Assembly: GCA_030704615.1 (NCBI GenBank)
Contig: CM060733.1
Span: 8,804,001-8,868,000, forward strand
DNA length: 64,000 bases
From: Takakia lepidozioides
Lineage: Eukaryota > Plantae > Bryophyta
Reading direction: 5' to 3'
Under the pieces are notes generated by a model that was given only the letters and a program-made list of their open reading frames with translations, was not told the DNA's origin and did not search any database. This document shows positions 1-64,000 of this stretch, piece by piece (position 1 is the first letter of the stretch; every line of letters begins with the position of its first letter). The translations under genes were made by a program, and so were the position numbers.

Positions 1-684
1 AACCTATCAACTGCCAACAAACCAGTGATAACAGGTGATGTAAGATCCCTATCCGAGTAACAAAATCAATAATTTCTGTTCTCTCAAGGCTGGCAAAGAG
101 CATCTGTAAGCCTTGGAATAGCATGCACGCTAGACAGATCGCACGATGCAGTGGGCCAGTGTCCCCATGATGGGGTTGGACATAAGCAGTCCACTACCAT
201 AGTTAGGAGAGGATAACCATTTACCCTCCAACCAGCACTAGGCGGAAGAGAGGGGACTGAGGATGAATTTCAGTCCACGATGCAGGACCCCAATTACATG
301 CTCAATCCATCACCTTCGCCTGCCCTTTGACACCCAGATAAACTAATGCTGCCAATCGGACTGGGTCATTTTTTAGTGTCACGGAGTGTAGAGTCAGCCA
401 ATAAGGCCATAAAAGACATGGGAGCCATCTCCACCATCAAATTTTTCCTACTTCCAGCTTTGCCACTGTGCTAGGGGCACATGCTCCGTAGCACCCCTCC
501 ACAAAGCTCCTCATTCAAATGCACTTGAGAACCGCCATGAGGACATGATGGATATATGTTCTAAAAAATTTGCTATATGTGGCAGCCAGCTGATGTCACT
601 GATGATAACTTTCAAAGTTAAAAGCTACCAAGCCTGGGGTAGAAAAGACTCTTAATCCCCAGCTTTACTGATCAAACAGCTTCA

Positions 685-4050
<3,366 letters not shown>

Positions 4051-5928
4051 AGCTTCAGCCCCCTGGATGCTTCCTTCCACCAAAATGCCCTGCCCTGGGC
4101 TGAGCTGGCCCCGTCCGCCTTCTTCTCTCCCTCTTCTCCTCTTCTCCTCTTCTCCACCGGCCCCCGGTCAACTTTGCCCAGCCCCCTGCCTCGTCAGTCA
4201 CCGGCTACCGCTTCTTGCCGGTAAAGTAAACCTATCGTGAAAATAAATCCAATATTAGTTAAATAAGTCTTACCTACTCGACCTTCCGACCGGAACCACC
4301 ACGTGCGCGCAGCGACCGGCCGTCGCCTGTGATGACGACCCGGAATATCCCGTCACCTTAGAGCCGTTTGTTGTTGTCTCGGCAAGTAGCGGATTTCCAT
4401 TAACAATCGAAAAATCCCATATTCCACTCATTTTCACATTCGGATGCAGTCTGTCATCCATTCGTAGTGTCTTCGCACGTGCAGGGGTCCAAGTGTTCGG
4501 GAACCTTGCTGGCCCCGGGTCAATGGCTGACTTAAATATTGCAGGGCGCCGCCCTGACCCTAGCGTCTTGGATGAATAACTGATGACGATCGATGAATGA
4601 CTGACCCTGTACGCGGTCAGAGTAAGAAAGACAGGCTGACCTGAGTTGATGAAGTTTTGGCACCGTTGTCGATGAACGTTGGACATGGGCTGACCTGATG
4701 AGGACAGGTGCTGACTATTTGAATGAATAGTGCCATCCTGGTTGACCTGATGATGACTGATGCGACTATGTATTGCTTCCCCGATTGGATGAACGTGGAG
4801 GTCACAGGCTGACCAGACTTCGTCCAAAATATTCTCACTTGCATTAGACTTGCCTTCGTCCACTCTTCAGAAAGCACTACACTAGTTTATATATACATAT
4901 ATATAAATGAAAAAGTAAATAAAACAATAAAAAAATGAACGGAGTCCAAATTCCAAACAGACAGCAATATTCAAAAGAATCCCTCTTGAATGAAACTGCT
5001 CTACATATTGTTGTAGAATAGGAGCTACATTATCCAGACTCTACAATATGCATGAAAAATCACAGCCCTAAATGGAAAGTATACTCATCATATAGTTGGT
5101 CCCTCTCAGACCTTTCAAAAAAAAGAAAAAGAAAAGTAGTTGACAAAGTAGTTAGGTTGTGACTTGTGCCCCCTGATAGTAGAGTTGAGGTTATGGAGCT
5201 TGCCTGGTCTTTCCGTTCATTTTGGAGAAATTGCCCGTAAAACAGTACCTTCATTCTTTCTTTATCTGTTCTTTCCACTCCTCCTTTTCCTGCCCTCTTT
5301 ACTATAGCTGTCCTCACACAAGTCTTCCATTATGAGGATTAGAGATTTCAATGAGAGCAAATAGGATAGGAGGAAATACAAGTCATCGTCTTCATTGGGG
5401 AGAGAATGTCAGCCTCCTAGCTGGTACATACTCAAGCATGCATAAAACTATTCATCCAAGGATTTACTTCATTTATAGATATGGATGAAATATTCCCATT
5501 ACACCTGTCTTAATCTAATTCGGATCTTAATCGCAAGTATTGGTGCTAATCATCAAAACCCTTTGCGTAGTCTTGCCTTAGAAAGGCAGGGCCAATATAA
5601 AAAGCCATCCATAACCGAAAACAAGTGCAAGAAGCGACAAGTGCAAGAAGCTTCGTCACCCAAAATTCTTGTTCTTGTTCTTGTTCTTGTGTGAACCTGG
5701 AAGTGTTGATTACTGAGAGCACATACCACAGCTTCACCCACCTGTGCACTGTTGCTTAAGACCGAGCAACCATGTTAACAAAACCACTATGGACTCCATG
5801 CATCCAATCCTCAAGAATTGTTCATGAGCTGCCAACAGCACAATCAACTCCATGTTATTCCATAGTGGTCGAAGAGACATTTTCATTGTGATCTATGACT
5901 GTCTACATTGGCAATGACCCACCCTCCC

Positions 5929-8900
5929 TTAGTCCTTCAATGAATACTTCTTGCCAGTGAAGGCTTGGAACTTTAGACCCTCCTCTTTTGGCTCATCTTT
6001 CGTCTCCTCTTTTTTGACCTCTTCTTTCTTTGGAGCTGGAGCCTGGCCACAACCAATGACCAATTTGATATCAGATGACCTCAACTTCCAATGGAGTCAA
6101 TGGAAAAGTACTGCAAAAATCAGTATAATAAGTCCAAAGGGTGGGGGTATGGTGGAAGGCCAAGTTTTCATGTATGGCCCAAAGCTGTCATCAACCCAAG
6201 CCCTCTGAGGGTGAGGAGCCCGTACGAGCCAATTGAAAATATCCCTTTGAAATTAATCAACCTCATGGAGAGAAGAGAAGAGAGGTAAAGCCAGCCCACC
6301 TTGGCGGTAGCCCCATTGCTGCCGCCAGCACCAAACACAAGCTTTCCTGCAGGCCTTTGTGGTGTTGCTTTTGGTGGTGTCACTGAGGAGCCAGCTCTGC
6401 TGGCACTAGCGGTCGCTGGCAAGGGTGATGTCGTCGTCTCACCAGCAACTGTACCAGAGCTAGGTCTCGCAGGCTTACCATCTAGCCGCCTCCCAGTTCC
6501 CGTGAAGGCGTTGAACTTTGGCTCTTCAACTTCAGGCACAGCTGTGAGTGATTAAACAGACAGATACATGCAGCTATGATAAGAACTACATTCGCTAACA
6601 CCAAGAACTTCTAGTGCCTCAATCTACCAAAGTGAAGACCATGCTAGCTACAAGGTGGACTCTATAGCATAACCTTCACTTAATTTAATGGTAACCCATG
6701 ATCACCTATGACTAGGCCACAATGCCCTAAGCCCTGAACTGACTGACCTTGCGACGAGGATGCAGTTGCAACAGGGGCAGCCAGTGGCGTGGGTTCAGGC
6801 TCTTTATAGTCAAGAGGAGGGGCAAAGTCCACCTCACAATCCGTCTCAATAATGGAGATGGCCTGAGCAGGCTTCGATTCAATTATGTCAATGTAGTACT
6901 TTTTGTTGTTGTATGCCACCATGATGTTGTCACCCACTGTTAGACAAGAAAAATTCCGCAAAGTTGTCTCCAACCTGCAAACCACCCACCAGTACCCACA
7001 CACAGCCCATTTGTGAGAAAACTTGCAAAACATTTCCAACCTATCTCTGTGCCCTACATAAATCTATTCCATTAGCAGTCACTACTGACCCCAGGACACC
7101 GCAGTGGCTGGTCTGAGATATTGCTGGATTGTGCACCTCAAATAACATGAGGTGATCAATCCATAATGATGCAAGCACACCCCAATTTTCACCTCCTCTC
7201 CTAATCAGCAATCCTACTCCACAAAGCTAAAGAGAGAGTCCCACTGAAAACATTGAAGTCATTTGTGCTATCTCTCTCTGTCCTCCCTCTCCCTGTCCTC
7301 TAGGAAGCCTATTGCCATTGGGTGGACTTGATACGGGAGTACATTAATGTCTCTGTGACTAAATGCCGGCCTTGTGACCTCGTGTCTTTGTTTGTTTCGA
7401 CCTGAAGCGCTTTGCTCCAGGTAAGGTAGTGCATTGGATTTAGTTGGAAAGCTTGGGGCCTTTCCCTCTTTAGAATATGCCTACACGGGCCATTCCCTGC
7501 AACTCCCTGGAGTGTGATCTCTGAATGGTAACAAGCGGACCCCTACTGCTTGGGGGCAGCCCCTCCGCCCAAATTGGGCAGTCGTATGCTCTGTCTAGCA
7601 TACTCGGCACTTGGGCTAGGGTTGGTCCTTGTGCTTAAACTTATGGCCTACGAAAACAATCATTACATTTCCTACTGTCAACAGCAACACTCCCCAGGGT
7701 GATTCCTGGGAATTGGTTACTTATGCCAAATCTAGGGCTTCATGTGTAGTTTTTGGGGTGAATCCCAGGATGGTCGATGTGTCCTTTAAAACTACATGCT
7801 CTAGCTTAGGCTTGGATTTCATGGCCAATGGCTCCATCTTGAGACTTGATAACAGGGGTACTTTGAAGGTTGCAATGCCCAAAAATGCTTCTAATAGAGT
7901 CTCACATCAACTCAATCTCAAAGAAGTTCGTCCCTTGACTGGCTGGAGGGCGGTTTTAGACATTGGTGATTCAATGAGGCGCTCTAGGAAGACCACCAAG
8001 GGCAGGGACTTCAACTTGAGAGTTTCTAATCGGTTTGATGCTCTGGACGAGGTTGAATCCAAGCAGCCTGACGGACAATCTGCCCATAAGTGTACGGAAT
8101 CTGAACGTCGTGTATCTGAAGGATTTGGTACTCTGAACGGTTTACCAATCCTCAAAGTTTACACAAGACGTGCAAAATCTATACATGGGGTAATTGTCAC
8201 TAAGCAGTCAGACAGACAACTTGTCCCTAAGTGTGCGGAGTCTGAACGTCGTGTAACTGAAGGATTTGGTACTCTGAATGGTTTACCAATTCTTAAAGTT
8301 TACACAAGACGAGCAAAATCTACACATGGGGTAACTGTCCCCCCTTTGCAGAACGGTTGGCCGTCCAGGAGCAATCTTAAGCTGCCTAGACGACAAACAA
8401 TTCACATGCAAAGGGCTGGCTTGCGGATGGCCACTTTCAACTTCTCAGGGCTGACTAACCAAAGGAAACAACTCGAAGTGGGACAAGTTCTTCGGACTAA
8501 TGATATTCCTATCTGTGCTGGGCAAGAAACTTGGGAAACGTCGGATAAACTGGTTGGAGATGTCATTGGTTATAACTGGGCAGGCAAGATGTGTACTCTC
8601 AAGGCAGCCTCTGCCAAACGCGGTCAAAAAGGGGTTGGATTCTTTGTCCGTGATTTCTTGTTTGACAATTGTGAAATTATCAACAAGGGTTTGAGGTACG
8701 AGCATAGTATCTGGCTAAAGCTGAAACTGAAGGGCAGCATGAGTACGAAGGACCTCTTTGTGGGTTGTGTTTACATGCCCACAGAGGGGACCCTTAGTGC
8801 TGACGCAGACAAAGCCTTTGAAGCTGTAAAGCTAGACTGTGCTTCGTTCCTTGCCAAAAGTCAAGTGATTTTATTGGGTGACTTCAATGCCCGGGTGGGT

Positions 8901-11900
8901 AAAGGTCTCCATCAGGATGATATCATTGGGCCTTTTGGTGAGGACGAGCTGAACTCTAATGGCAGACGGTTAATTAACTGTCTGGAAGAGCTTCAGCTTC
9001 TGGCCATTCGTGAGAAAGCCCAAACTGGGGAACGTTCCATTGTGGATTATATCATAATGGACAAAAATTTGTTTCCCCAGAGTGCCAATGTGTTGATCGA
9101 CAGAACTGATATTGGTACCTCTGACCACTTCCTGGTTTGGACTGAGATCAAAAGGTGTTTTCCCAACACCAAGAGATCTGTGAAACGTTCGATTCGGAAG
9201 TGGCGCATAGAAAAATTCCATAATGAAGAGGTCAAGGCTGAGTACGTCCAGGCCTTGCAAGAGGCTCTTCCTCATTTGTCCATTCGCTCCAAGACCTTCA
9301 GTCTTGCGCAGACAATGCAAGAAATGAAGTCAAAAGAGCAGTGGATTCTTCGGAGAGTTTCATCTCCTCTGCGGCTGACAAGATCATTGGGAGGAAACTA
9401 ATTGTCTGCAGTAGAGCTGTTAATTGGTGGTCCAATGAGATTAAACTCAAGATAGCTGAGAGACGAGTCCTTTATAAAGAGTGCTGCAATTTGAACACCA
9501 ACAAAGAATTGTGGGCGAGGTACTACCAGATCCGTAAAGATATCAATCTGCTTGTAAGGGCTCAGAAGAAATTATACTGGGACAAGTTATACAGTGAAAT
9601 AACCTCAAACCACAATGGTGGTAATGACAAGAGATTCTGGTTGGCACTTCAACGCTTGTACAAGCAGAAAAGCTGTCAGCAAGTACAAGCGCTGAAGACT
9701 ACTAAGGGTGCAGTGGTAACTTCATCGGTTGACATTGTCAAAACCTTTGAAACCCACTACAGTACCCTTGGCAGAACTTCTAGGTCTAACAGTGAGGGGT
9801 ACTCTGATGAATGGAAGGACACAGTTGGTAAAACTGTTCCTATGATTCAAAACAGCCCTGATGTCCCTTTCGTTTCCGCTCAAACTGGGCACGGGTCAAT
9901 GGCCACAAGGCTACGGCAAACAACGTCTTATGAGTACATTCTCTCTGTCCTCCAGTGGCTATATGGGACTGGTATGGTGGTTACTGAGGGGAGGGTTGGT
10001 ATCCTGCAAGGACTATATTCTCTTGGGTATATTACAGCAAATATGCACGGGAAACTGTCAGGGAGTTCTCCCTTGCCCCATTGCCTACGGAAGTCTACAG
10101 CAAGCATCACCACAGAAGTTGTCTTAGACGAAAGAAAGAAAAAGAGGGAGGGGTGAAGGAGAGGTGCACTCTAGAACATGATGTCCCTGCTATAGCCACG
10201 GAAGAGAGAACTGACAAGACAAGTCCCGGTCAAATGTTTGCTATCACTTACCTTAATGACACATCAACCCTAGAGAACCTGGCAATAGAGTTTCTACCCA
10301 CCAGGGCATGCAGACTGACGGCTCTTTCCATGTGAATGGGTCAGCCCAATTCATACTAGGGAAAAGCGGGTCTGGTGACTTGGAAACCTGCTCGCCATGT
10401 GCCCATGACCTGTTCACAGGTTGTCCAGCCAAACCTCCCGCAGAAGACAGAGAGTTGGCTGTTCATGGGTCGGTTTCACTGGCTGAACCGACACGTGCCA
10501 GAGCTTGCACGTGTGAACCGGCTGCACCTCTTAACTAATGGCTGACAGGCTTGGACTGCCGGTACAGCCCGCCAAGCAAGCTCCCCGGCTGAGTGAGTAA
10601 CCTGCTGCATGGAAAGGTGATCACGTCTTCAACCTACTCTGGACCTTGGCTGACGCCAGCATGGGCTGACATAGGCACAGGTTCCAGGTTTACATGAGAG
10701 GATGCCCTAAGCCCCAAAATTGCCCATGGCACTTGCACACAGCAGATGATAACCAATTACAGCGGATTTTAGTTTGACATAAGGGCTGGTAGTGACACCA
10801 TGCAATGATTCCAAGACTAGCCTACTACTTTCCACAGATGTGACACAAGTGGCTGTGCACTGCCAGTTGCAATTGCAGCCAGAGAGAGTGCTCGTCGTTT
10901 GCCATAGCCATGGACCCCCAGAAGAGAGAGGGACAGAAGGGAGAGACGGGCAGATGGTGTACACCCGCCGAAAGAAAATCCTACCCAATAAAAGGAAACA
11001 CTAACAGAGTGAGGTTATTGCACACCTACACAGCCTTTGGATTGGAAATATCCAGAAAATCTTTTGTGTGCGGTTGCAGCTTCACAAAAGTGCCCTTTGG
11101 GAGGGTGGCACTCTTCACTCGAACAATGTCCCCCTCTTGCAGCAGTAAGTTCTGCATCATCTGTGCACAAGTTCAAACCATGCAGAGTAAAAGTTACCGA
11201 GTAATACACAAGAGACAAATTACATGCAATTGTTCATCACAGCTCTGTACTTTGCTCTCTCTCCCCCTCTACTGTTGGTTCTACTGTTTGCTCTCTGCAG
11301 TTCTACTTGTCTTAGGCCCTTTGGGCTTTTACACACATAAGACGTTCTTCTTCTCTTCCTGTTTTCTTTCAAATCACAACAAGGCCTGTTTGACAGTCTG
11401 CACAACCCAACCACACACTCCAAACAGCTAACCCCTCTCCATCAATCTCTTCACCTCCACCCATCCCTATCTTTGTCTCTCTATCAGACTTTGCGACAGA
11501 TCATTCGAATATGTTGCTTGCCTGAAACTGTCACTCCATGACATCAAAGCCAACTTCGGTGGGAACAAGGATCACATACCCAGTAAGGCATATAGATCAT
11601 GCCTTCTTCAGCAACAAACTCAAGGACACCGCAGTGGCTGGTCCGGGATGTTGCTGGATTGTGCACCTCAAACAACATGGGGTAATCAATCCGTAATGAT
11701 GCTGCATCACAACCACACCCCAATTTTCAAATCCTGTCCTAATCAGCAATTCTACTCCTACAAAGTTAAAGAAAGAGTCCCAGTGAAAACATTAAGTCAT
11801 TCGAGCTCTCCCTCTATGTTCTCCAGTGGCTATATGGGGCAGGTGAGGTGGCTACTGAGGGGAGGGTTGGTGTACTGCAAGGACTATACTCTCTGGGGTA

Positions 11901-13356
11901 TATAGTAGCAAATGTGCGCGTGAAACTGTTAGGGAGTACATTGTTCTCTCCCTTGGCCCATTTTCTTTCATTCAAACTGGTCCGCAGTCTATGGCCGAAG
12001 GCTCTTGCAAGCAAAGTTCACTAAATACTGTCTCCCTCTCTCCCTTAATCTCTCTCCGGAACAAATAAGTTTGAAATCCTCCAACAGAACGTGAGTTGGG
12101 GGGCTGACTTGGGGGAACTTAATTACTGCTAACAACTTGCAATAGCAGAAAGGCCACCCGAAAAAGCATGAACAAAGCACACACCTTGACTGTGCACAGA
12201 AGAAGAGAATTACTAATCAAACTCTCATGGGATTGTGGCACCATAAAATTTAAGTAACAATGCCCAAACCCCCATATTAGGATAAGGCTCCGTAAATTAC
12301 CCAAACGATCAAGAGCTGAAGGAGGCATGACCACTGGAACATCCTCCACCATTGAACACCACAGTGAACACAATCCAACACAATAGTCAGTCCACTTAGG
12401 TCTTTGAATCTGCAAAGGTGTCAGGCCACCATGCCGGTGCTGGGTAGGTATATCATGATTTCTAGTGTCATCTCTGTGCCATCCCTCAAATTAACACTAA
12501 TTTCGCTACAACATCGGCTGTCCCACAGTGCTAAGGTAGTATCAGCTGACTTCGATACCCTGGAAGATTACACGACCAACTCCAGAAGGTTTAGTCCCCA
12601 CTGGGTCAAGACACAACCCCACAAGGCTACGACATAGCCAATATTCAAAGGAAACGGTCAACAAGAGATCTTTCTCCTTCTTCTCGTATATTCTTAAGGG
12701 ACTAATGTTTTTGACACCAAATCAAGCCAACGGTCCTACACAACTCCCTCCTCATGTCAAGTCCTTAAACGAAACATTCTTCCAATCGTTTGCGTTTCCA
12801 CGCCCCTCATGCTAACACTCTCAAAACATCATTGGACAGAGTGGCCGCATGTCTGTTACCTTTGTCTCCATTTTCGAGATGCGCCTGCCCACCAACAAGT
12901 CCCAACACACGAGCACAACCCCTCAATCGAACTCCTCACAGAATTTGAAAGAGAAAATGACGATGTCGTGAGAGAAACGATGGAAACTGTGGTAACTATA
13001 AATCTAGGGTTAACAGATTACCTTGTCTATAAAGGAAGCTGAATAACAGCGGTAATTTTGCTCAAACGGTGCACTGGGGTAGGGCATGCCATACCCTCCA
13101 TAAAACTGCACAAACACACACACACACACACAGTTCATGCCCACCGTAACCCCCACAACCCAACCGATCTTCCCAACGCCACCCTCTTCACCAGAATTGA
13201 GATCCTTACCAAAGCTCAGGGGGGAGATCATACCGTGCTTAGATTCCTCCCAATTCGCTAATCCAAATCCGTCCATTCCTCCTCACCCTGCCTTGAAATC
13301 AGGACAGAAGGCCCCAATGGAAGTTCCACAAAGAGAAGAGGCAGAGGTCATACCAT
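5929..13356 (-). CDS. UFD1: Ubiquitin fusion degradation protein UFD1; exons ~13354-13356 (ATG only), 13022-13105, 12860-12884, ~12301-12333, 11580-11701, 11030-11160, 6748-6974, 6300-6541, 5929-6042
   Basis: [80 protein letters not shown]-terminal [13 protein letters not shown]; canonical splice sites. Confidence 0.93.
7091..7286 (-). pseudogene. Degenerate duplicated copy of a UFD1 exon plus adjacent intron (copy of ~11621-11825); continues at 9940-10082
   Basis: 7091-7263 aligns with 11621-11792 and 9945-10082 aligns with ~11815-11962; the acceptor CAG is lost in the copy. Confidence 0.85.
7287..9939 (+). mobile_element. Internally deleted LINE (APE endonuclease present, RT missing) in a UFD1 intron, 14-bp TSD
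   Basis: ORF 7629-9401 has APE motifs ([36 protein letters not shown]); a frameshifted linker (WWSNEIK) jumps straight to the 3' tail; TSD tctctctgtcctcc at 7273-7286 and 9940-9953. Confidence 0.88.
8061..8342 (+). repeat. Two-copy 141-bp (47-aa) in-frame tandem repeat in the LINE ORF
   Basis: KC(T/A)ESERRV(S/T)[21 protein letters not shown](I/T)HGV occurs twice. Confidence 0.9.
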
Positions 13357-14551
13357 GATTGCTTATCGGCTCTCTTCGATGACCCAACTCCTCTGTTGCG
13401 CCCTCCAAACGATCTGATCACCGCGCAAATCACAACTGCGGATGGGATTCGCACTGCTAAGGAAATAGGGAGACACACATTGTTGCCCGAGGAAATATCC
13501 AGAAGCTCTACACGCATACTTGAAAGAATACCATACGATACATGGTCAGGTATGAATACGCATGCCATACAGATACATAGGTAGGTAGATACCTAGTACC
13601 TATGAATCTTGTTTTTCTTTACTTCAATTCTAGTTTTTGAAGTCCTTATTTCTCCTAGGAAACCTACTACAGTGCTCCCTTATGTTTCCTTCAGTTTTTG
13701 CAGATCTGAGTTGCAGACTTGGAATGGACAAAGAGGAATTCAGTGGACTTCGAAATGACACATCACCATTGGAATGTAGAGAAAACAGAAATAGAACTGT
13801 ACATGACAAACCGGACCCAGAAAGGTACACAATGGAGCACTTTATTCATACAGTGCGAAGAACTACAAGATCTGTATGTAGAGTCTGAGGGCAGCTGACA
13901 GTGCTGGATTTGGGCCCAAAGATCAATATAAAGAATTTCCATGCCAACCACAGAGAGTCCATCTGTTGAGTGTTGGGAAGAAGAGTCTGGGAATGATCCC
14001 CATTTCCACTTGTATACGGGGAAACTTGGCAACCCCACCGATAGTGAGAACTCTGTCCTCACCCTTGCCATAGATATATGAACTGTAATCTCAGCTGCAA
14101 GGGAGGAACTCACAATGGGTGACAGGACCAGCTTTAATTTGTGTAACTGATTCCGATACTACTGAACAGAGGTTACTAGCAGGCAGCTGTTGAAGACCTG
14201 TAGAAATCCGTGGGATCAACTTGAGGGAAAACTGGATGGATAGCTGGAGTCTTTGATGTCCATATAAGGAACTTGATTTCCACAGGGCGAAACGACTAAC
14301 TACATGACAGTGCCGTGCGCCGATGATTCTGACTATCAGCCAGAACCGAAAGGAATCAACTTCCAAATGAACGACTTTCCGCGAGCACAGTTGACATCGC
14401 AAGAGCAGTGAAGTGCCCAAAGAGTTGACAGTGAGCTGTTTCAAGCCTACTCCTGCTCACAGTGAAGTGTCAACCAAGGTCTCGTAAGGTGTCATTAAGT
14501 TCACAACTGAACTAAAGGAAGGCACTGAATCCACCAGGGATTGTGAACTCC

Positions 14552-17500
14552 CTAGTTGGGCGTATCATCATCTGTCCCATCCTCATGCTCCGGTCCAGCA
14601 CCCTCTTTAGACCCTATCCCCTGAGACTCCTCTTCCCCATTTGCACGCCCATGCCTTGACCTTTTTCTCCTCAACCCCTTCCAATTTGCCCCCGTGTTTT
14701 CTGGTCTCAAAACTACTCTTAATCGACTAGCACCCTCCTTGGAGACTACTGCAGCATGTCCACTATCTACGGAAGTATCCCCAAGGGGGGTCTGTTTAGT
14801 TGATTTTCCTTTCTTCGTGGGGATACATTGCTCTTTCTTACTTTCAGGCTCAGCCCCACCTTCACTACACTCATCGTGAGGATCCGGGCACTTGATTTCA
14901 GCAGCAACAGGCCTCTTTTTCCCACCAGATGGAGTGTCTTTCCCATCCATGTCTGTGTCAGATATAAGCTGGGCCTCCTCGTCTGCAACTGAACTTTTTA
15001 GATTGAGTTCACCATTTGAGTTAGATTGAAATCCCTCCTCCCCATTTGTGTCAATTATCACTGATTGTTGCTGCTCTTTCCTCTTACTTCTTTTGAACAG
15101 TTTCACTTTCACAGCTTCTAAAACATCCTCTCCATCCTCAACTGCTTTCATCCATTGTGAATCACTCAAAACATCTGTGTACAAAACCTCTTTCCGGGAC
15201 CGCTTTCCAGTGACCTGCATACAATCAAGGGGAATTAGAGTTTGAATGTATATGAGGCGGACTTAACGCAGCTGATACCATGAGTAATGGTTCAAACACT
15301 GTCTCTAACCAAACTCTAAAGGACAGAGCGTCTCAATGTCCAGAGCATATCCCAAGGTCAAGTCGGTCAACAGTTGTGCTGGCTTCCAACTTACATTACA
15401 GAACAAATTTCTCCTAACGGCATAGACCCAAACTTCGCATAGCTACTGACACGGGCCACACTTTTCTCATCCTCCACCAGACCAGAGAGAAAAGGACTAA
15501 CCTGACTGCCATCTGGATTGGACTCAGAGCCATCGCCCTCAGTACCCCTCCCTTTGGAGGTATCATTCAGAAACACCCAGTCTGGGACCTCGTGTTCTTC
15601 TAGCAGCCGTGAGCGGTAACCCTCCTCTTTCCGCCGATGTTCATCCATCTCTTCAAAGATCCCAAACTCATGGTCCCCACGTGCAGACAACCGATTGATT
15701 TCCCGTTCACTGGGAACATCCGTTCCCAGAGCATCTGTCCCTCGCTTCATTATTTCTTCAAGCATTTCTCTCCTCTCTTGAGCTGCAAGCAAAAAGCAGT
15801 CAAAACTTTTTGGAGGGAGCCTAACACAGAATTTTGACAGGGGAAGAGAACGACCAAAAAGATGTCAATTAGTACATCTGCTAGGAGCCAAAACAGCCCA
15901 AGGGACACAAGTAGATCCACACACTAGAATCAAAGAAAGCAAAGTACAACAACTCAAAACTCAAGTGCAAGACAAAGAGGAAGAAAAACTTGTTATGTCA
16001 CTAGGACGGCCTACGGGACCAAAAGAAACTTACCAATGCCATTGCCAAATCAAAACAATGCTTGAAAGCTCCCATGAAGTTTTCTGGGAGAGAGGAGGAA
16101 CAAGGGGGGGGGATGGGTGGATAACAGTATGACTCTAATAAATTACCCTAGAACCACGTACCCGTGGAAGTAGTGTTGAACAGGCCAGCCTGTATTACTT
16201 TGGCATCAATACCCATCTTAGACTTGGCCCGGTCAAGAATCTCCTCCTCGATGGAGCCTACGCTCACCAATACAAAGACACGCACCTCCTTTTTCTGCCC
16301 GATCCGATGTGCACGGTCCTCTGCCTGCTGATCCATCTGAGGGTTCCAATCACTGTCAAACAGTATCACTGTGTCGGCTGTTTGAAGGTTGAGCCCCAAC
16401 CCGCCTGCTCGTGTGGACAACAGGAACATGAAATAAGGGGAGTCTGGCGCATTGAACTGCTGGAGGAGCATTCCCCTTTCCTCTGTCTTTGTTGTCCCGT
16501 CCAAGCGCAAATACTTGAAACCGGACCACTCTAAATAATCCTCTAAAATGTCCATCAGACGTGTCATTTGAGAAAAGAGCAGGACACGGTGCCCTGTTTT
16601 TTGCAACTTCGGTAACAAACGGTCCAGAAGTTCAAATTTTCCTGAAGAGCGAATAATTTCATCACTCTGGCGTGGATCATAATCACGTCCCTCGAGAAAA
16701 AGGTAGGGGTGATTGCAGCACTTTCGCAGCTGCATTGCTGTGTTCAACAGACCCCTTGACTTTCCTGTTCCTGCATTTCACAACATGCACTTATATCTGA
16801 ATATACGGGTGTCCCTCTTTTGTGTTCTCTGACAATCTGCAGCTCAATAATCCACAGCATCAAAGCTACAGCAAACAAAGTCACACAATCTTCGATAGAT
16901 CGTTCTGCTATGTCAGAACAAACCACCTAAATTCCATCACGACAAAACTGCAAATTTCTACTTCTCGACAACTACTCGGTTATAGAGCTGAGTTGACCAT
17001 AATTTTGAATTGATCAAGTCAGGTAGATGAGGTGTTCTATGCCACAAAGAGGTAGGAGTATACCAGAATCTAAGCCAACACGGCCAGAATCGACGATCTG
17101 ACGATAATACAAGCGTTGCCAGGCAGAGAGATCACATTTAAGAATGACTTGTGTCTTTCCAGGCAGAAACTTTTCCACTTCAGCTTTCTTCCTCCGCAGC
17201 AAAAAGGGACGAATGACCTGCCTCCATAAAACCAACCCCCCCCCGCAAACAATTATGGCATTTTCGCCCTGAAAGGAGATGGACACTCAGTTGACCTTTC
17301 CTGAGAGGAAGTCAGAAATGATAGAGCGACTCTTAGATGAGTTACAAAAACCCAGCCTGGCGAAGCCATCTGGGCCTCAATACATAGGAACCCAGTCTCC
17401 TCATTTGCAATGCCCTGCACACATGATACATGATGGGGCAGAGTGTATAGGCTGCCCAGGCTGACTCTGATAGACCAACCTGGTGGAGACGGCGAATAAC

Positions 17501-20500
17501 AAGGAGCTGCTCCTCCTCAGTGAGAGAAACGTCTGAGCGATCAGCAAATGGTGCGTTGAACCACTCCTCAAAGTTTTGGCTGGAGTTGAAGATAGCTGGC
17601 AGTAGAAAATTGAGTAATGACCAAAGCTCCTGCAAGCTATTTTGAATGGGTGTCCCAGTCAAAAGAAGCCTTCGCCGGATATGGTACCTGTGGCATGCAC
17701 ACATCAGCATATCATATAAATAATGGTAGTCTATAAAAGAAGTTCTATATACTTAAAAGGCTGAGATCTCAGGTTATATGTCACAAACACTTACCCTGTA
17801 ACAAGTGTCCGTGAGAGCATGCAGTCATGGTTCTTGAGGCGATGGCCTTCATCAACGATCATATAATTCCATCGAATCTTTTTCAGAAAAGCCTTGTCCC
17901 GCATGATGAGGTCATAGTGGGTCACCAATACGTTAAACTTGCCTTCCATTCCATACTCCTCCCTCATCGCCTTGCGGTCTTCAACACGGCCATCATATAC
18001 AACTGCTATTATACTGCAACCTCCCTTGTCCAGGCAAGCCCAATGAGGGAGGGAAAAAGACAGGAATGTCAGGGGCAGAATCAGGAGACCAAATCATTTG
18101 GCTTCCAAAGGATGCCTGAAGAGCTTTCAGATGAAACTGTGAAACAAATATGGAAGGATGACCTGAAGGGCTTAAAGGTTCAAACCAAACAGGCCAACAT
18201 TGCTGTCAGCAAATGGAGTGCCTCATGAAGACACAGAAGAAATTCACTCTAAAAGGTATCCATTAGACTTGCTGGTCATTGCACCTGCATCCTGTTAGGA
18301 CAGAGGGCAACTGGGGGATAGAGGGGGTAGGGGATAGGAGAGCAGAGTAGGAGCCACCACAGTTGTGGATGAGATAGCTTCCTCTAGTACTGACGTGTAC
18401 CTGAATATTCTGGGTTGCCAGATTGGCCATAGAAAGCTCTTAATTCTAGCATAAGACTGATGCAACTAATCACCCCAAAATTTGGACCTGAGGAAGAGGT
18501 GCAGAGCCAGGGACACAACCCCAGGAGGGATACGTAGCTGAAAAAATGCCTCTTGTGTTCTATGCTTTCAAAGAGGGGCCTCATTAGGCAAATCCAGCAG
18601 AACGTGTTTAACCCTCACAACCATGCCCACAGGTCAGAATTCCCATTTACAGACAAAGTAATTTACTGTGCAAGGGTAGGCAGCCACATAAGGCCAAACA
18701 TGGGGAGCACTGTAGGCCACTCCTTGAATCTATGTCAAAAGCTGAAAAGAAGAATGAGAGGATGAGAGAAGAAAGAGGTGCTATGTTAAGACAAACCACA
18801 TCCAAGCAGACACATCACTTTTCTTCTAACATGACTTGAATACACTTCTGAGGTAGCGGGACAAGAACTCACGTCGGTGCCCATGTGGTGAGCTCATGTG
18901 CCCAATTTGGTAAGACTGCTTTTGGTGCAATGATGATATGGGGTCCCGCCATCCCCTTGTTCTCCATCAGATACGCCAATAGGGCAATTGTCTGAATAGT
19001 TTTTCCCAATCCCATTTCATCGGCCAAGATCCCATTTAAGTTGTTATTATAGAGAGATAGCATCCACTGTAGCCCTTCAAGTTGGTAAGGCCGCAGTTGT
19101 CCACCTTCCAGCATTGCTGGCTGCACAGTGACCTGCAAAAGAATAAAATCAACCAGAACACTGATCAGTTCTAGTTAGCATTAACCCTCTCTGGCCCTCC
19201 CTCAGAGGACAAGTTCCAGGGTTTGCCATGACTAGCCAGGCCTGGAGGTGTGTGTTGTTTGTCAACATGATTTTGGACCTCCCACAGTCATGTAAGAAAA
19301 GCTGTGGTCGACCACTTGGCTCACACTGAGCCTTGCATTCTGAAAGATCAACTTGTCCTATGTTGAACACCATCTCAACGGCTATTTCCAAAGGTTGGCA
19401 CAAGATGATGTAGCAGGCTTGTTTCTTTCCATAGGAGTAAAGAGTCTACCCCTTGAGCTTTCACTCCCTCAGAAAACATGGCGTGCTAATGAACACAACT
19501 CACATTATTCGAAAATCGCCCTTCAAAAATCAGGCAAACTGGTCTTGCAAATTGTTTCAAATTTGAACTGAAACCTTACAATTTCCTCAATAGCATGAAC
19601 AGCTGAATTGTACTGCCGTTGCCCCTCCAACAAATCCCTCTTCTTAAAACCACCTTCCACTTCCGCATCTCCTGTAAATTCTTCATCTCCCTGCCTCTCC
19701 TTGCCACGCTTACCTCTGATCTTGGGGGATCCCAGGTCAGAAGCTGCCTCTTTCCCTCCTTCCTTGCTCCGAGGACAAGACACAATAGGATCCAATGTGT
19801 CTTTAGCCACATCCTTTGGATGCCCCTTCTCACGTATTTTGTCCTTCTTGGTGAAAGTATCTATGGGTTCTGCATCTTTCTGTCTCTGGACCATAGCCCC
19901 CAAGCGCTGGAGAAGGTCATCAGTCTTAGACAGCAGAGTTGTCAACCGCTCATTCTTACTCTCTTCCACCATCCGCATATAGGCTTCCTGATCATCGGCT
20001 TTTAATGCCTGAAATCGCAGCCGCTCAGCACGTGTCGCACGTTGTCGCTGCTTTGCATGCCATGCCTACATCACCCAACCTGCTCAAATTAAGGGATGCA
20101 TAACATGTCACATCTATTTGTTGCCCAACAGGTGGCCAACATTTGTGGCTTTGGCAAATAGAACAAGAACATATGAAGAAAGTCTGAAGGAAAAAGTGGG
20201 GGTTTACAGAGTCACTAAGGCCTATTCAACCTGCATGCCGTCATTGCGCTGTTTGCGGCGCTTCGTAGCTGCCTGGGCTTGCAGCTGGTACTCTCGAACC
20301 AGATTTAATAACTCATTGAAGAACTTCCGCTTCCTGGTGGTCTCTCTCACTCTCTCCTCCTCCTCCAGCCGCCTCTGTCTCTGCCCCATCTCCATACCCA
20401 CCCACCACTTAGAAAACATGCCATTAAACAAAGTTCAAAACGGCACTCAACTCGGCCATGTACTGTCAGCATGAGGGTAACATAAAGGTGCTGAACATAC

Positions 20501-23500
20501 AAACCGACTTAATGTACATTTGCACACATGTATCTTCTGATTGCTGCAGTCATGCATGCATCAACACAGCACATAGTAAGAATTGTATTCTGACTTCACT
20601 GTTCATCCAGGTATCATATTGTTTCTGTGCCTCTACGCTATCGAAACTCCTCTACACACCTTCAACCTTCTTGTCCTCATTCACAGCATTCTCAATCTCA
20701 ATTCACGGATACTTCAGAGGAGACCATCCTTATCATTAACTTACACCAATCTTGCACAGCAACTCAATATAACAGCGCACAAACAATTCTTTCTGGAGAT
20801 CAGATGTTTCTCAGTGGCTCGGAACCTGTTTACAAGTGTCTTTTGCGCCCCCTCCCCCACCCTCTCCTCTTCACAGTTTTACCGCTTTGTTGGTCTCTCA
20901 AGAGGAAAATGGTTGCCGGTGGGTAGTAGGTATTAAATCCTTAGAGTGACACCCCAACAATAGCTGTGAAGTTCAGAAACAGGTTGCATGGATGGATTCT
21001 CAATATTTCAACGTCTTTCGTGGGCCTTCAAACTTTTATCACTAACTTTGACAACTAATTTATAGCCTGCATTTACCCCACCCAACTCTTCAGACTGATT
21101 TCCGCAATCTCCCAAATGCCAAAGGCGCAGTCCCTGGATAGTTGCAGATGCGGCTACCATGCTGTCACATCTGTTAACACCTACAATTTTTCATCTAAGG
21201 TTGGACCATTCCTTGGCATACAGTTTTCCCAAATGCCATAGCAGTGGTGTTTGGGGAAGGTAAAGAGTGCAAGCCTTGGTAGGCTGCTAATTATAAGCTT
21301 CATCCCTCACTAAGTTGAGCAAAAAGTTTCTCTTCCATTTGTAAACTATCTCTGAGACCATGCATCTGTCCAGGAAAGAAGACAAGCCTGCCATGCATCA
21401 CAAAGCATAGTTACAACTATTCGAATCGCAAAATACAGACAGAATAACCTGTTCATATTCATACCTCGGCTTCCCGTTTTCGGCGCAACCGTTCATCTGC
21501 TTCTGTAGCAGGCATACTTGGAGTGTCAGCATGTGGTGCCCCGGGTTGAGATCCCACACTCCGACGAATGCGCATTAGACCCCAGTCAAATAGCTGGGTG
21601 TTTGGCCCCACACATTTTTCCTGAAGGCGGAGCTCTGCCACAACATCATTGCGTACTTTCTGTTGTACATTTCTCAGCTGCCACAATCCATCAGTGTCCC
21701 TCTGTTAGGAAAAGCAGCCTGGAGAAGTGGCAGTTTTACAAGTCTGCGAGTGCATGAAACATCTGATTACACTAAAACCATGAAAGTATTATCATGGGAC
21801 ACAAAATGTCTAAGTCATTAGTCACTTCTCAAAGTTTCTCCTTGCACAACAGTATAGAAATTGATATGAGGGGAAAGCCAATACTTTTGGGTCTTATAGT
21901 TAAAAGCCTGCAATTTCTACTTGAAATTCTCAACACCCTTGGCAGAACATGATAAAGCAGTGAGAAGAATGTTCCCTACAAAACTGTAGCAGTTTCTCGA
22001 ATAGGGTGCTAAGCCAATAACCCATTAGAGAAGAAGTTTCCGAAGAGGAAATAGTAAGGGTCTTGTGAAAATTCCTAAAACTAACAAGGTTGAAGATGCC
22101 ATCCTTGGACCTTGACTGGCAGCTGTGAAGAACCTGAAGTCTTGCACATGCACATACAAACTCATGCAGTGCAATAAAATACAGAGAAAGAGTAGACAAA
22201 ATGGGCAAAGAGATAATTTTCTTACCTTAAGAGCATACAATTCAATCAGATTTTTCTGCCGCAAGTCCTCCTTCGCAGGGAAGTCTGGACCAATTCACAA
22301 GATCAGAGAGATGTCCTGGGTTTGGACAGAACAGTAGGATTTCGAATTTGAGGGTGGGGAGCCAATGTCCTCACTGATGACTACCACCGCACAATTCAGA
22401 ATCGCACAAGGAGGGGTACAGGCTGAACACTTCAAACTCAGAAAAACAGATGCATAAGACAATATCCTTAATTTCAAATAAGCAAAGTTCAGGTCATGGG
22501 TTGACATGTGCCAATTGATCGTGCATACTGCTTGAGGCAAGGAACCAACCTTCAAGAAAAGCGTAAGTGTATGAGCAACTTGTGCTGTGGTTGCTTAGCC
22601 TTTAGTTACAGATCCGAGAAAGTTTTCACTAGTGACTTCAAAACGGTAATCTTTCGTATAGATTATGTGTAGATACCATTCAGCTTTCCTGCAATTACAG
22701 GACCTACATACCAGACGCGCTAACATCATGGATGGGCGAGTTAAAAACAATGGAGAAGAAGCCAGAAAGACTATACTGTCTGCAGGGGTGAGGTTTCAAA
22801 CATGGACTATGTTTGAAAATCTTGCTGCGAAGAATACCTCGAAGTTCATGTGAGCGGTAAACAAGCCTGCTCTGGACACGCCGCTCCAGTTCCCCCTTCA
22901 ATCCTGCAGCCGACCTAAACTTCGACCGCTGGTTGGTTACCACCTCATCAAACTCTCTAAGCAGCCCCCCTGGTGCAGATGTAGACAGCCCCCTTGCCAC
23001 ATGCAATGTATCCAAAAGGATTGCCTGCACCAATATTGTTCTGTAAGGTCACGGAAGCGCACATGGAAGCAGACAGGAATCATCTACCCTGTAAATACTG
23101 GGAAACTATCACAGGTAAGGATAGGCAGTGGACAATCCAGCCTGACATGCAATGCTTATTCATCAGTGCCTTCCTTGTTGTTTTACTTACATCTCAACAT
23201 ACAGATATGAGGAAGATAACATCAAGTTCATCATGAGAAAACTGAATGTCGAACATCCACTGTCAGGACAATCCAGACTGTCGTACGTGTCTGACTAGCA
23301 TGATTATAGAACTTCAAATTTGTCATGTGGTAAATCTTTCCCCAAGCAGGAATGGAGATGCAAACACAGGCAAGGAAATTGATTTAAATTTGCAGCAGGT
23401 ACAGTCTTGACCAGATAGATAGCGATCTTACAACCTTACCCAGATACCCCCCCGATGTGGTAGGTAATCCACAGACACGCCTGGTAGTGACACTTAGCAG

Positions 23501-25840
23501 GTCAAGCGCCTCACAAAACGTAAATCAATCGGGGGAAAGACTGACTATCATTTGCTTGACCATAGAGTGATCCAAGTGCCACATGCATTTGGCATTGCAG
23601 CAGAGCTCCTAATTGGCGAATACAGCAGGCATGGTGACTATCATTGTTTTACCTTGAAACCCTTGTGACAAGAAGTTTGCTCTTGACACAGCCAGAAACA
23701 AAAACGTCACTCATGCCCTAACTCATTAAAAAAACCCAGGAAGAAATGAATGTAAAAATTTGGATACCTCATTGTATGCCTTGCCGAGAGTTGCATTGTT
23801 ACACACAAACCCTCCATTCGGAGCTTCACCCTCCATATCAGAAGATGCACCTTTTGGAAAGAAGAGAAACAGACTTGAATACCAGCTTGTTTAACTGGAT
23901 CATATTAAGACAAAACTAACCTTTGCCAACTAAAGTGTGGTTCTTTCCTTCCCGAGAAAAACAAAACTAATCTACAAATACTTTCTTGCCAGGGATATCT
24001 AGAGCTCCCTGAGCAGACCCCTGGGGGTATCAACAAGCGGTACCACTGAAACTCTTCAAACTAAACAGTGTTCTTAATACTCAAAACCACATGCACATTT
24101 CAATTTTAAAATATGCCTGGTTCATTTGTAGAGTTTTGGAGTGATGGTCTTTCTATTGAAACCATGTCTGTAATCAGTGCATGACTGGACATACTGTGCA
24201 TGAGATACTTACAATGGAGGCTACAGTGACGATCACCTAACAAAGCTTAACAGATGAATAAAGTGGTCATTTCTAACTGTAGTTGCTTTTATAGGTGCTA
24301 AATCCAACTGGCCTTGAAAGTGCACATGCTACTAGGCATGAGTAGTGTGTGGATAGAATTTGGGACATACCACAGGAGGAAAAATTTCGGGCTTCATTTC
24401 CTGGTCCTTGCATATGCAAAGCATCATTTCTGTCCACCTGTCCAACCACCAAAGTAAAGGTTCCAGTAAGCAAGGCGTCAATTTGTGCATGCTACCAGGT
24501 ATACCAATCACCACAGGACTGCAAACACCCATAAACTAATGCCGAGGTAAGGGTAATGGTTATTAAGCTCCAGACTCTTGGAAATTCCCAAAAGATGACA
24601 ACAATGCAAAGTATCAGCCATTGGAATACAGAGAGAAACTCTGTTCTTCCATCTTACTACTATGGTTCTAGTCCAAGTCCAATCCCACTCGTTTCGCCAG
24701 ATCCTGTGGTCAGGGAAGAGTGCTGCAGTTTTAACAGTAAGGTCTAGATAACCAGCGTGGAAAAGAAAAATGCTACTCCCCCACTGTTAAATCTACTCAG
24801 AAATTTCTCAATACTGTAGAGATGAGATTCACACCCAAAAGGCTTTCGAAATGTGCAAGAGAAAATTTCAGCACTATCAAACTTAACCTCCTGCAGTTGG
24901 GATAAAAAAGTTATGTGCACTTTACATCTCAAGGGCCAGATCTCTGGAACAAAGGGTAAATCATTCCACAGCTTGCTTTCCCTTGAATGTTAGTCATCCT
25001 CCTTGAAACTAATAATGAGTAATGAGATGCAAATTCAGGGTGCCAACCTTAAGTTTGTAGAAGGATGAATTCAAGGTGAGGTGGTGGTACCAATGTCAAG
25101 ACAAGATACTCAAAACCTTTTGAGGTGATCAGTTGAAAGCATTACTGTCAAACCTGCCAGTTTTGGAAGAGAGTAGATTTCGAGTTTGCAGTTTTCAATG
25201 ACAGGTTGGTAAAAGGGATTTGTTAACGAAGCTGTAAAGGGAACCATTGTTCCAAAATTGACTGAGCTGAAAGGTGCCAAATATCTACTCCAAATTTTCT
25301 TTCATGTACAAGTGGGACTCAAGCAGTACCCAAAAGGCCAGCCACTACGCTGCAGTAATAAGAAAGCAATGCTTACTAACACAGAACAGCATGTCCACCA
25401 GCTGGGAAAAAGTGATTCTTGTGCCTGTTTAGTGGGCATGATCGAGTGGACATCAATCATTACTGAAGGCAGTGCAGTGGGCGTTCTTCCAAGAGAGATG
25501 CCCTGTAGCATGCATAAAACTACTTTGGGGTACAAATTTTTGCCTCATGCTGAAGCTGTAATGACGGACATGTGAAGTTTATTGTATAATATCTCTGAGG
25601 GCCGCTGTTTGAGACTGGCAGACAAACTGTGTCACCAGTTTTCACCAGTTTTATGGTTCAATACTGCTGTGAGCATAAAACCCTTGGAGTGTGTGGGATA
25701 TACCTCGGTGAAATGTCATGTAATACTTTGAACTAGCCACCCGAAATGAGCTTGAATATAGTGCAATCTTCCATACAGACCGTTGTCAGCTGTGTGAAAG
25801 CTTTGCCGGTTGTGCACGTTATCTCCCCGAGGGCCTACAC

Positions 25841-25878
<38 letters not shown>

Positions 25879-26334
25879 CTTGCAAAGAAAAGTAGGATTA
25901 CCACAGATAAGCACCTGAGCCTTTTGATCGACAGGGTCTCCATTCTGCCCTACTGGCCCAGAGGATGACAAGAGTGAATCATGGGCAATAGATTGTACTC
26001 TCTCGAACAGTGGAGCAGACAGTGACACACTGCGCGAAATCGAAGCCAGGGCATCCAACAATGCCTTTATATCCTGCACCTGTTTTTCAGTGTATGCAAT
26101 CTGTCCTTCATTTATATCTCCTGGCCGAGTGTCCACATATTTACTGCCCACCTGTCCCAACTCTTTCTCTGGAAGGCTGCTGTCGCCACTATTTTGCACA
26201 GTGTCTGAAGCTCCTCCAAAATCGTTCTCTAATCCGTCCGTCCCGTCTCTGTCCGATTCCAGTCTCTCTCCATTACCGTCGGAAGAGCTTTCTAACCTCT
26301 TCCCTAAAGACTGGGCTTCACCCCCTCTCTCCAT
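14552..26334 (-). CDS. CHR12: SWI2/SNF2 chromatin-remodelling ATPase, CHR12/CHR23 (MINU) type, ~14 exons
   Basis: HSA-like region ([27 protein letters not shown]), [67 protein letters not shown], SnAC-like region; short C-terminus with no bromodomain. The small 5' exons (~24370-24437, ~23768-23850) and the start codon are less certain. Confidence 0.9.
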
Positions 26335-27044
26335 ATTATCAGAAATCTTGGCAAATTGCCCTAACCAAACACTCATAGATCACACGGATTTCCAGATTAC
26401 CCTCACCCCAAATCCTCGTCCATTCGAATCCCTTCCCCTGTCCCGCCTGCTCTGTGTACGTAGCACCTATGCAAATTTCGAGCCACAAAAGCAAGCTATT
26501 TGAAGCTTGGGAAGATATCACCGCGCTTTAAGATCATCCTTGGATAGCGCCAGAGCTTCTAACCATCTTCCTTCCCCTCGCAACAACGGAAGCAACAAGC
26601 TGACAGAGAGCGATGGCCTAAACAGCGGGGAGGCACCTTCAGGTCCGTGGTCCGCCCTCCATAGCTCCACGCCTTCCGTTCCTGCAACCCCTCTTTCTGC
26701 CGGAAGCTTCCCCCGGTCGCCGGATAAAAACAATACCAGAAAAAAGAAAAATACGTGCTGCCCATAACGAAACCCTCCTCCTCACGGAACTTAGCGCAAG
26801 GGCAACGAAAGCTAATTATTCGTTTTTTTTTCTTTGTTGGAATTTTTGTTCTTAAAATTTTAAGGAAACAGTCCACAATTCAGGCCCTTGAGGAGGGGGA
26901 AAAATTAACCCCCTTTCATTTATGGGCCATTTATGGAAATCAACTCCGACCAATTTTTTTTTTCCTACCAAATTATTTCTAATCAGGATTATTGTAATAT
27001 GTCAAAAATTATCTTGGCTAAGAGCTCATTTAACTTTAGCTTAA

Positions 27045-27294
27045 ACATTGAGCCAGACTTTGCACTACGATACGAAGGGAATTTCTTCTTCTAGAATTCT
27101 CCAGGTATAATATCTGTGAACAATGCCTTGTCTACCAATGTAGACGTTCCGTGATCTCTTCTTTGTTTTTCTTCATTGAGAAGAAGACGTATGACCACCT
27201 CAGTTGTTAAGTTGGTTTTGTCATGTTAAGGATACCACGAAACTGTCATAGGATTCAAATAAGGTTGCTAGCAGCACTATTGCTGCTAGTTCAT
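27045..27294 (-). mobile_element. Ty1/Copia gag remnant, C-terminal half (joins 53830-54240)
   Basis: ELAAIVLLATLFESYDSFVVSL...LTTEVVIRLLLNEEKQRR; joins in frame to TVISDE at 53830 across the duplicated gttcat. Confidence 0.75.
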
Positions 27295-27562
27295 GAGAGA
27301 GAGAGAGAAGACCCCGGCCGAAGTCGACGTAACTAAGAGCCACTTCGCCTTGCCTGCCCCCTTTCAGAGGTAGGCCCTATAAAAGGAAAGGTGTCCTATG
27401 GGACACCAAGTGACCGTAGAAAGTAGAGGAGTCTGTGGTACCCTTGGGGACCTAGGGTGCGTTTGAAGTGTTGGATTCCAATTGGCGTTTGTTGGTGATA
27501 ATAGCTGTGAGTGAACGGAGTGTCGTGAGGCAAATTGCTTTGAAGCATTTGTGGATGGGAAG
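27295..27562 (-). mobile_element. 3' end of an RLE-type LINE with a (TC)n tail
   Basis: C-terminal peptide KCFKAICLTTLRSLTAIITNKRQLES, 3' UTR, then a tctctc tail abutting the gttcat duplication (27289-27294 / 53830-53835). Confidence 0.65.
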
Positions 27563-27564
27563 AG

Positions 27565-27867
27565 GAAAACACGAATGCTGATGCACTTACACGGGTTGAT
27601 CCTCCTGTCAACAGGCCTATGCTGACCTGGTTACTGCTGATGCTGCCCCTCCTCCTGATCCTGCTCCACTTCTCAACCTTCTTTGTGCTGATCAGCAACC
27701 CTTGGCCCTAGATTCTCATGGCATATTGGCTGTTTGGGGCTGGTCTAGCCTATTAGATGAGCCTGGTTGATTTATTCATGTGTTAGTATGTGTGGTGGAT
27801 CTATCGCTTCGCGAGAATTCGGATGGTTTGGTAAAAGTTCCTTGTTGTGTTTCAGCCCTTCTCTTTC
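27565..27867 (+). mobile_element. Gypsy A RNase H end / linker segment, displaced and in opposite orientation to the rest of pol
   Basis: ENTNADALTR at 27565-27594 on the plus strand completes the minus-strand DIVYKKGL that breaks off at ~27868. Confidence 0.7.
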
Positions 27868-30800
27868 CTAGGCCCTTCTTGTAGACTATATCCATGTCAA
27901 ATTCCTGCAGGTACATAGCCCATCTAGCAAGTCTACCATGAAGTTCTATTGGCTTAACAAGAGGCTTTAGTGAAAGATGATCAGTCTCTACCACAAACCG
28001 GCTGCCATGTAAATATTGCCTGAGATGTTTCACACCAAAGACCAGGGCTAGACCCTCCTTATGAGATATGGAATAATTCCTTTCATGACGATCTAGATGA
28101 CGAGATGCATAAGCTATGACATGCTCCTTGTCTTCTACTACTTGGCATAAGATTGCAGAGATGGCAACATCAGATGCATCAGTCTGAAGCAAGAAAGGTA
28201 ACTCAAAGTTGGGAAACATCAGGATGGGAGCTGAACACAAAGCTTTGCGAAAGGTGTCAAAAGCAGCCTACTGGGAGAAGGTCCATTCAAAATTGGTATC
28301 TTTGCACAACACCTTGGTCAGAGGGTGAGCAAGCTTGGAAAAGTTCTTTATGAAGCGCCTATAATAAGAAGTCAGACCAAGGAAGGATTTGATACAATGT
28401 TTATCCCTGGGGATAGGAAAGCCCCAAACAGACTCAAGCTTGGCAAGATCAGGAAGCAAACCATCTTTGGACAGAATATGACCAAGGAAGTGCAGCTCAA
28501 GCATGAACAGCTCACATTTCTTGGGCTTTACTTTGAGACTTGCAATGCGCAATTTGCTAAAAACACGCTGCAGATCAGCCAAGTGAGCATCAAAACTGGC
28601 TGAATAAACATTGATATCATCGACATAAATCAAAGCACACTCCCAGCGAAGATTGCCCAAGACAATGTCCATGAGGCGTTGGAATATAGAGGTGGCATTG
28701 CACAAACCAAAATGCATGGTCTCATATTGGTATTTGCCCATGCGACACACAAATGAGGTCTTTTCCTTGGCAGCTTCAGTAAGAGGAACTTGCCAAAAGC
28801 CAGACGCAAGATCAAGAGAGGAAAAAATTGTAGCACCATGCAATTGCTCCAAGGTCTCATTGATCCTGGGTAGTGGGTATGCATCTTTTTTGGTGATGTC
28901 ATTCAGCTTTCTGAAGTCAATACAGAAACGGGTGGTGCCATCTTTTTTACCAACCGAGACAATTGGACTAGCCCAAGGAGAAACTGAAGGCTTAATCATG
29001 CCAGCATCAAGCATTTTCTGGACTTCTTCTTGGATTACGGCACGTTCCTTGACACTCTCTCGGTAAGCAAATTGTTTAATAGGAGCCCCTTCAGTGACAA
29101 TGTCATGTTGAAGAATAGGAGTGCGCCCTAAATCAGTGGATCCCAAACTGAAAACATCTAGATTCTTTGCAATAAACATTTCCACTTTTCTTCTCTGTCC
29201 CGAGGAGAGAGTTGTGCCCAACTTGATTTCAGATAAGACCTTGGTGAGGGCCGTCTTACCTTCTGGGCTGAGATCAAGGACAGGTGGTGGTGCAACTGCA
29301 GCAAAAACAGCAACCTCATCTAAGGGGCCATGTTGGATGCCAATGGCCTCAAGTCCAAAGCCAGTTTGCACCTCTTGTATTTCAGCAATGGGCAAAGCAG
29401 TGATGCGTGCCAGAACCTGCCCCTTTTTAATAGTCACATGGAAGCGCTCAGGATTAGTAATCAGGATCTTGACTTCTTGCCTATATCCTCTATCTAGAAC
29501 ATCAGTGGCCACCAGGCAATGCTTAAGGGCAGTCAATCTCCTCCATCCTTCAACTTCTAGGAAATGAGCAGCTGGACACAAGAAAGCCAGACCCTCCTTC
29601 TGGGTCAAGGCAGGGATGGTGATGTTGAGAGGTGCACGAATTAGAGTAGAATTCTTTGTAATAGCTATGGGCACCCCTGTCCTATCCCTAGCACCAAGAA
29701 CATGCCACTGATATAAGAGTCGAAGATCAGGCTGAAACTTGTAGAAATCATTCCAATTGAGGTTGGAGTGAGAGTTTTGTTGTACCTCCTTTACCAGGGC
29801 CTGGACTTTGAACAAATTGGCTGTAGCAGACCCAGCCTTGATCTTCATTGCTTTCAAGGGAACCACTACTTCATGTTCTTCTCCATTGTTAAAGCGAAGG
29901 GAGTAGTCTGCTGAGCTGATGGTGGCACCGGCTCCAGTCATCTAGTCAAGGCCTAGAAGGAATTGATCTCCAATGGTGACTATGCAGGTCACCACAACCT
30001 CCTTTTTATGAATTCTGATGGGAACAGTGACTAGTCCTAAGGGCTCATACCTGGATCCATCTGCAATAAGCACCTCAATACATGTGGCAGGGCATAGTTT
30101 AAGACCAAGAACTCTCACAACACTTAAAGGTATAGCAGATATAGTGCATCAAGTATCAACCACACAGGGAAAGTTGAGCTCGTGGATATGGCACTGGGTC
30201 ATGAGGGGATTGATCTGCTAACCAGCAGTTTGTCGACTGAGAGACAATGCAAAGCTTTAAAGTTAGGAGATAAAACAGCTTGAATCAGAATAGAAGAAGT
30301 AGGGTTGGTAGATGATGGACCTCTTGCCCCCTTCCCAAGAGATCTCTCTAATTTAAAGGAGGGGAAGAGCCATTAGCTGTCTTCTTGTTCTTGATTAGCT
30401 CTGGTAGCCCTGCTCTGTCTGGACAATGCTTCGTCCAGTGTTCAAAGGACCCACAAACGTAACAGGCAGCACGATTACCCTCATAGACTTGTCCAGTCTG
30501 GGTTCGACCTCTATTGTTATCACTCGTTGTTCATTTGGCCATGTCGAGGCTGCCACCTCTGTTGATGAGCCTGCATGGCAACAAACTGAGTGCCACAGAC
30601 TCACTAAGACTTCCCACAGTATTAACCAATCCCTGAAGAGTAAAATCATCAGCTTTGCATGTCATAGCAGGAGGAACATAGGGTGAGGATGTTGCAGACT
30701 TGCCAAGCTCTGAGCCCATGGGAGCTTGAAACTTGGAATGATGTTGCATTGATTTGCTGTCAGCCAAGTCTGTCATTTTAAGATTAATTTCTGCTAACAT

Positions 30801-33743
30801 AGTCTTGTCATTGACAAAATGACGTCGCTGAGCCCAATTCTGAATAGTGGAAGGCAACCCAAGGAGAAAATACATTTTAACCATACGATCCTTTTCTGCC
30901 GGGTCTATGATATTTTCAACAGCAGCAAATTTAAGATCCATGTAATACTTCCACAAGGATTCCCCAGGTTGGTAAGTCCTAGCTGAAAGCTTGGTAAAGC
31001 AATCCAGAGGCCTCTGAGGAGGTTTGAACAAGGTCTTTGCCCATTCCACCAGAGTTGCCCAGTTGATGCTGGGATCATCCATGACAGCTACATGCAGTAA
31101 GTCACGAGCTGGTCCCTTCATGCTCATCCTAAAGATCGTCATCTTGAAATTCTCAGGCACTCCATTGACACTAGCAATGACTTCAAACATCTGAAGATAT
31201 CTATCAAAGTCTTCTCCCATGGTATATTCTGGGTAAGGTTGAGTGGTCATCAAATGACACGGCAGGCTATGGTTGATGTGACCAGGGAGGACAGACCCAT
31301 GAGCAGGGCAACAGGGAATTATGGGAGCAACACTACCATGCACATATCCAACATTAGATGCAGAATTATAACTCATACTATTATTGCTGGCTGATCCTGT
31401 AGCAGCTGAAGCTGACAGACGTGACGCCACCGTGCCCATGGGGAGAGCAGGTGTTGCCACACTTGGCTGAGCAGCAGGGTTAGTCGACTGTAAGTGGGTT
31501 TGTGGCATTCCACTCATGGGAATAGTGGATGCCACTCCCATCGGTTGTGTTGATACAGATCTGGCTAGAGACAAGGTGTGGTGGCACCCCAGTCTGTGGA
31601 GCAGGGAGAGCCCCCACTGATTGGTCTGCGAAGGCAGGAGTCGGAGCAGCAGACACACTAGAGGGCCCTTGCATCATGACACTCCCACCTTGAACAACAC
31701 CATGCACGTTCAACACAGGAAGACTACCCACATGCATACCTGAATTTACAGGCAACAAATTCCCTCCCCCGAGAGTGTGACTAGGGAAATTCACAACAGA
31801 CAACACACTAGGACTCAAGTTAGCAACCTGGGCCGGCATACTGCTCGTAGTAGCCCAGACATCCAAACCAGACCCTTCGACCCCCTGAACATGAATAGGA
31901 TGGGAGGGCAGACCGCTTAATTCCCGAGCCAACGTAGGCTCGGTCCGTCTAGCCACCAAGGCCTCATCACGCCGATCATAAACAGAAAGGCCCTCAAGGG
32001 TGGCTATCCCAGACCCTTCATCAGTCAATGTAATACCAGTTGGGGACTCTACAACTGCTCCCATCGTCCCAGCATTCAAAAATCCATCATCATTCACCAT
32101 GAAATTACCTGCCTACAGGTTGTCCGATCCCTCATTCACTTCTACTACATTTTCGACCAGCGGCTCTCCTGAATTATTCATGGACCTCTGTCTTCCGGAT
32201 CTCAACCAAATAGTTATAGAATCACCTAGCATACAAGAAACGAGGTTGGATTGCAGGCATAACTTTTAAGCAGTACGGATATGGAGCGTGGGCCGAGCAC
32301 TTGGCGAGCTGTCTTCTGGAACCCAAGTGGAACAATACACCACCCTCAGCACCTTGTGTGACTGTAACTCGTAGATCCCCAACGCCAGCCACTCCCAACC
32401 GTCAGCTCCTTTGAGCCAAAAACCAATGCGGGTGGTGTCACCCTCACTCCAGGTGCGCGAAAGCATAGTCAGGTTTGAACAGTCACTCAATCTCTCAAAC
32501 GCACTCGGGCCAACCACTCATTGTGAAGCAAAGGTAGTATCCACACCCAAGACCACTAGATCAGACGACTGCACTATCAAGGCCCCACCCTTCAGACCAT
32601 CAATTAACTGTGAATAAGTAGGTGCCAAGGCGAAGGGCCGGAGCTGAAACCGCAGTGCCCTCAAGACCAAAGCCCCTGTGCCTTGTAACATTAACGACAA
32701 CCAACTTCGCCCTACCACACCAGGGCCATGATGAAGCTCCGCACTTCGAACACCAGAAAGAGGTAAATCCAAGCCAACTTCCAACTAGGTCAATTCACGA
32801 TGGTGCAGAAAACGCGACTTGATCGTCCTGGACGGTAGACGCTCTTCGTTGTGTAGCTCAAATTCGCGTTTAGCAAGCTGTTTGGCTCTGGATATCACCA
32901 CACCAGGCTCAAGCAAAGGTCGCGTGAACAGGGCCTCGTGATGACTGGTTAGTGCAGCAAGATCACCTCCGACAGCTCTCTCTAAACGCTCAAACCAAAG
33001 CTGATCTTCGTCACATATCTCACACAACAGATCATCCACTTCCTACGACAACTCAATATCTCTCTCTAACTCTGCTATTTGCTGCCTACTTTCGAAATAT
33101 TCAGGGTCTGGATCCACAAAGTTGTCAAAATTATAGTATTCCGGGTCACAGCTATCTAGAGAGCTGTCAGACTTCTCAAACCTTGGCGACCATGCCTCTG
33201 CCTCCCCCAGATCATCATAATCACTACCACCAGGAGAACCCAATGAAACAACAAGGGCTGGAACGCAAGCAGCAGGCTCAGGAAGTGACGACGCTGGCAA
33301 GGCAACACTGCCAGGCCGCGCGCTGTTGGTAGTGTTAGCAACAGCAAGAACGTCAGCAGGGTGAGAAACAATGGGAGGAGCAACAATAACAACACCAGCA
33401 GAATGAGAAGCGGCAGTAGGGTCAGCCTCTACACTAGGATTAGATTCAACAGCAAGTGCCACGCTAATCTGAAGAAATAGGCTCTCCCCCTCTCTGGGAG
33501 CTACACAAGACAAGTCACGAACAGTAGCCATCCCCTGCAATCATACCCCAACGCACATCATGAGACAGCAAAATCACCGTAGCAGGAGAAAATATGGCAA
33601 AGCGAGGAGCCGCCATTGATAACACGCATTAGCGAACCACTTAGGCAGTAGGATGTAGAGCAGATCCCGCAAAAAGACCTAACTGATCCTGACAGCGCGG
33701 GCAGGATCCACCAACGCCTAGAGTACCCGGCTTCTCTCCACCA
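27868..33743 (-). mobile_element. Gypsy element A, 5' internal part (gag, protease, dUTPase-like linker, RT, RNase H), degenerate
   Basis: gag ORFs 30531-32100; protease remnant CVVDT* near 30160; RT with CIDFRKLN, DLASGFWQ, YVDD (28268-29941); RNase H with TDASD, TDHLSL, RLARW (27868-28240). Confidence 0.9.
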
Positions 33744-34203
33744 TAAAACAAGCCTGAAGCATATACTTTTTTCCTCTCAAGAAGCAAGGTTGCACAACAA
33801 AGGGGCGAGCGGAAAGAGCAAGCAACACGCGAGATGAGGATCAAACACACGAATCAGGCACTAAGCAGCTCTCATCCAAAGCTTATACACCAAAATCACA
33901 TATACACTAACACCCGAGTACACCGCCCTGACCTTGTGTCAGGGCGCTATCTTTATACAAAAAGCCCTAGCCGTAGTGGCCCGCCGCGTGGCGAGGCATC
34001 ACAGGCCAAAGCCCACGGCGCTGTCTTGTGGCCCTAGATCTGATGAAGGGCCAGGATCGAGCCACCTACAAAAACTAACCCTAACCTAGATATCATTGTA
34101 ACGGTTTAACGGCTTCATACACCAAAAAAATATACTATGGATGTGTATCGCCGTTTTGGATGAAACGGGCTATTTTCAGGCTAAGCAAATATGGGGCTTT
34201 ACA
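33744..34203 (-). repeat. Gypsy A 5' LTR part (B'), followed by tRNA-type PBS TGGTGGAGAG; TSD AGCT at 34204-34207
   Basis: Reverse complement of 53008-53462 (roughly 95% identical by eye); starts TGTAAAGCC, ends GGCTTGTTTTA directly before TGG. Confidence 0.9.
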
Positions 34204-34690
34204 AGCTCGTGACACTTGGTCACATCTCCTCAGCCAATGTACGCACCCGATCATACATGGGCTTCATATCACGCGACACATCCAAGCAATCTGGCATCTC
34301 CATAAGCTCTTTCTAAACCGTTTTGAAACCAGATGGTTCTCGCTCATAAACGCTGGTACCTACCAAGGTCGACCACCCGACCACACTGTGCCACCCTGGC
34401 TGCTACCATGCATATGTACCCGATTACCATGCTCATGCCCTGCTAGGCTTTGCCTGGATATAATCCTTGTACAAGGCCTACCCATTAACACCCTACCCCC
34501 CACCTCACCATCTCCACAATTCACCATTCATTTCATTGAATTCACATTTTGCCACGATCGTTACCCCAATGACTCGATTTTAGAAAAATGTCAAAAATAT
34601 GCCCCGCTTATCCTTGCAATCCGAAAACTGGCCCATTAACCGTCATCACCGCCGGTACTTGAGGCGACATTCAATGACATACATGATAAC
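34204..34690 (+). mobile_element. RLE-type LINE C-terminal segment (CCHC knuckle half plus restriction-like endonuclease), inverted relative to the rest of the LINE
   Basis: ARDTWSHLLSQC completes YCPLCSTTHQ from the minus strand at 53473; RLCLDIIL...HFIEFTF...EKCQKY resembles the PD-(D/E)xK / KxxKY motif. Confidence 0.75.
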
Positions 34691-34814
34691 TTCAAAATGT
34701 TGTGATTCGGCTGCTGCACTCCGGTGTGACTATTGGCTTGAGCCTCAAGGCCTGATTTGGCTGTCCATGAGTAGTAACAAATGAGGTGAAGGTATCCCTG
34801 GCTGGAGATCATAG

Positions 34815-35430
34815 GTGCAGGCACTCCAGGCCACCTTCTCTAAAACCCATTGTCTACCTCTTATGTGCAGTGCAGTCATGGATGATCAGCTACATGTTGC
34901 GCTACTCCAGCGATGCCAATCAGGGCGTTCGCCAACTGGCCTTTCCGAGTCCTTGCGTAAACAAATTCTCTATCATGCGTCTACTCACCGTTTTATGGGT
35001 GATAAGCTTTTCAAGGAGTTCACTAGAGGGGGAGTGCCATGCTACTTGGAGGTGCCACCACGGAGCCAACTAAATGTTTTATTGGAGCGTTTCCATTGTT
35101 CCTTGTATGTAGGTCACCTTGGTATCAAGAAAACTGTGGCCCGCATCCAAGAGGTATACTATTGGCTGGGAATTCACCGCGACGTTACCGAGTTCATCTC
35201 TAAGTGTGAAGGTTGTCGTGCTAACATTGCTCTCCCTAGGGCCCGGATCTTGTATGTGAAGCTACCTTTGTGTTGCTACCGACTACTTGACTAAGTGGGT
35301 AGAAGTCCGGCCTTTGCGTTCCCAAGGCTAGTGATGTTGTAGCTGAGTTCTTCTTCAATGAGATCCTTATGCGGCATGGGTGTCCTCGGGAGATACTAAC
35401 GGATTAGGGCAAGGAGTTTTGTAACCAGCT
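34815..35430 (+). mobile_element. Gypsy A integrase, N-terminal part (HHCC zinc finger and start of core)
   Basis: HCSLYVGHLGIKKT...YYW...CEGC; HGCPREILTD*GKEFCNQL joins in frame to LTVICFNFGVKH at 47430. Confidence 0.88.
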
Positions 35431-35943
35431 TGTCGTGCGCATACGTATCGCTACACAACTACATCGCTGTCCAAACCACACCACACATATATGCACAATA
35501 AAGTAGTCTGCCAAAAAGACACACACTCTCAACACAAGAAATATGAAATCCATCGCTATCACTCTTTAAAAATAGAAGTCGAGCCAGGGGCACCCCAAGC
35601 TATGGGGACTCCACCCCACAACAACCTACACTCCCATCATAAGCACACTCAGATCTAAACGCATGAAGGAGCTCGGTCGCGCAGGCTCAACTCGAGAGAG
35701 ATGAGCTGCGCGACTGCCGCCCTCGTGAAGATAAGACGGGTCAGGTATCAAACTAAACTTGACACCTGATTTAACACTTGACCTAAATCCAAGTGTTAAA
35801 TACAAATAACTAGCTTTATTCTAGCTAGTTTCACACTGTGCTTATTTAACTTGACAGCTGTCGTGCGCATACGTATCGCTACACAACTACATCGCTGTCC
35901 AAACCACACCACACATATATGCACAATAAAGTAGTTTGCCACA
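35431..35943 (-). repeat. Element B 3' terminal block: A (35431-35512) + B (35513-35856) + gc + A (35859-35943), preceded on the sense strand by PPT AGGGGGGCGAT
   Basis: The A copies differ by 1 nt; the B copy matches 47082-47425 with 2 mismatches in 344 bp; palindrome GACAGCTGTC at 35853-35862. Confidence 0.93.
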
Positions 35944-36203
35944 ATCGCCCCCCTAGCTGGTGGATAGGTCCCTCTAACTCCAGATAGCTACAAGATGTAA
36001 TAGCCATAGCCATACTAAGTCCTCTATCACTGTCCCTATCGTGCTCAAACTCTATCAACCAAGAGGCCGGGTACAAGAGTAGCCCCATCGTTAGTCGCCG
36101 TCTTGCAATCTGTGAACTTGAGCCAAGATCTCGTGTGTTCAAGGTCTCCTAGTAGCTTGGCCTTGCATTTCTTGTTAACCTTCCATGGTTGTATCCACTC
36201 CCA

Positions 36204-37703
36204 TTATCCAATGCAATGTGGACATAACCAATCCCCATCCGGAACCATCTCAAGAGGTGGAGTCAAGCATCCCATATGCCAACTTCTAGAGCATCGATCA
36301 CACACCAGCATGGTGGCTGCCTCTTTAGCAGACCCACACAACATGCACCTCAAACCTGCAGATACCACTGCCAGGTTTGGGTCAATCCTGCCATCGACAT
36401 TCGGAAGGTGACGTGGCGCACAATTACGCACATGGTCCTTCCAAGTTATGCCATCCCGACCCTCCAAGACCAAGACACCTGAGGGCAAGACCTCTCGAAC
36501 CCTCAAAATAACACGTCCTGCAGTCACATCCAAGGTCGTAGGAGCAGTCTGCTGCAGATAGACATAGTCACTAGGGTTGAATCTCCGAACCCCAGGACGA
36601 TAGCCCCCACCACGTATGGTAGCATACCTCAACGTATCACGGTGTTGTGCAATGGCAAGGTTCTCGAAAGCCATGGGCATGACTTTCTTGAACAACTCTG
36701 CACGCTGCTCACATGCACGTGCCTACACGTCCGGATCGTCAAGATTAAGAACTGTAGCAGCTTCTCTGCGAATGGATGTAGGCAAATCCGGCTCTCGGCC
36801 AAAGAGAAGAAAGTATGGTGAGAAGGAGGCAAGTGATGCTTGCTTGCTGAACCTGTAGCCCATGGCTAACCAGGGTAACTGAAGGTCCCAATCTCCTAGG
36901 TGTCCCTTCTACAAGCCATACTTGCACAAACCCCTTTTTACTGTCTGAACAACTCTCTCTGCCAAGCCATCGGCCTCAGGATGATCCCGAGAAGTGGTGC
37001 GGTGGTCTATCAAGGCCTTGTCACACAAAGCCTGAAACTCCCCCAAGAACTCTCTCCCTTGGTCCGTGAGTACCTCAGCTGGAGCACCGAATCAGCTAAG
37101 CACACAATCCAAGAATGCATACGCAGCTCCCTCACTAGCCTTATCAGGCAATGGAACCAATTCAATCCACTTGGAGAAGTGCTCCACCATCACCAACACG
37201 TACTTGTTGTGGCGCATGGTCAGTGACAACGGCCCTGCGAAGTCAAGACTCCACCTGTAGCCCAATCCCATGATCGGAAGAGGGTGCAATTGTGGAGTAG
37301 GGGCGTTGAATGAAGCACGCACCCTGTCACACACCATGCACCTAGCCACAAATTGTTGCACCTCTGTGTGCATACCACGCCACCAATAATGCCCCTGCAG
37401 TAGACTATGAGTGCGTCGCACCCCAAAATGCCCCAACTCCTCATGGGCATGCCGCACTAACCGTGCCCGCTGTGTTGGGTGAGGCACAATCCTCACTCGA
37501 CCATCCTCCCACACTCGGAGCAGGTGTATCCCCTCCCACTTGAACCTCTTGGCTCGTTGTAGGATCCGATCCCTCTCCTTGGCAGTGGCTGCAGTGTCTC
37601 CAGTGCGGAGGTAGTCCAACACAACTGAATCCTCATGTATATCTTTGGCGCCACCTTGCTCATTGCTGGCCTCAGGGTCCTCAGACACTTGATCTACAGT
37701 CAT
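36204..37703 (-). pseudogene. Element B integrase (HHCC, DDE) with C-terminal PHD finger; in-frame stops
   Basis: HEELGHFG..CMVC; SLDFAG / LTDQGREF / GLAERVV; PHD CMLC..CDRC..WHMGCLTPPL..VPDGDWLCPHC at ~36207-36350. Confidence 0.92.
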
Positions 37704-37721
37704 CCCTGTTGCAGGTCCAAC

Positions 37722-39331
37722 CTAGCCTTCCGCTGCCAAGATACACAGAAATGCAGATGCATGCCATCCGGGCACCATCTCCTCGTCCGTCTCACCATGC
37801 CACCGAGCTCCAGTGTCATCCTGCTGGCTCGTGCATGGATTGCGACTCAACCCATCTGCATTGCGATTGACCAAACCCGGTCGATGCACCACCTGAAAGT
37901 CATACTCTTGAAGGATGAGTGCCCACCGTGCAAGCTTCCCCGTAAGCTTGTCTGACTCCATCAACCACTTGAGTGGTTGGTGATCCGTGACAAGGGTGAA
38001 GAGATTGCCGTATAGATAGCACCTGAAGTGTGCCACGGCCCACACTGCAGCTAAGCATTCTCCCTCATATGAGCTATACTTAGACTCTGCAGCATTGTTC
38101 GAGCGGCTAGCATAAGCCACTACGAACTCTCTTCCCTCATCATCCACCTGTGTGAGCACTGCTCCAAGCCCCAGCATGCTCCAATCTGTATGCAGCTGAA
38201 AAGGACGCCCCCTGATAGGTCGTCTCAAGATGGGCGCCGAGGTCAACCTCGCCTTGAGCTCTTGAAAAGCTTGTTCTTGCTCATCTTCCCACTTCCACTC
38301 CTGGTCCACCTTGGTCAGCTTGGTTAAGCCTTTGCAATGGCACTAAATCCCTTAACAAACCGTCTGTAATAGTTTGCTAACCCCATGAAAGCTCGAACTC
38401 GGCTCACATCCGTGGGGCGTGGAACCTGTGCAATGGACTCTACCTTAGTCTGTTGTACCCCCAATCATTCAGGATATATCATGTGACCCAGATACTCAAT
38501 CTGGTTGTGGAAAAACTTGCACTTGCCCGGATGTAACTTCAATCCGTGCGTCCTCAAGCGCTCAAATATCCCCTGAAGGTGTCTCTCATGCTCCTCCACC
38601 GTAGCACTAAAGATGATGATGTCATCTATGTAGCACCGAGCAAACTCCACCCCTGCTAGAATCCTGTCCATGACTCTTTGAAACTCAGCGGGAGCGTTTT
38701 TAAGCCCAAATGGTAAGAACCGCCACTGGTATAGGCAATCCTTCCCGTGCTCATTGATCCCCCAGAATGCCGTCTTTTGCTTATCCGCCTCCTTGATCGG
38801 CAACTGGTGATATCCGGATCGTAAATCCAACGTGCTAAAGACCTTGGAATGCCCAATGGCATCAAAGATCTCCTCTAGTGTCGGCATGGCATACCTATCG
38901 GACTTGGTCTGACGATTTACAGGCCGGTAATCACCGCACATACGTCTCTCCGTCCAATTGCCATAGACATCCTTCTTGGCTGGCATCATTGTGGCTGAAG
39001 CATACTCTGCATCAGAGAGCTCCACCAAACCTGCCTCCCAAAGATTTTGAGTTCTGATCTGAATCAAGGACCTCTCCATGTCACTGTATCTATAGGGTCT
39101 CCGAAAGATTGGCGTGTTAGTGGCCAATTCAATGCGAATCTCTTGACCCTTCAGTGCTCCCAAGTCTTTTAAACTGAAGGCAAAGCAATTCCTATAAGCC
39201 CTCAGGAACCGCCGTATACGTTGTCTCTCTCCTCCGGTGACAATGGGTCCAATGTCAGGCTCCCAATTGTCCTCCGTAACTGCAACCTTAAGTCCAGTGG
39301 GCTTAGAGGTAGAGGACGCGTCCCGTGGTTG
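37722..39331 (-). pseudogene. Element B reverse transcriptase and RNase H
   Basis: CGDYRPVN, DLRSGYHQ, PFGLKNAP, YIDD, TDWS, YSSYEGECLA, TDHQPL, NADGLSR. Confidence 0.93.
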
Positions 39332-40708
39332 CTATGCTGCAACCTCTTGAGCAGTACTCCCTTCCTGCTCAGTCAATGACAAGGCCTCATCCTGCCCCAT
39401 CATCTCATCATTAAGAACCTCCTCATCCCGAGAAGAATCCCCAACCTCATCCATCACAGCTGCCTTGGCTGCCAACTCCCTCTGAACCTCGAGTACCTCC
39501 CACGTGTGCCATGGATGTCTACACCCCGTGGTCCTCACCGGCTCGCCCCCACTCGCTGCCTGTACCGTCTCGGTAGGCAGAGAGACCGTCAAGGGAAGTG
39601 CACTCCGCACTCTACGTTGCTCAGCCATAGCCAAGCTGATAATCCAGGTCAAGCAATTGAGATCCATTGCTTGCCCCAACACCTGACGACGTGATGCCTC
39701 AGAAAGAGAAGGCACCGCTGTGGTCCCAGTGGAAAACCCCATAGCCCGCTCTCGCTCGTCGGCATTAGGCTCCACTAACTGTTGCATCTGAGCATCCCAT
39801 AGGAGGCCAGGTCCACCATCCCGAAAAGCATGGGATCCTGGGAAGCTGAGCAGTGTAGGTAATGCTGCTCGTGGTTGACCCACCCTGTTGACCACTGCCA
39901 AAGGCGAACGGTCATCGTGTCTCACACGTTGAGACTGCCTCCCTGTGTCCAAAATGCTGTCCACTATGAGGTGTGTTGGCCGCGGCACCCCATCAAATGC
40001 ACGCTTGAGCAGTGCGGGTGGCATCAAGTTAATCCACCATAGCCGTGGACGATGAGCCCGTGATCCCACTGCAGCTGCATCCAGCAGCACTGCTGACCCA
40101 AGCCACGACCGGACTTGATGCACACTGGCCATCACCCTGGCCCGAGAATCGCCCATCAGTGGCACATTCTCCAAGATGTATGCTGGTGATACAGCTTGAT
40201 GAAGCTGCAAGTGGCGCAAAATCCGCACCATCTCCCAAAACAGACCTGTCCTCGAGTCTCGCAATCCATTGCCATGCCCGGCTGATGAATGCCCTTGGCA
40301 GGGCCAACCTGCCACTACCAGATCAATGGAGCCAACCTGCTCCAAATCCGGCGCCCCCAGCAACGAAATGTCTGCTGGCAAGGCTTGTTGGTATCCACGA
40401 ACTGCAGACACTGGCAACAAAACAGGGTACTGCTGTACCAACTGAGCAACATGGCGCAGTGAGACGCGTCGTGCAGTCTCATCCCTCTCCACATACAGGT
40501 AACGCCTTACCCGCACACCTGCCTGTAGCACAGCAGCCAATCCGGTGCTGATCCCGCCAAACAAGTCCAGAAGGCAAATGCCTTCATCCGGATACTGCCA
40601 CACAATAGGTGTGGTATCCAATGGTGACAACTGAGGTGGTTCTGGTGCAATACCCGCACTCTCCTCCTCTCCTGACGGTACAAAATCCTCTACCCGGGCT
40701 TGTTGCAC
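39332..40708 (-). CDS. DNMT3-like C5 cytosine methyltransferase domain inside element B pol
   Basis: Motif I LLDLFGGISTG, IV GWPCQGHS, VI ILENV, VIII AHRPRLWWINL, IX ERERAMGF, X RQVLGQAM, in unpermuted order; same frame as the protease and RT ORFs, separated from each only by a single TAG. Confidence 0.92.
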   Translation of the reverse strand: MQQARVEDFVPSGEEESAGIAPEPPQLSPLDTTPIVWQYPDEGICLLDLFGGISTGLAAVLQAGVRVRRYLYVERDETARRVSLRHVAQLVQQYPVLLPVSAVRGYQQALPADISLLGAPDLEQVGSIDLVVAGWPCQGHSSAGHGNGLRDSRTGLFWEMVRILRHLQLHQAVSPAYILENVPLMGDSRARVMASVHQVRSWLGSAVLLDAAAVGSRAHRPRLWWINLMPPALLKRAFDGVPRPTHLIVDSILDTGRQSQRVRHDDRSPLAVVNRVGQPRAALPTLLSFPGSHAFRDGGPGLLWDAQMQQLVEPNADERERAMGFSTGTTAVPSLSEASRRQVLGQAMDLNCLTWIISLAMAEQRRVRSALPLTVSLPTETVQAASGGEPVRTTGCRHPWHTWEVLEVQRELAAKAAVMDEVGDSSRDEEVLNDEMMGQDEALSLTEQEGSTAQEVAA

Positions 40709-40726
40709 CCGTCGATCAACAACCTG

Positions 40727-43534
40727 CTACAAATCCTTGCTTGTACCCCACAATGGAGTGTGAGCAACCATGGCAGACAACTCCGCCATACCATGCATGT
40801 CATCCTGCTCTGCTGGAGGTGGCACATCTTCTGCATAGGCATTGCCTTCCAGCAACTCTCCAGGCCAACTAACTGCAGCTGTAAAGGCGGCTAGTGTTGG
40901 CATCTTGCCCCGTTGGGCAGCCGCAATACCCCCAATGAATGTCACAGGGAGCTGTGCACGATGACCATCCCCTGACTGCCATCCAGGCCTGTAGAATGCT
41001 GACTCCTCCCAAAAGTCCAGGGTGAAGCCCATGGGGTATAACACTGCCCCACCAACAAGGACATCGTAAGAGACCGCGTCTGTCACAAGGGCCTTGGCTC
41101 GCATGACTGAGCCATCGATAGGATGATCCGGCTGCAGTCTAATGGCCAACTGATGCCGTGTCATGCCCCGAGCCTGCTCTGATCCTCCCAGAGATGTCTG
41201 TATCTGGAAAGGACAAGGCTCCATATCCGCCTCCATGAGGCCCAAACCTGCAATAGCAGCTCTGCCCAACATCAGTGGTTGAGCTCCCGAGTCCAACAAG
41301 ACCCGCAGTGGCCGGTACTTCTTGCCTGCCGGACCACTCAAAGAGAAAATGCCATCCTGGTTGTCTAACAAGACAACTCCAGGTGTCACCATGGCGCGCT
41401 CAAAGGCTGGCCTAGCTGGCAGCTCCGTCAACCTGGCAGCTGCAACTTGCCATGGCGCAGCCGTGGCAGTCTTGACCCTCAAATCCGAGGATCCCTCTGC
41501 CACTACACCTTCCAGTAACTCCACAGAAGATGAAGTGACCTCCCCACTCTCACAGAGTGTTGCTGCTAGTCTGAACACTGCAGCTGGTCTTACCCCCGGC
41601 GTCGCAATCATGGTTGCCGAGAACAGTGGGGCTTGACACACAGAGGTGACTGCCCCCAACAACACACCGGCTGCACTAGCCTTGGCAGCAGGTGTCAGTG
41701 TTGTACGTGTAGCTCTCCCCAATGGCATAGAAACCTCCGCCTCGGTAACAGTCGGGCGAGAACTAGGTGCCATGGATGGCGTTGACACTGTCTCCGCCAA
41801 GGTGAATGACTGAGGCAGCCTCGCCTGACGGTTTGCCTCCCCAAGTTGTGGATCCAACTCCACCTCTGCACCTCGTGGCTCAGGAACTCGTGCTGCTCCT
41901 CGAGTCACGGCTGCATCAGACTCCACCTGCTCTAGTGGTAGTGCTGCTCCGCACATGAATCCCATGCCTCCCATATCTCCTCCCTTGGGAGCAGGATGTG
42001 GACCATCCCGCCTGGGAGCCGGTACCGCCTGAGCTATAGCCATTGCAGCGAGCCTCTGCTCTAGCTGCTGAAGTCAGTTGGCCATGCCTTGGTCAACACC
42101 CTGACCTCCGCGTCCGTGGCCATGTTGAGCTTGCCCTTGGCCTGCACCTCGTGCCCGACCACCTCGTCCTCTCTGGGCTGGTCCACCTCGCCCCGGCCAC
42201 CATTGTTCCCTTGGAACTGGCCTGGGCGCAACTCAGGATGCAAGTCATAACACTGGGCATCTCCATGCCCATACTTGCCACAATACCCACACTGCAACTG
42301 TGCAGGCGGTGTTGTGCCGGCCTTTTGCCACTCTCTGGGCAATCTCTCTTGATATGGGGTCCTCCACATGTCCAACATATCACCCCTGGTTGCTGTTGGC
42401 CTGCAAAAGATGCCACGGGCCTCTGCACCTGAGGTCCCCTGTAAGCTCCATGGAACTTGGGTTGGGAAACCTTGCCCCCTGACCACGCTGTTGGGCAGTC
42501 CCTTGTGCCTGTGGGCTGGCAGCTGCGCCTCGTGCATGCATGTCCTTGCCAAACCCAATGGTAACAACTCGCTCCTCCACCATGTTGAGCTCAATCCGCT
42601 CAGCTAGCAGAAACACATCTGCTAATGTGGGTTGGGCTGCTTGTAACAGGGTTGCATCCCGCACCCTTCTCCTGAGCTCCTTGTCCAAAATTCCATACCA
42701 GAACTGGATTGCCTGAGCTTCAGTAACCCCTTGGGTCACACTTATCAAGCGCCTCATACGAGTGTAGGCCTCTCGCAAGCTCTCACTGGGTTTGCGCTGG
42801 AAGTCTTGCAAACTTCGCAGCTTCTCTGTCCGTACACCTTGGCAGTTCCTCCGCAACTCCTGGAAGAACTCCACCACCGGGTTGAATCTAGGCACATGTG
42901 TTGTAGTCGTGGCAAGAGGAGTAGTAACACCTTTTGAACTGGTACCACCTCCAGAAGTACCAGCACTACTTGTTCCACTACTAGTGCTGGTAGTGGGAGA
43001 TATCGGTACTGATGCAGCAGCTACTGGTCGCGTCGTGCCTCGAGTAATGGAGACGTAGTCAGGTGACCAATACATCCTCCACTCCTCAATCTCTGCTTCA
43101 TGTCCTCGCCTGAACTCGTGGTAATCGTCCATAGGCGGGCCTTCCAAATGCTGGAATAGTCCCTTCCACGCCATGAATGGGGTGAATAGCTGTGGATTGC
43201 GCATCTGCTGCAAATCACACCAGCTGTCGAACTCCTGGATAAAGTCATCCAACTCGATTGTGCCCACAGCTCCAGAGTACCTACGAGGCCCCTTGGTAGC
43301 TCCATGCATCTCCTCCATGTCGTCCCACAACAATGGCGAATGAAACTGCACACATGTTGATGAAGCCTCCGAGTCTGTGTCTGACTCTGCACTAGTTGAG
43401 GGTGGCGGTGAAGGTGGTCTGAACCGAATACCTCGTCTTGTGAACCCACTCTCACTGTTACTGCCTGTAGCCGTACTCCCCTCAAAACCCTTGGGTAACT
43501 CCATGATGACACTCACAATGTGCACCTCCCCCAC
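40727..43534 (-). pseudogene. Element B gag (two CCHC-type knuckles, frameshifted) and aspartic protease
   Basis: ELDDFIQEFDSWCD, FQRKPSESLREAYTRM; CWTCGGPHIKRDC and CGYCGKYGHGDAQC in shifted frames; protease LLDSGAQ...DVLVG. Confidence 0.88.
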
Positions 43535-44054
43535 GTGACACTATAGGGCTCTAGTACTAATTCTAATAGTGACACGGGTGGACACCTGTTGCAGTTTAAG
43601 GGTCATATCCCAATGGCTCAGGGCACCTGCACCTGCATCCACCGCAAGAACTCCTATGGTTGGCTGGTCATCAACCCAGCCTCACCATAGAAGAAACACT
43701 GGTGGTCTTGCTGGTCATCACTCCAGCCTCACCACCGACAGCATACTCTAGGATTGACCGGTGATCAAATCCGGCCTAATCCCTATGAAAGCAAGCGCCC
43801 ACACAAAACCAACATGGCGCACAGTCAAGCATGCAGGTGTTGGGGGGGATTTAAACACAAGAAATCAAAACATCAACACCCCCACACCAAAATCCAGCTG
43901 CAATGCTGATCTTGCAGAATATCCCAGCCCAAAACCTCGGACTGACTGGCCTCCACCAAGAGAGGCTTTGGCAACTACGAGTACAAGGTAATGAAAATAG
44001 TGCAGAGATGGAGGGGAAGAATAGAAGCCCGCCCAAGCAAGATCTAATCCTGAT

Positions 44055-44648
44055 CTATGCTATCAACTTCCAGACTTCTCTCAAAGTGCCTCGCTCTGCA
44101 TGATGGTAAGGTGTAGGAGGTATATCTATGTCCAGAAACCTGCCACTAACTTTGTCCCAAGCTACAGTAGCTCGCTCTAACCAACCCTCCTCCTCTTTCT
44201 GCCAGGTAGAGACAAAGCAACACTCTGCTATCTCCCGCTCACTGAACACTAAAGAAAACAAAGGTAGGGTCTGATAGTCTCTCAACTCGAAAGCTTTGAG
44301 ACGGTTGCGGGTGTCCTCATTGCGAATGACTGCATCTCCTTCAAACAGAACAAACTTGTCCTCGCTAATGAACCCCCGCTCGTGGTTGCCTTGTGCAGAG
44401 CGTGTCCGGCTGCAACGCTGTCTGATTGCACAAACTTGTGTAGCTCCTGCTCCTCTGCTCCAGTACACCACAGCCTTGTGGCTGAACACCTTGGTCCCCG
44501 GGGCTGTCTTTGGCTGTGTTCCAAGCCTAGCTTTCACCCACTTTGGTATTTCACTTACAGCTGCAGAACTGCTGGCTCCAACAGAGTTCTGACTGTCCAA
44601 AGCGATATTGAGGCCCTCAACTGCTAATGCATGACCCCCAGTATGCAA
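44055..44648 (-). CDS. Unassigned 197-aa ORF in the 5' cargo region of element B
   Basis: Open frame on the element sense strand with protein-like composition; no recognised motif; non-ATG start. Confidence 0.3.
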   Translation of the reverse strand: MHTGGHALAVEGLNIALDSQNSVGASSSAAVSEIPKWVKARLGTQPKTAPGTKVFSHKAVVYWSRGAGATQVCAIRQRCSRTRSAQGNHERGFISEDKFVLFEGDAVIRNEDTRNRLKAFELRDYQTLPLFSLVFSEREIAECCFVSTWQKEEEGWLERATVAWDKVSGRFLDIDIPPTPYHHAERGTLREVWKLIA

Positions 44649-46541
44649 TCAACTCGTCCAACTGTTCTCCACTCAAATCAGTCTGAGTTCCTTGGGAAAC
44701 ATAAATCCTGTCCCCTTGTGTGCACATGCTAAGAGAAGAGACCTGCCCTTCAATTACGTCCTCATTTCCCCCAGCCATACAAGGAGGACATCCACAGATT
44801 TGTCTCTCAAATAGACCAGAACCTGTTCTAGAAACAGAATTGTGGATCTTTCATGGCACACTCACACTCTAAAAATTCCATAGATTTTTAGCAGAGTCCA
44901 AAAAACAAAAACAATTAGATAGGTAGATTTCCCCTTTCTGCAGCTATCCCCTCAAAAACTGAGTCAAACGGAGCTCATTTGACAAAGATATGACCAACCA
45001 GGCTCTTTAAACATAACACCATTTTTTTATAAAAAAAATTAATAAGACAAAACAAATACAAGGATTTTTTTTATTTTTTTTCAATACTTGTCTTGGTTCC
45101 CTGTTCCCTGGTTCCCTAAGAATTCCTTGGACTCATAAACTGCAAGGCCAATTGGTCCTGAAAGAAATGGCCTCACATTAATCACGCATTCAGTATGCTC
45201 AGGGGAGAGAGGCAAGGCGGACGCAGACGATGGCAGCGATGGCCAAGCCTGCGCAAGCAAGCAAGAACAAGGAAGTGGTGCGGGGTGTTGGCTAATTCGG
45301 CCGATCAAAGACCTGATCAAAGGGTTGCACATGAGCAGCTTGCATGCTCGTCAATCTCCAAAGCCATGCAGCAGAGATGCCCGTCAGCTCCTACCAGCTC
45401 CTGGTTCTGCTCAGTCCTCACGGCTACCTACTCTTTGTCGTACACAACACTCAAAACCAGAAATCACCCTCGCTCCCCTTCCGGCTCACGAGGTTCAAGC
45501 TGGTTCCACTCACACAGGATGTCCAGTGAATGCCTGGAAGTCTAGTACACCACAACACTCGGCTTAGAACAAGCACCTCTAGGGAAGCAGTGAAGTTGCG
45601 ATTTCCTACTTATCTCTTTAGTCCGCCTCTCATCCTCACATCAGCATTTCGCACGCAACGATTCGCAGATGGCAACCTCTCTACCATCCTCCACGCTACA
45701 GCGGAGTTGCAGCAAACTGGTCTGCACCACAAGGAAAGAGGTCTGCATCTGGGGCATTGGAAGCCCTATCTTCCGGACTCACTTGCAATGGCCCTGACTT
45801 GTGCAGATCACCCAACCAGGCACATACGGGTATGTCCCAGCTGCAAATCTTCTTTCTCAAATCGTCATGGTCAAAACCTTCCCTAGAGCTAGAACACTTT
45901 GCGCATTTCAGTCAATGTGAACTTCATCCCCCTTCTTCAACAGCTCTTGAACACCTTCAGTTGGACTATCACGATGTGGGAAATTAACTATATTATCTTG
46001 CACACCTCCAAAAGGACGAGGTCCGATTGAACATCACACTTACTGTCAACGAATGTGGTGCACAGTCAGGAACACTTGAAGTGCACGTGGTGCGCAATCC
46101 CTCTCTGGCTTTTTGTGTTTCCTTTCATGGACGTCTGTTGTGGAGCAGGAAACCATGTCCGTGAAGTACTTCCACTACTTGTGTCCACACCACCATGTCC
46201 AGCCAGCTTGATGCTAATGATCGCCGTCTCTCTCATCCGACCCTCAGCAGCCTGTCGTGCTCACCCCCTCCACGGGAACTTCATTCGATAGAGAGAGATC
46301 TGTTTTCCTGAATCACATAGCTGCGCCTCTAAAACCGTATCCTATGTTGATTGCTTATTCTTGCATAAAGCGCAGGAAACGCAGCCCGCAGTTCACAAGC
46401 ACTAAGCTCGCCACATAAACAGAATCAGTTTCAAGAAACATGACATGGGAGATACAAGACACTGGTCTTCGATTCAAATGTCGGGCCCTGCTTTTTCTTT
46501 GCTCAAAGGAGCTCGAGCAGAGGAAGAAACGAAAACCCACT

Positions 46542-46810
46542 TTACCGCTGCTGGTGCTGGATTCCAATGAGCACCTTTAACACGTCTTGCATGGAGGGGC
46601 GTCTATCAGGCACCTCGTGTGTGCAAAGCATGGCCACATCCATCAGCTGTAGCAGCTGCTTGTCAATACCTATGGTCTTCAGCAGTTTCACATCAAGAAC
46701 TTGTCTGGCCAGCTTTGGCTTCGCCAATGCTTGCCGCACCCACTGTGAGCTGTTCATGCCCTTACTGACCAGAACGAAGGCTGCTTCCCCGCAGTATAGC
46801 TCCGTCCTGC
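46542..46810 (-). pseudogene. Captured C-terminal fragment of a receptor-like protein kinase
   Basis: QWVRQAL...QVLDVKL...LLQLMDVAMLCTHEVPDRRPSMQDVLKVL matches the RLK/Pelle subdomain X-XI pattern. Confidence 0.75.
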
Positions 46811-47068
46811 CCCTGCGGCCTTATGCCAGAACCAACGCTATCCTTACCAGTGGAAAGACACCAGTTCTTTGCCCCTGCTTGACATGCAGCCTGCCTCCAT
46901 GGACCATCTATATAAACAGAAACCAGAGATGATCGAAACCTGCATGTTTTTTTTTTTTTTTTTCTTAAAACTTCTCAAACTAAGCACTACTTTCGCACAG
47001 GTAATCATACAAGTGCTAACCCTCAACTCCTACCTTGCACTCACAGGTAAGAGCTCATCTCTCTCGAA

Positions 47069-47425
47069 TGATAAACAAGCTAAAAAGACACACACTCTCA
47101 ACACAAGAAATATGAAATCCATCGCTATCACTCTTTAAAAATAGAAGTCGAGCCAGGGGCACCCCAAGCTATGGGGACTCCACCCCACAACAACCTACAC
47201 TCCCATCATAAGCACACTCAGATCTAAACGCATGAAGGAGCTCGGTCGCGCAGGCTCAACTCGAGAGAGATGAGCTGCGCGACTGCCGCTCTCGTGAAGA
47301 TAAGACGGGTCAGGTGTCAAACTAAACTTGACACCTGATTTAACACTTGACCTAAATCCAAGTGTTAAATACAAATAACTAGCTTTATTCTAGCTAGTTT
47401 CACACTGTGCTTATTTAACTTGACA
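47069..47425 (-). repeat. Element B 5' LTR part (B'; TGTCAAG..TTTATCA) with hairpin array; putative self-priming PBS at 47052-47067
   Basis: 47052-47067 is the exact 16-nt reverse complement of 47261-47276; no TGG tRNA PBS follows the terminal CA. Confidence 0.85.
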
Positions 47426-48165
47426 AGCTCCTCACGGTGATTTGCTTCAACTTCGGTGTCAAACATTCCACCACCGCCCCATACCATCCCCAGACCAATG
47501 GCCTTACGAAACGCTTCAACCAAACTCTTTGCCGAATGTTGGAGAAGAATGGCGCACTTATCGGGGAGTGGGATACCTTTCTTCCCCCGATTCTCTTTGC
47601 TTATCGCAGCGCCGTGCATGCTAGCACCAAGAAGACTCCTTTTGAGTTACTGTATGGTCGCAAGAGTGTTTCTCCTTTGCATTCTACCCCTCTTATCTCT
47701 ACTGTTGCTGATCCGGTTGATCTTGAGACCTTTGTTGAGGATCTTCATGCTCGACATGCGGTGTCTATCCATGATGCCAAGATGAACATTGGTAAGGCTC
47801 AACTAACCCAGGCCCGTAATTTTAACAAGCGTGTCAAGTATTCTAACATGTTTCAGGTGGGACAGACCGTGAGCGTTCGATTACAGCATGACAAACATGC
47901 ATGCAAATCTAAGCTCAAGATCGACGGTCCATACTTGATCTATCATATTTTACGCGGGCGACGTGCTCTTCTTCTTCCCCAAGGCTCTAATACTGAAGTG
48001 CGGGATGAACCTGTTTCCTTGACAGACTTGGTGCATTCCGAGCTAGTTTTTGATCTTACATGTATCAATGTGGAGGGGCACACGGTGGGGTGATGTCTTG
48101 ATCTTCTTAGCCGATCTACTTCAGCTTAATCTACTTCTCTTCTCAGCGGCTTAGTCTTAGTTTGC
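47426..48165 (+). mobile_element. Gypsy A integrase, C-terminal part
   Basis: TTAPYHPQTNGLTKRFNQTL (catalytic E changed to K), TPFELLYGR, GPY motif. Confidence 0.88.
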
Positions 48166-50129
48166 TGTCGTGCGCATACATATCGCTACACAACTACATC
48201 GCTGTCCAAAACCACACAACACATGTGCACGCCACACACTAGTATATCACTAGTCCACCACTAGTCTAGCCACTAGTCCAACCACTAGGCTACAATTAGT
48301 CAATCACTAGGCTGCCACTATGCTGCCCACTATGGCAGTCACTAGTCCATACAATCGCCCCCCTAGCTGGTGCTTAGGTCCCTCTAAGTCCGGGTAGCCA
48401 CAAGATGTGATAGTGACCATAGCCTCACTTAGTCCTCTACCACTGTCCCTACTACACTCAAACTCAATAGATCAAGAGGCCGGGTACAAGAGTTGTCCCA
48501 TCGTTAGTCGCCGTCTGGCAACCTGTGAACTTGAGCCTGAGATCTTGGGTATTGACTCCTATGAGCTTGGCCTCCCATGTCTTGTGAGCTGCCACTAGTC
48601 ATATCCACTGCCACTATCCCAAGCAGTGTGGACATAACCAATCTCCATCAGGAACCCTCTCAAGAGGTGGTGTCAAGCATCCCATGTGCCAACCTCTTGA
48701 GCATCGATCACACACCAGCATAGTGGTGGCACCACGAGCATGCCCACATAGCATGCAACGCAATCCTGCAGATACCACTGCAAGGTTGGGATCTATCCTC
48801 CCATCCATATGTGGAAGGTGACATGGCGCACAATTACGTACATGGTCTTTCCATACCATGCCATCTTGACCCTCCAGAACCCTCGTGGCTCAGGAACTCG
48901 TGTTGCTCCTCGAGTCACGGCTGCAGCAGACTCCACCTGCACTAGTGGTAGTGCTGCTCCGCACATGAATCCCATGCCTCCCGCCTGAACTCATGGTAAT
49001 CATCCATAGGCGGCCCCTCAAGGTGCTGAAACAGCCCCTTCCATGCCATGAAAAGTGTAAATAGTTGTGGATTGCGCATTTGCTGCAAATCACACCAACT
49101 ATCAAACTCTTGGATAAAATCATCCAACTCGATGATGCCCACCGCCCTAGAGTACCTTCGTGGCCCCTTGGTAGCTCCATACATCTCCTCCATTGTGTCC
49201 CACAACAATGGCAAGAAAACAACTTGCACCGCCGGTATGAGTCCTCCTGATTCACAATCCGAATCAGAACCTTCCGTAGAAGACACAGGAGGTGAAGGTG
49301 GCCTAAACCGCACACCTCGTCTCGTGTACCCACTAGTATCGCTAGTGCTCAAACCGACACTGTCCCCAGCAACTAGTGGCACCTCCGTGTTGACACTCAA
49401 CCGGTCATGAACATGTCTCTAACCCCCTCTCCACAAGGTAACCGGGTAGAGAACCTGTTGCGGCTTATGGTTTGGAATACTAAGTTCCTAACATAGCCTA
49501 CACCTGTACCTGCATCCACCGCAAGCACTCCTATGGTTGGCTGGTCATCACCTCCAACCTCACCACAGGAGAAACAATGATGGTCTGGCTAGTCATCACC
49601 CCAGCCTCACCATCGACAGCATGCTCTAGGACTGGCCGGTGATCAAATCCGGACCAATCACCTATAAAAACAAGTGCCCACACAAAACTAGCATGGCGCA
49701 CAGTCAAGCATGCAGGTATGGAGGGGATCCAAACACAAGAAATCAGAACGACAACTCCCCCACACCTAAAACAACTCCACGGTGTTGCTAATGCAAGGAC
49801 ACCCCAGCCCAAACCCGGACTGACTCTTGCCTCCACCTACGGGAAGGTCTTGGCCTAATGAGAGGGTGGAAACTACGAGGAAGAGAAACTAAAGCAATGC
49901 CTAACCCCAACATGCCCTCATCCCAACACTTTTCCTCTCATCTCTTCCCTCACTTGCATGACCATGGGACTATCATGAAGATACCCCTCAAACCGCCCTC
50001 CACGAGCTTCAAAATTCGGCCTTCAAGACCACATGCCGGTCCTTAGGCAGTCCACCAATCCACGAGTCAGCACAGGCCGTCCACAGGTCAACACGGGCCG
50101 CCACAGACCAGCACAGGCCCACACAGCTC

Positions 50130-51055
50130 ACTGGTCATAGCCGTCACAGCCCCACACAGGCCACAGCCTGTCACAGCCCTACACAGTCACAGGGTCACAG
50201 CCCCACAGGCCGCAGCCTGTCACAGCCCCCACGGCCACAGGTCACAGCCTGACACAGCCCATCACAAAGGTCACAGGGTCACAGCCCCAAAGGCCACAGC
50301 CTGTCATTGCCCCTCACAACCCCATAGGCCACAAGGCACAGCCTGTCACAACCCCTCACAGCCCGTCATAGCCCCACAGGCCACAGGGCACAGCTTGTTA
50401 CAGCCCCTCATAGCCCGTCACAGCCCAATAGGCCACTGGGCGCAGCCCGTCACAGCCCGTCACAGCCCCACAGGCCACATGACACAGCCTGTCACAGCCC
50501 CTCACAGCCTGACACAGCCCCACAGGCCACATGGCTTGGCCTGTCACAGCCCTACACAGGTCACAGGGGTCACAGCCCCAAAGGCCACAGCCCCTCACAG
50601 CTCGTCACAGCCCCACAGGCCACAGGGCACAGCCCACCACAGTCTGTCACAGCCTGTCACAACCCGTCACAGCCCCACAGGCCACAGGGCACAGCCTATC
50701 ACAGCCCCTCACAGCCCGTCACAGCCCCACAGGCCACTGGGCACAGCCTGTCACAGCCCACCACAGCCCGTCACAGCCCATCACAGCGTGTCGCAGCCCG
50801 TCACAGCCCCACAGGCCACAGGGCATAGCCTGTCACAGCCCCTCATAGCCCGTCACAGCCCCATAGGCCATAGGGCACAGCCTGTCACAGCCCCTCACAG
50901 CCCCACAGGCCACTGGGCACAGCCTGTCACAGCCCGCCACAGCCTGTCACAACCCCTCACAGCCCGTCACAGCCCCACAGGCCACATGGCACAGCCTGTC
51001 AAAGTCCCTCACAGCCCATCATAGCGTGTCACAGCCCGTCACAGCCCCACAGACC
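50130..51055. repeat. Minisatellite array built from gtcacagccc / cacaggcca units inside element C
   Basis: Dozens of degenerate ~10-nt units visible directly. Confidence 0.95.
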
Positions 51056-51499
51056 ACTCATGACAGTTTAGCCATTTCTCCAAGGGGTTTAGCCACGCCA
51101 AGCTAGGGTTTGTGTCTCTTGGACTCTAGGCTTCTTTGCACCGAGCTATGGCGGCTGTGAAGAAATCAGCAAGTATTCTTGCTCTTTCGGCTCCCACACA
51201 CCACCAATAGTAGCCCTAAGCCATGAGGAAGATGGTTGCCACAAACCAAGCCTTCTTTCTCATTTAGACTCCCCAAACACGCCACTAAACTCAATGGCAA
51301 ACAACCAAGCCTTGCTGGTTTCCAGCCTTTGTGAGCACTCATTCAAGCGTTTCCCTTGGCCATAGCATCTGTCTTAGAGCCTATTCCTACACCTGCCACT
51401 TCAAGAGCCATGCTCTATCGTAGGCTTGAGGTTGAAACCCCAACTCAGAACACGCTCTACAAGTGTCGGACTGTCACATAAGAGCAGATCAGCGGGAGA

Positions 51500-51920
51500 T
51501 CAGCCCCTTACCTTCTCTTCTAGTTCTCTTAAGCTTGAAAACAAAAGCCCAATGGACTGAAGGCATGCTCCACACATGCCCCACTCTCACCACCAGAGAA
51601 TCAGCCCCTTTGCTTTCTTTCTTGCACCCACCAACCTGAAAATACACGCTTCAGCGAGCTGGAAGCATGCTCCACACATGCCCTACAGGGAAACCAGCCC
51701 CTTCCTTCTTTTCTTGCACTCCCAAACCTGAAAGTACAAGCCTTCAACAGGCTGAAAGCATGCTCCACACATGCATTGCTCTCACATAAGGGAAGTCAGC
51801 CCTTCCCTCTTCCTTGCTTGCCCTCCAAGCTTGAAGATGGAAGCTTCAATGAGCTGAATACATGCTCCACACATGCAACCTCTTCACTCAAGAGGTATCA
51901 GCCCCCTATCTTGGCTCCTT
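51500..51920. repeat. Four diverged ~95-100 bp tandem units with core catgctccacacatgc
   Basis: Core seen at ~51563, 51665, 51758 and 51861. Confidence 0.85.
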
Positions 51921-52995
51921 AGCTCCTTGATGCTCTCTAAGACAAGACTAAGCACTCCACAGCCCTTGCCAAGCTCCTGAAACCCTAAGGCTTACATTTC
52001 CAGCCACAAGACACTCCTCTTGTGGTACAAGAGCTCTTCTTCCAAGCTCTGAAACCCTAGGTGCACATTCCATGGCCTTGCCGCACCTCTTAGCTCCTGT
52101 TCCAGCCCTGCTCTTGCCATGACAAGAGACCTCTCAATGCTGAAGCTCGAGATTGAAACCCAATCTCAACGTACTCCACAAAGTGTACTGATTTGCCCCA
52201 AGCCAAATCAGCCCTTTCGTTTGGTCTTGCAATCCTGCAGCATGGTGCTTTCATCTCTGAAGCTGAAGATCGAATGCCAAGGTCTACCACCTCGTAACCC
52301 ACATTGCCTCCGCTTCTAATAACCAAGAGCTCTACGGTGCTCCTTGCATAACAACATGGTTTCTCTCATTCTCAAGCAAAAACCACAAGTGCTACAACTA
52401 ACTCGTATCTGGCACTCACAGATACGAGCTCATTTTTCTCGAGTGATAAAGAAGAAGAATACAAGCACGAGCTCACAAATCTGAAGCATAAACTCATGCA
52501 TATATAACCTCATCACTCAAATACAAGTCAAGCCAAGTGCACCCCACGCCATGGGGAATCCACACTACGGCGCCATAGCTAGGCGCGGTGAGGCTCAACT
52601 CGAGAAAGATGAGCCTCTTGCGCTTGCCGTGAAGATAACCACTCCAGGGCCTAAATCTGCCTTGACCCCTGGATTGACACTTGGGCCAATCCCAAATATC
52701 AATATGTAAAAACTAGCTATTTCCTAGCTAGTTTCACACTAGTGGTAAAATAACTTGACATTGCGGATGATGACTCTTGGGATCCTCGGACTTGACCTCT
52801 CTAGGACTTAGAACACTTCTATGACATCTCACCATCTGTACTCCCTGCATGGTTTTCCTAGCCAAGGGTTTTGTCCTCGGCCCACCTTACAGGTGCCAGG
52901 TTTTCTCTTGGTAGGTTTTTCACCCAGCAGTGGAGGGTGATATTTTCCTAATTATTTGTCTTCCTTCGCGGAGCTCAGGGATTTTTGTGGGGGGT

Positions 52996-53472
52996 AGGCT
53001 TCAGAAATGTAAAGCCCCATATTTGTTTAGCCTGAAAATAGCCCGTTTCATCCAAAACGGCGATACACATCCATAGTATATATTTTTGGCGTATGAAGCC
53101 GTTAAACCGTTACAATGATATCTAGGGTTAGTTTTTGTAGGTGGTTCGATCCTGGCTCTTCATCAGATCTAGGGCCACAAGACAGCGCCGTGGGCTTTGG
53201 CCTGTGATGCCTCGCCACGCGGCGGGCCACTACGGCTAGGGCTTTTTGTATAAAGACGGTGCCCTGATACAAGGTCGGGGCAGTGTACTCGGGTGTTAGT
53301 ATATATGTGATTTTGGTGTACAAGCTTTGGATGAGAGCTGCTTAGTGCCTGATTTGTGTGTTTGATCCTCCGCTCGCGCGTTGCTTGCTCTTTCCACTCG
53401 CCCCTTTGTTGTGCAATCTTGCTTCTTGAGAGGAAATGAGTATATGCTTCAGGCTTGTTTTAAGGCTTTACA
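52996..53472 (+). repeat. Gypsy A 3' terminal block: A' (52996-53005) + aa + B' (53008-53462) + A' (53463-53472); PPT GGGGGG at 52989-52994; TSD AGCT at 53473-53476
   Basis: AGGCTTCAGA-aa-TGTAAAGCC ... GGCTTGTTTTA-AGGCTTTACA. Confidence 0.82.
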
Positions 53473-53829
53473 AGCTTGGTGAGTGGTTGAACATAATGGG
53501 CAGTATGGGGATGGGAACTTATGCGACATCTGGTCCCAGGAAGGGGAAATGTGTGTTTTGGTAGTGTATATAGAGTTTGCAATGTGAGGCTATGGCTACT
53601 TTAGTGAGCCGACTGTGATGTGTGGCGGCAGTGATGGCGCATTTGTGTAAGATGAGCTCCATGCCGGACCATAGATTGAATCTAAATATTTTGTTAACTT
53701 GTCAGTTTATGTATTGTGGTTTGTGTGCCAGGATGGCGAGATCGTCTGCATATGCTGCAGCTGAGATGTCACTTGAGGAGGTTTTGTATTGATACCCAAG
53801 TTTGTCACGGGCTAGCCATTGGAGTAGGG
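53473..53829 (-). mobile_element. 5'-truncated, internally deleted LINE RT fragment and first half of the CCHC knuckle
   Basis: PLLQWL...AAAYADDLAIL...GMELILHKCAIT, then YCPLCSTTHQA. Confidence 0.82.
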
Positions 53830-54240
53830 GTTCATCAGATATTACAGTTCCCACAAAGTTCAACTCGTCTCTTAAGAAACTGAACAAACTTGAATGTTGT
53901 TCGACTGATTCTATCTCGCGGTCATCTTCAGACCATAGAATTTTTGTGTCGCAATCACTTGCAACGTTACATCCTTCGTCTCAAAAATGGCTGCTAGCTT
54001 ATCCCAAACCTCTTTGGAACTTTTAGCGCCAATGATCAGATTCATCTGATTGTCTCTCAAGTTCATTATGACGTTAGCACTACCTTATGATTGTTTCTAT
54101 CCCATAAAGCTTGGCCCATCGCATCATCTGGTCTTATATATGACTCATCAATCACTCCCCATAGATATTTGTCTAGAAGAATCATCTCCATTCTAAACTT
54201 CTAGGATTGGTAATTGGTTCCATTGAACCGCCTATATCTA
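53830..54240 (-). mobile_element. Ty1/Copia gag remnant, N-terminal half
   Basis: RFNGTNYQS*KFRMEMILLDKYLWGVID; SSKEVWDKLAAIFE; LRDELNFVGTVISDE. Confidence 0.78.
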
Positions 54241-54399
54241 ATGTTTCTATGAGCAAAAATTGTCAAGATGTACTCAGCTTTTGTTGACGAAAGAGCTGTT
54301 TGATTGCGGAAGCAACTTGGTCAACGGTGCAGTAAAGTCTGTGAGTTTGCTAATTGTCAAGTCTAAAGTCTTCCGTAGTGAGAGAGGAAAGACCTAATG

Positions 54400-54700
54400 G
54401 CACGGTGTCTTCGTCTAGCAAATGACAAACTTCAACAACTCTACATTGTGACAATCAAAATGCGATTGCATTAAGTCAAAACCCAAAATACCATTAGAGG
54501 ACATTGAGGTTCAACATCACTACGATCGGGAGGTTGTAGACAAAGGAGAAGAAGTGGTATATTGTTCTACGGAAGACATGGTTGCCGATGTTTTGACAAA
54601 AAGCCTACCAAAGCCAAAACACATCAAGTGTTCACTTGAACTTGGTTGAGATTACGTGATTATCTCGTTAAGAGACGGTGTTGAAAAATTGTTCCATGAA
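54400..54700 (+). mobile_element. Ty1/Copia RNase H C-terminal remnant followed by a possible PPT/LTR start
   Basis: CDNQNAIALSQNPKYH...HIEVQHHY.RE...YCSTEDMVADVLTKSL. Confidence 0.8.
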
Positions 54701-54810
54701 TCCATTGTAGATAAAGTTAGAGACGTTAAAGTAACTCTCTATTTAAAGATAAAAAGATAAAAGATAAAATTTCTGTAACGTCCAGTGAATTTACTGAGCC
54801 TACTGCTCAA

Positions 54811-54930
54811 CACACATGCCATCGAGGGCCCAATGGACGGTATGAAGGCACATGTTGAAGGATTGAACCCAGGATCACCTAGGTTATGCAGAGGCAAGGC
54901 ACAAACACCCAACCACTGGGCTACCTGCTC
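54811..54930 (-). mobile_element. Possible tRNA-derived SINE remnant
   Basis: Pol III A-box TAGCCCAGTGG (54913-54923) and B-box GGTTCAATCC (54860-54869); flanking direct repeat ctgctcaa; no convincing cloverleaf. Confidence 0.5.
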
Positions 54931-55340
54931 AAGCGCTTTTGGCGTAAAGTTAAAGCTAGTCCATTATGGGACTACTTAACATATCTGTATAATAAAAGTA
55001 GGTCTACCAAAACAAGTCTTTAATGAATGTTTTTTTTAAAAAAAAGAAAAAAGAGGGAGGGAGGCCTCAAGCTAATGCTTTTAACCTAGTTAGAACTATA
55101 TAAGAAGCTTGGTTTTTTTTGTTTTTCCCCCTCTCTCTCTCTCACAAATTAATGGTTTTTGCTGTGTGCTATATGGTGGGTGGAGAGCCTTGTATACAAT
55201 CCTCATTGATTGTTCTACGTCAAGTGTTTCGACACTTCCGTCATAGTTCACACGCCGGCCGTCTCCCTGGGCAGGGAGCGGACATAGGTCTTGAGAGCGT
55301 GCTTGGGAGTGTGTCGGAAAGAGCTTGAGGTTGGGGAGCG

Positions 55341-58300
55341 ATGTCGGAAGGTGGCGAGACAGATAAGAATATAGAGATTTGGAAGATTAAGAAGCTGATA
55401 AAAGGGTTGGAATCGGCCCGTGGAAATGGGACTTCCATGATCTCACTCATTATGCCCCCCAGGTGCATGCTCTTGTTTCCAATTTGAGCTGCTCTGTGTT
55501 TCCTTTTTGGGTTCTGGAGGAGATTCTCCTTGGGTTGTTGTCTGTCTTGAAGCAATTCTGGTAAAGAGACATGCAGGGTCACGATTCTTCAGAGATGGAT
55601 TCTGTTCATCATGCAAGCAGAATTCATAGCTCAAGGCATGCCTTAGAAAGCTAGCAAGGGGTCTGGTCTTTGCGTTCTGAGAACCTCTCACTGTTTGAGA
55701 CTCCCGCCTCCATTCGTCCTCCGCAGTGTTCGGGGAAGCTGGCTTCAACAGCAGAAACAGTGATAAACAGATAATCAGGATTTGGTAAAATACGGTTTGG
55801 AGACAGATTTGTGACCATAGTTTCCATCACTTTTGGAATCAAAGAAATTGCAGAGTGTTTGTCATTGGATGTTTCATCAATTGCAGTCAACTGTAATGAT
55901 GACTGTTGTGTGTTCAGTCCAATCATCTTCAGTTTCTGGTCTCAGTTAACATCTGCTCGAAGCCATGAACTTGAATGTCAGTGTTTCCCTGTAGAGCCCT
56001 GCTTTTATGGGCGTATGGATGAGACATTTGGCTACACTTTTTCACACTACCCTCATCCTCGTGTATAAATTTGGATCACGTGTCCTCTCTTTTATCAATT
56101 GCCATTCAACTCTACAACCTGCTTCTCACTGGTTGCCGGTCCCCATGACTAGCTCCTGGAGTTTAGCTGAGCAAGCGTATATCTGATTGATGGGTTCCTA
56201 TTTGGAGCCTTTCCTACCTCCATGCTCCACCAGAGGGGCTGGCATGGGTGAACGAGGAACGAGTTTAAGTATCCTGATATTCTTAGAACTTTAGAGGGAT
56301 TGTATACCCTTATTCCATGGGCGCCTGGTTCCCCAGGCATTTCCAAGTGGAATGGTCTGTGAAGCTGAGGCTGTGACGCAGACTTATGGCTTGTGGAGGC
56401 CAGTTGACTGGATGCATTCTTCCTTGCTGAAAATGTCTGACTGACCATACTCTCATTTTGCACGACCACTCATGTACAAGATATATGTGTTGATTAAACG
56501 TGCCTAAATGGTTGAATTGGCATTGGAAAGCCATTGTAAATGACTTTTTCGGAAGTTGAGGCCTAGTTCCTTCTTGGTTGCTTGTTGTCTGCACAAAGAT
56601 GGTGTGCTAGGTCATCCAACAGATAGAGTTAACATATCTACATGTTCGGCATCAGGGATCAGATCTCTCGCGTGACGAAGATGCTTGGAGACGAGTTTGG
56701 CACAGCCTCAAACATCAAGAACAGGGTAAACCGGCAGTCTGTGCTGGGGGCCATCACGTCAGCACAGCAACGACTCAAGCTCTACAACAAGGTTCCTCCC
56801 AATGGGCTGGTTTTGTACACAGGAACAATTGTTACAGACGATGGCAAGGAAAGAAAGGTAAACCCTCCCTTTGTTCTTGCTCTTTTGTGCTATTATGAAC
56901 CAGAATTTTGAAGGCCAGGACTAATGTTATATTTACAAGGAAGTTCCACTGGGGAGCAGATCACTGAGGACTCCCTCATGTATTCCCATCCCGTCCATCC
57001 CTTCTGGATCTTTCATCACACACAGAAAGAACTGTTTCTCACCTTCTACTGTGTCTCTTTCGAGATTGCGGATTGATATATGCCTGAAGTGGAAATGTTT
57101 CTAGGAGTAGGCAGTATTGAAAACCCAGTGTTGAAAACCAGGTTTTGTAGGGGCTAATGGTTTGGTTCTCTGGTGTTGTAGGTGACCATCGATTTTGACC
57201 CTTTCAAGCCAATCAATGCGTCACTCTACCTCTGTGATAACAAGTTCCACACCGAGGCCCTCAATGAGCTTCTGGAATCTGATGATAAGTTTGGGTTCAT
57301 TGTCATGGACGGAAATGGGACTTTATTTGGGACCTTGAGTGGCAACACTCGCGAAGTGCTTCATAAGTTCACTGTTGATCTGCCAAAAAAGCACGGGCGA
57401 GGTGGGCAATCAGCTCTTCGGTTTGCTAGGCTTCGGATGGAAAAGCGCCACAACTATGTTAGAAAAACAGCTGAGTTGGCTACCCAGTTTTACGTCAACC
57501 CGGCAACCAGCCAGCCAAACGTGTCAGGTATTGGATATATTGTGTTGTGGTGCTACCGTGGATCTTTATCCCACTACCAGTGTGGATGATTGCTACATAC
57601 CTGCCAGTGAGGATTTTTGGGTCACTATGGTAGCTCCCTCGAACAAACTTCTTCCAAGCTGAGCACTTGAAAAGAAGATAGCTAGAGATTTTGTTGTCTG
57701 TGGTTTCTTGTGGTCATGTTAATCATGCGGTTCCTGTTAATGTTGTTTGCAGGTTTGATTCTTGCTGGTTCAGCAGACTTTAAAACTGAATTGAGCCAGT
57801 CCGACATGTTTGACCCACGCTTACAAGCCAAGGTGTTGAATGTGGTAGATGTTTCTTATGGTGGTGAGAATGGGTTCAACCAGGCAATTGAGTTATCAGC
57901 TGATATTCTTGCCAATGTGAAATTCATCCAAGAGAAGCGGTTGATAGGCAAGTACTTCGAGGAGATAAGTCAGGACACAGGCAAATATGTATTTGGTGTT
58001 GATGACACATTGAAGGCGCTTGAGATGGGTGCTGTCGAAACGTTGATTGTGTGGGAGAATTTGGATGTGAATCGCTTCACCTTGAAAAATGCTGTGACTG
58101 GAGAGCTCTCTATCAAACATCTGAACAAGGACCAAGCGGCGGACCAATCCAAGTTAGTAGCTTCCCTTATTTGTGTAGTACAGTCTTGTTGTATTTTCAT
58201 CCTAGTGCTTTATTTCGCCAAGCAACAGACTACTTTGCTTGGACCTTTCCTTCGCCTTCTTCTTGCCCATCCATTTGTCATCTCAGTCGTACCATGGTGA

Positions 58301-59108
58301 GGTACTTTGTCCGTAATTTGGTTGTGTTGATTATGATGGGGAGGCCATTGTAATCGAGGAATCAATATTGCACTAAGACAGAATGACTGTGGTAGAGGGC
58401 AGAGCCAGACAGTGTTGCAACATTTTGGTTCTCTTTGTTCTTTTGCATTTCCCCTTTCGTTGCTCCTTTTCCGGTAGTGCCATGCATACATTAATATACT
58501 TGAATTACTGCTCAACAGCTTCAGGGACCCAGAGACACAAGCAGAATTGGAGGTCCAAGAGAAGCTTTCGCTTCTTGAGTGGTTTGCAAATGAGTACAAA
58601 CGCTTCGGGTGTACACTTGAATTTGTTACGAATAAGTCACAGGTATTTTGCATTCATCCTCGGAATGCCAGTACATGGGATTTTACTGAAATTTTTGGAC
58701 AAGTAATTTACTTATTTTTTTACTGTATTTTCATCATCAAATATCTAGAAGAGCAATGTTGCAGCTGGGTTGTTGACATTGCTTACTATATACTGGGTTT
58801 CACCTGACATAGTTAGGAATGATGACTACTTGTGTGTATACCTGTTCTAGTAATTTGCAAGGTAGGCTTGAATACTTCAATGTTGATTGAGTACATTATA
58901 CACTGATCTTGTAAAACTTGTGTGCTCACAATAAGGAAGTGCTTCCTCTTTCACTAATGTGTTCATTGGAACCATGTAATGGTTACAGGAAGGGTCGCAG
59001 TTCTGCAGAGGGTTTGGAGGTATTGGGGGCATATTGCGCTACCAGCTGGACATGCGCACCTTTGATGAGCTCTCTGATGATGATGGTGTTTATGAAGATT
59101 CTGACTAA
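55341..59108 (+). CDS. ERF1: Eukaryotic peptide chain release factor 1; exons 55341-55462, 56656-56857, 57182-57527, 57753-58152, 58519-58642, 58989-59108
   Basis: [38 protein letters not shown]; GT-AG junctions in phase. Confidence 0.96.
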
Positions 59109-60286
59109 ATCCATCTAGCCAGCGTCCGTCCCCTCACCCTGTTGCTTTCTCTCTCCAAGAAACAAATATTTGTCATCAAGGGACAAACGACAAAGCAATG
59201 GGCGTAGGGGACTGGGAGTGAGTTGTGATAGTATCATAGCACAAGAAAGTACTTAAAAGCGTGGCTGGTGTGGAGTACTTAAAGTTTTGCAGGAAGAGAG
59301 AAAAAGAGGATGCAGGGGCATAGGGAAACTGACAAGGAGAAGTCTGGATTTTATGAAAGAAGATTTCTATGGCACTTATTGGGAACTCGGGCTCCATGGT
59401 GGAGACTGCTGGGTCTACAATGCAGTGGAAGAATGCAGACGAGTAGGTGGTGTGACGAGTGGTATGAGGATGGGGGCATCAACTTGCAGGAAACCTGTCG
59501 GCGCATACACTGGAAGCATTGAGAATACCCAATACAGGGCAAGGCCACCAAAGACAATATAGCTGCATACAGTAATGGTGAGGTTCAGCTGGCATATGTC
59601 CTGGATTGCATTGACATTAAAGGTCACATTAGCTATCAATTACCTCTGGGCGCTTGGAACAAGCACAGTCTGACCCATTGTCTAGACTCTCTTGAATCTA
59701 GCTCGGAAACTGATCCAATAAGGGGATTGAGCTCTACCTATCTCAAGAAGGGCTTCTTCATGGAGTGGGAACATCCAAATGTAAAATTCTATCATTCACG
59801 TCAGTGTCTTTTGTCCAAACCATATAAGATTCATCTGTCACCCCCCATCAAAGCACAAGGAAGAGAGTAATAAAATGGTGCAGAAACCATTGTAAACTGC
59901 ACAGCTTATGTACATATTGGGACTGAAGCATATGACTGTTTTCCCACATTCTGGCACGCTCCTCACGACCTTTACAATCCCGCATGACGGGCTCGTCAGC
60001 GCCGTGAAATGTCTGGCCCTTGGAACTCGGAAGATGGACCCACTGCACCCTCCATCAGACAGACGAACTGTGCGCAGATAGACAAGTGGCTGGCAAGAAA
60101 TGCAGGAAAAGCTTCCCTTCAAGAGAGGGACGAATCAAATCAGGTTCACTTCACTCACGTGGCTTGCATACTTCGAGTCCGATTTGCACTCACCTAGGTT
60201 CTCTACTCCTCGTCTTGCTGAACACGTGTGCTATAAGAGCTTCACAGACTCACAGTGCCCACCACCTGTTTGGACAATCCCACACC

Positions 60287-63200
60287 ATGCGTAGTGGGCC
60301 CACTCTGGCCACTCACCGTGGATTGCTGGGCAGAGCATGTCTCCTTCCGTTCACACATTCTAACTCTTCTGTGGTCCGTCCTTCGGTTTGATCTGTCCAC
60401 AGGCGCCAACGACGCTATTATTTAGCTTCTCTCGCTGTGTTTATCCGTCTCTATCTCCGGACGTTATGAAGTTCCCATCTTGTGAATCCCATCCTCAGTC
60501 TCCTACCTTGACTCGTCTCTCACAACTGCCTTGGTGCGCCATGACGAAATCCCTGGTTGTTGTTGTTGTTGCACTATCTCTATTTTGAGCTGACTTGATA
60601 TCAGATCTATCCCAGTCTGTGCACCCTGAATGACAGTTGATCGTTTCAGCTGACCACACAACCCACCCCAGAAACCCAGTCTTCCTGGGCCCAAAATTCA
60701 TCGTCGTTTACTAGGAAGTTGCTGAGATCGGGTAGTGCCCATTGGCGGCGAGGGAAAAATAATGAGCTGTGGCTGTAGGATTTTACGTCATAAGGTCTCA
60801 TGCGAGGCTCGTCATATTGGTGATCGGAAGGAACCTAAGTTCGATGGAAGGAAAATTCAGACCAAAACAATAGCCAGTTGTACATACTATTGCACAAGGA
60901 CTTGGCAATGGCAGGAACGACGAAGATGATGCTTCAAAGGCAAACTCCGGCAGCTCTCTACGCTCGACTTTCAATGGACTCTCTCACACACCACAGCATT
61001 CAATCGGCAACAGTGAGCACCGGTGGGCGTGAGGAAATTAGTATGAGGACCTCGCGGCTCCACTATTATGTCCAAACTTCGCTCGAGGTAATTGAGCTTA
61101 TAGTTTGTTGGAAGGGAGGTCATCTTTCACTAATAGCTCCCATAGCAATTACCTAACATGAGGACTTACAGTGAGTCTGGGAGAAATGAAATGAAATGAT
61201 ACTTAAAAACGTCCGCCGAAAGCTCAAAGAGCTTATGGGACAAGAGGAAGAAAGAAACAAGAAAGAGAGGATTGTCTAAGAGTCGCGGTTTCACAGGTAC
61301 GCTGCCAAGAGAGAGATAAAAAATTGACAAAACTTCAAATTGATGGAGTTAGTGAGAATGTGCGGTTGGGCGAGCGTTGTTTTGTTGAGTATGCTTTAAA
61401 GGTCACTCCTAGGGAAGGAAACAACGCGCTCATCAGACTATGCTGTTTTATCTTATTGCAAAAGACTGGAAAATAGATGCTTCGTGAGAGAAAGAGCATG
61501 TGGCATCACCCCTGTGGTGTAAAGATCTGAATATTTGCTTAAAGATTCCATTGATCAACAAAGTTCCTTCCACCTCAATTGAATAGTGGTATTTTTCCTG
61601 TCTTACAGCGTGAATTACTGAGAGGCTCGAGGGTGCAGTGGACTTGGCAGCTGTTGCAATGCAGACAAAGGAAACAGAGGACCTGTATTCAAATGACTAT
61701 GCTCGATGAAAGACCGCTTGGGACAAGGGCTCCTGCAATTGCAACCCCAAGCAAGGCCCTGGTAAGCCAATGTTCTCTTCCTGGTACTTTGTGGGGCGAG
61801 GGAGGTTTCCTTTGCAGGTAGGACTCGAGTTGTTCAGACAATTTGTAATGAAAGGAAAATAAAGTCATACAGAGTGCTGTAAGGACTGATCGTCGATCTC
61901 AGACTTAATGGCATAATGTTCAATCCAGGCCAAAGAGAGGAAAAGCAAAAACCCATAAAGGACTGGTCAGCAAGCACAACCACCGACAGAGAAGAAAAAT
62001 TTATTACTTCCATTGGAGGCCATGAGAGAGATGAAATGGGTCTTTATAACATCCGTGGAAAGCTCAAAGAGCTTATGGGACAAGAAAAAGAAAGAAACAA
62101 GAAAGAGAGAGGGGCTTTCACAAGCAGCCCAAAAGCAACTATTGCTCAAGGGATTGTCTAATTGTCAAAGTCTCATGCAGGTAAGCTGCCAAGCATTTCT
62201 GATCCTCCAAGTGACAGACCTCCGTGAGAGAGTGGGTATCACGGAAGAGAAATGAAATGAAAATGGCACTTCATAACATCTGTGGAAAGCTCGAAGAGCT
62301 TATGGGACAAAAGAAAGCAGGATACAAGACTAAGGGATTTCTTTGCATGCCCCTCTTCCTGCTCTTCTTGCTCTCATCGGCTTCTACGTCAGTGGGTTGA
62401 AGCCTCATTGGATTTTTGTGTATCGTGGGCTTCTGCAGGCTTATGAGCTTGTTCAAGGTGCTCTGGTATGGACTCTTTTCTCGCTTGTTTTCTTTCCCGC
62501 AAAGTGAAGGTCTGGATAGTTAGTGTGAGAAATGTCTCCATGATAGTAGCTGCATTTAGGCTTGTTTTCTTTCCCACAAAGTGAAGGTCTGGATAGTTAG
62601 TGTGAGAAATATCTCCATGATAGTAGCTGCATTTAGGCAGCTTGTATCTCATGTATACCTGCATCAGCCACCATGGTCTACATGGTGAAGACTCTCCAAA
62701 GAAAGCATACAGAAGGTATCCTCCAGTCAAATCATGTTGGATGAAGTACCAGCAAGCTGTTTCTTCCCTGGCTGGGTGACCCTCGATGCAACGCAAAGAA
62801 CCTTACCTTCCATTGGCAGGTGCGGTGGAGTGAGGTACGGGAAAGGGCAACACCGGAGCCCCCCACTGCAGTGCTGCTTCACGGTATTCTGGGTGGACGA
62901 CGGAATTGGGGTATATCTCTCTCGCTCTTGGTCATTGAGAAGGTCATTTCTTATTTCTTTCTCCCTTTCAACTTGTTGTTTCTACTATGCCTTTCTCTGG
63001 ACATTATAATTTTCTTCTTCTTGCTCTCTCTTTTCAATGTCTGCATGTCTATCTGCTCCACCAAAATTTCTTTCTCAGTGTACTCTCTGGGGTGCTGTCA
63101 CCCAATGGGCCACTTTAATCGACAACATATGTCCCTCACCCACTTTTTGGTTTCGCAGTACCCTTTCGTGAAATGCAAATTCATTCGTGTCACAAGTGTG

Positions 63201-63484
63201 AATTGCACCCATGGCAAACATTGATCTCTTCTTCACTTCTCCCTGCATTTTCCTGGAGCTCTTTCGTTTATGCAAGAGAAACTACAGAATTGAGATTTGT
63301 TTGTTGCAATCATCTAAGCAAAGACCCCTTTGTTAGTAGTTCATCTGCTGGGTTATAGAAGGACAAAGTCTAGTACTTTAGGAAACTTCCAAGTCTGTGT
63401 CAGGTTGATGCTCATGAATGTGGTGGATGGATGTGTTCAGCATCATTTGCGAAGAGACTAGCACAGGAGTTTCCTATGTGGCAG
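60287..63484 (+). CDS. ABHD11-like alpha/beta-hydrolase, 5' part; exons ~60287-60385 (uncertain), 61609-61761, 62439-62465, 62820-62910, 63441-63484; continues past the right edge
   Basis: AYELVQGAL / PPTAVLLHGILGGRRNW / SFAKRLAQEFPMWQ; first exon inferred from phase and transit-peptide-like composition. Confidence 0.78.
61180..62330 (+). repeat. Three diverged ~80-110 bp intronic direct repeats (core gaaagctcaaagagcttatgggacaa)
   Basis: Cores at ~61218, 62058 and 62285. Confidence 0.75.
62483..62638 (+). repeat. Two-copy 77-bp intronic tandem duplication
   Basis: Near-identical units starting at 62484 and 62561. Confidence 0.9.
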
Positions 63485-63799
63485 GTAAGCTCTACTATGG
63501 ATTGTTAGGATCAAATAGACTCATAGAACTTAGACTTCTCTGTAAAAAGCCGACCTCATGAATTTGGCACCCATTGCTGGGTGACGTGTAATTATCTGAA
63601 CCAACTCATTCTGTTGCAAGATCGAGGTTGCAAGTGTCTCCAAACAGGAAGAGCCAGTGAGGGACAGGGAGTACAGCATTGTTGTTGTGGTAGTTTTATC
63701 ATACTGGTGTATCAATGTTATGTTACTAGCTCTCCTCACTACTGCTATTCGACTGTAATACTTGCTTGTATGCACAGACAGAGAGAGATATATATAGAT

Positions 63800-63942
63800 A
63801 GAGAGAGAATGTACTCGTGAGTTGTTGTTTGCTGTAGCCTTGTGGCCATAGATCCCGCGCCCCGTTAGAGAATGTACCCATAAGACTTTGTTTGCTGTAG
63901 TGTTTGTGGCCATATACCCCACGCCCAGTTGGGAAGGAAACA
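63800..63942 (-). repeat. Two tandem LINE 3'-tail fragments ending in a TC/TA microsatellite
   Basis: Reverse complement matches 9870-9939 twice (ggccacaaggctacagcaaacaac..gagtacattctctct). Confidence 0.75.
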
Positions 63943-64000
63943 TAGAGAATAGGTACTACCTTTGTGAGGGGCTCAGTCCAGTAGTGTGACTTACCTTGGT

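Follow-up and report, generated by a model that had tools for sequence, protein, structure and literature searches.

How does an element with the enzymes of a Ty3/Gypsy retrotransposon come to be integrated by ends that lie inside its own long terminal repeat (LTR)? The question is raised by a locus in Takakia lepidozioides (CM060733.1, positions 8,804,001 to 8,868,000; this 64,000-nt stretch is the window, and coordinates count from its first letter), where an earlier note had read a Gypsy element with a circularly permuted LTR. The window as a whole is a nest of elements.

Repeat layout and reverse-transcription signals

The element occupies 35431-47425 and reads, on its sense (minus) strand, X-PBS-internal-PPT-Y-GC-X/Y, in which PBS is the primer-binding site, PPT the polypurine tract, X and Y the repeat units that the earlier note called B and A, and the slash a joint. 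Its termini are TGTC...GACA, and a perfect 4-bp AGCT duplication brackets it (copies at 35427-35430 and 47426-47429; in direct reading, AGCT/TGTCGTG... at 35427-35437 and ...CTTGACA/AGCT at 47419-47429). Once joined, the flanks form one uninterrupted plus-strand integrase ORF of another, host element, and the insertion is therefore clean.

The 5' terminal unit, X1 (formerly B2; 47069-47425, minus), opens in sense with TGTCAAG. Toward the other end, the PPT (sense CCACCAGCTAGGGGGGCGA; 35945-35963, minus) adjoins Y1 (formerly A2; 35859-35944, minus), which lies immediately 3' of it and is the start of U3. Next comes X2 (formerly B1; 35513-35856, minus), the U3(part)-R-U5 part of the complete 3' LTR, and at its junction with Y1 stands the palindrome GACA-GC-TGTC (35853-35862: GACA at 35853-35856, GC at 35857-35858, TGTC at 35859-35862), which we propose as the integrase recognition and cleavage (att) site. 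The 3' end is formed by Y2 (formerly A1; 35431-35512, minus), a terminal partial LTR unit with the sense end ...CGCACGACA. The X repeats are 99.1% identical over 347 bp (35510-35856 versus 47079-47425) and the Y repeats about 98% identical over 86 bp (35431-35516 versus 35859-35944; Y2 proper against 35859-35940 gives 98-99%). Repeat comparison and direct reading put every piece of the layout, with its coordinates and the AGCT duplication, where the earlier note had it.

Directly 3' of U5 lies a PBS (47052-47067, minus) that is an exact 16-nt complement of 47261-47276 inside X1. In eight copies (the window copy and seven others) the PBS adjoins X and is complementary to a stretch within it, always at a fixed place, with 10-19 nt exact and with compensatory changes. 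A tRNA-type PBS was tried and rejected: no tRNA was detected in the window by ARAGORN, and no TGG opens the sequence that follows X. Because co-varying complementarity was found, we adopted the self-priming reading; the site claimed earlier is present, and appears to be of the self-priming type. The PPT is kept in all relatives examined and adjoins Y in every copy examined. Because the PPT abuts Y and the co-varying PBS abuts X, reverse transcription must yield an LTR of the form Y-GC-X, as had been deduced in the earlier note. From the sequence we infer the positions of the RNA start (near 47276) and of the polyadenylation site.

The X/Y joint is the U5 end abutted to the U3 start, exactly so in most copies. 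The exceptions are an extra 1 nt in L043 and L011, an extra 19 nt in L020, and a loss of about 14 to 17 nt in the window. Measured against the PBS- and PPT-adjacent copies, the joint in the window (35512/35513) is missing ~10-13 nt from the U5 end and ~4 nt from the U3 start; the earlier note had put these losses at ~13 and ~3 nt and had predicted such small variation among relatives. The variation looks like end joining renewed at each insertion.

Coding capacity and lineage

All coding regions lie on the minus strand. The integrase (36207-37721) has an H2C2 zinc domain (Pfam Integrase_H2C2, 1.5e-16), an rve core matched in two pieces with the D, D and E present, and a C-terminal PHD finger; its ORF is interrupted by in-frame stops. 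Reverse transcriptase and RNase H span 37725-39331 (RVT_1 2.5e-33, RT_RNaseH 5e-37), and an in-frame TAG (39332-39334) divides the gag-protease-methyltransferase frame from the RT-RNase H-integrase-PHD frame, as it does at the same position in copies from Marchantia and Calypogeia. Upstream of RT and in the same frame, the polyprotein contains a C-5 cytosine DNA methyltransferase domain (39335-40726; DNA_methylase, PF00145, 3.3e-13, with homologues found). Aspartyl protease and gag (40730-43540) are weak matches, with Pfam E of 0.01-0.05, below curated cut-offs. The placement of the methyltransferase and the Pol order of protease, RT, RNase H and integrase are the same in Marchantia L081 and Klebsormidium nitens L085. 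Phage_integrase, the signature of a tyrosine recombinase, had no match in the scanned stop-free segments and ORFs of the window copy, L081 and L085, the scan of the window copy covering every long, though not every short, sense-strand segment. These domains support a Ty3/Gypsy-type element with a DDE integrase, as the earlier note had held.

Near-intact copies are present in Marchantia polymorpha. The best protein matches of the window copy are in liverworts, and its RT-integrase region is only about 40-45% identical to that of K. nitens. The Klebsormidium relatives were recovered with a 1043-aa RT-integrase-PHD ORF as query, and K. nitens proteins match the Marchantia RT-integrase-PHD with an E of about 1e-237 and 41% identity in pairwise protein search.

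By its domain set and repeat layout the element is most probably a member of the Gypsy-DNMT3 lineage of streptophytes, which is marked by a C5 methyltransferase in the polyprotein and by DIRS-like repeats combined with Gypsy domains, both of which it has. The earlier note had taken the layout to be undescribed, and in this it was mistaken: the legend to Fig. 4c of de Mendoza et al. 2018 describes KnitGypsy-Dnmt3 as having DIRS-like repeats with Gypsy domains, in that one figure legend only and without analysis of target-site duplication (TSD), att site, PBS and PPT, or mechanism (PMC5890265). KnitGypsy-Dnmt3 shares with the Takakia element gag, protease, methyltransferase, RT, RNase H, DDE integrase, PHD finger and repeat layout; it differs in its host and its ends, which are TGCC/GGCA in K. 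nitens and TGTC/GACA in the window.

Between the established groups, the element has the Pol order, the H2C2 and DDE integrase with a short TSD, and the PBS and PPT of Ty3/Gypsy elements, but not their two complete terminal LTRs. With PAT-like, Ngaro and other DIRS-order elements it shares split direct repeats (A1-internal-B1-A2-B2), an internal junction that equals the joined termini, and an extra unit that is always on the 3' side. Those elements use a tyrosine recombinase and leave no TSD, whereas in the Takakia lineage the integrase is of the DDE type, the ends are TG...CA and the TSDs are 4 bp long.

Integrated ends and forms among relatives

The survey took in 12 two-ended copies, about 35 3' ends and 13 5' ends. 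Its sources were the window, Calypogeia, Marchantia, Riccia, K. nitens and Sphagnum-like metagenome contigs, and all of these except Riccia supplied two-ended copies. A second relative in the window (48166-52760, minus) is internally deleted and of the repeat-less form X-int-Y, with TGTC...GACA ends and a TTGC duplication at 48162-48165 and 52761-52764. A copy on a Marchantia draft scaffold (L002) was left out, its 3' end being in an assembly gap and its 88-bp flanking repeat being assembly redundancy. For a Calypogeia copy with an inverted 3' part (L005) the 5' end alone was counted, and for L006 and L007, whose 5' ends are not within 10 kb, the 3' ends alone. In Sphagnum L004, a 71% direct repeat was considered as a pair of diverged LTRs and rejected; it belongs to an unrelated repeat family common in moss contigs, and the true X lies at 6359-6696.

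All 12 two-ended copies terminate in the TG and CA of the LTR-internal CA-GC-TG palindrome and carry 4-bp TSDs, 10 perfect and 2 with one mismatch (AGCT, TTGC, AGGT, AATG, AATT, GGTT, CCCT, CCGG, GATT and TCTT). The junction itself is present in Calypogeia, Riccia, Marchantia, moss contigs and K. nitens; its spacer is GC or a transition derivative in all copies, and the 2 nt are absent at integrated ends. The end nucleotides co-vary, with GACA-GC-TGTC in bryophytes and GGCA-GC-TGCC in K. nitens. Both the loss of the central 2 nt at LTR-internal ends and the constancy of the gc junction across the family had been anticipated. Canonical copies ending at the PPT and PBS positions, which the earlier note had named as evidence against its reading, number 0 among about 35 3' ends and 0 among 13 5' ends.

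The integrated forms seen are X...Y, X...Y-GC-X/Y and X...YXYXY, the repeat-less form making up 20 of 35 3' ends. Where complete copies have an extra repeat unit, it is on the 3' side (7 of 7; none at 13 5' ends; P about 0.008). One copy, from Calypogeia, has 2.5 units. L085 of K. nitens has the full X-int-Y-GC-X/Y form, a 4-bp TSD, an exact U5/U3 joint and an apparently self-priming PBS. Across these copies, X-PBS-internal-PPT-Y-GC-X/Y emerges from the sequences as the native integrated form of the Gypsy-DNMT3 lineage.

In moss contigs, repeat-less copies are not older than YXY copies. Decay of YXY into the repeat-less form by Y-Y recombination was tried as an explanation and rejected on the terminal branches of the moss copies (median 0.041 versus 0.045, p = 0.86), which make a weak test.

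Routes to the integrated form

We consider it rather probable that the outer ends of the cDNA are joined and that the DDE integrase cleaves at the LTR-internal palindrome. The RNA would begin about 150 nt into X1, and its 5' end would fold back onto the PBS in Tf1-type self-priming; with the plus strand primed by the PPT, an ordinary linear cDNA with two Y-GC-X LTRs would result. The integrase would bypass the outer LTR ends and act on the internal ...CA-GC-TG... palindrome, where a cut after CA on both strands would produce recessed CA-3'OH ends, the geometry of processed retroviral ends, with 2-nt 5' overhangs, and insertion would create the 4-bp duplication. The replication-competent X-int-Y-GC-X/Y would be regenerated once the U5 end had been joined to the U3 start, whether within a 2-LTR circle or through some equivalent form of end joining, the junction opened being that of the left LTR. 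If a one-LTR circle were opened, or both junctions of a linear cDNA were used, the product would be an X-int-Y copy, presumably a dead end; such copies are obtainable equally from either source. Because repeat-less copies make up 20 of the 35 3' ends and, in mosses, are not the older ones, much of what the cycle produces would be inert from the moment of insertion. The 2.5-unit Calypogeia copy demands an additional step.

Circular cDNA integrating at an LTR-internal site was the proposal of the earlier note. The LTR-internal ends have stood; a free 2-LTR circle is an inferred intermediate that fits less well, since its two identical junctions predict X/Y-GC-X-int-Y as often as X-int-Y-GC-X/Y (1:1), whereas all 7 complete copies with extra units carry them on the 3' side. 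That asymmetry is what a route through linear cDNA would explain. Here an intasome on the left-LTR palindrome of a linear, perhaps incomplete, cDNA would cut both strands and insert the CA ends, and host end joining would connect the left tail, through its U3 start, with the U5 end, provided that the left LTR is double-stranded before the right, an order that follows from standard strand-displacement synthesis; pairing the X end of the left LTR with the Y end of the right would give X-int-Y. The route would account as well for the abundance of X-int-Y copies and for the end-joining-like variation of the X/Y joint. It leaves a chromosome break to heal at each productive insertion and differs from the circle model merely in the order of joining and cutting; we rate it as possible but unlikely, at about one chance in four.

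Considerably less probable is a templated route of the DIRS kind, in which the internal Y-GC-X would serve, like the ICR of DIRS-1, as a splint on which the ends of mostly single-stranded cDNA are both restored and joined before integration. The layout is that of PAT and Ngaro (PMC5890265), the fixed asymmetry is found in DIRS-order elements too, and DIRS-1 works through linear single-stranded cDNA and cannot do without its ICR (PMC7192593). However, the boundary of Y is a conserved PPT and that of X a co-varying PBS, so that ordinary LTR-type strand transfers already give Y-GC-X; the joint indels resemble end joining rather than templated copying; and the enzyme is a DDE integrase leaving 4-bp TSDs, with no tyrosine recombinase found in the scanned segments. 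That a canonical LTR element was secondarily rearranged, misassembled or hit by a nested insertion, or that a solo unit happens to lie beside a truncated element, might be suggested by the nested window and by the rearranged relatives L005, L036 and L078, but is refuted for practical purposes: independent assemblies of five genera, and metagenome contigs as well, show this layout with matching TSDs, the GC spacer is constant, and no canonical copy occurs among the ends surveyed. A chance origin was dismissed in view of the 98-99% identity of the repeats and the recurrence of the layout across independent assemblies.

Precedents exist for single steps of the preferred reading, the joining of outer cDNA ends with cleavage inside the LTR. 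In IS3-, IS30- and IS256-family elements, circle or dimer junctions with ends abutted a few bp apart are the reactive substrate of the DDE enzyme; these are DNA transposons without reverse transcription, and the likeness is functional only. The integrases of PFV and HIV-1 cleave palindromic 2-LTR circle junctions (PMC1180852, PMC1905944, PMC4372172). There too, a CA-spacer-TG palindrome of abutted integrase ends is cut symmetrically into integration-competent ends, but the retroviral palindrome does not exist until the DNA has circularised, has a spacer of 4 bp and serves a side route, whereas in the Takakia-type lineage it is built into every LTR, has a 2-bp spacer and is apparently the sole route. 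For priming, the element can be likened by its features to Tf1/Sushi and Tcn1 of Ty3/Gypsy, in which the RNA 5' end is complementary to a U5-adjacent PBS and no tRNA-type PBS is present (PMC6317226); their LTRs are canonical, and they carry a chromodomain where the Takakia-type lineage has a PHD finger.

We lean slightly toward a broader view, in which an ancient streptophyte Ty3/Gypsy lineage, extending from Klebsormidium to liverworts and mosses, has given up the LTR ends as its integrase site in favour of a built-in CA-GC-TG, inside the LTR, resembling a circle junction, so that productive transposition would need joining of the cDNA ends and opening there. To our knowledge, the accepted view for every characterised LTR retrotransposon and retrovirus is that the two outer ends of a linear cDNA are integrated and that circles are dead ends. 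The conserved anatomy described here, with integrase sites abutted inside the LTR and outer ends joined together, is hard to fit to outer-end integration. Because Marchantia polymorpha has near-intact copies and is genetically tractable, direct testing is feasible. If true, the proposal would offer a natural case of a retroviral-type integrase whose productive substrate is end-joined or circular cDNA. The circle-junction model of retroviral integration, an older idea reportedly due to Panganiban and Temin and since abandoned, would then occur in nature in an obligate form. Standard LTR finders, which seek two terminal LTRs, would miss or mis-annotate such elements in bryophyte and algal genomes. 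Split direct repeats could then arise without a tyrosine recombinase, and the lineage would be a DDE-integrase counterpart of, and possibly a stepping stone to, those of the DIRS order.

Anatomy of the nested element

We found that the Gypsy-DNMT3-type element in the window (element 1, minus strand) reads X1-PBS-internal-PPT-Y1-GC-X2|Y2 in the sense direction, where X and Y are repeated blocks, GC is a 2-nt spacer, and the bar marks the X|Y joint. X1 (47069/47079-47425) and X2 (35510/35513-35856) are 99.1% identical, and Y1 (35859-35944) and Y2 (35431-35512/35516) are ~98% identical, all on the minus strand. The left terminus reads AGCT|TGTCGTG... and the right one ...CTTGACA|AGCT, the palindrome GACA-GC-TGTC lies internally (35853-35862), and the flanks, when rejoined, form a single plus-strand integrase reading frame belonging to another element. 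The TGTC/GACA ends, the AGCT target-site duplication (TSD), and the rejoining flanks therefore define the inserted unit as exactly 35431-47425. The permuted layout claimed in an earlier note was confirmed by repeat finding, BLAST, and direct reading, and it extends to the whole lineage.

The host of the nest carries a Gypsy-type integrase gene on the plus strand, with pieces at 33741-35430, 47430-48165, and 52765-53465 (H2C2 at 34815-35294 and rve_3 at 47437-48093, both plus). Inverted repeats of 463 bp that are 94% identical (33741-34203 and 53465-53008) enclose it, and it shows no clear TSD. The internally deleted relative in the window (element 2, 48166-52760) has the form X-int-Y with TSD TTGC and contains ~1 kb of degenerate tandem repeats (50092-51065, copies 72-76% identical), a GC-rich region with strong GC skew. 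An ORF at 30531-31658 (minus) has a weak PNMA/gag-like match and is probably part of a different retroelement that lies upstream of the nest.

Coding content and family identity

Pfam searches of stop-free pieces of element 1 identified, in sense order, a weak gag, a weak aspartyl protease, a C5 DNA methyltransferase, RT, RNase H, H2C2, rve, and a PHD finger, which is the C-terminal end of the integrase (36207-36350, minus). The rve core keeps D (LDFAGP), D (LTDQGREF), and E (ADGLAER), and no scanned stop-free piece matched a tyrosine recombinase. This copy is decayed, as it has in-frame stops and one frameshift. A near-intact relative from Marchantia polymorpha (L081; AP019869.1, 10223128-10246964), with 99% identity between its X copies and 100% between its Y copies, has a pair of ORFs (1346 and 1043 aa) with only TAG between them and is a candidate active element.

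Three genera share a lone in-frame TAG at one position, between gag-PR-DNMT and RT-RH-IN-PHD (window 39332-39334, minus; L081 13835-13837; Calypogeia L001 12386-12388). Its contexts (TAG CAA CCA, TAG CAA CAA, and TAG CAA TCA) resemble UAG-CAR-YYA, a stop-codon readthrough context, and this TAG may be a site of programmed readthrough. The PHD finger (residues 994-1038 of ORF 13844-16975 in L081) occupies the integrase C-terminus, where chromoviruses have a chromodomain, and may read chromatin and so direct integration. The ~2.6-3.5 kb leader between PBS and gag contains no long ORF and has no Pfam match (window 43541-47051, minus; L081 7123-9796).

The best relatives of the methyltransferase piece come from liverworts (Calypogeia fissa, 71%, Marchantia, and Riccia) and Sphagnum mosses, and RT-IN-PHD relatives found by protein search reach Closterium, Klebsormidium nitens, and Haematococcus. 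What marks KnitGypsy-Dnmt3 of K. nitens is a methyltransferase within the Gypsy polyprotein (de Mendoza et al. 2018, PMC5890265). The K. nitens copy surveyed here (L085) has zf-CCHC, PR, DNA_methylase, RT, RH, IN, and PHD and, by this domain content, is an element of the published type. The earlier note was unaware of any description, but the layout is already in print: the Fig. 4c legend of that paper gives KnitGypsy-Dnmt3 the repeats of a DIRS element structure and the domains of Gypsy, in an account from which TSDs, att site, and mechanism are absent (PMC5890265). A full-text literature search returned no further paper naming KnitGypsy-Dnmt3 or explaining the mechanism of its repeat layout; streptophyte Gypsy-DNMT3 receives a passing mention in one 2026 preprint.

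Termini and joints across the lineage

Relatives were loci fetched around homologous proteins, plus 72 loci, mostly Sphagnum-like, that a single metagenome scan returned for the integrase C-terminus. The form X-int-YXY, that of element 1, recurs in Calypogeia (L003, TSD AATG), Marchantia (L081, GGTT; L082, CCCT; L083, CCGG), and K. nitens (L085, TCTT), and Calypogeia L001 is X-int-YXYXY (AGGT). Repeat-less X-int-Y copies occur in Marchantia (L008, AATT; L084, GATT) and, with one mismatch in the TSD, in Sphagnum (L004) and a moss contig (L022). With identical loci entered once, 20 3' ends were repeat-less (PPT-Y|flank), 14 were Y-NN-X|Y (NN being the spacer), and one was YXYXY; none of these was canonical (PPT-Y-NN-X|flank). 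The 5' end is known for 13 copies and is flank|X-PBS in each. Misassembly is excluded as the source, since the layout is common to metagenome contigs, scaffolds of older date, and chromosomes assembled from long reads.

The spacer is GC in the window, Calypogeia L001 (twice), Riccia, three Marchantia copies, K. nitens, and two moss copies, and AC, GT, or AT, transition derivatives of GC, in the remaining ones. The nucleotides around it differ yet stay inversely symmetric: bryophytes have GACA-GC-TGTC, and K. nitens has GGCA-GC-TGCC. At the integrated ends, the TSD lies directly against TG and CA; the spacer is therefore lost.

At the X|Y joint, the end of U5 meets the start of U3. Most moss copies and those of Calypogeia, Marchantia, and K. 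nitens have an exact joint. One additional G is present in L043 and L011, L020 has 19 nt of filler, and the joint of element 1 lacks ~10-13 nt of U5 and ~4 nt of U3. Because indels are confined to the joint, and X and Y align without gaps outside it, the pattern argues for end joining at each insertion and not for later mutation.

Several copies carry secondary rearrangements. The 3' part of Calypogeia L005 (12749-14534) is inverted, and Marchantia L083 (8213-10208) and L084 (4778-6781) have ~1 kb tandem duplications near the 5' end, that of L084 taking in flank. In one moss copy, Y2 is interrupted by an unrelated ~830 bp repeat (L011/L013, 1577-2411). This repeat, which is also present in L004, L023, L024, L035, L042, L046, and L058 and occurs in either orientation across many moss contigs, probably represents a small transposable element of its own.

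Reverse transcription and integration

A conserved polypurine tract (CCACCAGYTAGGGGGGCG-like) adjoins Y in every copy, and the sequence directly after X1 is the exact complement (10-19 nt) of a segment within X, ~150-180 nt into X in bryophyte copies and ~350 nt into the longer X of K. nitens. The window has its own 16-mer and K. nitens its own 19-mer, and PBS and X segment co-vary (for example TCTAAG/CTTAGA, TCCAAG/CTTGGA, TTCAAG/CTTGAA, and TTCGAG/CTCGAA). Such co-varying complementarity, seen here between PBS and X, is the signature of Tf1/Sushi/Tcn1-type self-priming (PMC6317226). With the PPT against Y and a putative self-priming PBS after X1, the LTR defined by reverse transcription is Y-GC-X, as had been proposed.

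Cleavage after CA on both strands of CA-GC-TG would leave a pair of recessed CA-3'OH ends, each with a 2-nt 5' overhang, as retroviral ends have after processing, and their insertion would give the TG...CA termini, spacer loss, and 4-bp TSD that are observed. Palindromic 2-LTR junctions are cleavable by retroviral integrases (PMC1180852, PMC1905944, PMC4372172). A two-LTR circle opened at the PBS-side junction would yield X-int-Y-GC-X|Y, and an opened one-LTR circle X-int-Y, which linear cDNA would yield as well if the X end of the left LTR and the Y end of the right LTR were used.

The additional unit is on the 3' side in all seven complete copies having one and at the 5' end in none of 13, an asymmetry that does not fit a free two-LTR circle, whose two junctions are identical. 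By terminal branch length, moss copies of the repeat-less form are no older than YXY copies. They therefore appear to be direct products, and the absence of the 5' form is not explained by dead copies being lost in general. The asymmetry may arise because the left LTR becomes double-stranded well before the right one in reverse transcription, which would leave only the left junction open to integrase early. For this reason a linear, left-LTR-first route is a serious rival to the free circle. Three parts of the 2-LTR circle integration proposed in the earlier note have good support: an att site lying within the LTR, a DDE integrase, and outer ends that are joined to each other. Its circular intermediate is one that we infer, and it is unproven.

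From the sequence we further infer that the RNA starts ~150-180 nt within X and is polyadenylated in X2. U3 would then comprise Y, GC, and the part of X that precedes the start, and the remainder of X would be R-U5. Such a start implies that X-int-Y copies, lacking a 3' R, would be replication-dead, and that only elements with X downstream of Y could replicate.

Follow-up and report, generated by a model that had tools for sequence, protein, structure and literature searches.

How an element without a terminal repeat came to lie within a clean 4-bp target site duplication (TSD) is the question raised by element C, which occupies 4,595 bp of the minus strand, from 52760 to 48166, in the window analysed here (the whole stretch of DNA, 64,000 nucleotides long). 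The boundaries of C were set by homology to its sister, element B, and the chance of a 4-bp TSD match is therefore 1/256; both copies of the TTGC duplication described by a sequence-only reading of this DNA were read there, at 52764-52761 and 48165-48162 (GCAA/GCAA on the minus strand). On that strand the 5' boundary passes from ...catcatccGCAA (52764-52761) into TGTCAAGTTATTTTACC... (52760), and the 3' boundary from ...GTATGCGCACGACA (48166) into GCAAactaag (TSD at 48165-48162), giving TGTCAAGTTA and ATGCGCACGACA as the 5' and 3' termini. Exact TGTCAAGTTA occurs in the window at 35856, 47425 and 52760 only, and exact ATGCGCACGACA at 35431, 35859 and 48166 only. The features of C, and then of B, are:

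52761-52764, unstranded: TSD copy at the 5' end of C, 4/4 match to the 3' copy, boundary from B homology
52444-52760, minus: B' segment, 317 bp, starting TGTCAAGTTA and ending ...TTTATCA, aligning to the two B' copies of B
52598-52607, minus: putative self-primer stretch in B' (TTTCTCGAGT, element positions 154-163), complementary to the PBS-like site
52426-52443, minus: PBS-like site CTCGAGAAAAATGAGCTC, abutting B', conserved with TTCGAGAGAGATGAGCTC of B
51494-51877, minus: about four tandem repeats of about 95-105 bp in the 5' internal region
50059-51047, minus: minisatellite of about 1 kb in units of about 10 bp (GGGCTGTGAC-like on the minus strand), specific to the C lineage
48982-49837, minus: gag-like region, 75% to B 43107-43957
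48881-48982, minus: 102-bp piece at 97% identity to B 41871-41972, with a deletion joint relative to B on each side
48614-48880, minus: integrase C-terminal tail remnant with PHD finger, open, TAG at 48616-48614, translated by eye
48355-48364, minus: PPT AGGGGGGCGA, the identical tract being present in B and all related loci
48166-48354, minus: A' segment of 189 bp, running from TTGTATGG... to ...ATGCGCACGACA and containing an 11-bp tandem array (48237-48320)
48162-48165, unstranded: TSD copy at the 3' end of C, read from sequence
35427-47429, minus: sister element B, the full-form reference, including its TSD AGCT (element 47425-35431)
47425-47079, minus: B'1 of B
36204-36695, minus: PHD ORF of B (PF00628 PHD, E 1.2e-11)
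35954-35945, minus: PPT of B
35944-35859, minus: A'1 of B
35858-35857, minus: GC of B
35856-35510, minus: B'2 of B
about 35516-35431, minus: A'2 of B

The B'-type start assigned to C at 52760-52444 was confirmed, being approximately 70% identical to both B' copies of B (35856-35510 and 47425-47079) with the first 14 nt invariant, and ending directly before the PBS-like site. At the other end an A' segment does follow the same PPT, starting at 48354 and not, as first read, at 48353, and over its last approximately 60 nt it matches each A' copy of B at 95% identity. The two elements thus share termini despite their divergence and, with its own TSD and a diverged subfamily that uses exactly the ends of B, C stands as the independent insertion that it had been taken for. 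It is composed of a single B' with a putative self-priming PBS, the internal region and a single A' directly 3' of the PPT, the GC-B'-A' tail being absent. No B'-like or A'-like sequence was found outside either end of C, and the search of the window revealed no further copies or solo units of the family. Judged by the positions of the PBS and self-primer, B' would contain the 3' part of U3 with the promoter, followed by R and U5, and A' would be the 5' part of U3; the TTTCTCGAGT stretch is the putative transcript 5' end serving as self-primer, and a tRNA-type TGG PBS is absent from C.

Two long direct terminal repeats are found in neither element, C having no terminal repeat (it would be missed by LTR finders, as had been foreseen) and B having split repeats. 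C does carry the PPT (48364-48355), self-complementary PBS-like site (52443-52426), TG...CA ends (TGTC...GACA) and short TSD looked for in Ty3/Gypsy elements, and the PPT, the PBS-like site and the homology to the RT-bearing sister B argue for an RNA-based cycle. A cut-and-paste DNA transposon (such as Ginger, with short TIRs and a 4-bp TSD) was considered and rejected for C, the inverted part of which is TGTC/GACA only. The RT-RNase H-integrase order of an autonomous Ty3/Gypsy element is missing from C, all of it having been lost within a 5.4-kb gap relative to B (PR-DNMT-RT-RH-IN), the other deletion joint lacking 1.1 kb, and reads at both borders of the 102-bp piece have loose ends continuing into autonomous-element sequence. 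C is therefore a decayed, non-autonomous derivative that has kept only the gag-like part (the B counterpart of which gives a weak Retrotrans_gag match, E 0.011) and the PHD frame of the integrase tail, homologous to B 36466-35941 (82%). It belongs to a high-copy subfamily; its minisatellite has no counterpart in B and is deeply covered by reads, and is therefore common to that subfamily. Renewed reverse transcription of C should not be possible because the 3' R is absent. A host ORF terminates at 48093, ahead of the insertion point, and no second copy of the host sequence around C was found within the window, nor any flank-to-flank (empty-site) joint among the read joints listed.

B has the layout B'1-PBS-int-PPT-A'1-GC-B'2-A'2 and gave Pfam matches, in order, to RVT_1, RT_RNaseH, Integrase_H2C2 and rve, with a PF00145 (DNMT) domain between the protease-like part and RT. 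The nearest named proteins are from Marchantia polymorpha and Calypogeia fissa. In Marchantia and Calypogeia, as in B, this liverwort lineage of Gypsy elements with DNMT and PHD has full copies of the form B'-int-PPT-A'-GC-B'-A' with a 4-bp TSD. Heterogeneous ends across copies had been named as the finding that would overturn the proposed structure; in 11 complete copies the ends were homogeneous across copies and species (TGTCA[A/T/C]... and ...CAC[G/A]ACA), with perfect 4-bp TSDs. These integrated ends sit within the repeat expected from reverse transcription (PPT to self-priming PBS, that is A'-GC-B'). The segment missing from C is, in full copies, precisely flanked by direct repeats, A'1 and A'2. 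These measure 86 bp in B and 98-119 bp in the Marchantia and Calypogeia elements; in young copies the identity between them is 94-100%.

C most likely entered as a full-form copy and then lost GC-B'-A' by recombination between its A' copies, a reading that we hold with middling confidence. The lineage is a liverwort Ty3/Gypsy whose pol contains a DNMT domain, whose integrase tail bears a PHD finger and whose PBS is putatively self-priming. Its DDE integrase would join the internal site ...GACA-GC-TGTC... to the target, rather than the ends of the reverse-transcribed LTR (A'-GC-B'). Each integrated copy would then have the B' start, the A' end and a 4-bp TSD, replication-competent copies being B'-int-PPT-A'-GC-B'-A'. 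About 0.5 kb may subsequently have been removed from C in the way that solo LTRs arise, its A' pair having undergone unequal recombination or single-strand annealing, with B'-int-A' left within the original TSD. Reads mapping to C contain the A'end-GC-B'start joint (52760 to 48164) in all 4 runs as well as the B'end-A'start joint (48347-48356 to 52444-52446), which means that full split-repeat members, a possible source of C, exist in the subfamily of C itself.

The sequence-only reading had called C the predicted 1-LTR-circle product, an identification not supported in that form, as A'xA' recombination in a B-type copy, the rival that this reading had itself named, yields the same molecule and is somewhat favoured, although C's own sequence has no feature separating tail loss from direct insertion. 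For the latter, integrase would cut the palindromic GACA-GC-TGTC of a 1-LTR circle or, given a linear cDNA, that of each LTR, and the unit-length B'-int-A' with processed ends would be inserted with a 4-bp TSD. The lineage would on this account normally integrate by cleavage of its permanent LTR palindrome on circular cDNA, full copies having arisen from 2-LTR circles by opening and LTR-less copies from 1-LTR circles (or from linear cDNA cut twice), the latter as primary insertions and not decay products; we consider this possible but doubtful. It is consistent with the conservation of the CA-GC-TG palindrome at the internal junction from this genome to Marchantia and Calypogeia, with the GC missing from integrated ends, as expected of a dinucleotide removed in 3' processing, and with a B'2-A'2 joint that resembles an end-joining product formed anew at each insertion. 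That joint is usually a precise join of U5 end to U3 start; in B the last approximately 13-18 nt of U5 are absent, at a TTTT microhomology, and the variants comprise at least 5 join points in reads, an additional 22 nt in L020 and a loss of 10 nt in L022. Retroviral integrases can cleave palindromic LTR-LTR junctions, regenerating processed linear DNA (PMC1180852, PMC1905944), and 1-LTR circles are abundant and partly formed during reverse transcription (PMC3766001; 10.1101/2022.09.25.509424). LTR-less copies with exact ends and TSDs do recur (L088, TATT; L007, TGTT; L017, ACTA; L036, TACA), and the B'-int-A' form is present on several metagenome contigs. However, 2-LTR circles are as a rule much rarer than 1-LTR circles; among eccDNA reads of the Gypsy-type HMS-Beagle, 1-LTR circles make up 54.7% and 2-LTR circles 6.4% (10.1101/2022.09.25.509424). 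LTR-less copies should therefore dominate if by-product circles were the substrate, and exceed full ones several-fold if circles or linear cDNA were cut at the palindrome. When the two forms were counted, as the original reading had proposed, the LTR-less form proved to be a minority: PHD-anchored 3' ends in chromosome-scale assemblies comprised 9 full-form copies (B of the window, L001, L085, L090, L091, L107, L083, L084, L087) and 2 LTR-less copies (C of the window and L088), or 2/11. A 2-LTR circle opened at either of its identical sites should moreover give the mirror image, B'-A'-GC-B'-int-A', as often as the full form, yet 0/15 visible 5' ends were of this kind (0 mirror copies, compared with 7 full-form ones for which the 5' end was visible, p about 0.008; 4:0 for full form on chromosome-scale copies alone, p about 0.06). 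Unless end joining is involved, no reverse-transcription route that we could conceive of yields the full form directionally.

The absence of mirror copies would be accounted for had C itself entered as one and soon lost its first B'-A'-GC by B'xB' recombination, which would also leave B'-int-A' inside the original TSD, and repeats of 317-347 bp with only approximately 0.1-0.2 kb between them would be expected to collapse more rapidly than the A' pair. We think this unlikely, as full copies should then not exceed LTR-less ones in number, against the 9 full and 2 LTR-less copies of the chromosome-scale assemblies, and no intermediate was seen. It is more improbable still that the C locus carries a full tail of which the assembler collapsed the two A' copies. 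Assemblies do err in this region: the short-read contig L095 follows L093 at 99.6% identity as far as the last 10 nt of A', beyond which its flank differs, an older M. polymorpha assembly has an inverted structure at A' (L086) that is gone in a newer one (L085), and no read (k-mer contig) among those listed bridges C's A'-flank joint at 48166. Nevertheless, the window assembles nested high-copy elements, including the intact A'-GC-B'-A' of B only 12 kb away, which would be hard without long reads, and long reads are unlikely to undergo an internal collapse of 0.5 kb. The chromosome-scale assembly of Calypogeia fissa also contains an LTR-less copy (L088, 9.75 kb, TATT perfect). A metagenome census of 80 loci gave 22 distinct loci that were LTR-less and about 12 that were full-form; replicate contigs were concordant in 8/8 groups. 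The census was not relied on given the conflict of L095 with L093, L094 and L096. The proteins P0048 and P0076, found on many contigs and considered as young paralogues, were single loci repeatedly sampled.

C differed from the high-copy majority of its subfamily in reads at up to 188 positions over 5.5 kb, flanks included, mostly as A/T in C and G/C in reads. Set against the 99.1% identity of the two B' copies of B, this makes C look older than B, with time for the loss. Other deletions have struck the region of the tail, the PHD end of L065 and that of L077 running into mid-B'. In a metagenome family, 12 LTR-less and 2 full copies belonged to an older burst and 11 and 8 to a younger one, the direction predicted by loss over time (Fisher p = 0.13). 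Within the younger burst, the LTR-less copies had shorter terminal branches (of contigs from short-read assemblies; median 0.037) than the full ones (median 0.051; Mann-Whitney p = 0.035), which runs opposite to older copies having lost their tails and fits direct integration, LTR-less copies there being no older than full ones. Old full-form copies also persist, as in L107, the A' and B' copies of which are 80% and 87% identical with the TSD ATGC intact, and tail loss is therefore not fast. The LTR-less L088, about as intact as its full-form neighbours, likewise counts against tail loss. ORF intactness, tried as an age proxy, found all copies broken to a similar degree. Overall, the evidence leans to A'xA' loss, given the full-form subfamily members, the LTR-less share of 2/11, the apparently greater age of C than B, the 0/15 mirror ends and the usual excess of 1-LTR over 2-LTR circles.

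Retroelement circles are generally taken as dead ends. Should LTR-less copies be primary insertions, such circles would have left footprints in the genome of their use as integration substrates, and the family would offer a natural setting in which to test a long-standing question of retroviral integration. The more conservative reading of tail loss still matters for annotation, as the family is abundant in liverwort genomes and has the TSDs of a DDE integrase but split or absent repeats, so that LTR finders miss or mis-bound its copies, and LTR-divergence dating is inapplicable to the LTR-less form.

A DIRS-like repeat layout on a Gypsy element is not new, being already present in KnitGypsy-Dnmt3 of Klebsormidium nitens, described with DIRS-type repeats (A-coding-B-A-B) and Gypsy domains (de Mendoza et al. 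2018, PMC5890265, Fig. 4c legend). Compared by described layout and domains, that element resembles B in having the same layout and a Gypsy-type pol with a DNMT domain, a combination found in B and its Marchantia and Calypogeia relatives, whereas C has the first A and first B only and DNMT is absent. The host of KnitGypsy-Dnmt3 is a charophyte alga and that of B and C a liverwort-type genome, and TSDs, termini, a palindromic junction, a self-priming PBS, an integration mechanism and LTR-less derivatives are all absent from the paper's account (PMC5890265). The family also recalls the split direct repeats of the DIRS order (Ngaro, PAT-like, TOC1 of Chlamydomonas), ordered A1-internal-B1-A2-B2 with the internal B1-A2 joint equal to the joined termini. 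DIRS-order elements encode a tyrosine recombinase and are not known to make a TSD. Unlike these, B has a DDE integrase (Integrase_H2C2, rve), Pfam found no Phage_integrase (tyrosine recombinase) in B, and all 11 complete copies have perfect 4-bp TSDs, and membership of the order was rejected. TOC1 has been described as a non-autonomous DIRS (PMC9940879).

Solo LTRs and other intra-element recombination products likewise arise by unequal recombination between one element's direct repeats and keep the original TSD; here, in contrast, recombination would have taken place between the two short A' repeats, sparing the entire internal region together with a single B' and a single A' instead of a lone repeat. 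With the retroviral LTR-LTR circle junction the family shares a CA-NN-TG palindrome, at which cleavage of both strands by integrase could leave processed ends, and the U5-U3 joint of full copies resembles such a junction, small deletions included. The retroviral palindrome exists in the circle only and equals the normal LTR ends, whereas here it is permanent inside the RT-defined LTR, and the CA-to-TG spacing is 2 bp in this family and 4 bp in retroviruses. Tf1 has canonical LTRs. With Tf1/sushi-type self-priming Ty3/Gypsy elements the family shares a stretch approximately 150 nt into the 5' repeat, complementary to the site directly after that repeat and putatively priming, and the two covary between lineages, with different sequences pairing over 16 nt in B, 12 nt in Calypogeia and 12-17 nt in the metagenome family.

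The LTR-less and decayed Gypsy copy C spans 52760 to 48166 on the minus strand (4,595 bp by sequence reading), with GCAA immediately before its 5' end, TGTCAAGTTA, and immediately after its 3' end, ATGCGCACGACA (a 4-bp match with a chance probability of 1/256). As the window holds the exact terminal words nowhere but at C's own ends and three matching places in the sister element B, the boundaries of C are fixed by homology; further sequence of the split-repeat segments B' and A' was looked for beyond either end of C and none was found. The arrangement claimed in the sequence-only reading (a TSD, the termini, B' first and A' after the polypurine tract, PPT) was confirmed by sequence reading and by homology to B, the parts of C being, in order:

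52760-52444, minus strand: B' segment, 317 bp, first part
after B', minus strand: PBS-like (primer-binding) site
after the PBS-like site, minus strand: lineage-specific sequence, ~2.6 kb including a ~1-kb minisatellite
after the lineage-specific sequence, minus strand: gag-like stretch, 75% identity to B
48881-48982, minus strand: 102-bp piece, 97% identity to B 41871-41972
after the 102-bp piece, minus strand: integrase tail with PHD finger, open remnant, 82% to B
after the PHD remnant, minus strand: PPT, AGGGGGGCGA
48354-48166, minus strand: A' segment, 189 bp, final ~60 nt 95% identical to A' of B

Relative to B, 5.4 kb comprising the protease-like part, DNMT, RT, RNase H and integrase core are absent, so C is non-autonomous. 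The neighbours of the 102-bp piece reach merely 75-82% identity, whereas the piece itself reaches 97%, and loose read ends at both of its borders continue into the sequence of autonomous elements. This suggests a mosaic non-autonomous lineage or, alternatively, a strongly conserved cis element.

Logan contigs from four runs were aligned to 47600-53100 (5.5 kb including flanks), and depth exceeded that of the flanks by factors of tens to thousands along the entire length of C in all four runs, which makes C a member of a high-copy subfamily. The minisatellite (50059-51047, ~10-bp units, G-rich on C's own strand) and a set of ~100-bp tandem repeats (51494-51877) are absent from B and were both covered at high read depth, and so are a trait of the whole non-autonomous subfamily. 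A joint going back from 52760 to 48164 (A' end-GC-B' start) was present in four of four runs, and other read joints connected 48347-48356 to 52444-52446 (B' end to A' start), which together indicate that full split-repeat members exist in C's own subfamily. C differs from the subfamily majority by up to 188 differences in the 5.5 kb, flanks counted, and roughly two in three transitions have A/T in C and G/C in the reads, a pattern that fits an older, deaminated copy.

The best-supported variant of the B'|A' joint in the reads was exact, from U5 end ...TTTATCA to U3 start TTGTATGG, with others retaining 1-2 PPT bases or lacking 5-7 nt of U3 or 1-2 nt of U5, and at least five join points were found in the subfamily. 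At the B'2|A'2 joint of B (35510-35520 versus 47069-47081) the final ~13-18 nt of U5 are gone, at a TTTT microhomology, and two fetched loci of relatives deviate by +22 nt (L020) and -10 nt (L022). The joint looks like an end-joining product formed anew at each insertion, as at 2-LTR circle junctions, and its variation supports the end-joined, circle-like junction of the general model first proposed.

Element B (47425-35431, minus strand, TSD AGCT) has the order B'1-PBS-internal-PPT-A'1-GC-B'2-A'2, with 99.1% identity between B'1 and B'2, and carries the Pfam domains PF00145 (cytosine methylase), RVT_1, RT_RNaseH, Integrase_H2C2, rve and a terminal PHD finger. The site just after B' is the exact complement of a stretch ~150 nt into B' (16 nt in B, 10 nt in C); in Calypogeia and one metagenome family the stretch complementary to this site measures 12-17 nt and has other sequences and, as the lineages pair with different sequences, the two sides covary. 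On sequence grounds this fits Tf1-type self-priming. U5 would then end with B' under the self-priming layout and U3 would start with A' after the PPT, so that reverse transcription would produce an LTR of A'-GC-B', and the points at which integrated copies begin (B' start) and finish (A' end) would be internal to it, at the palindrome GACA-GC-TGTC.

Elsewhere, split repeats typify elements with a tyrosine recombinase, and those make no TSD. In B pol the cytosine-5 DNA methylase domain (39332-40708, minus strand, E 3e-13) follows the protease-like part and precedes RT, a position shared with KnitGypsy-Dnmt3, the Klebsormidium element described by De Mendoza et al. 2018 (PMC5890265). The legend to Fig. 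4c of that paper gives KnitGypsy-Dnmt3 a DIRS-like repeat arrangement A-coding-B-A-B with Gypsy domains, so split repeats on an element with a DDE integrase have been described before; our literature search found no published work on TSDs, the palindromic junction, mechanism or LTR-less derivatives of split-repeat Gypsy elements. A called gene of the PF00145 family is also present in a metagenome locus (L093, 5764-6246), and the DNMT-bearing Gypsy lineage seems to reach liverwort-type genomes.

Homologues of the PHD-tail protein number in the hundreds; those named are from Marchantia polymorpha and Calypogeia fissa, on which grounds the window is assigned to a liverwort-type genome. From among these relatives, 12 chromosome-level or scaffold and 80 metagenome loci were retrieved. 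The full form PPT-A'-GC-B'-A' is conserved across these relatives, with ends TGTCA.../...CAC[G/A]ACA. The heterogeneity of ends that the sequence-only reading had set against its own model was not seen in the 11 complete copies, which have the same termini and perfect 4-bp TSDs; with its own TSD and these common termini, C is supported as a separate insertion event that used the internal ends typical of the family.

TSD and form of the 11 complete copies (L-numbers, fetched loci of relatives)
Window B: AGCT, full
Window C: GCAA, LTR-less
L083: CTAA, full
L084: ACCA, full
L107: ATGC, full
L031: CATA, full
L037: AAGG, full
L088: TATT, LTR-less
L007: TGTT, LTR-less
L017: ACTA, LTR-less
L036: TACA, LTR-less

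The LTR-less form is real and recurrent. L088, from the chromosome-scale Calypogeia fissa assembly, is a 9.75-kb copy with B' at one end and PPT-A' at the other, with no additional B'/A' found within 10 kb, and LTR-less copies with TSDs also lie on several metagenome contigs. Chromosome-scale assemblies gave 9 full-form and 2 LTR-less copies. The metagenome family gave 22 distinct LTR-less loci versus about 12 full-form, with replicate contigs of one locus consistent on form in 8/8 groups; these LTR-less counts are an upper bound, because the assemblies are short-read and L095 matches the full-form L093 at 99.6% as far as the final 10 nt of A', where it passes into another flank. Short-read assemblies are unreliable at split repeats, as this pair and M. 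polymorpha illustrate: an older scaffold (L086) has an inverted structure from inside A' where the chromosome assembly (L085) has a normal A'-GC-B'-A'. That C itself is an assembly collapse is very improbable.

Direct insertion and later loss both yield B'-int-A' (int, internal region) within an intact TSD, and no feature of C discriminates between them. We put at about even the chance that C lost its tail by A'xA' recombination after insertion. The segment absent from C is exactly flanked by direct repeats, C is older than B, and the same region was hit by other deletions (in L065, 1541-1817, and L077, 3321-3602, the PHD frame end is fused to the second half of B', then A', which takes out the PPT, A'1, GC and half of B'2); all of these count for loss, as do the minority of LTR-less copies in the trustworthy, chromosome-scale assemblies and the metagenome bursts, the older being richer in LTR-less copies (LTR-less to full, 12:2 older versus 11:8 younger). 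Direct integration of unit-length cDNA is a possible but less probable origin: the palindrome is conserved, GC is missing at the integrated ends, integrases have a biochemical precedent for cutting palindromic LTR-LTR junctions (PMC1180852, PMC1905944), 1-LTR circles are plentiful (PMC3766001; 10.1101/2022.09.25.509424), and LTR-less terminal branches are shorter, not longer, in the younger metagenome burst (p = 0.035). However, circle or linear substrates should make LTR-less copies the majority (HMS-Beagle has 54.7% 1-LTR against 6.4% 2-LTR circles), which the chromosome-scale counts contradict. The proposal that C specifically is a 1-LTR-circle product was not established, since A'xA' loss gives the same structure.

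Under a simple circle model, a 2-LTR circle with two identical sites would be expected to give the mirror form, B'-A'-GC-B'-int-A', as frequently as the full form, but none was seen in the 15 copies whose 5' end was visible (B and C of the window, L007, L017, L021, L031, L036, L037, L040, L041, L083, L084, L088, L093 and L107), against 7 full-form copies; conventional A'-GC-B' LTRs at both ends were likewise absent from these 15. This one-sidedness of the full form lowers our confidence in randomly opened by-product circles as the substrate. That C was a mirror-form insertion which later collapsed is improbable.

B (35431-47425) and C (48166-52760), separated by 740 bp and alike in orientation, are inserted in one host Gypsy on the opposite strand, of which two parts were located:

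34815-35294, plus strand: Integrase_H2C2, before B
47437-48093, plus strand: rve_3 remnant, between B and C

Their presence in one host element could reflect chance or targeted integration, perhaps via the PHD finger. An inverted repeat pair of 460 bp at 94% identity (33741-34203, plus strand, versus 53008-53465, minus strand) flanks the region that contains B, C and their host element.
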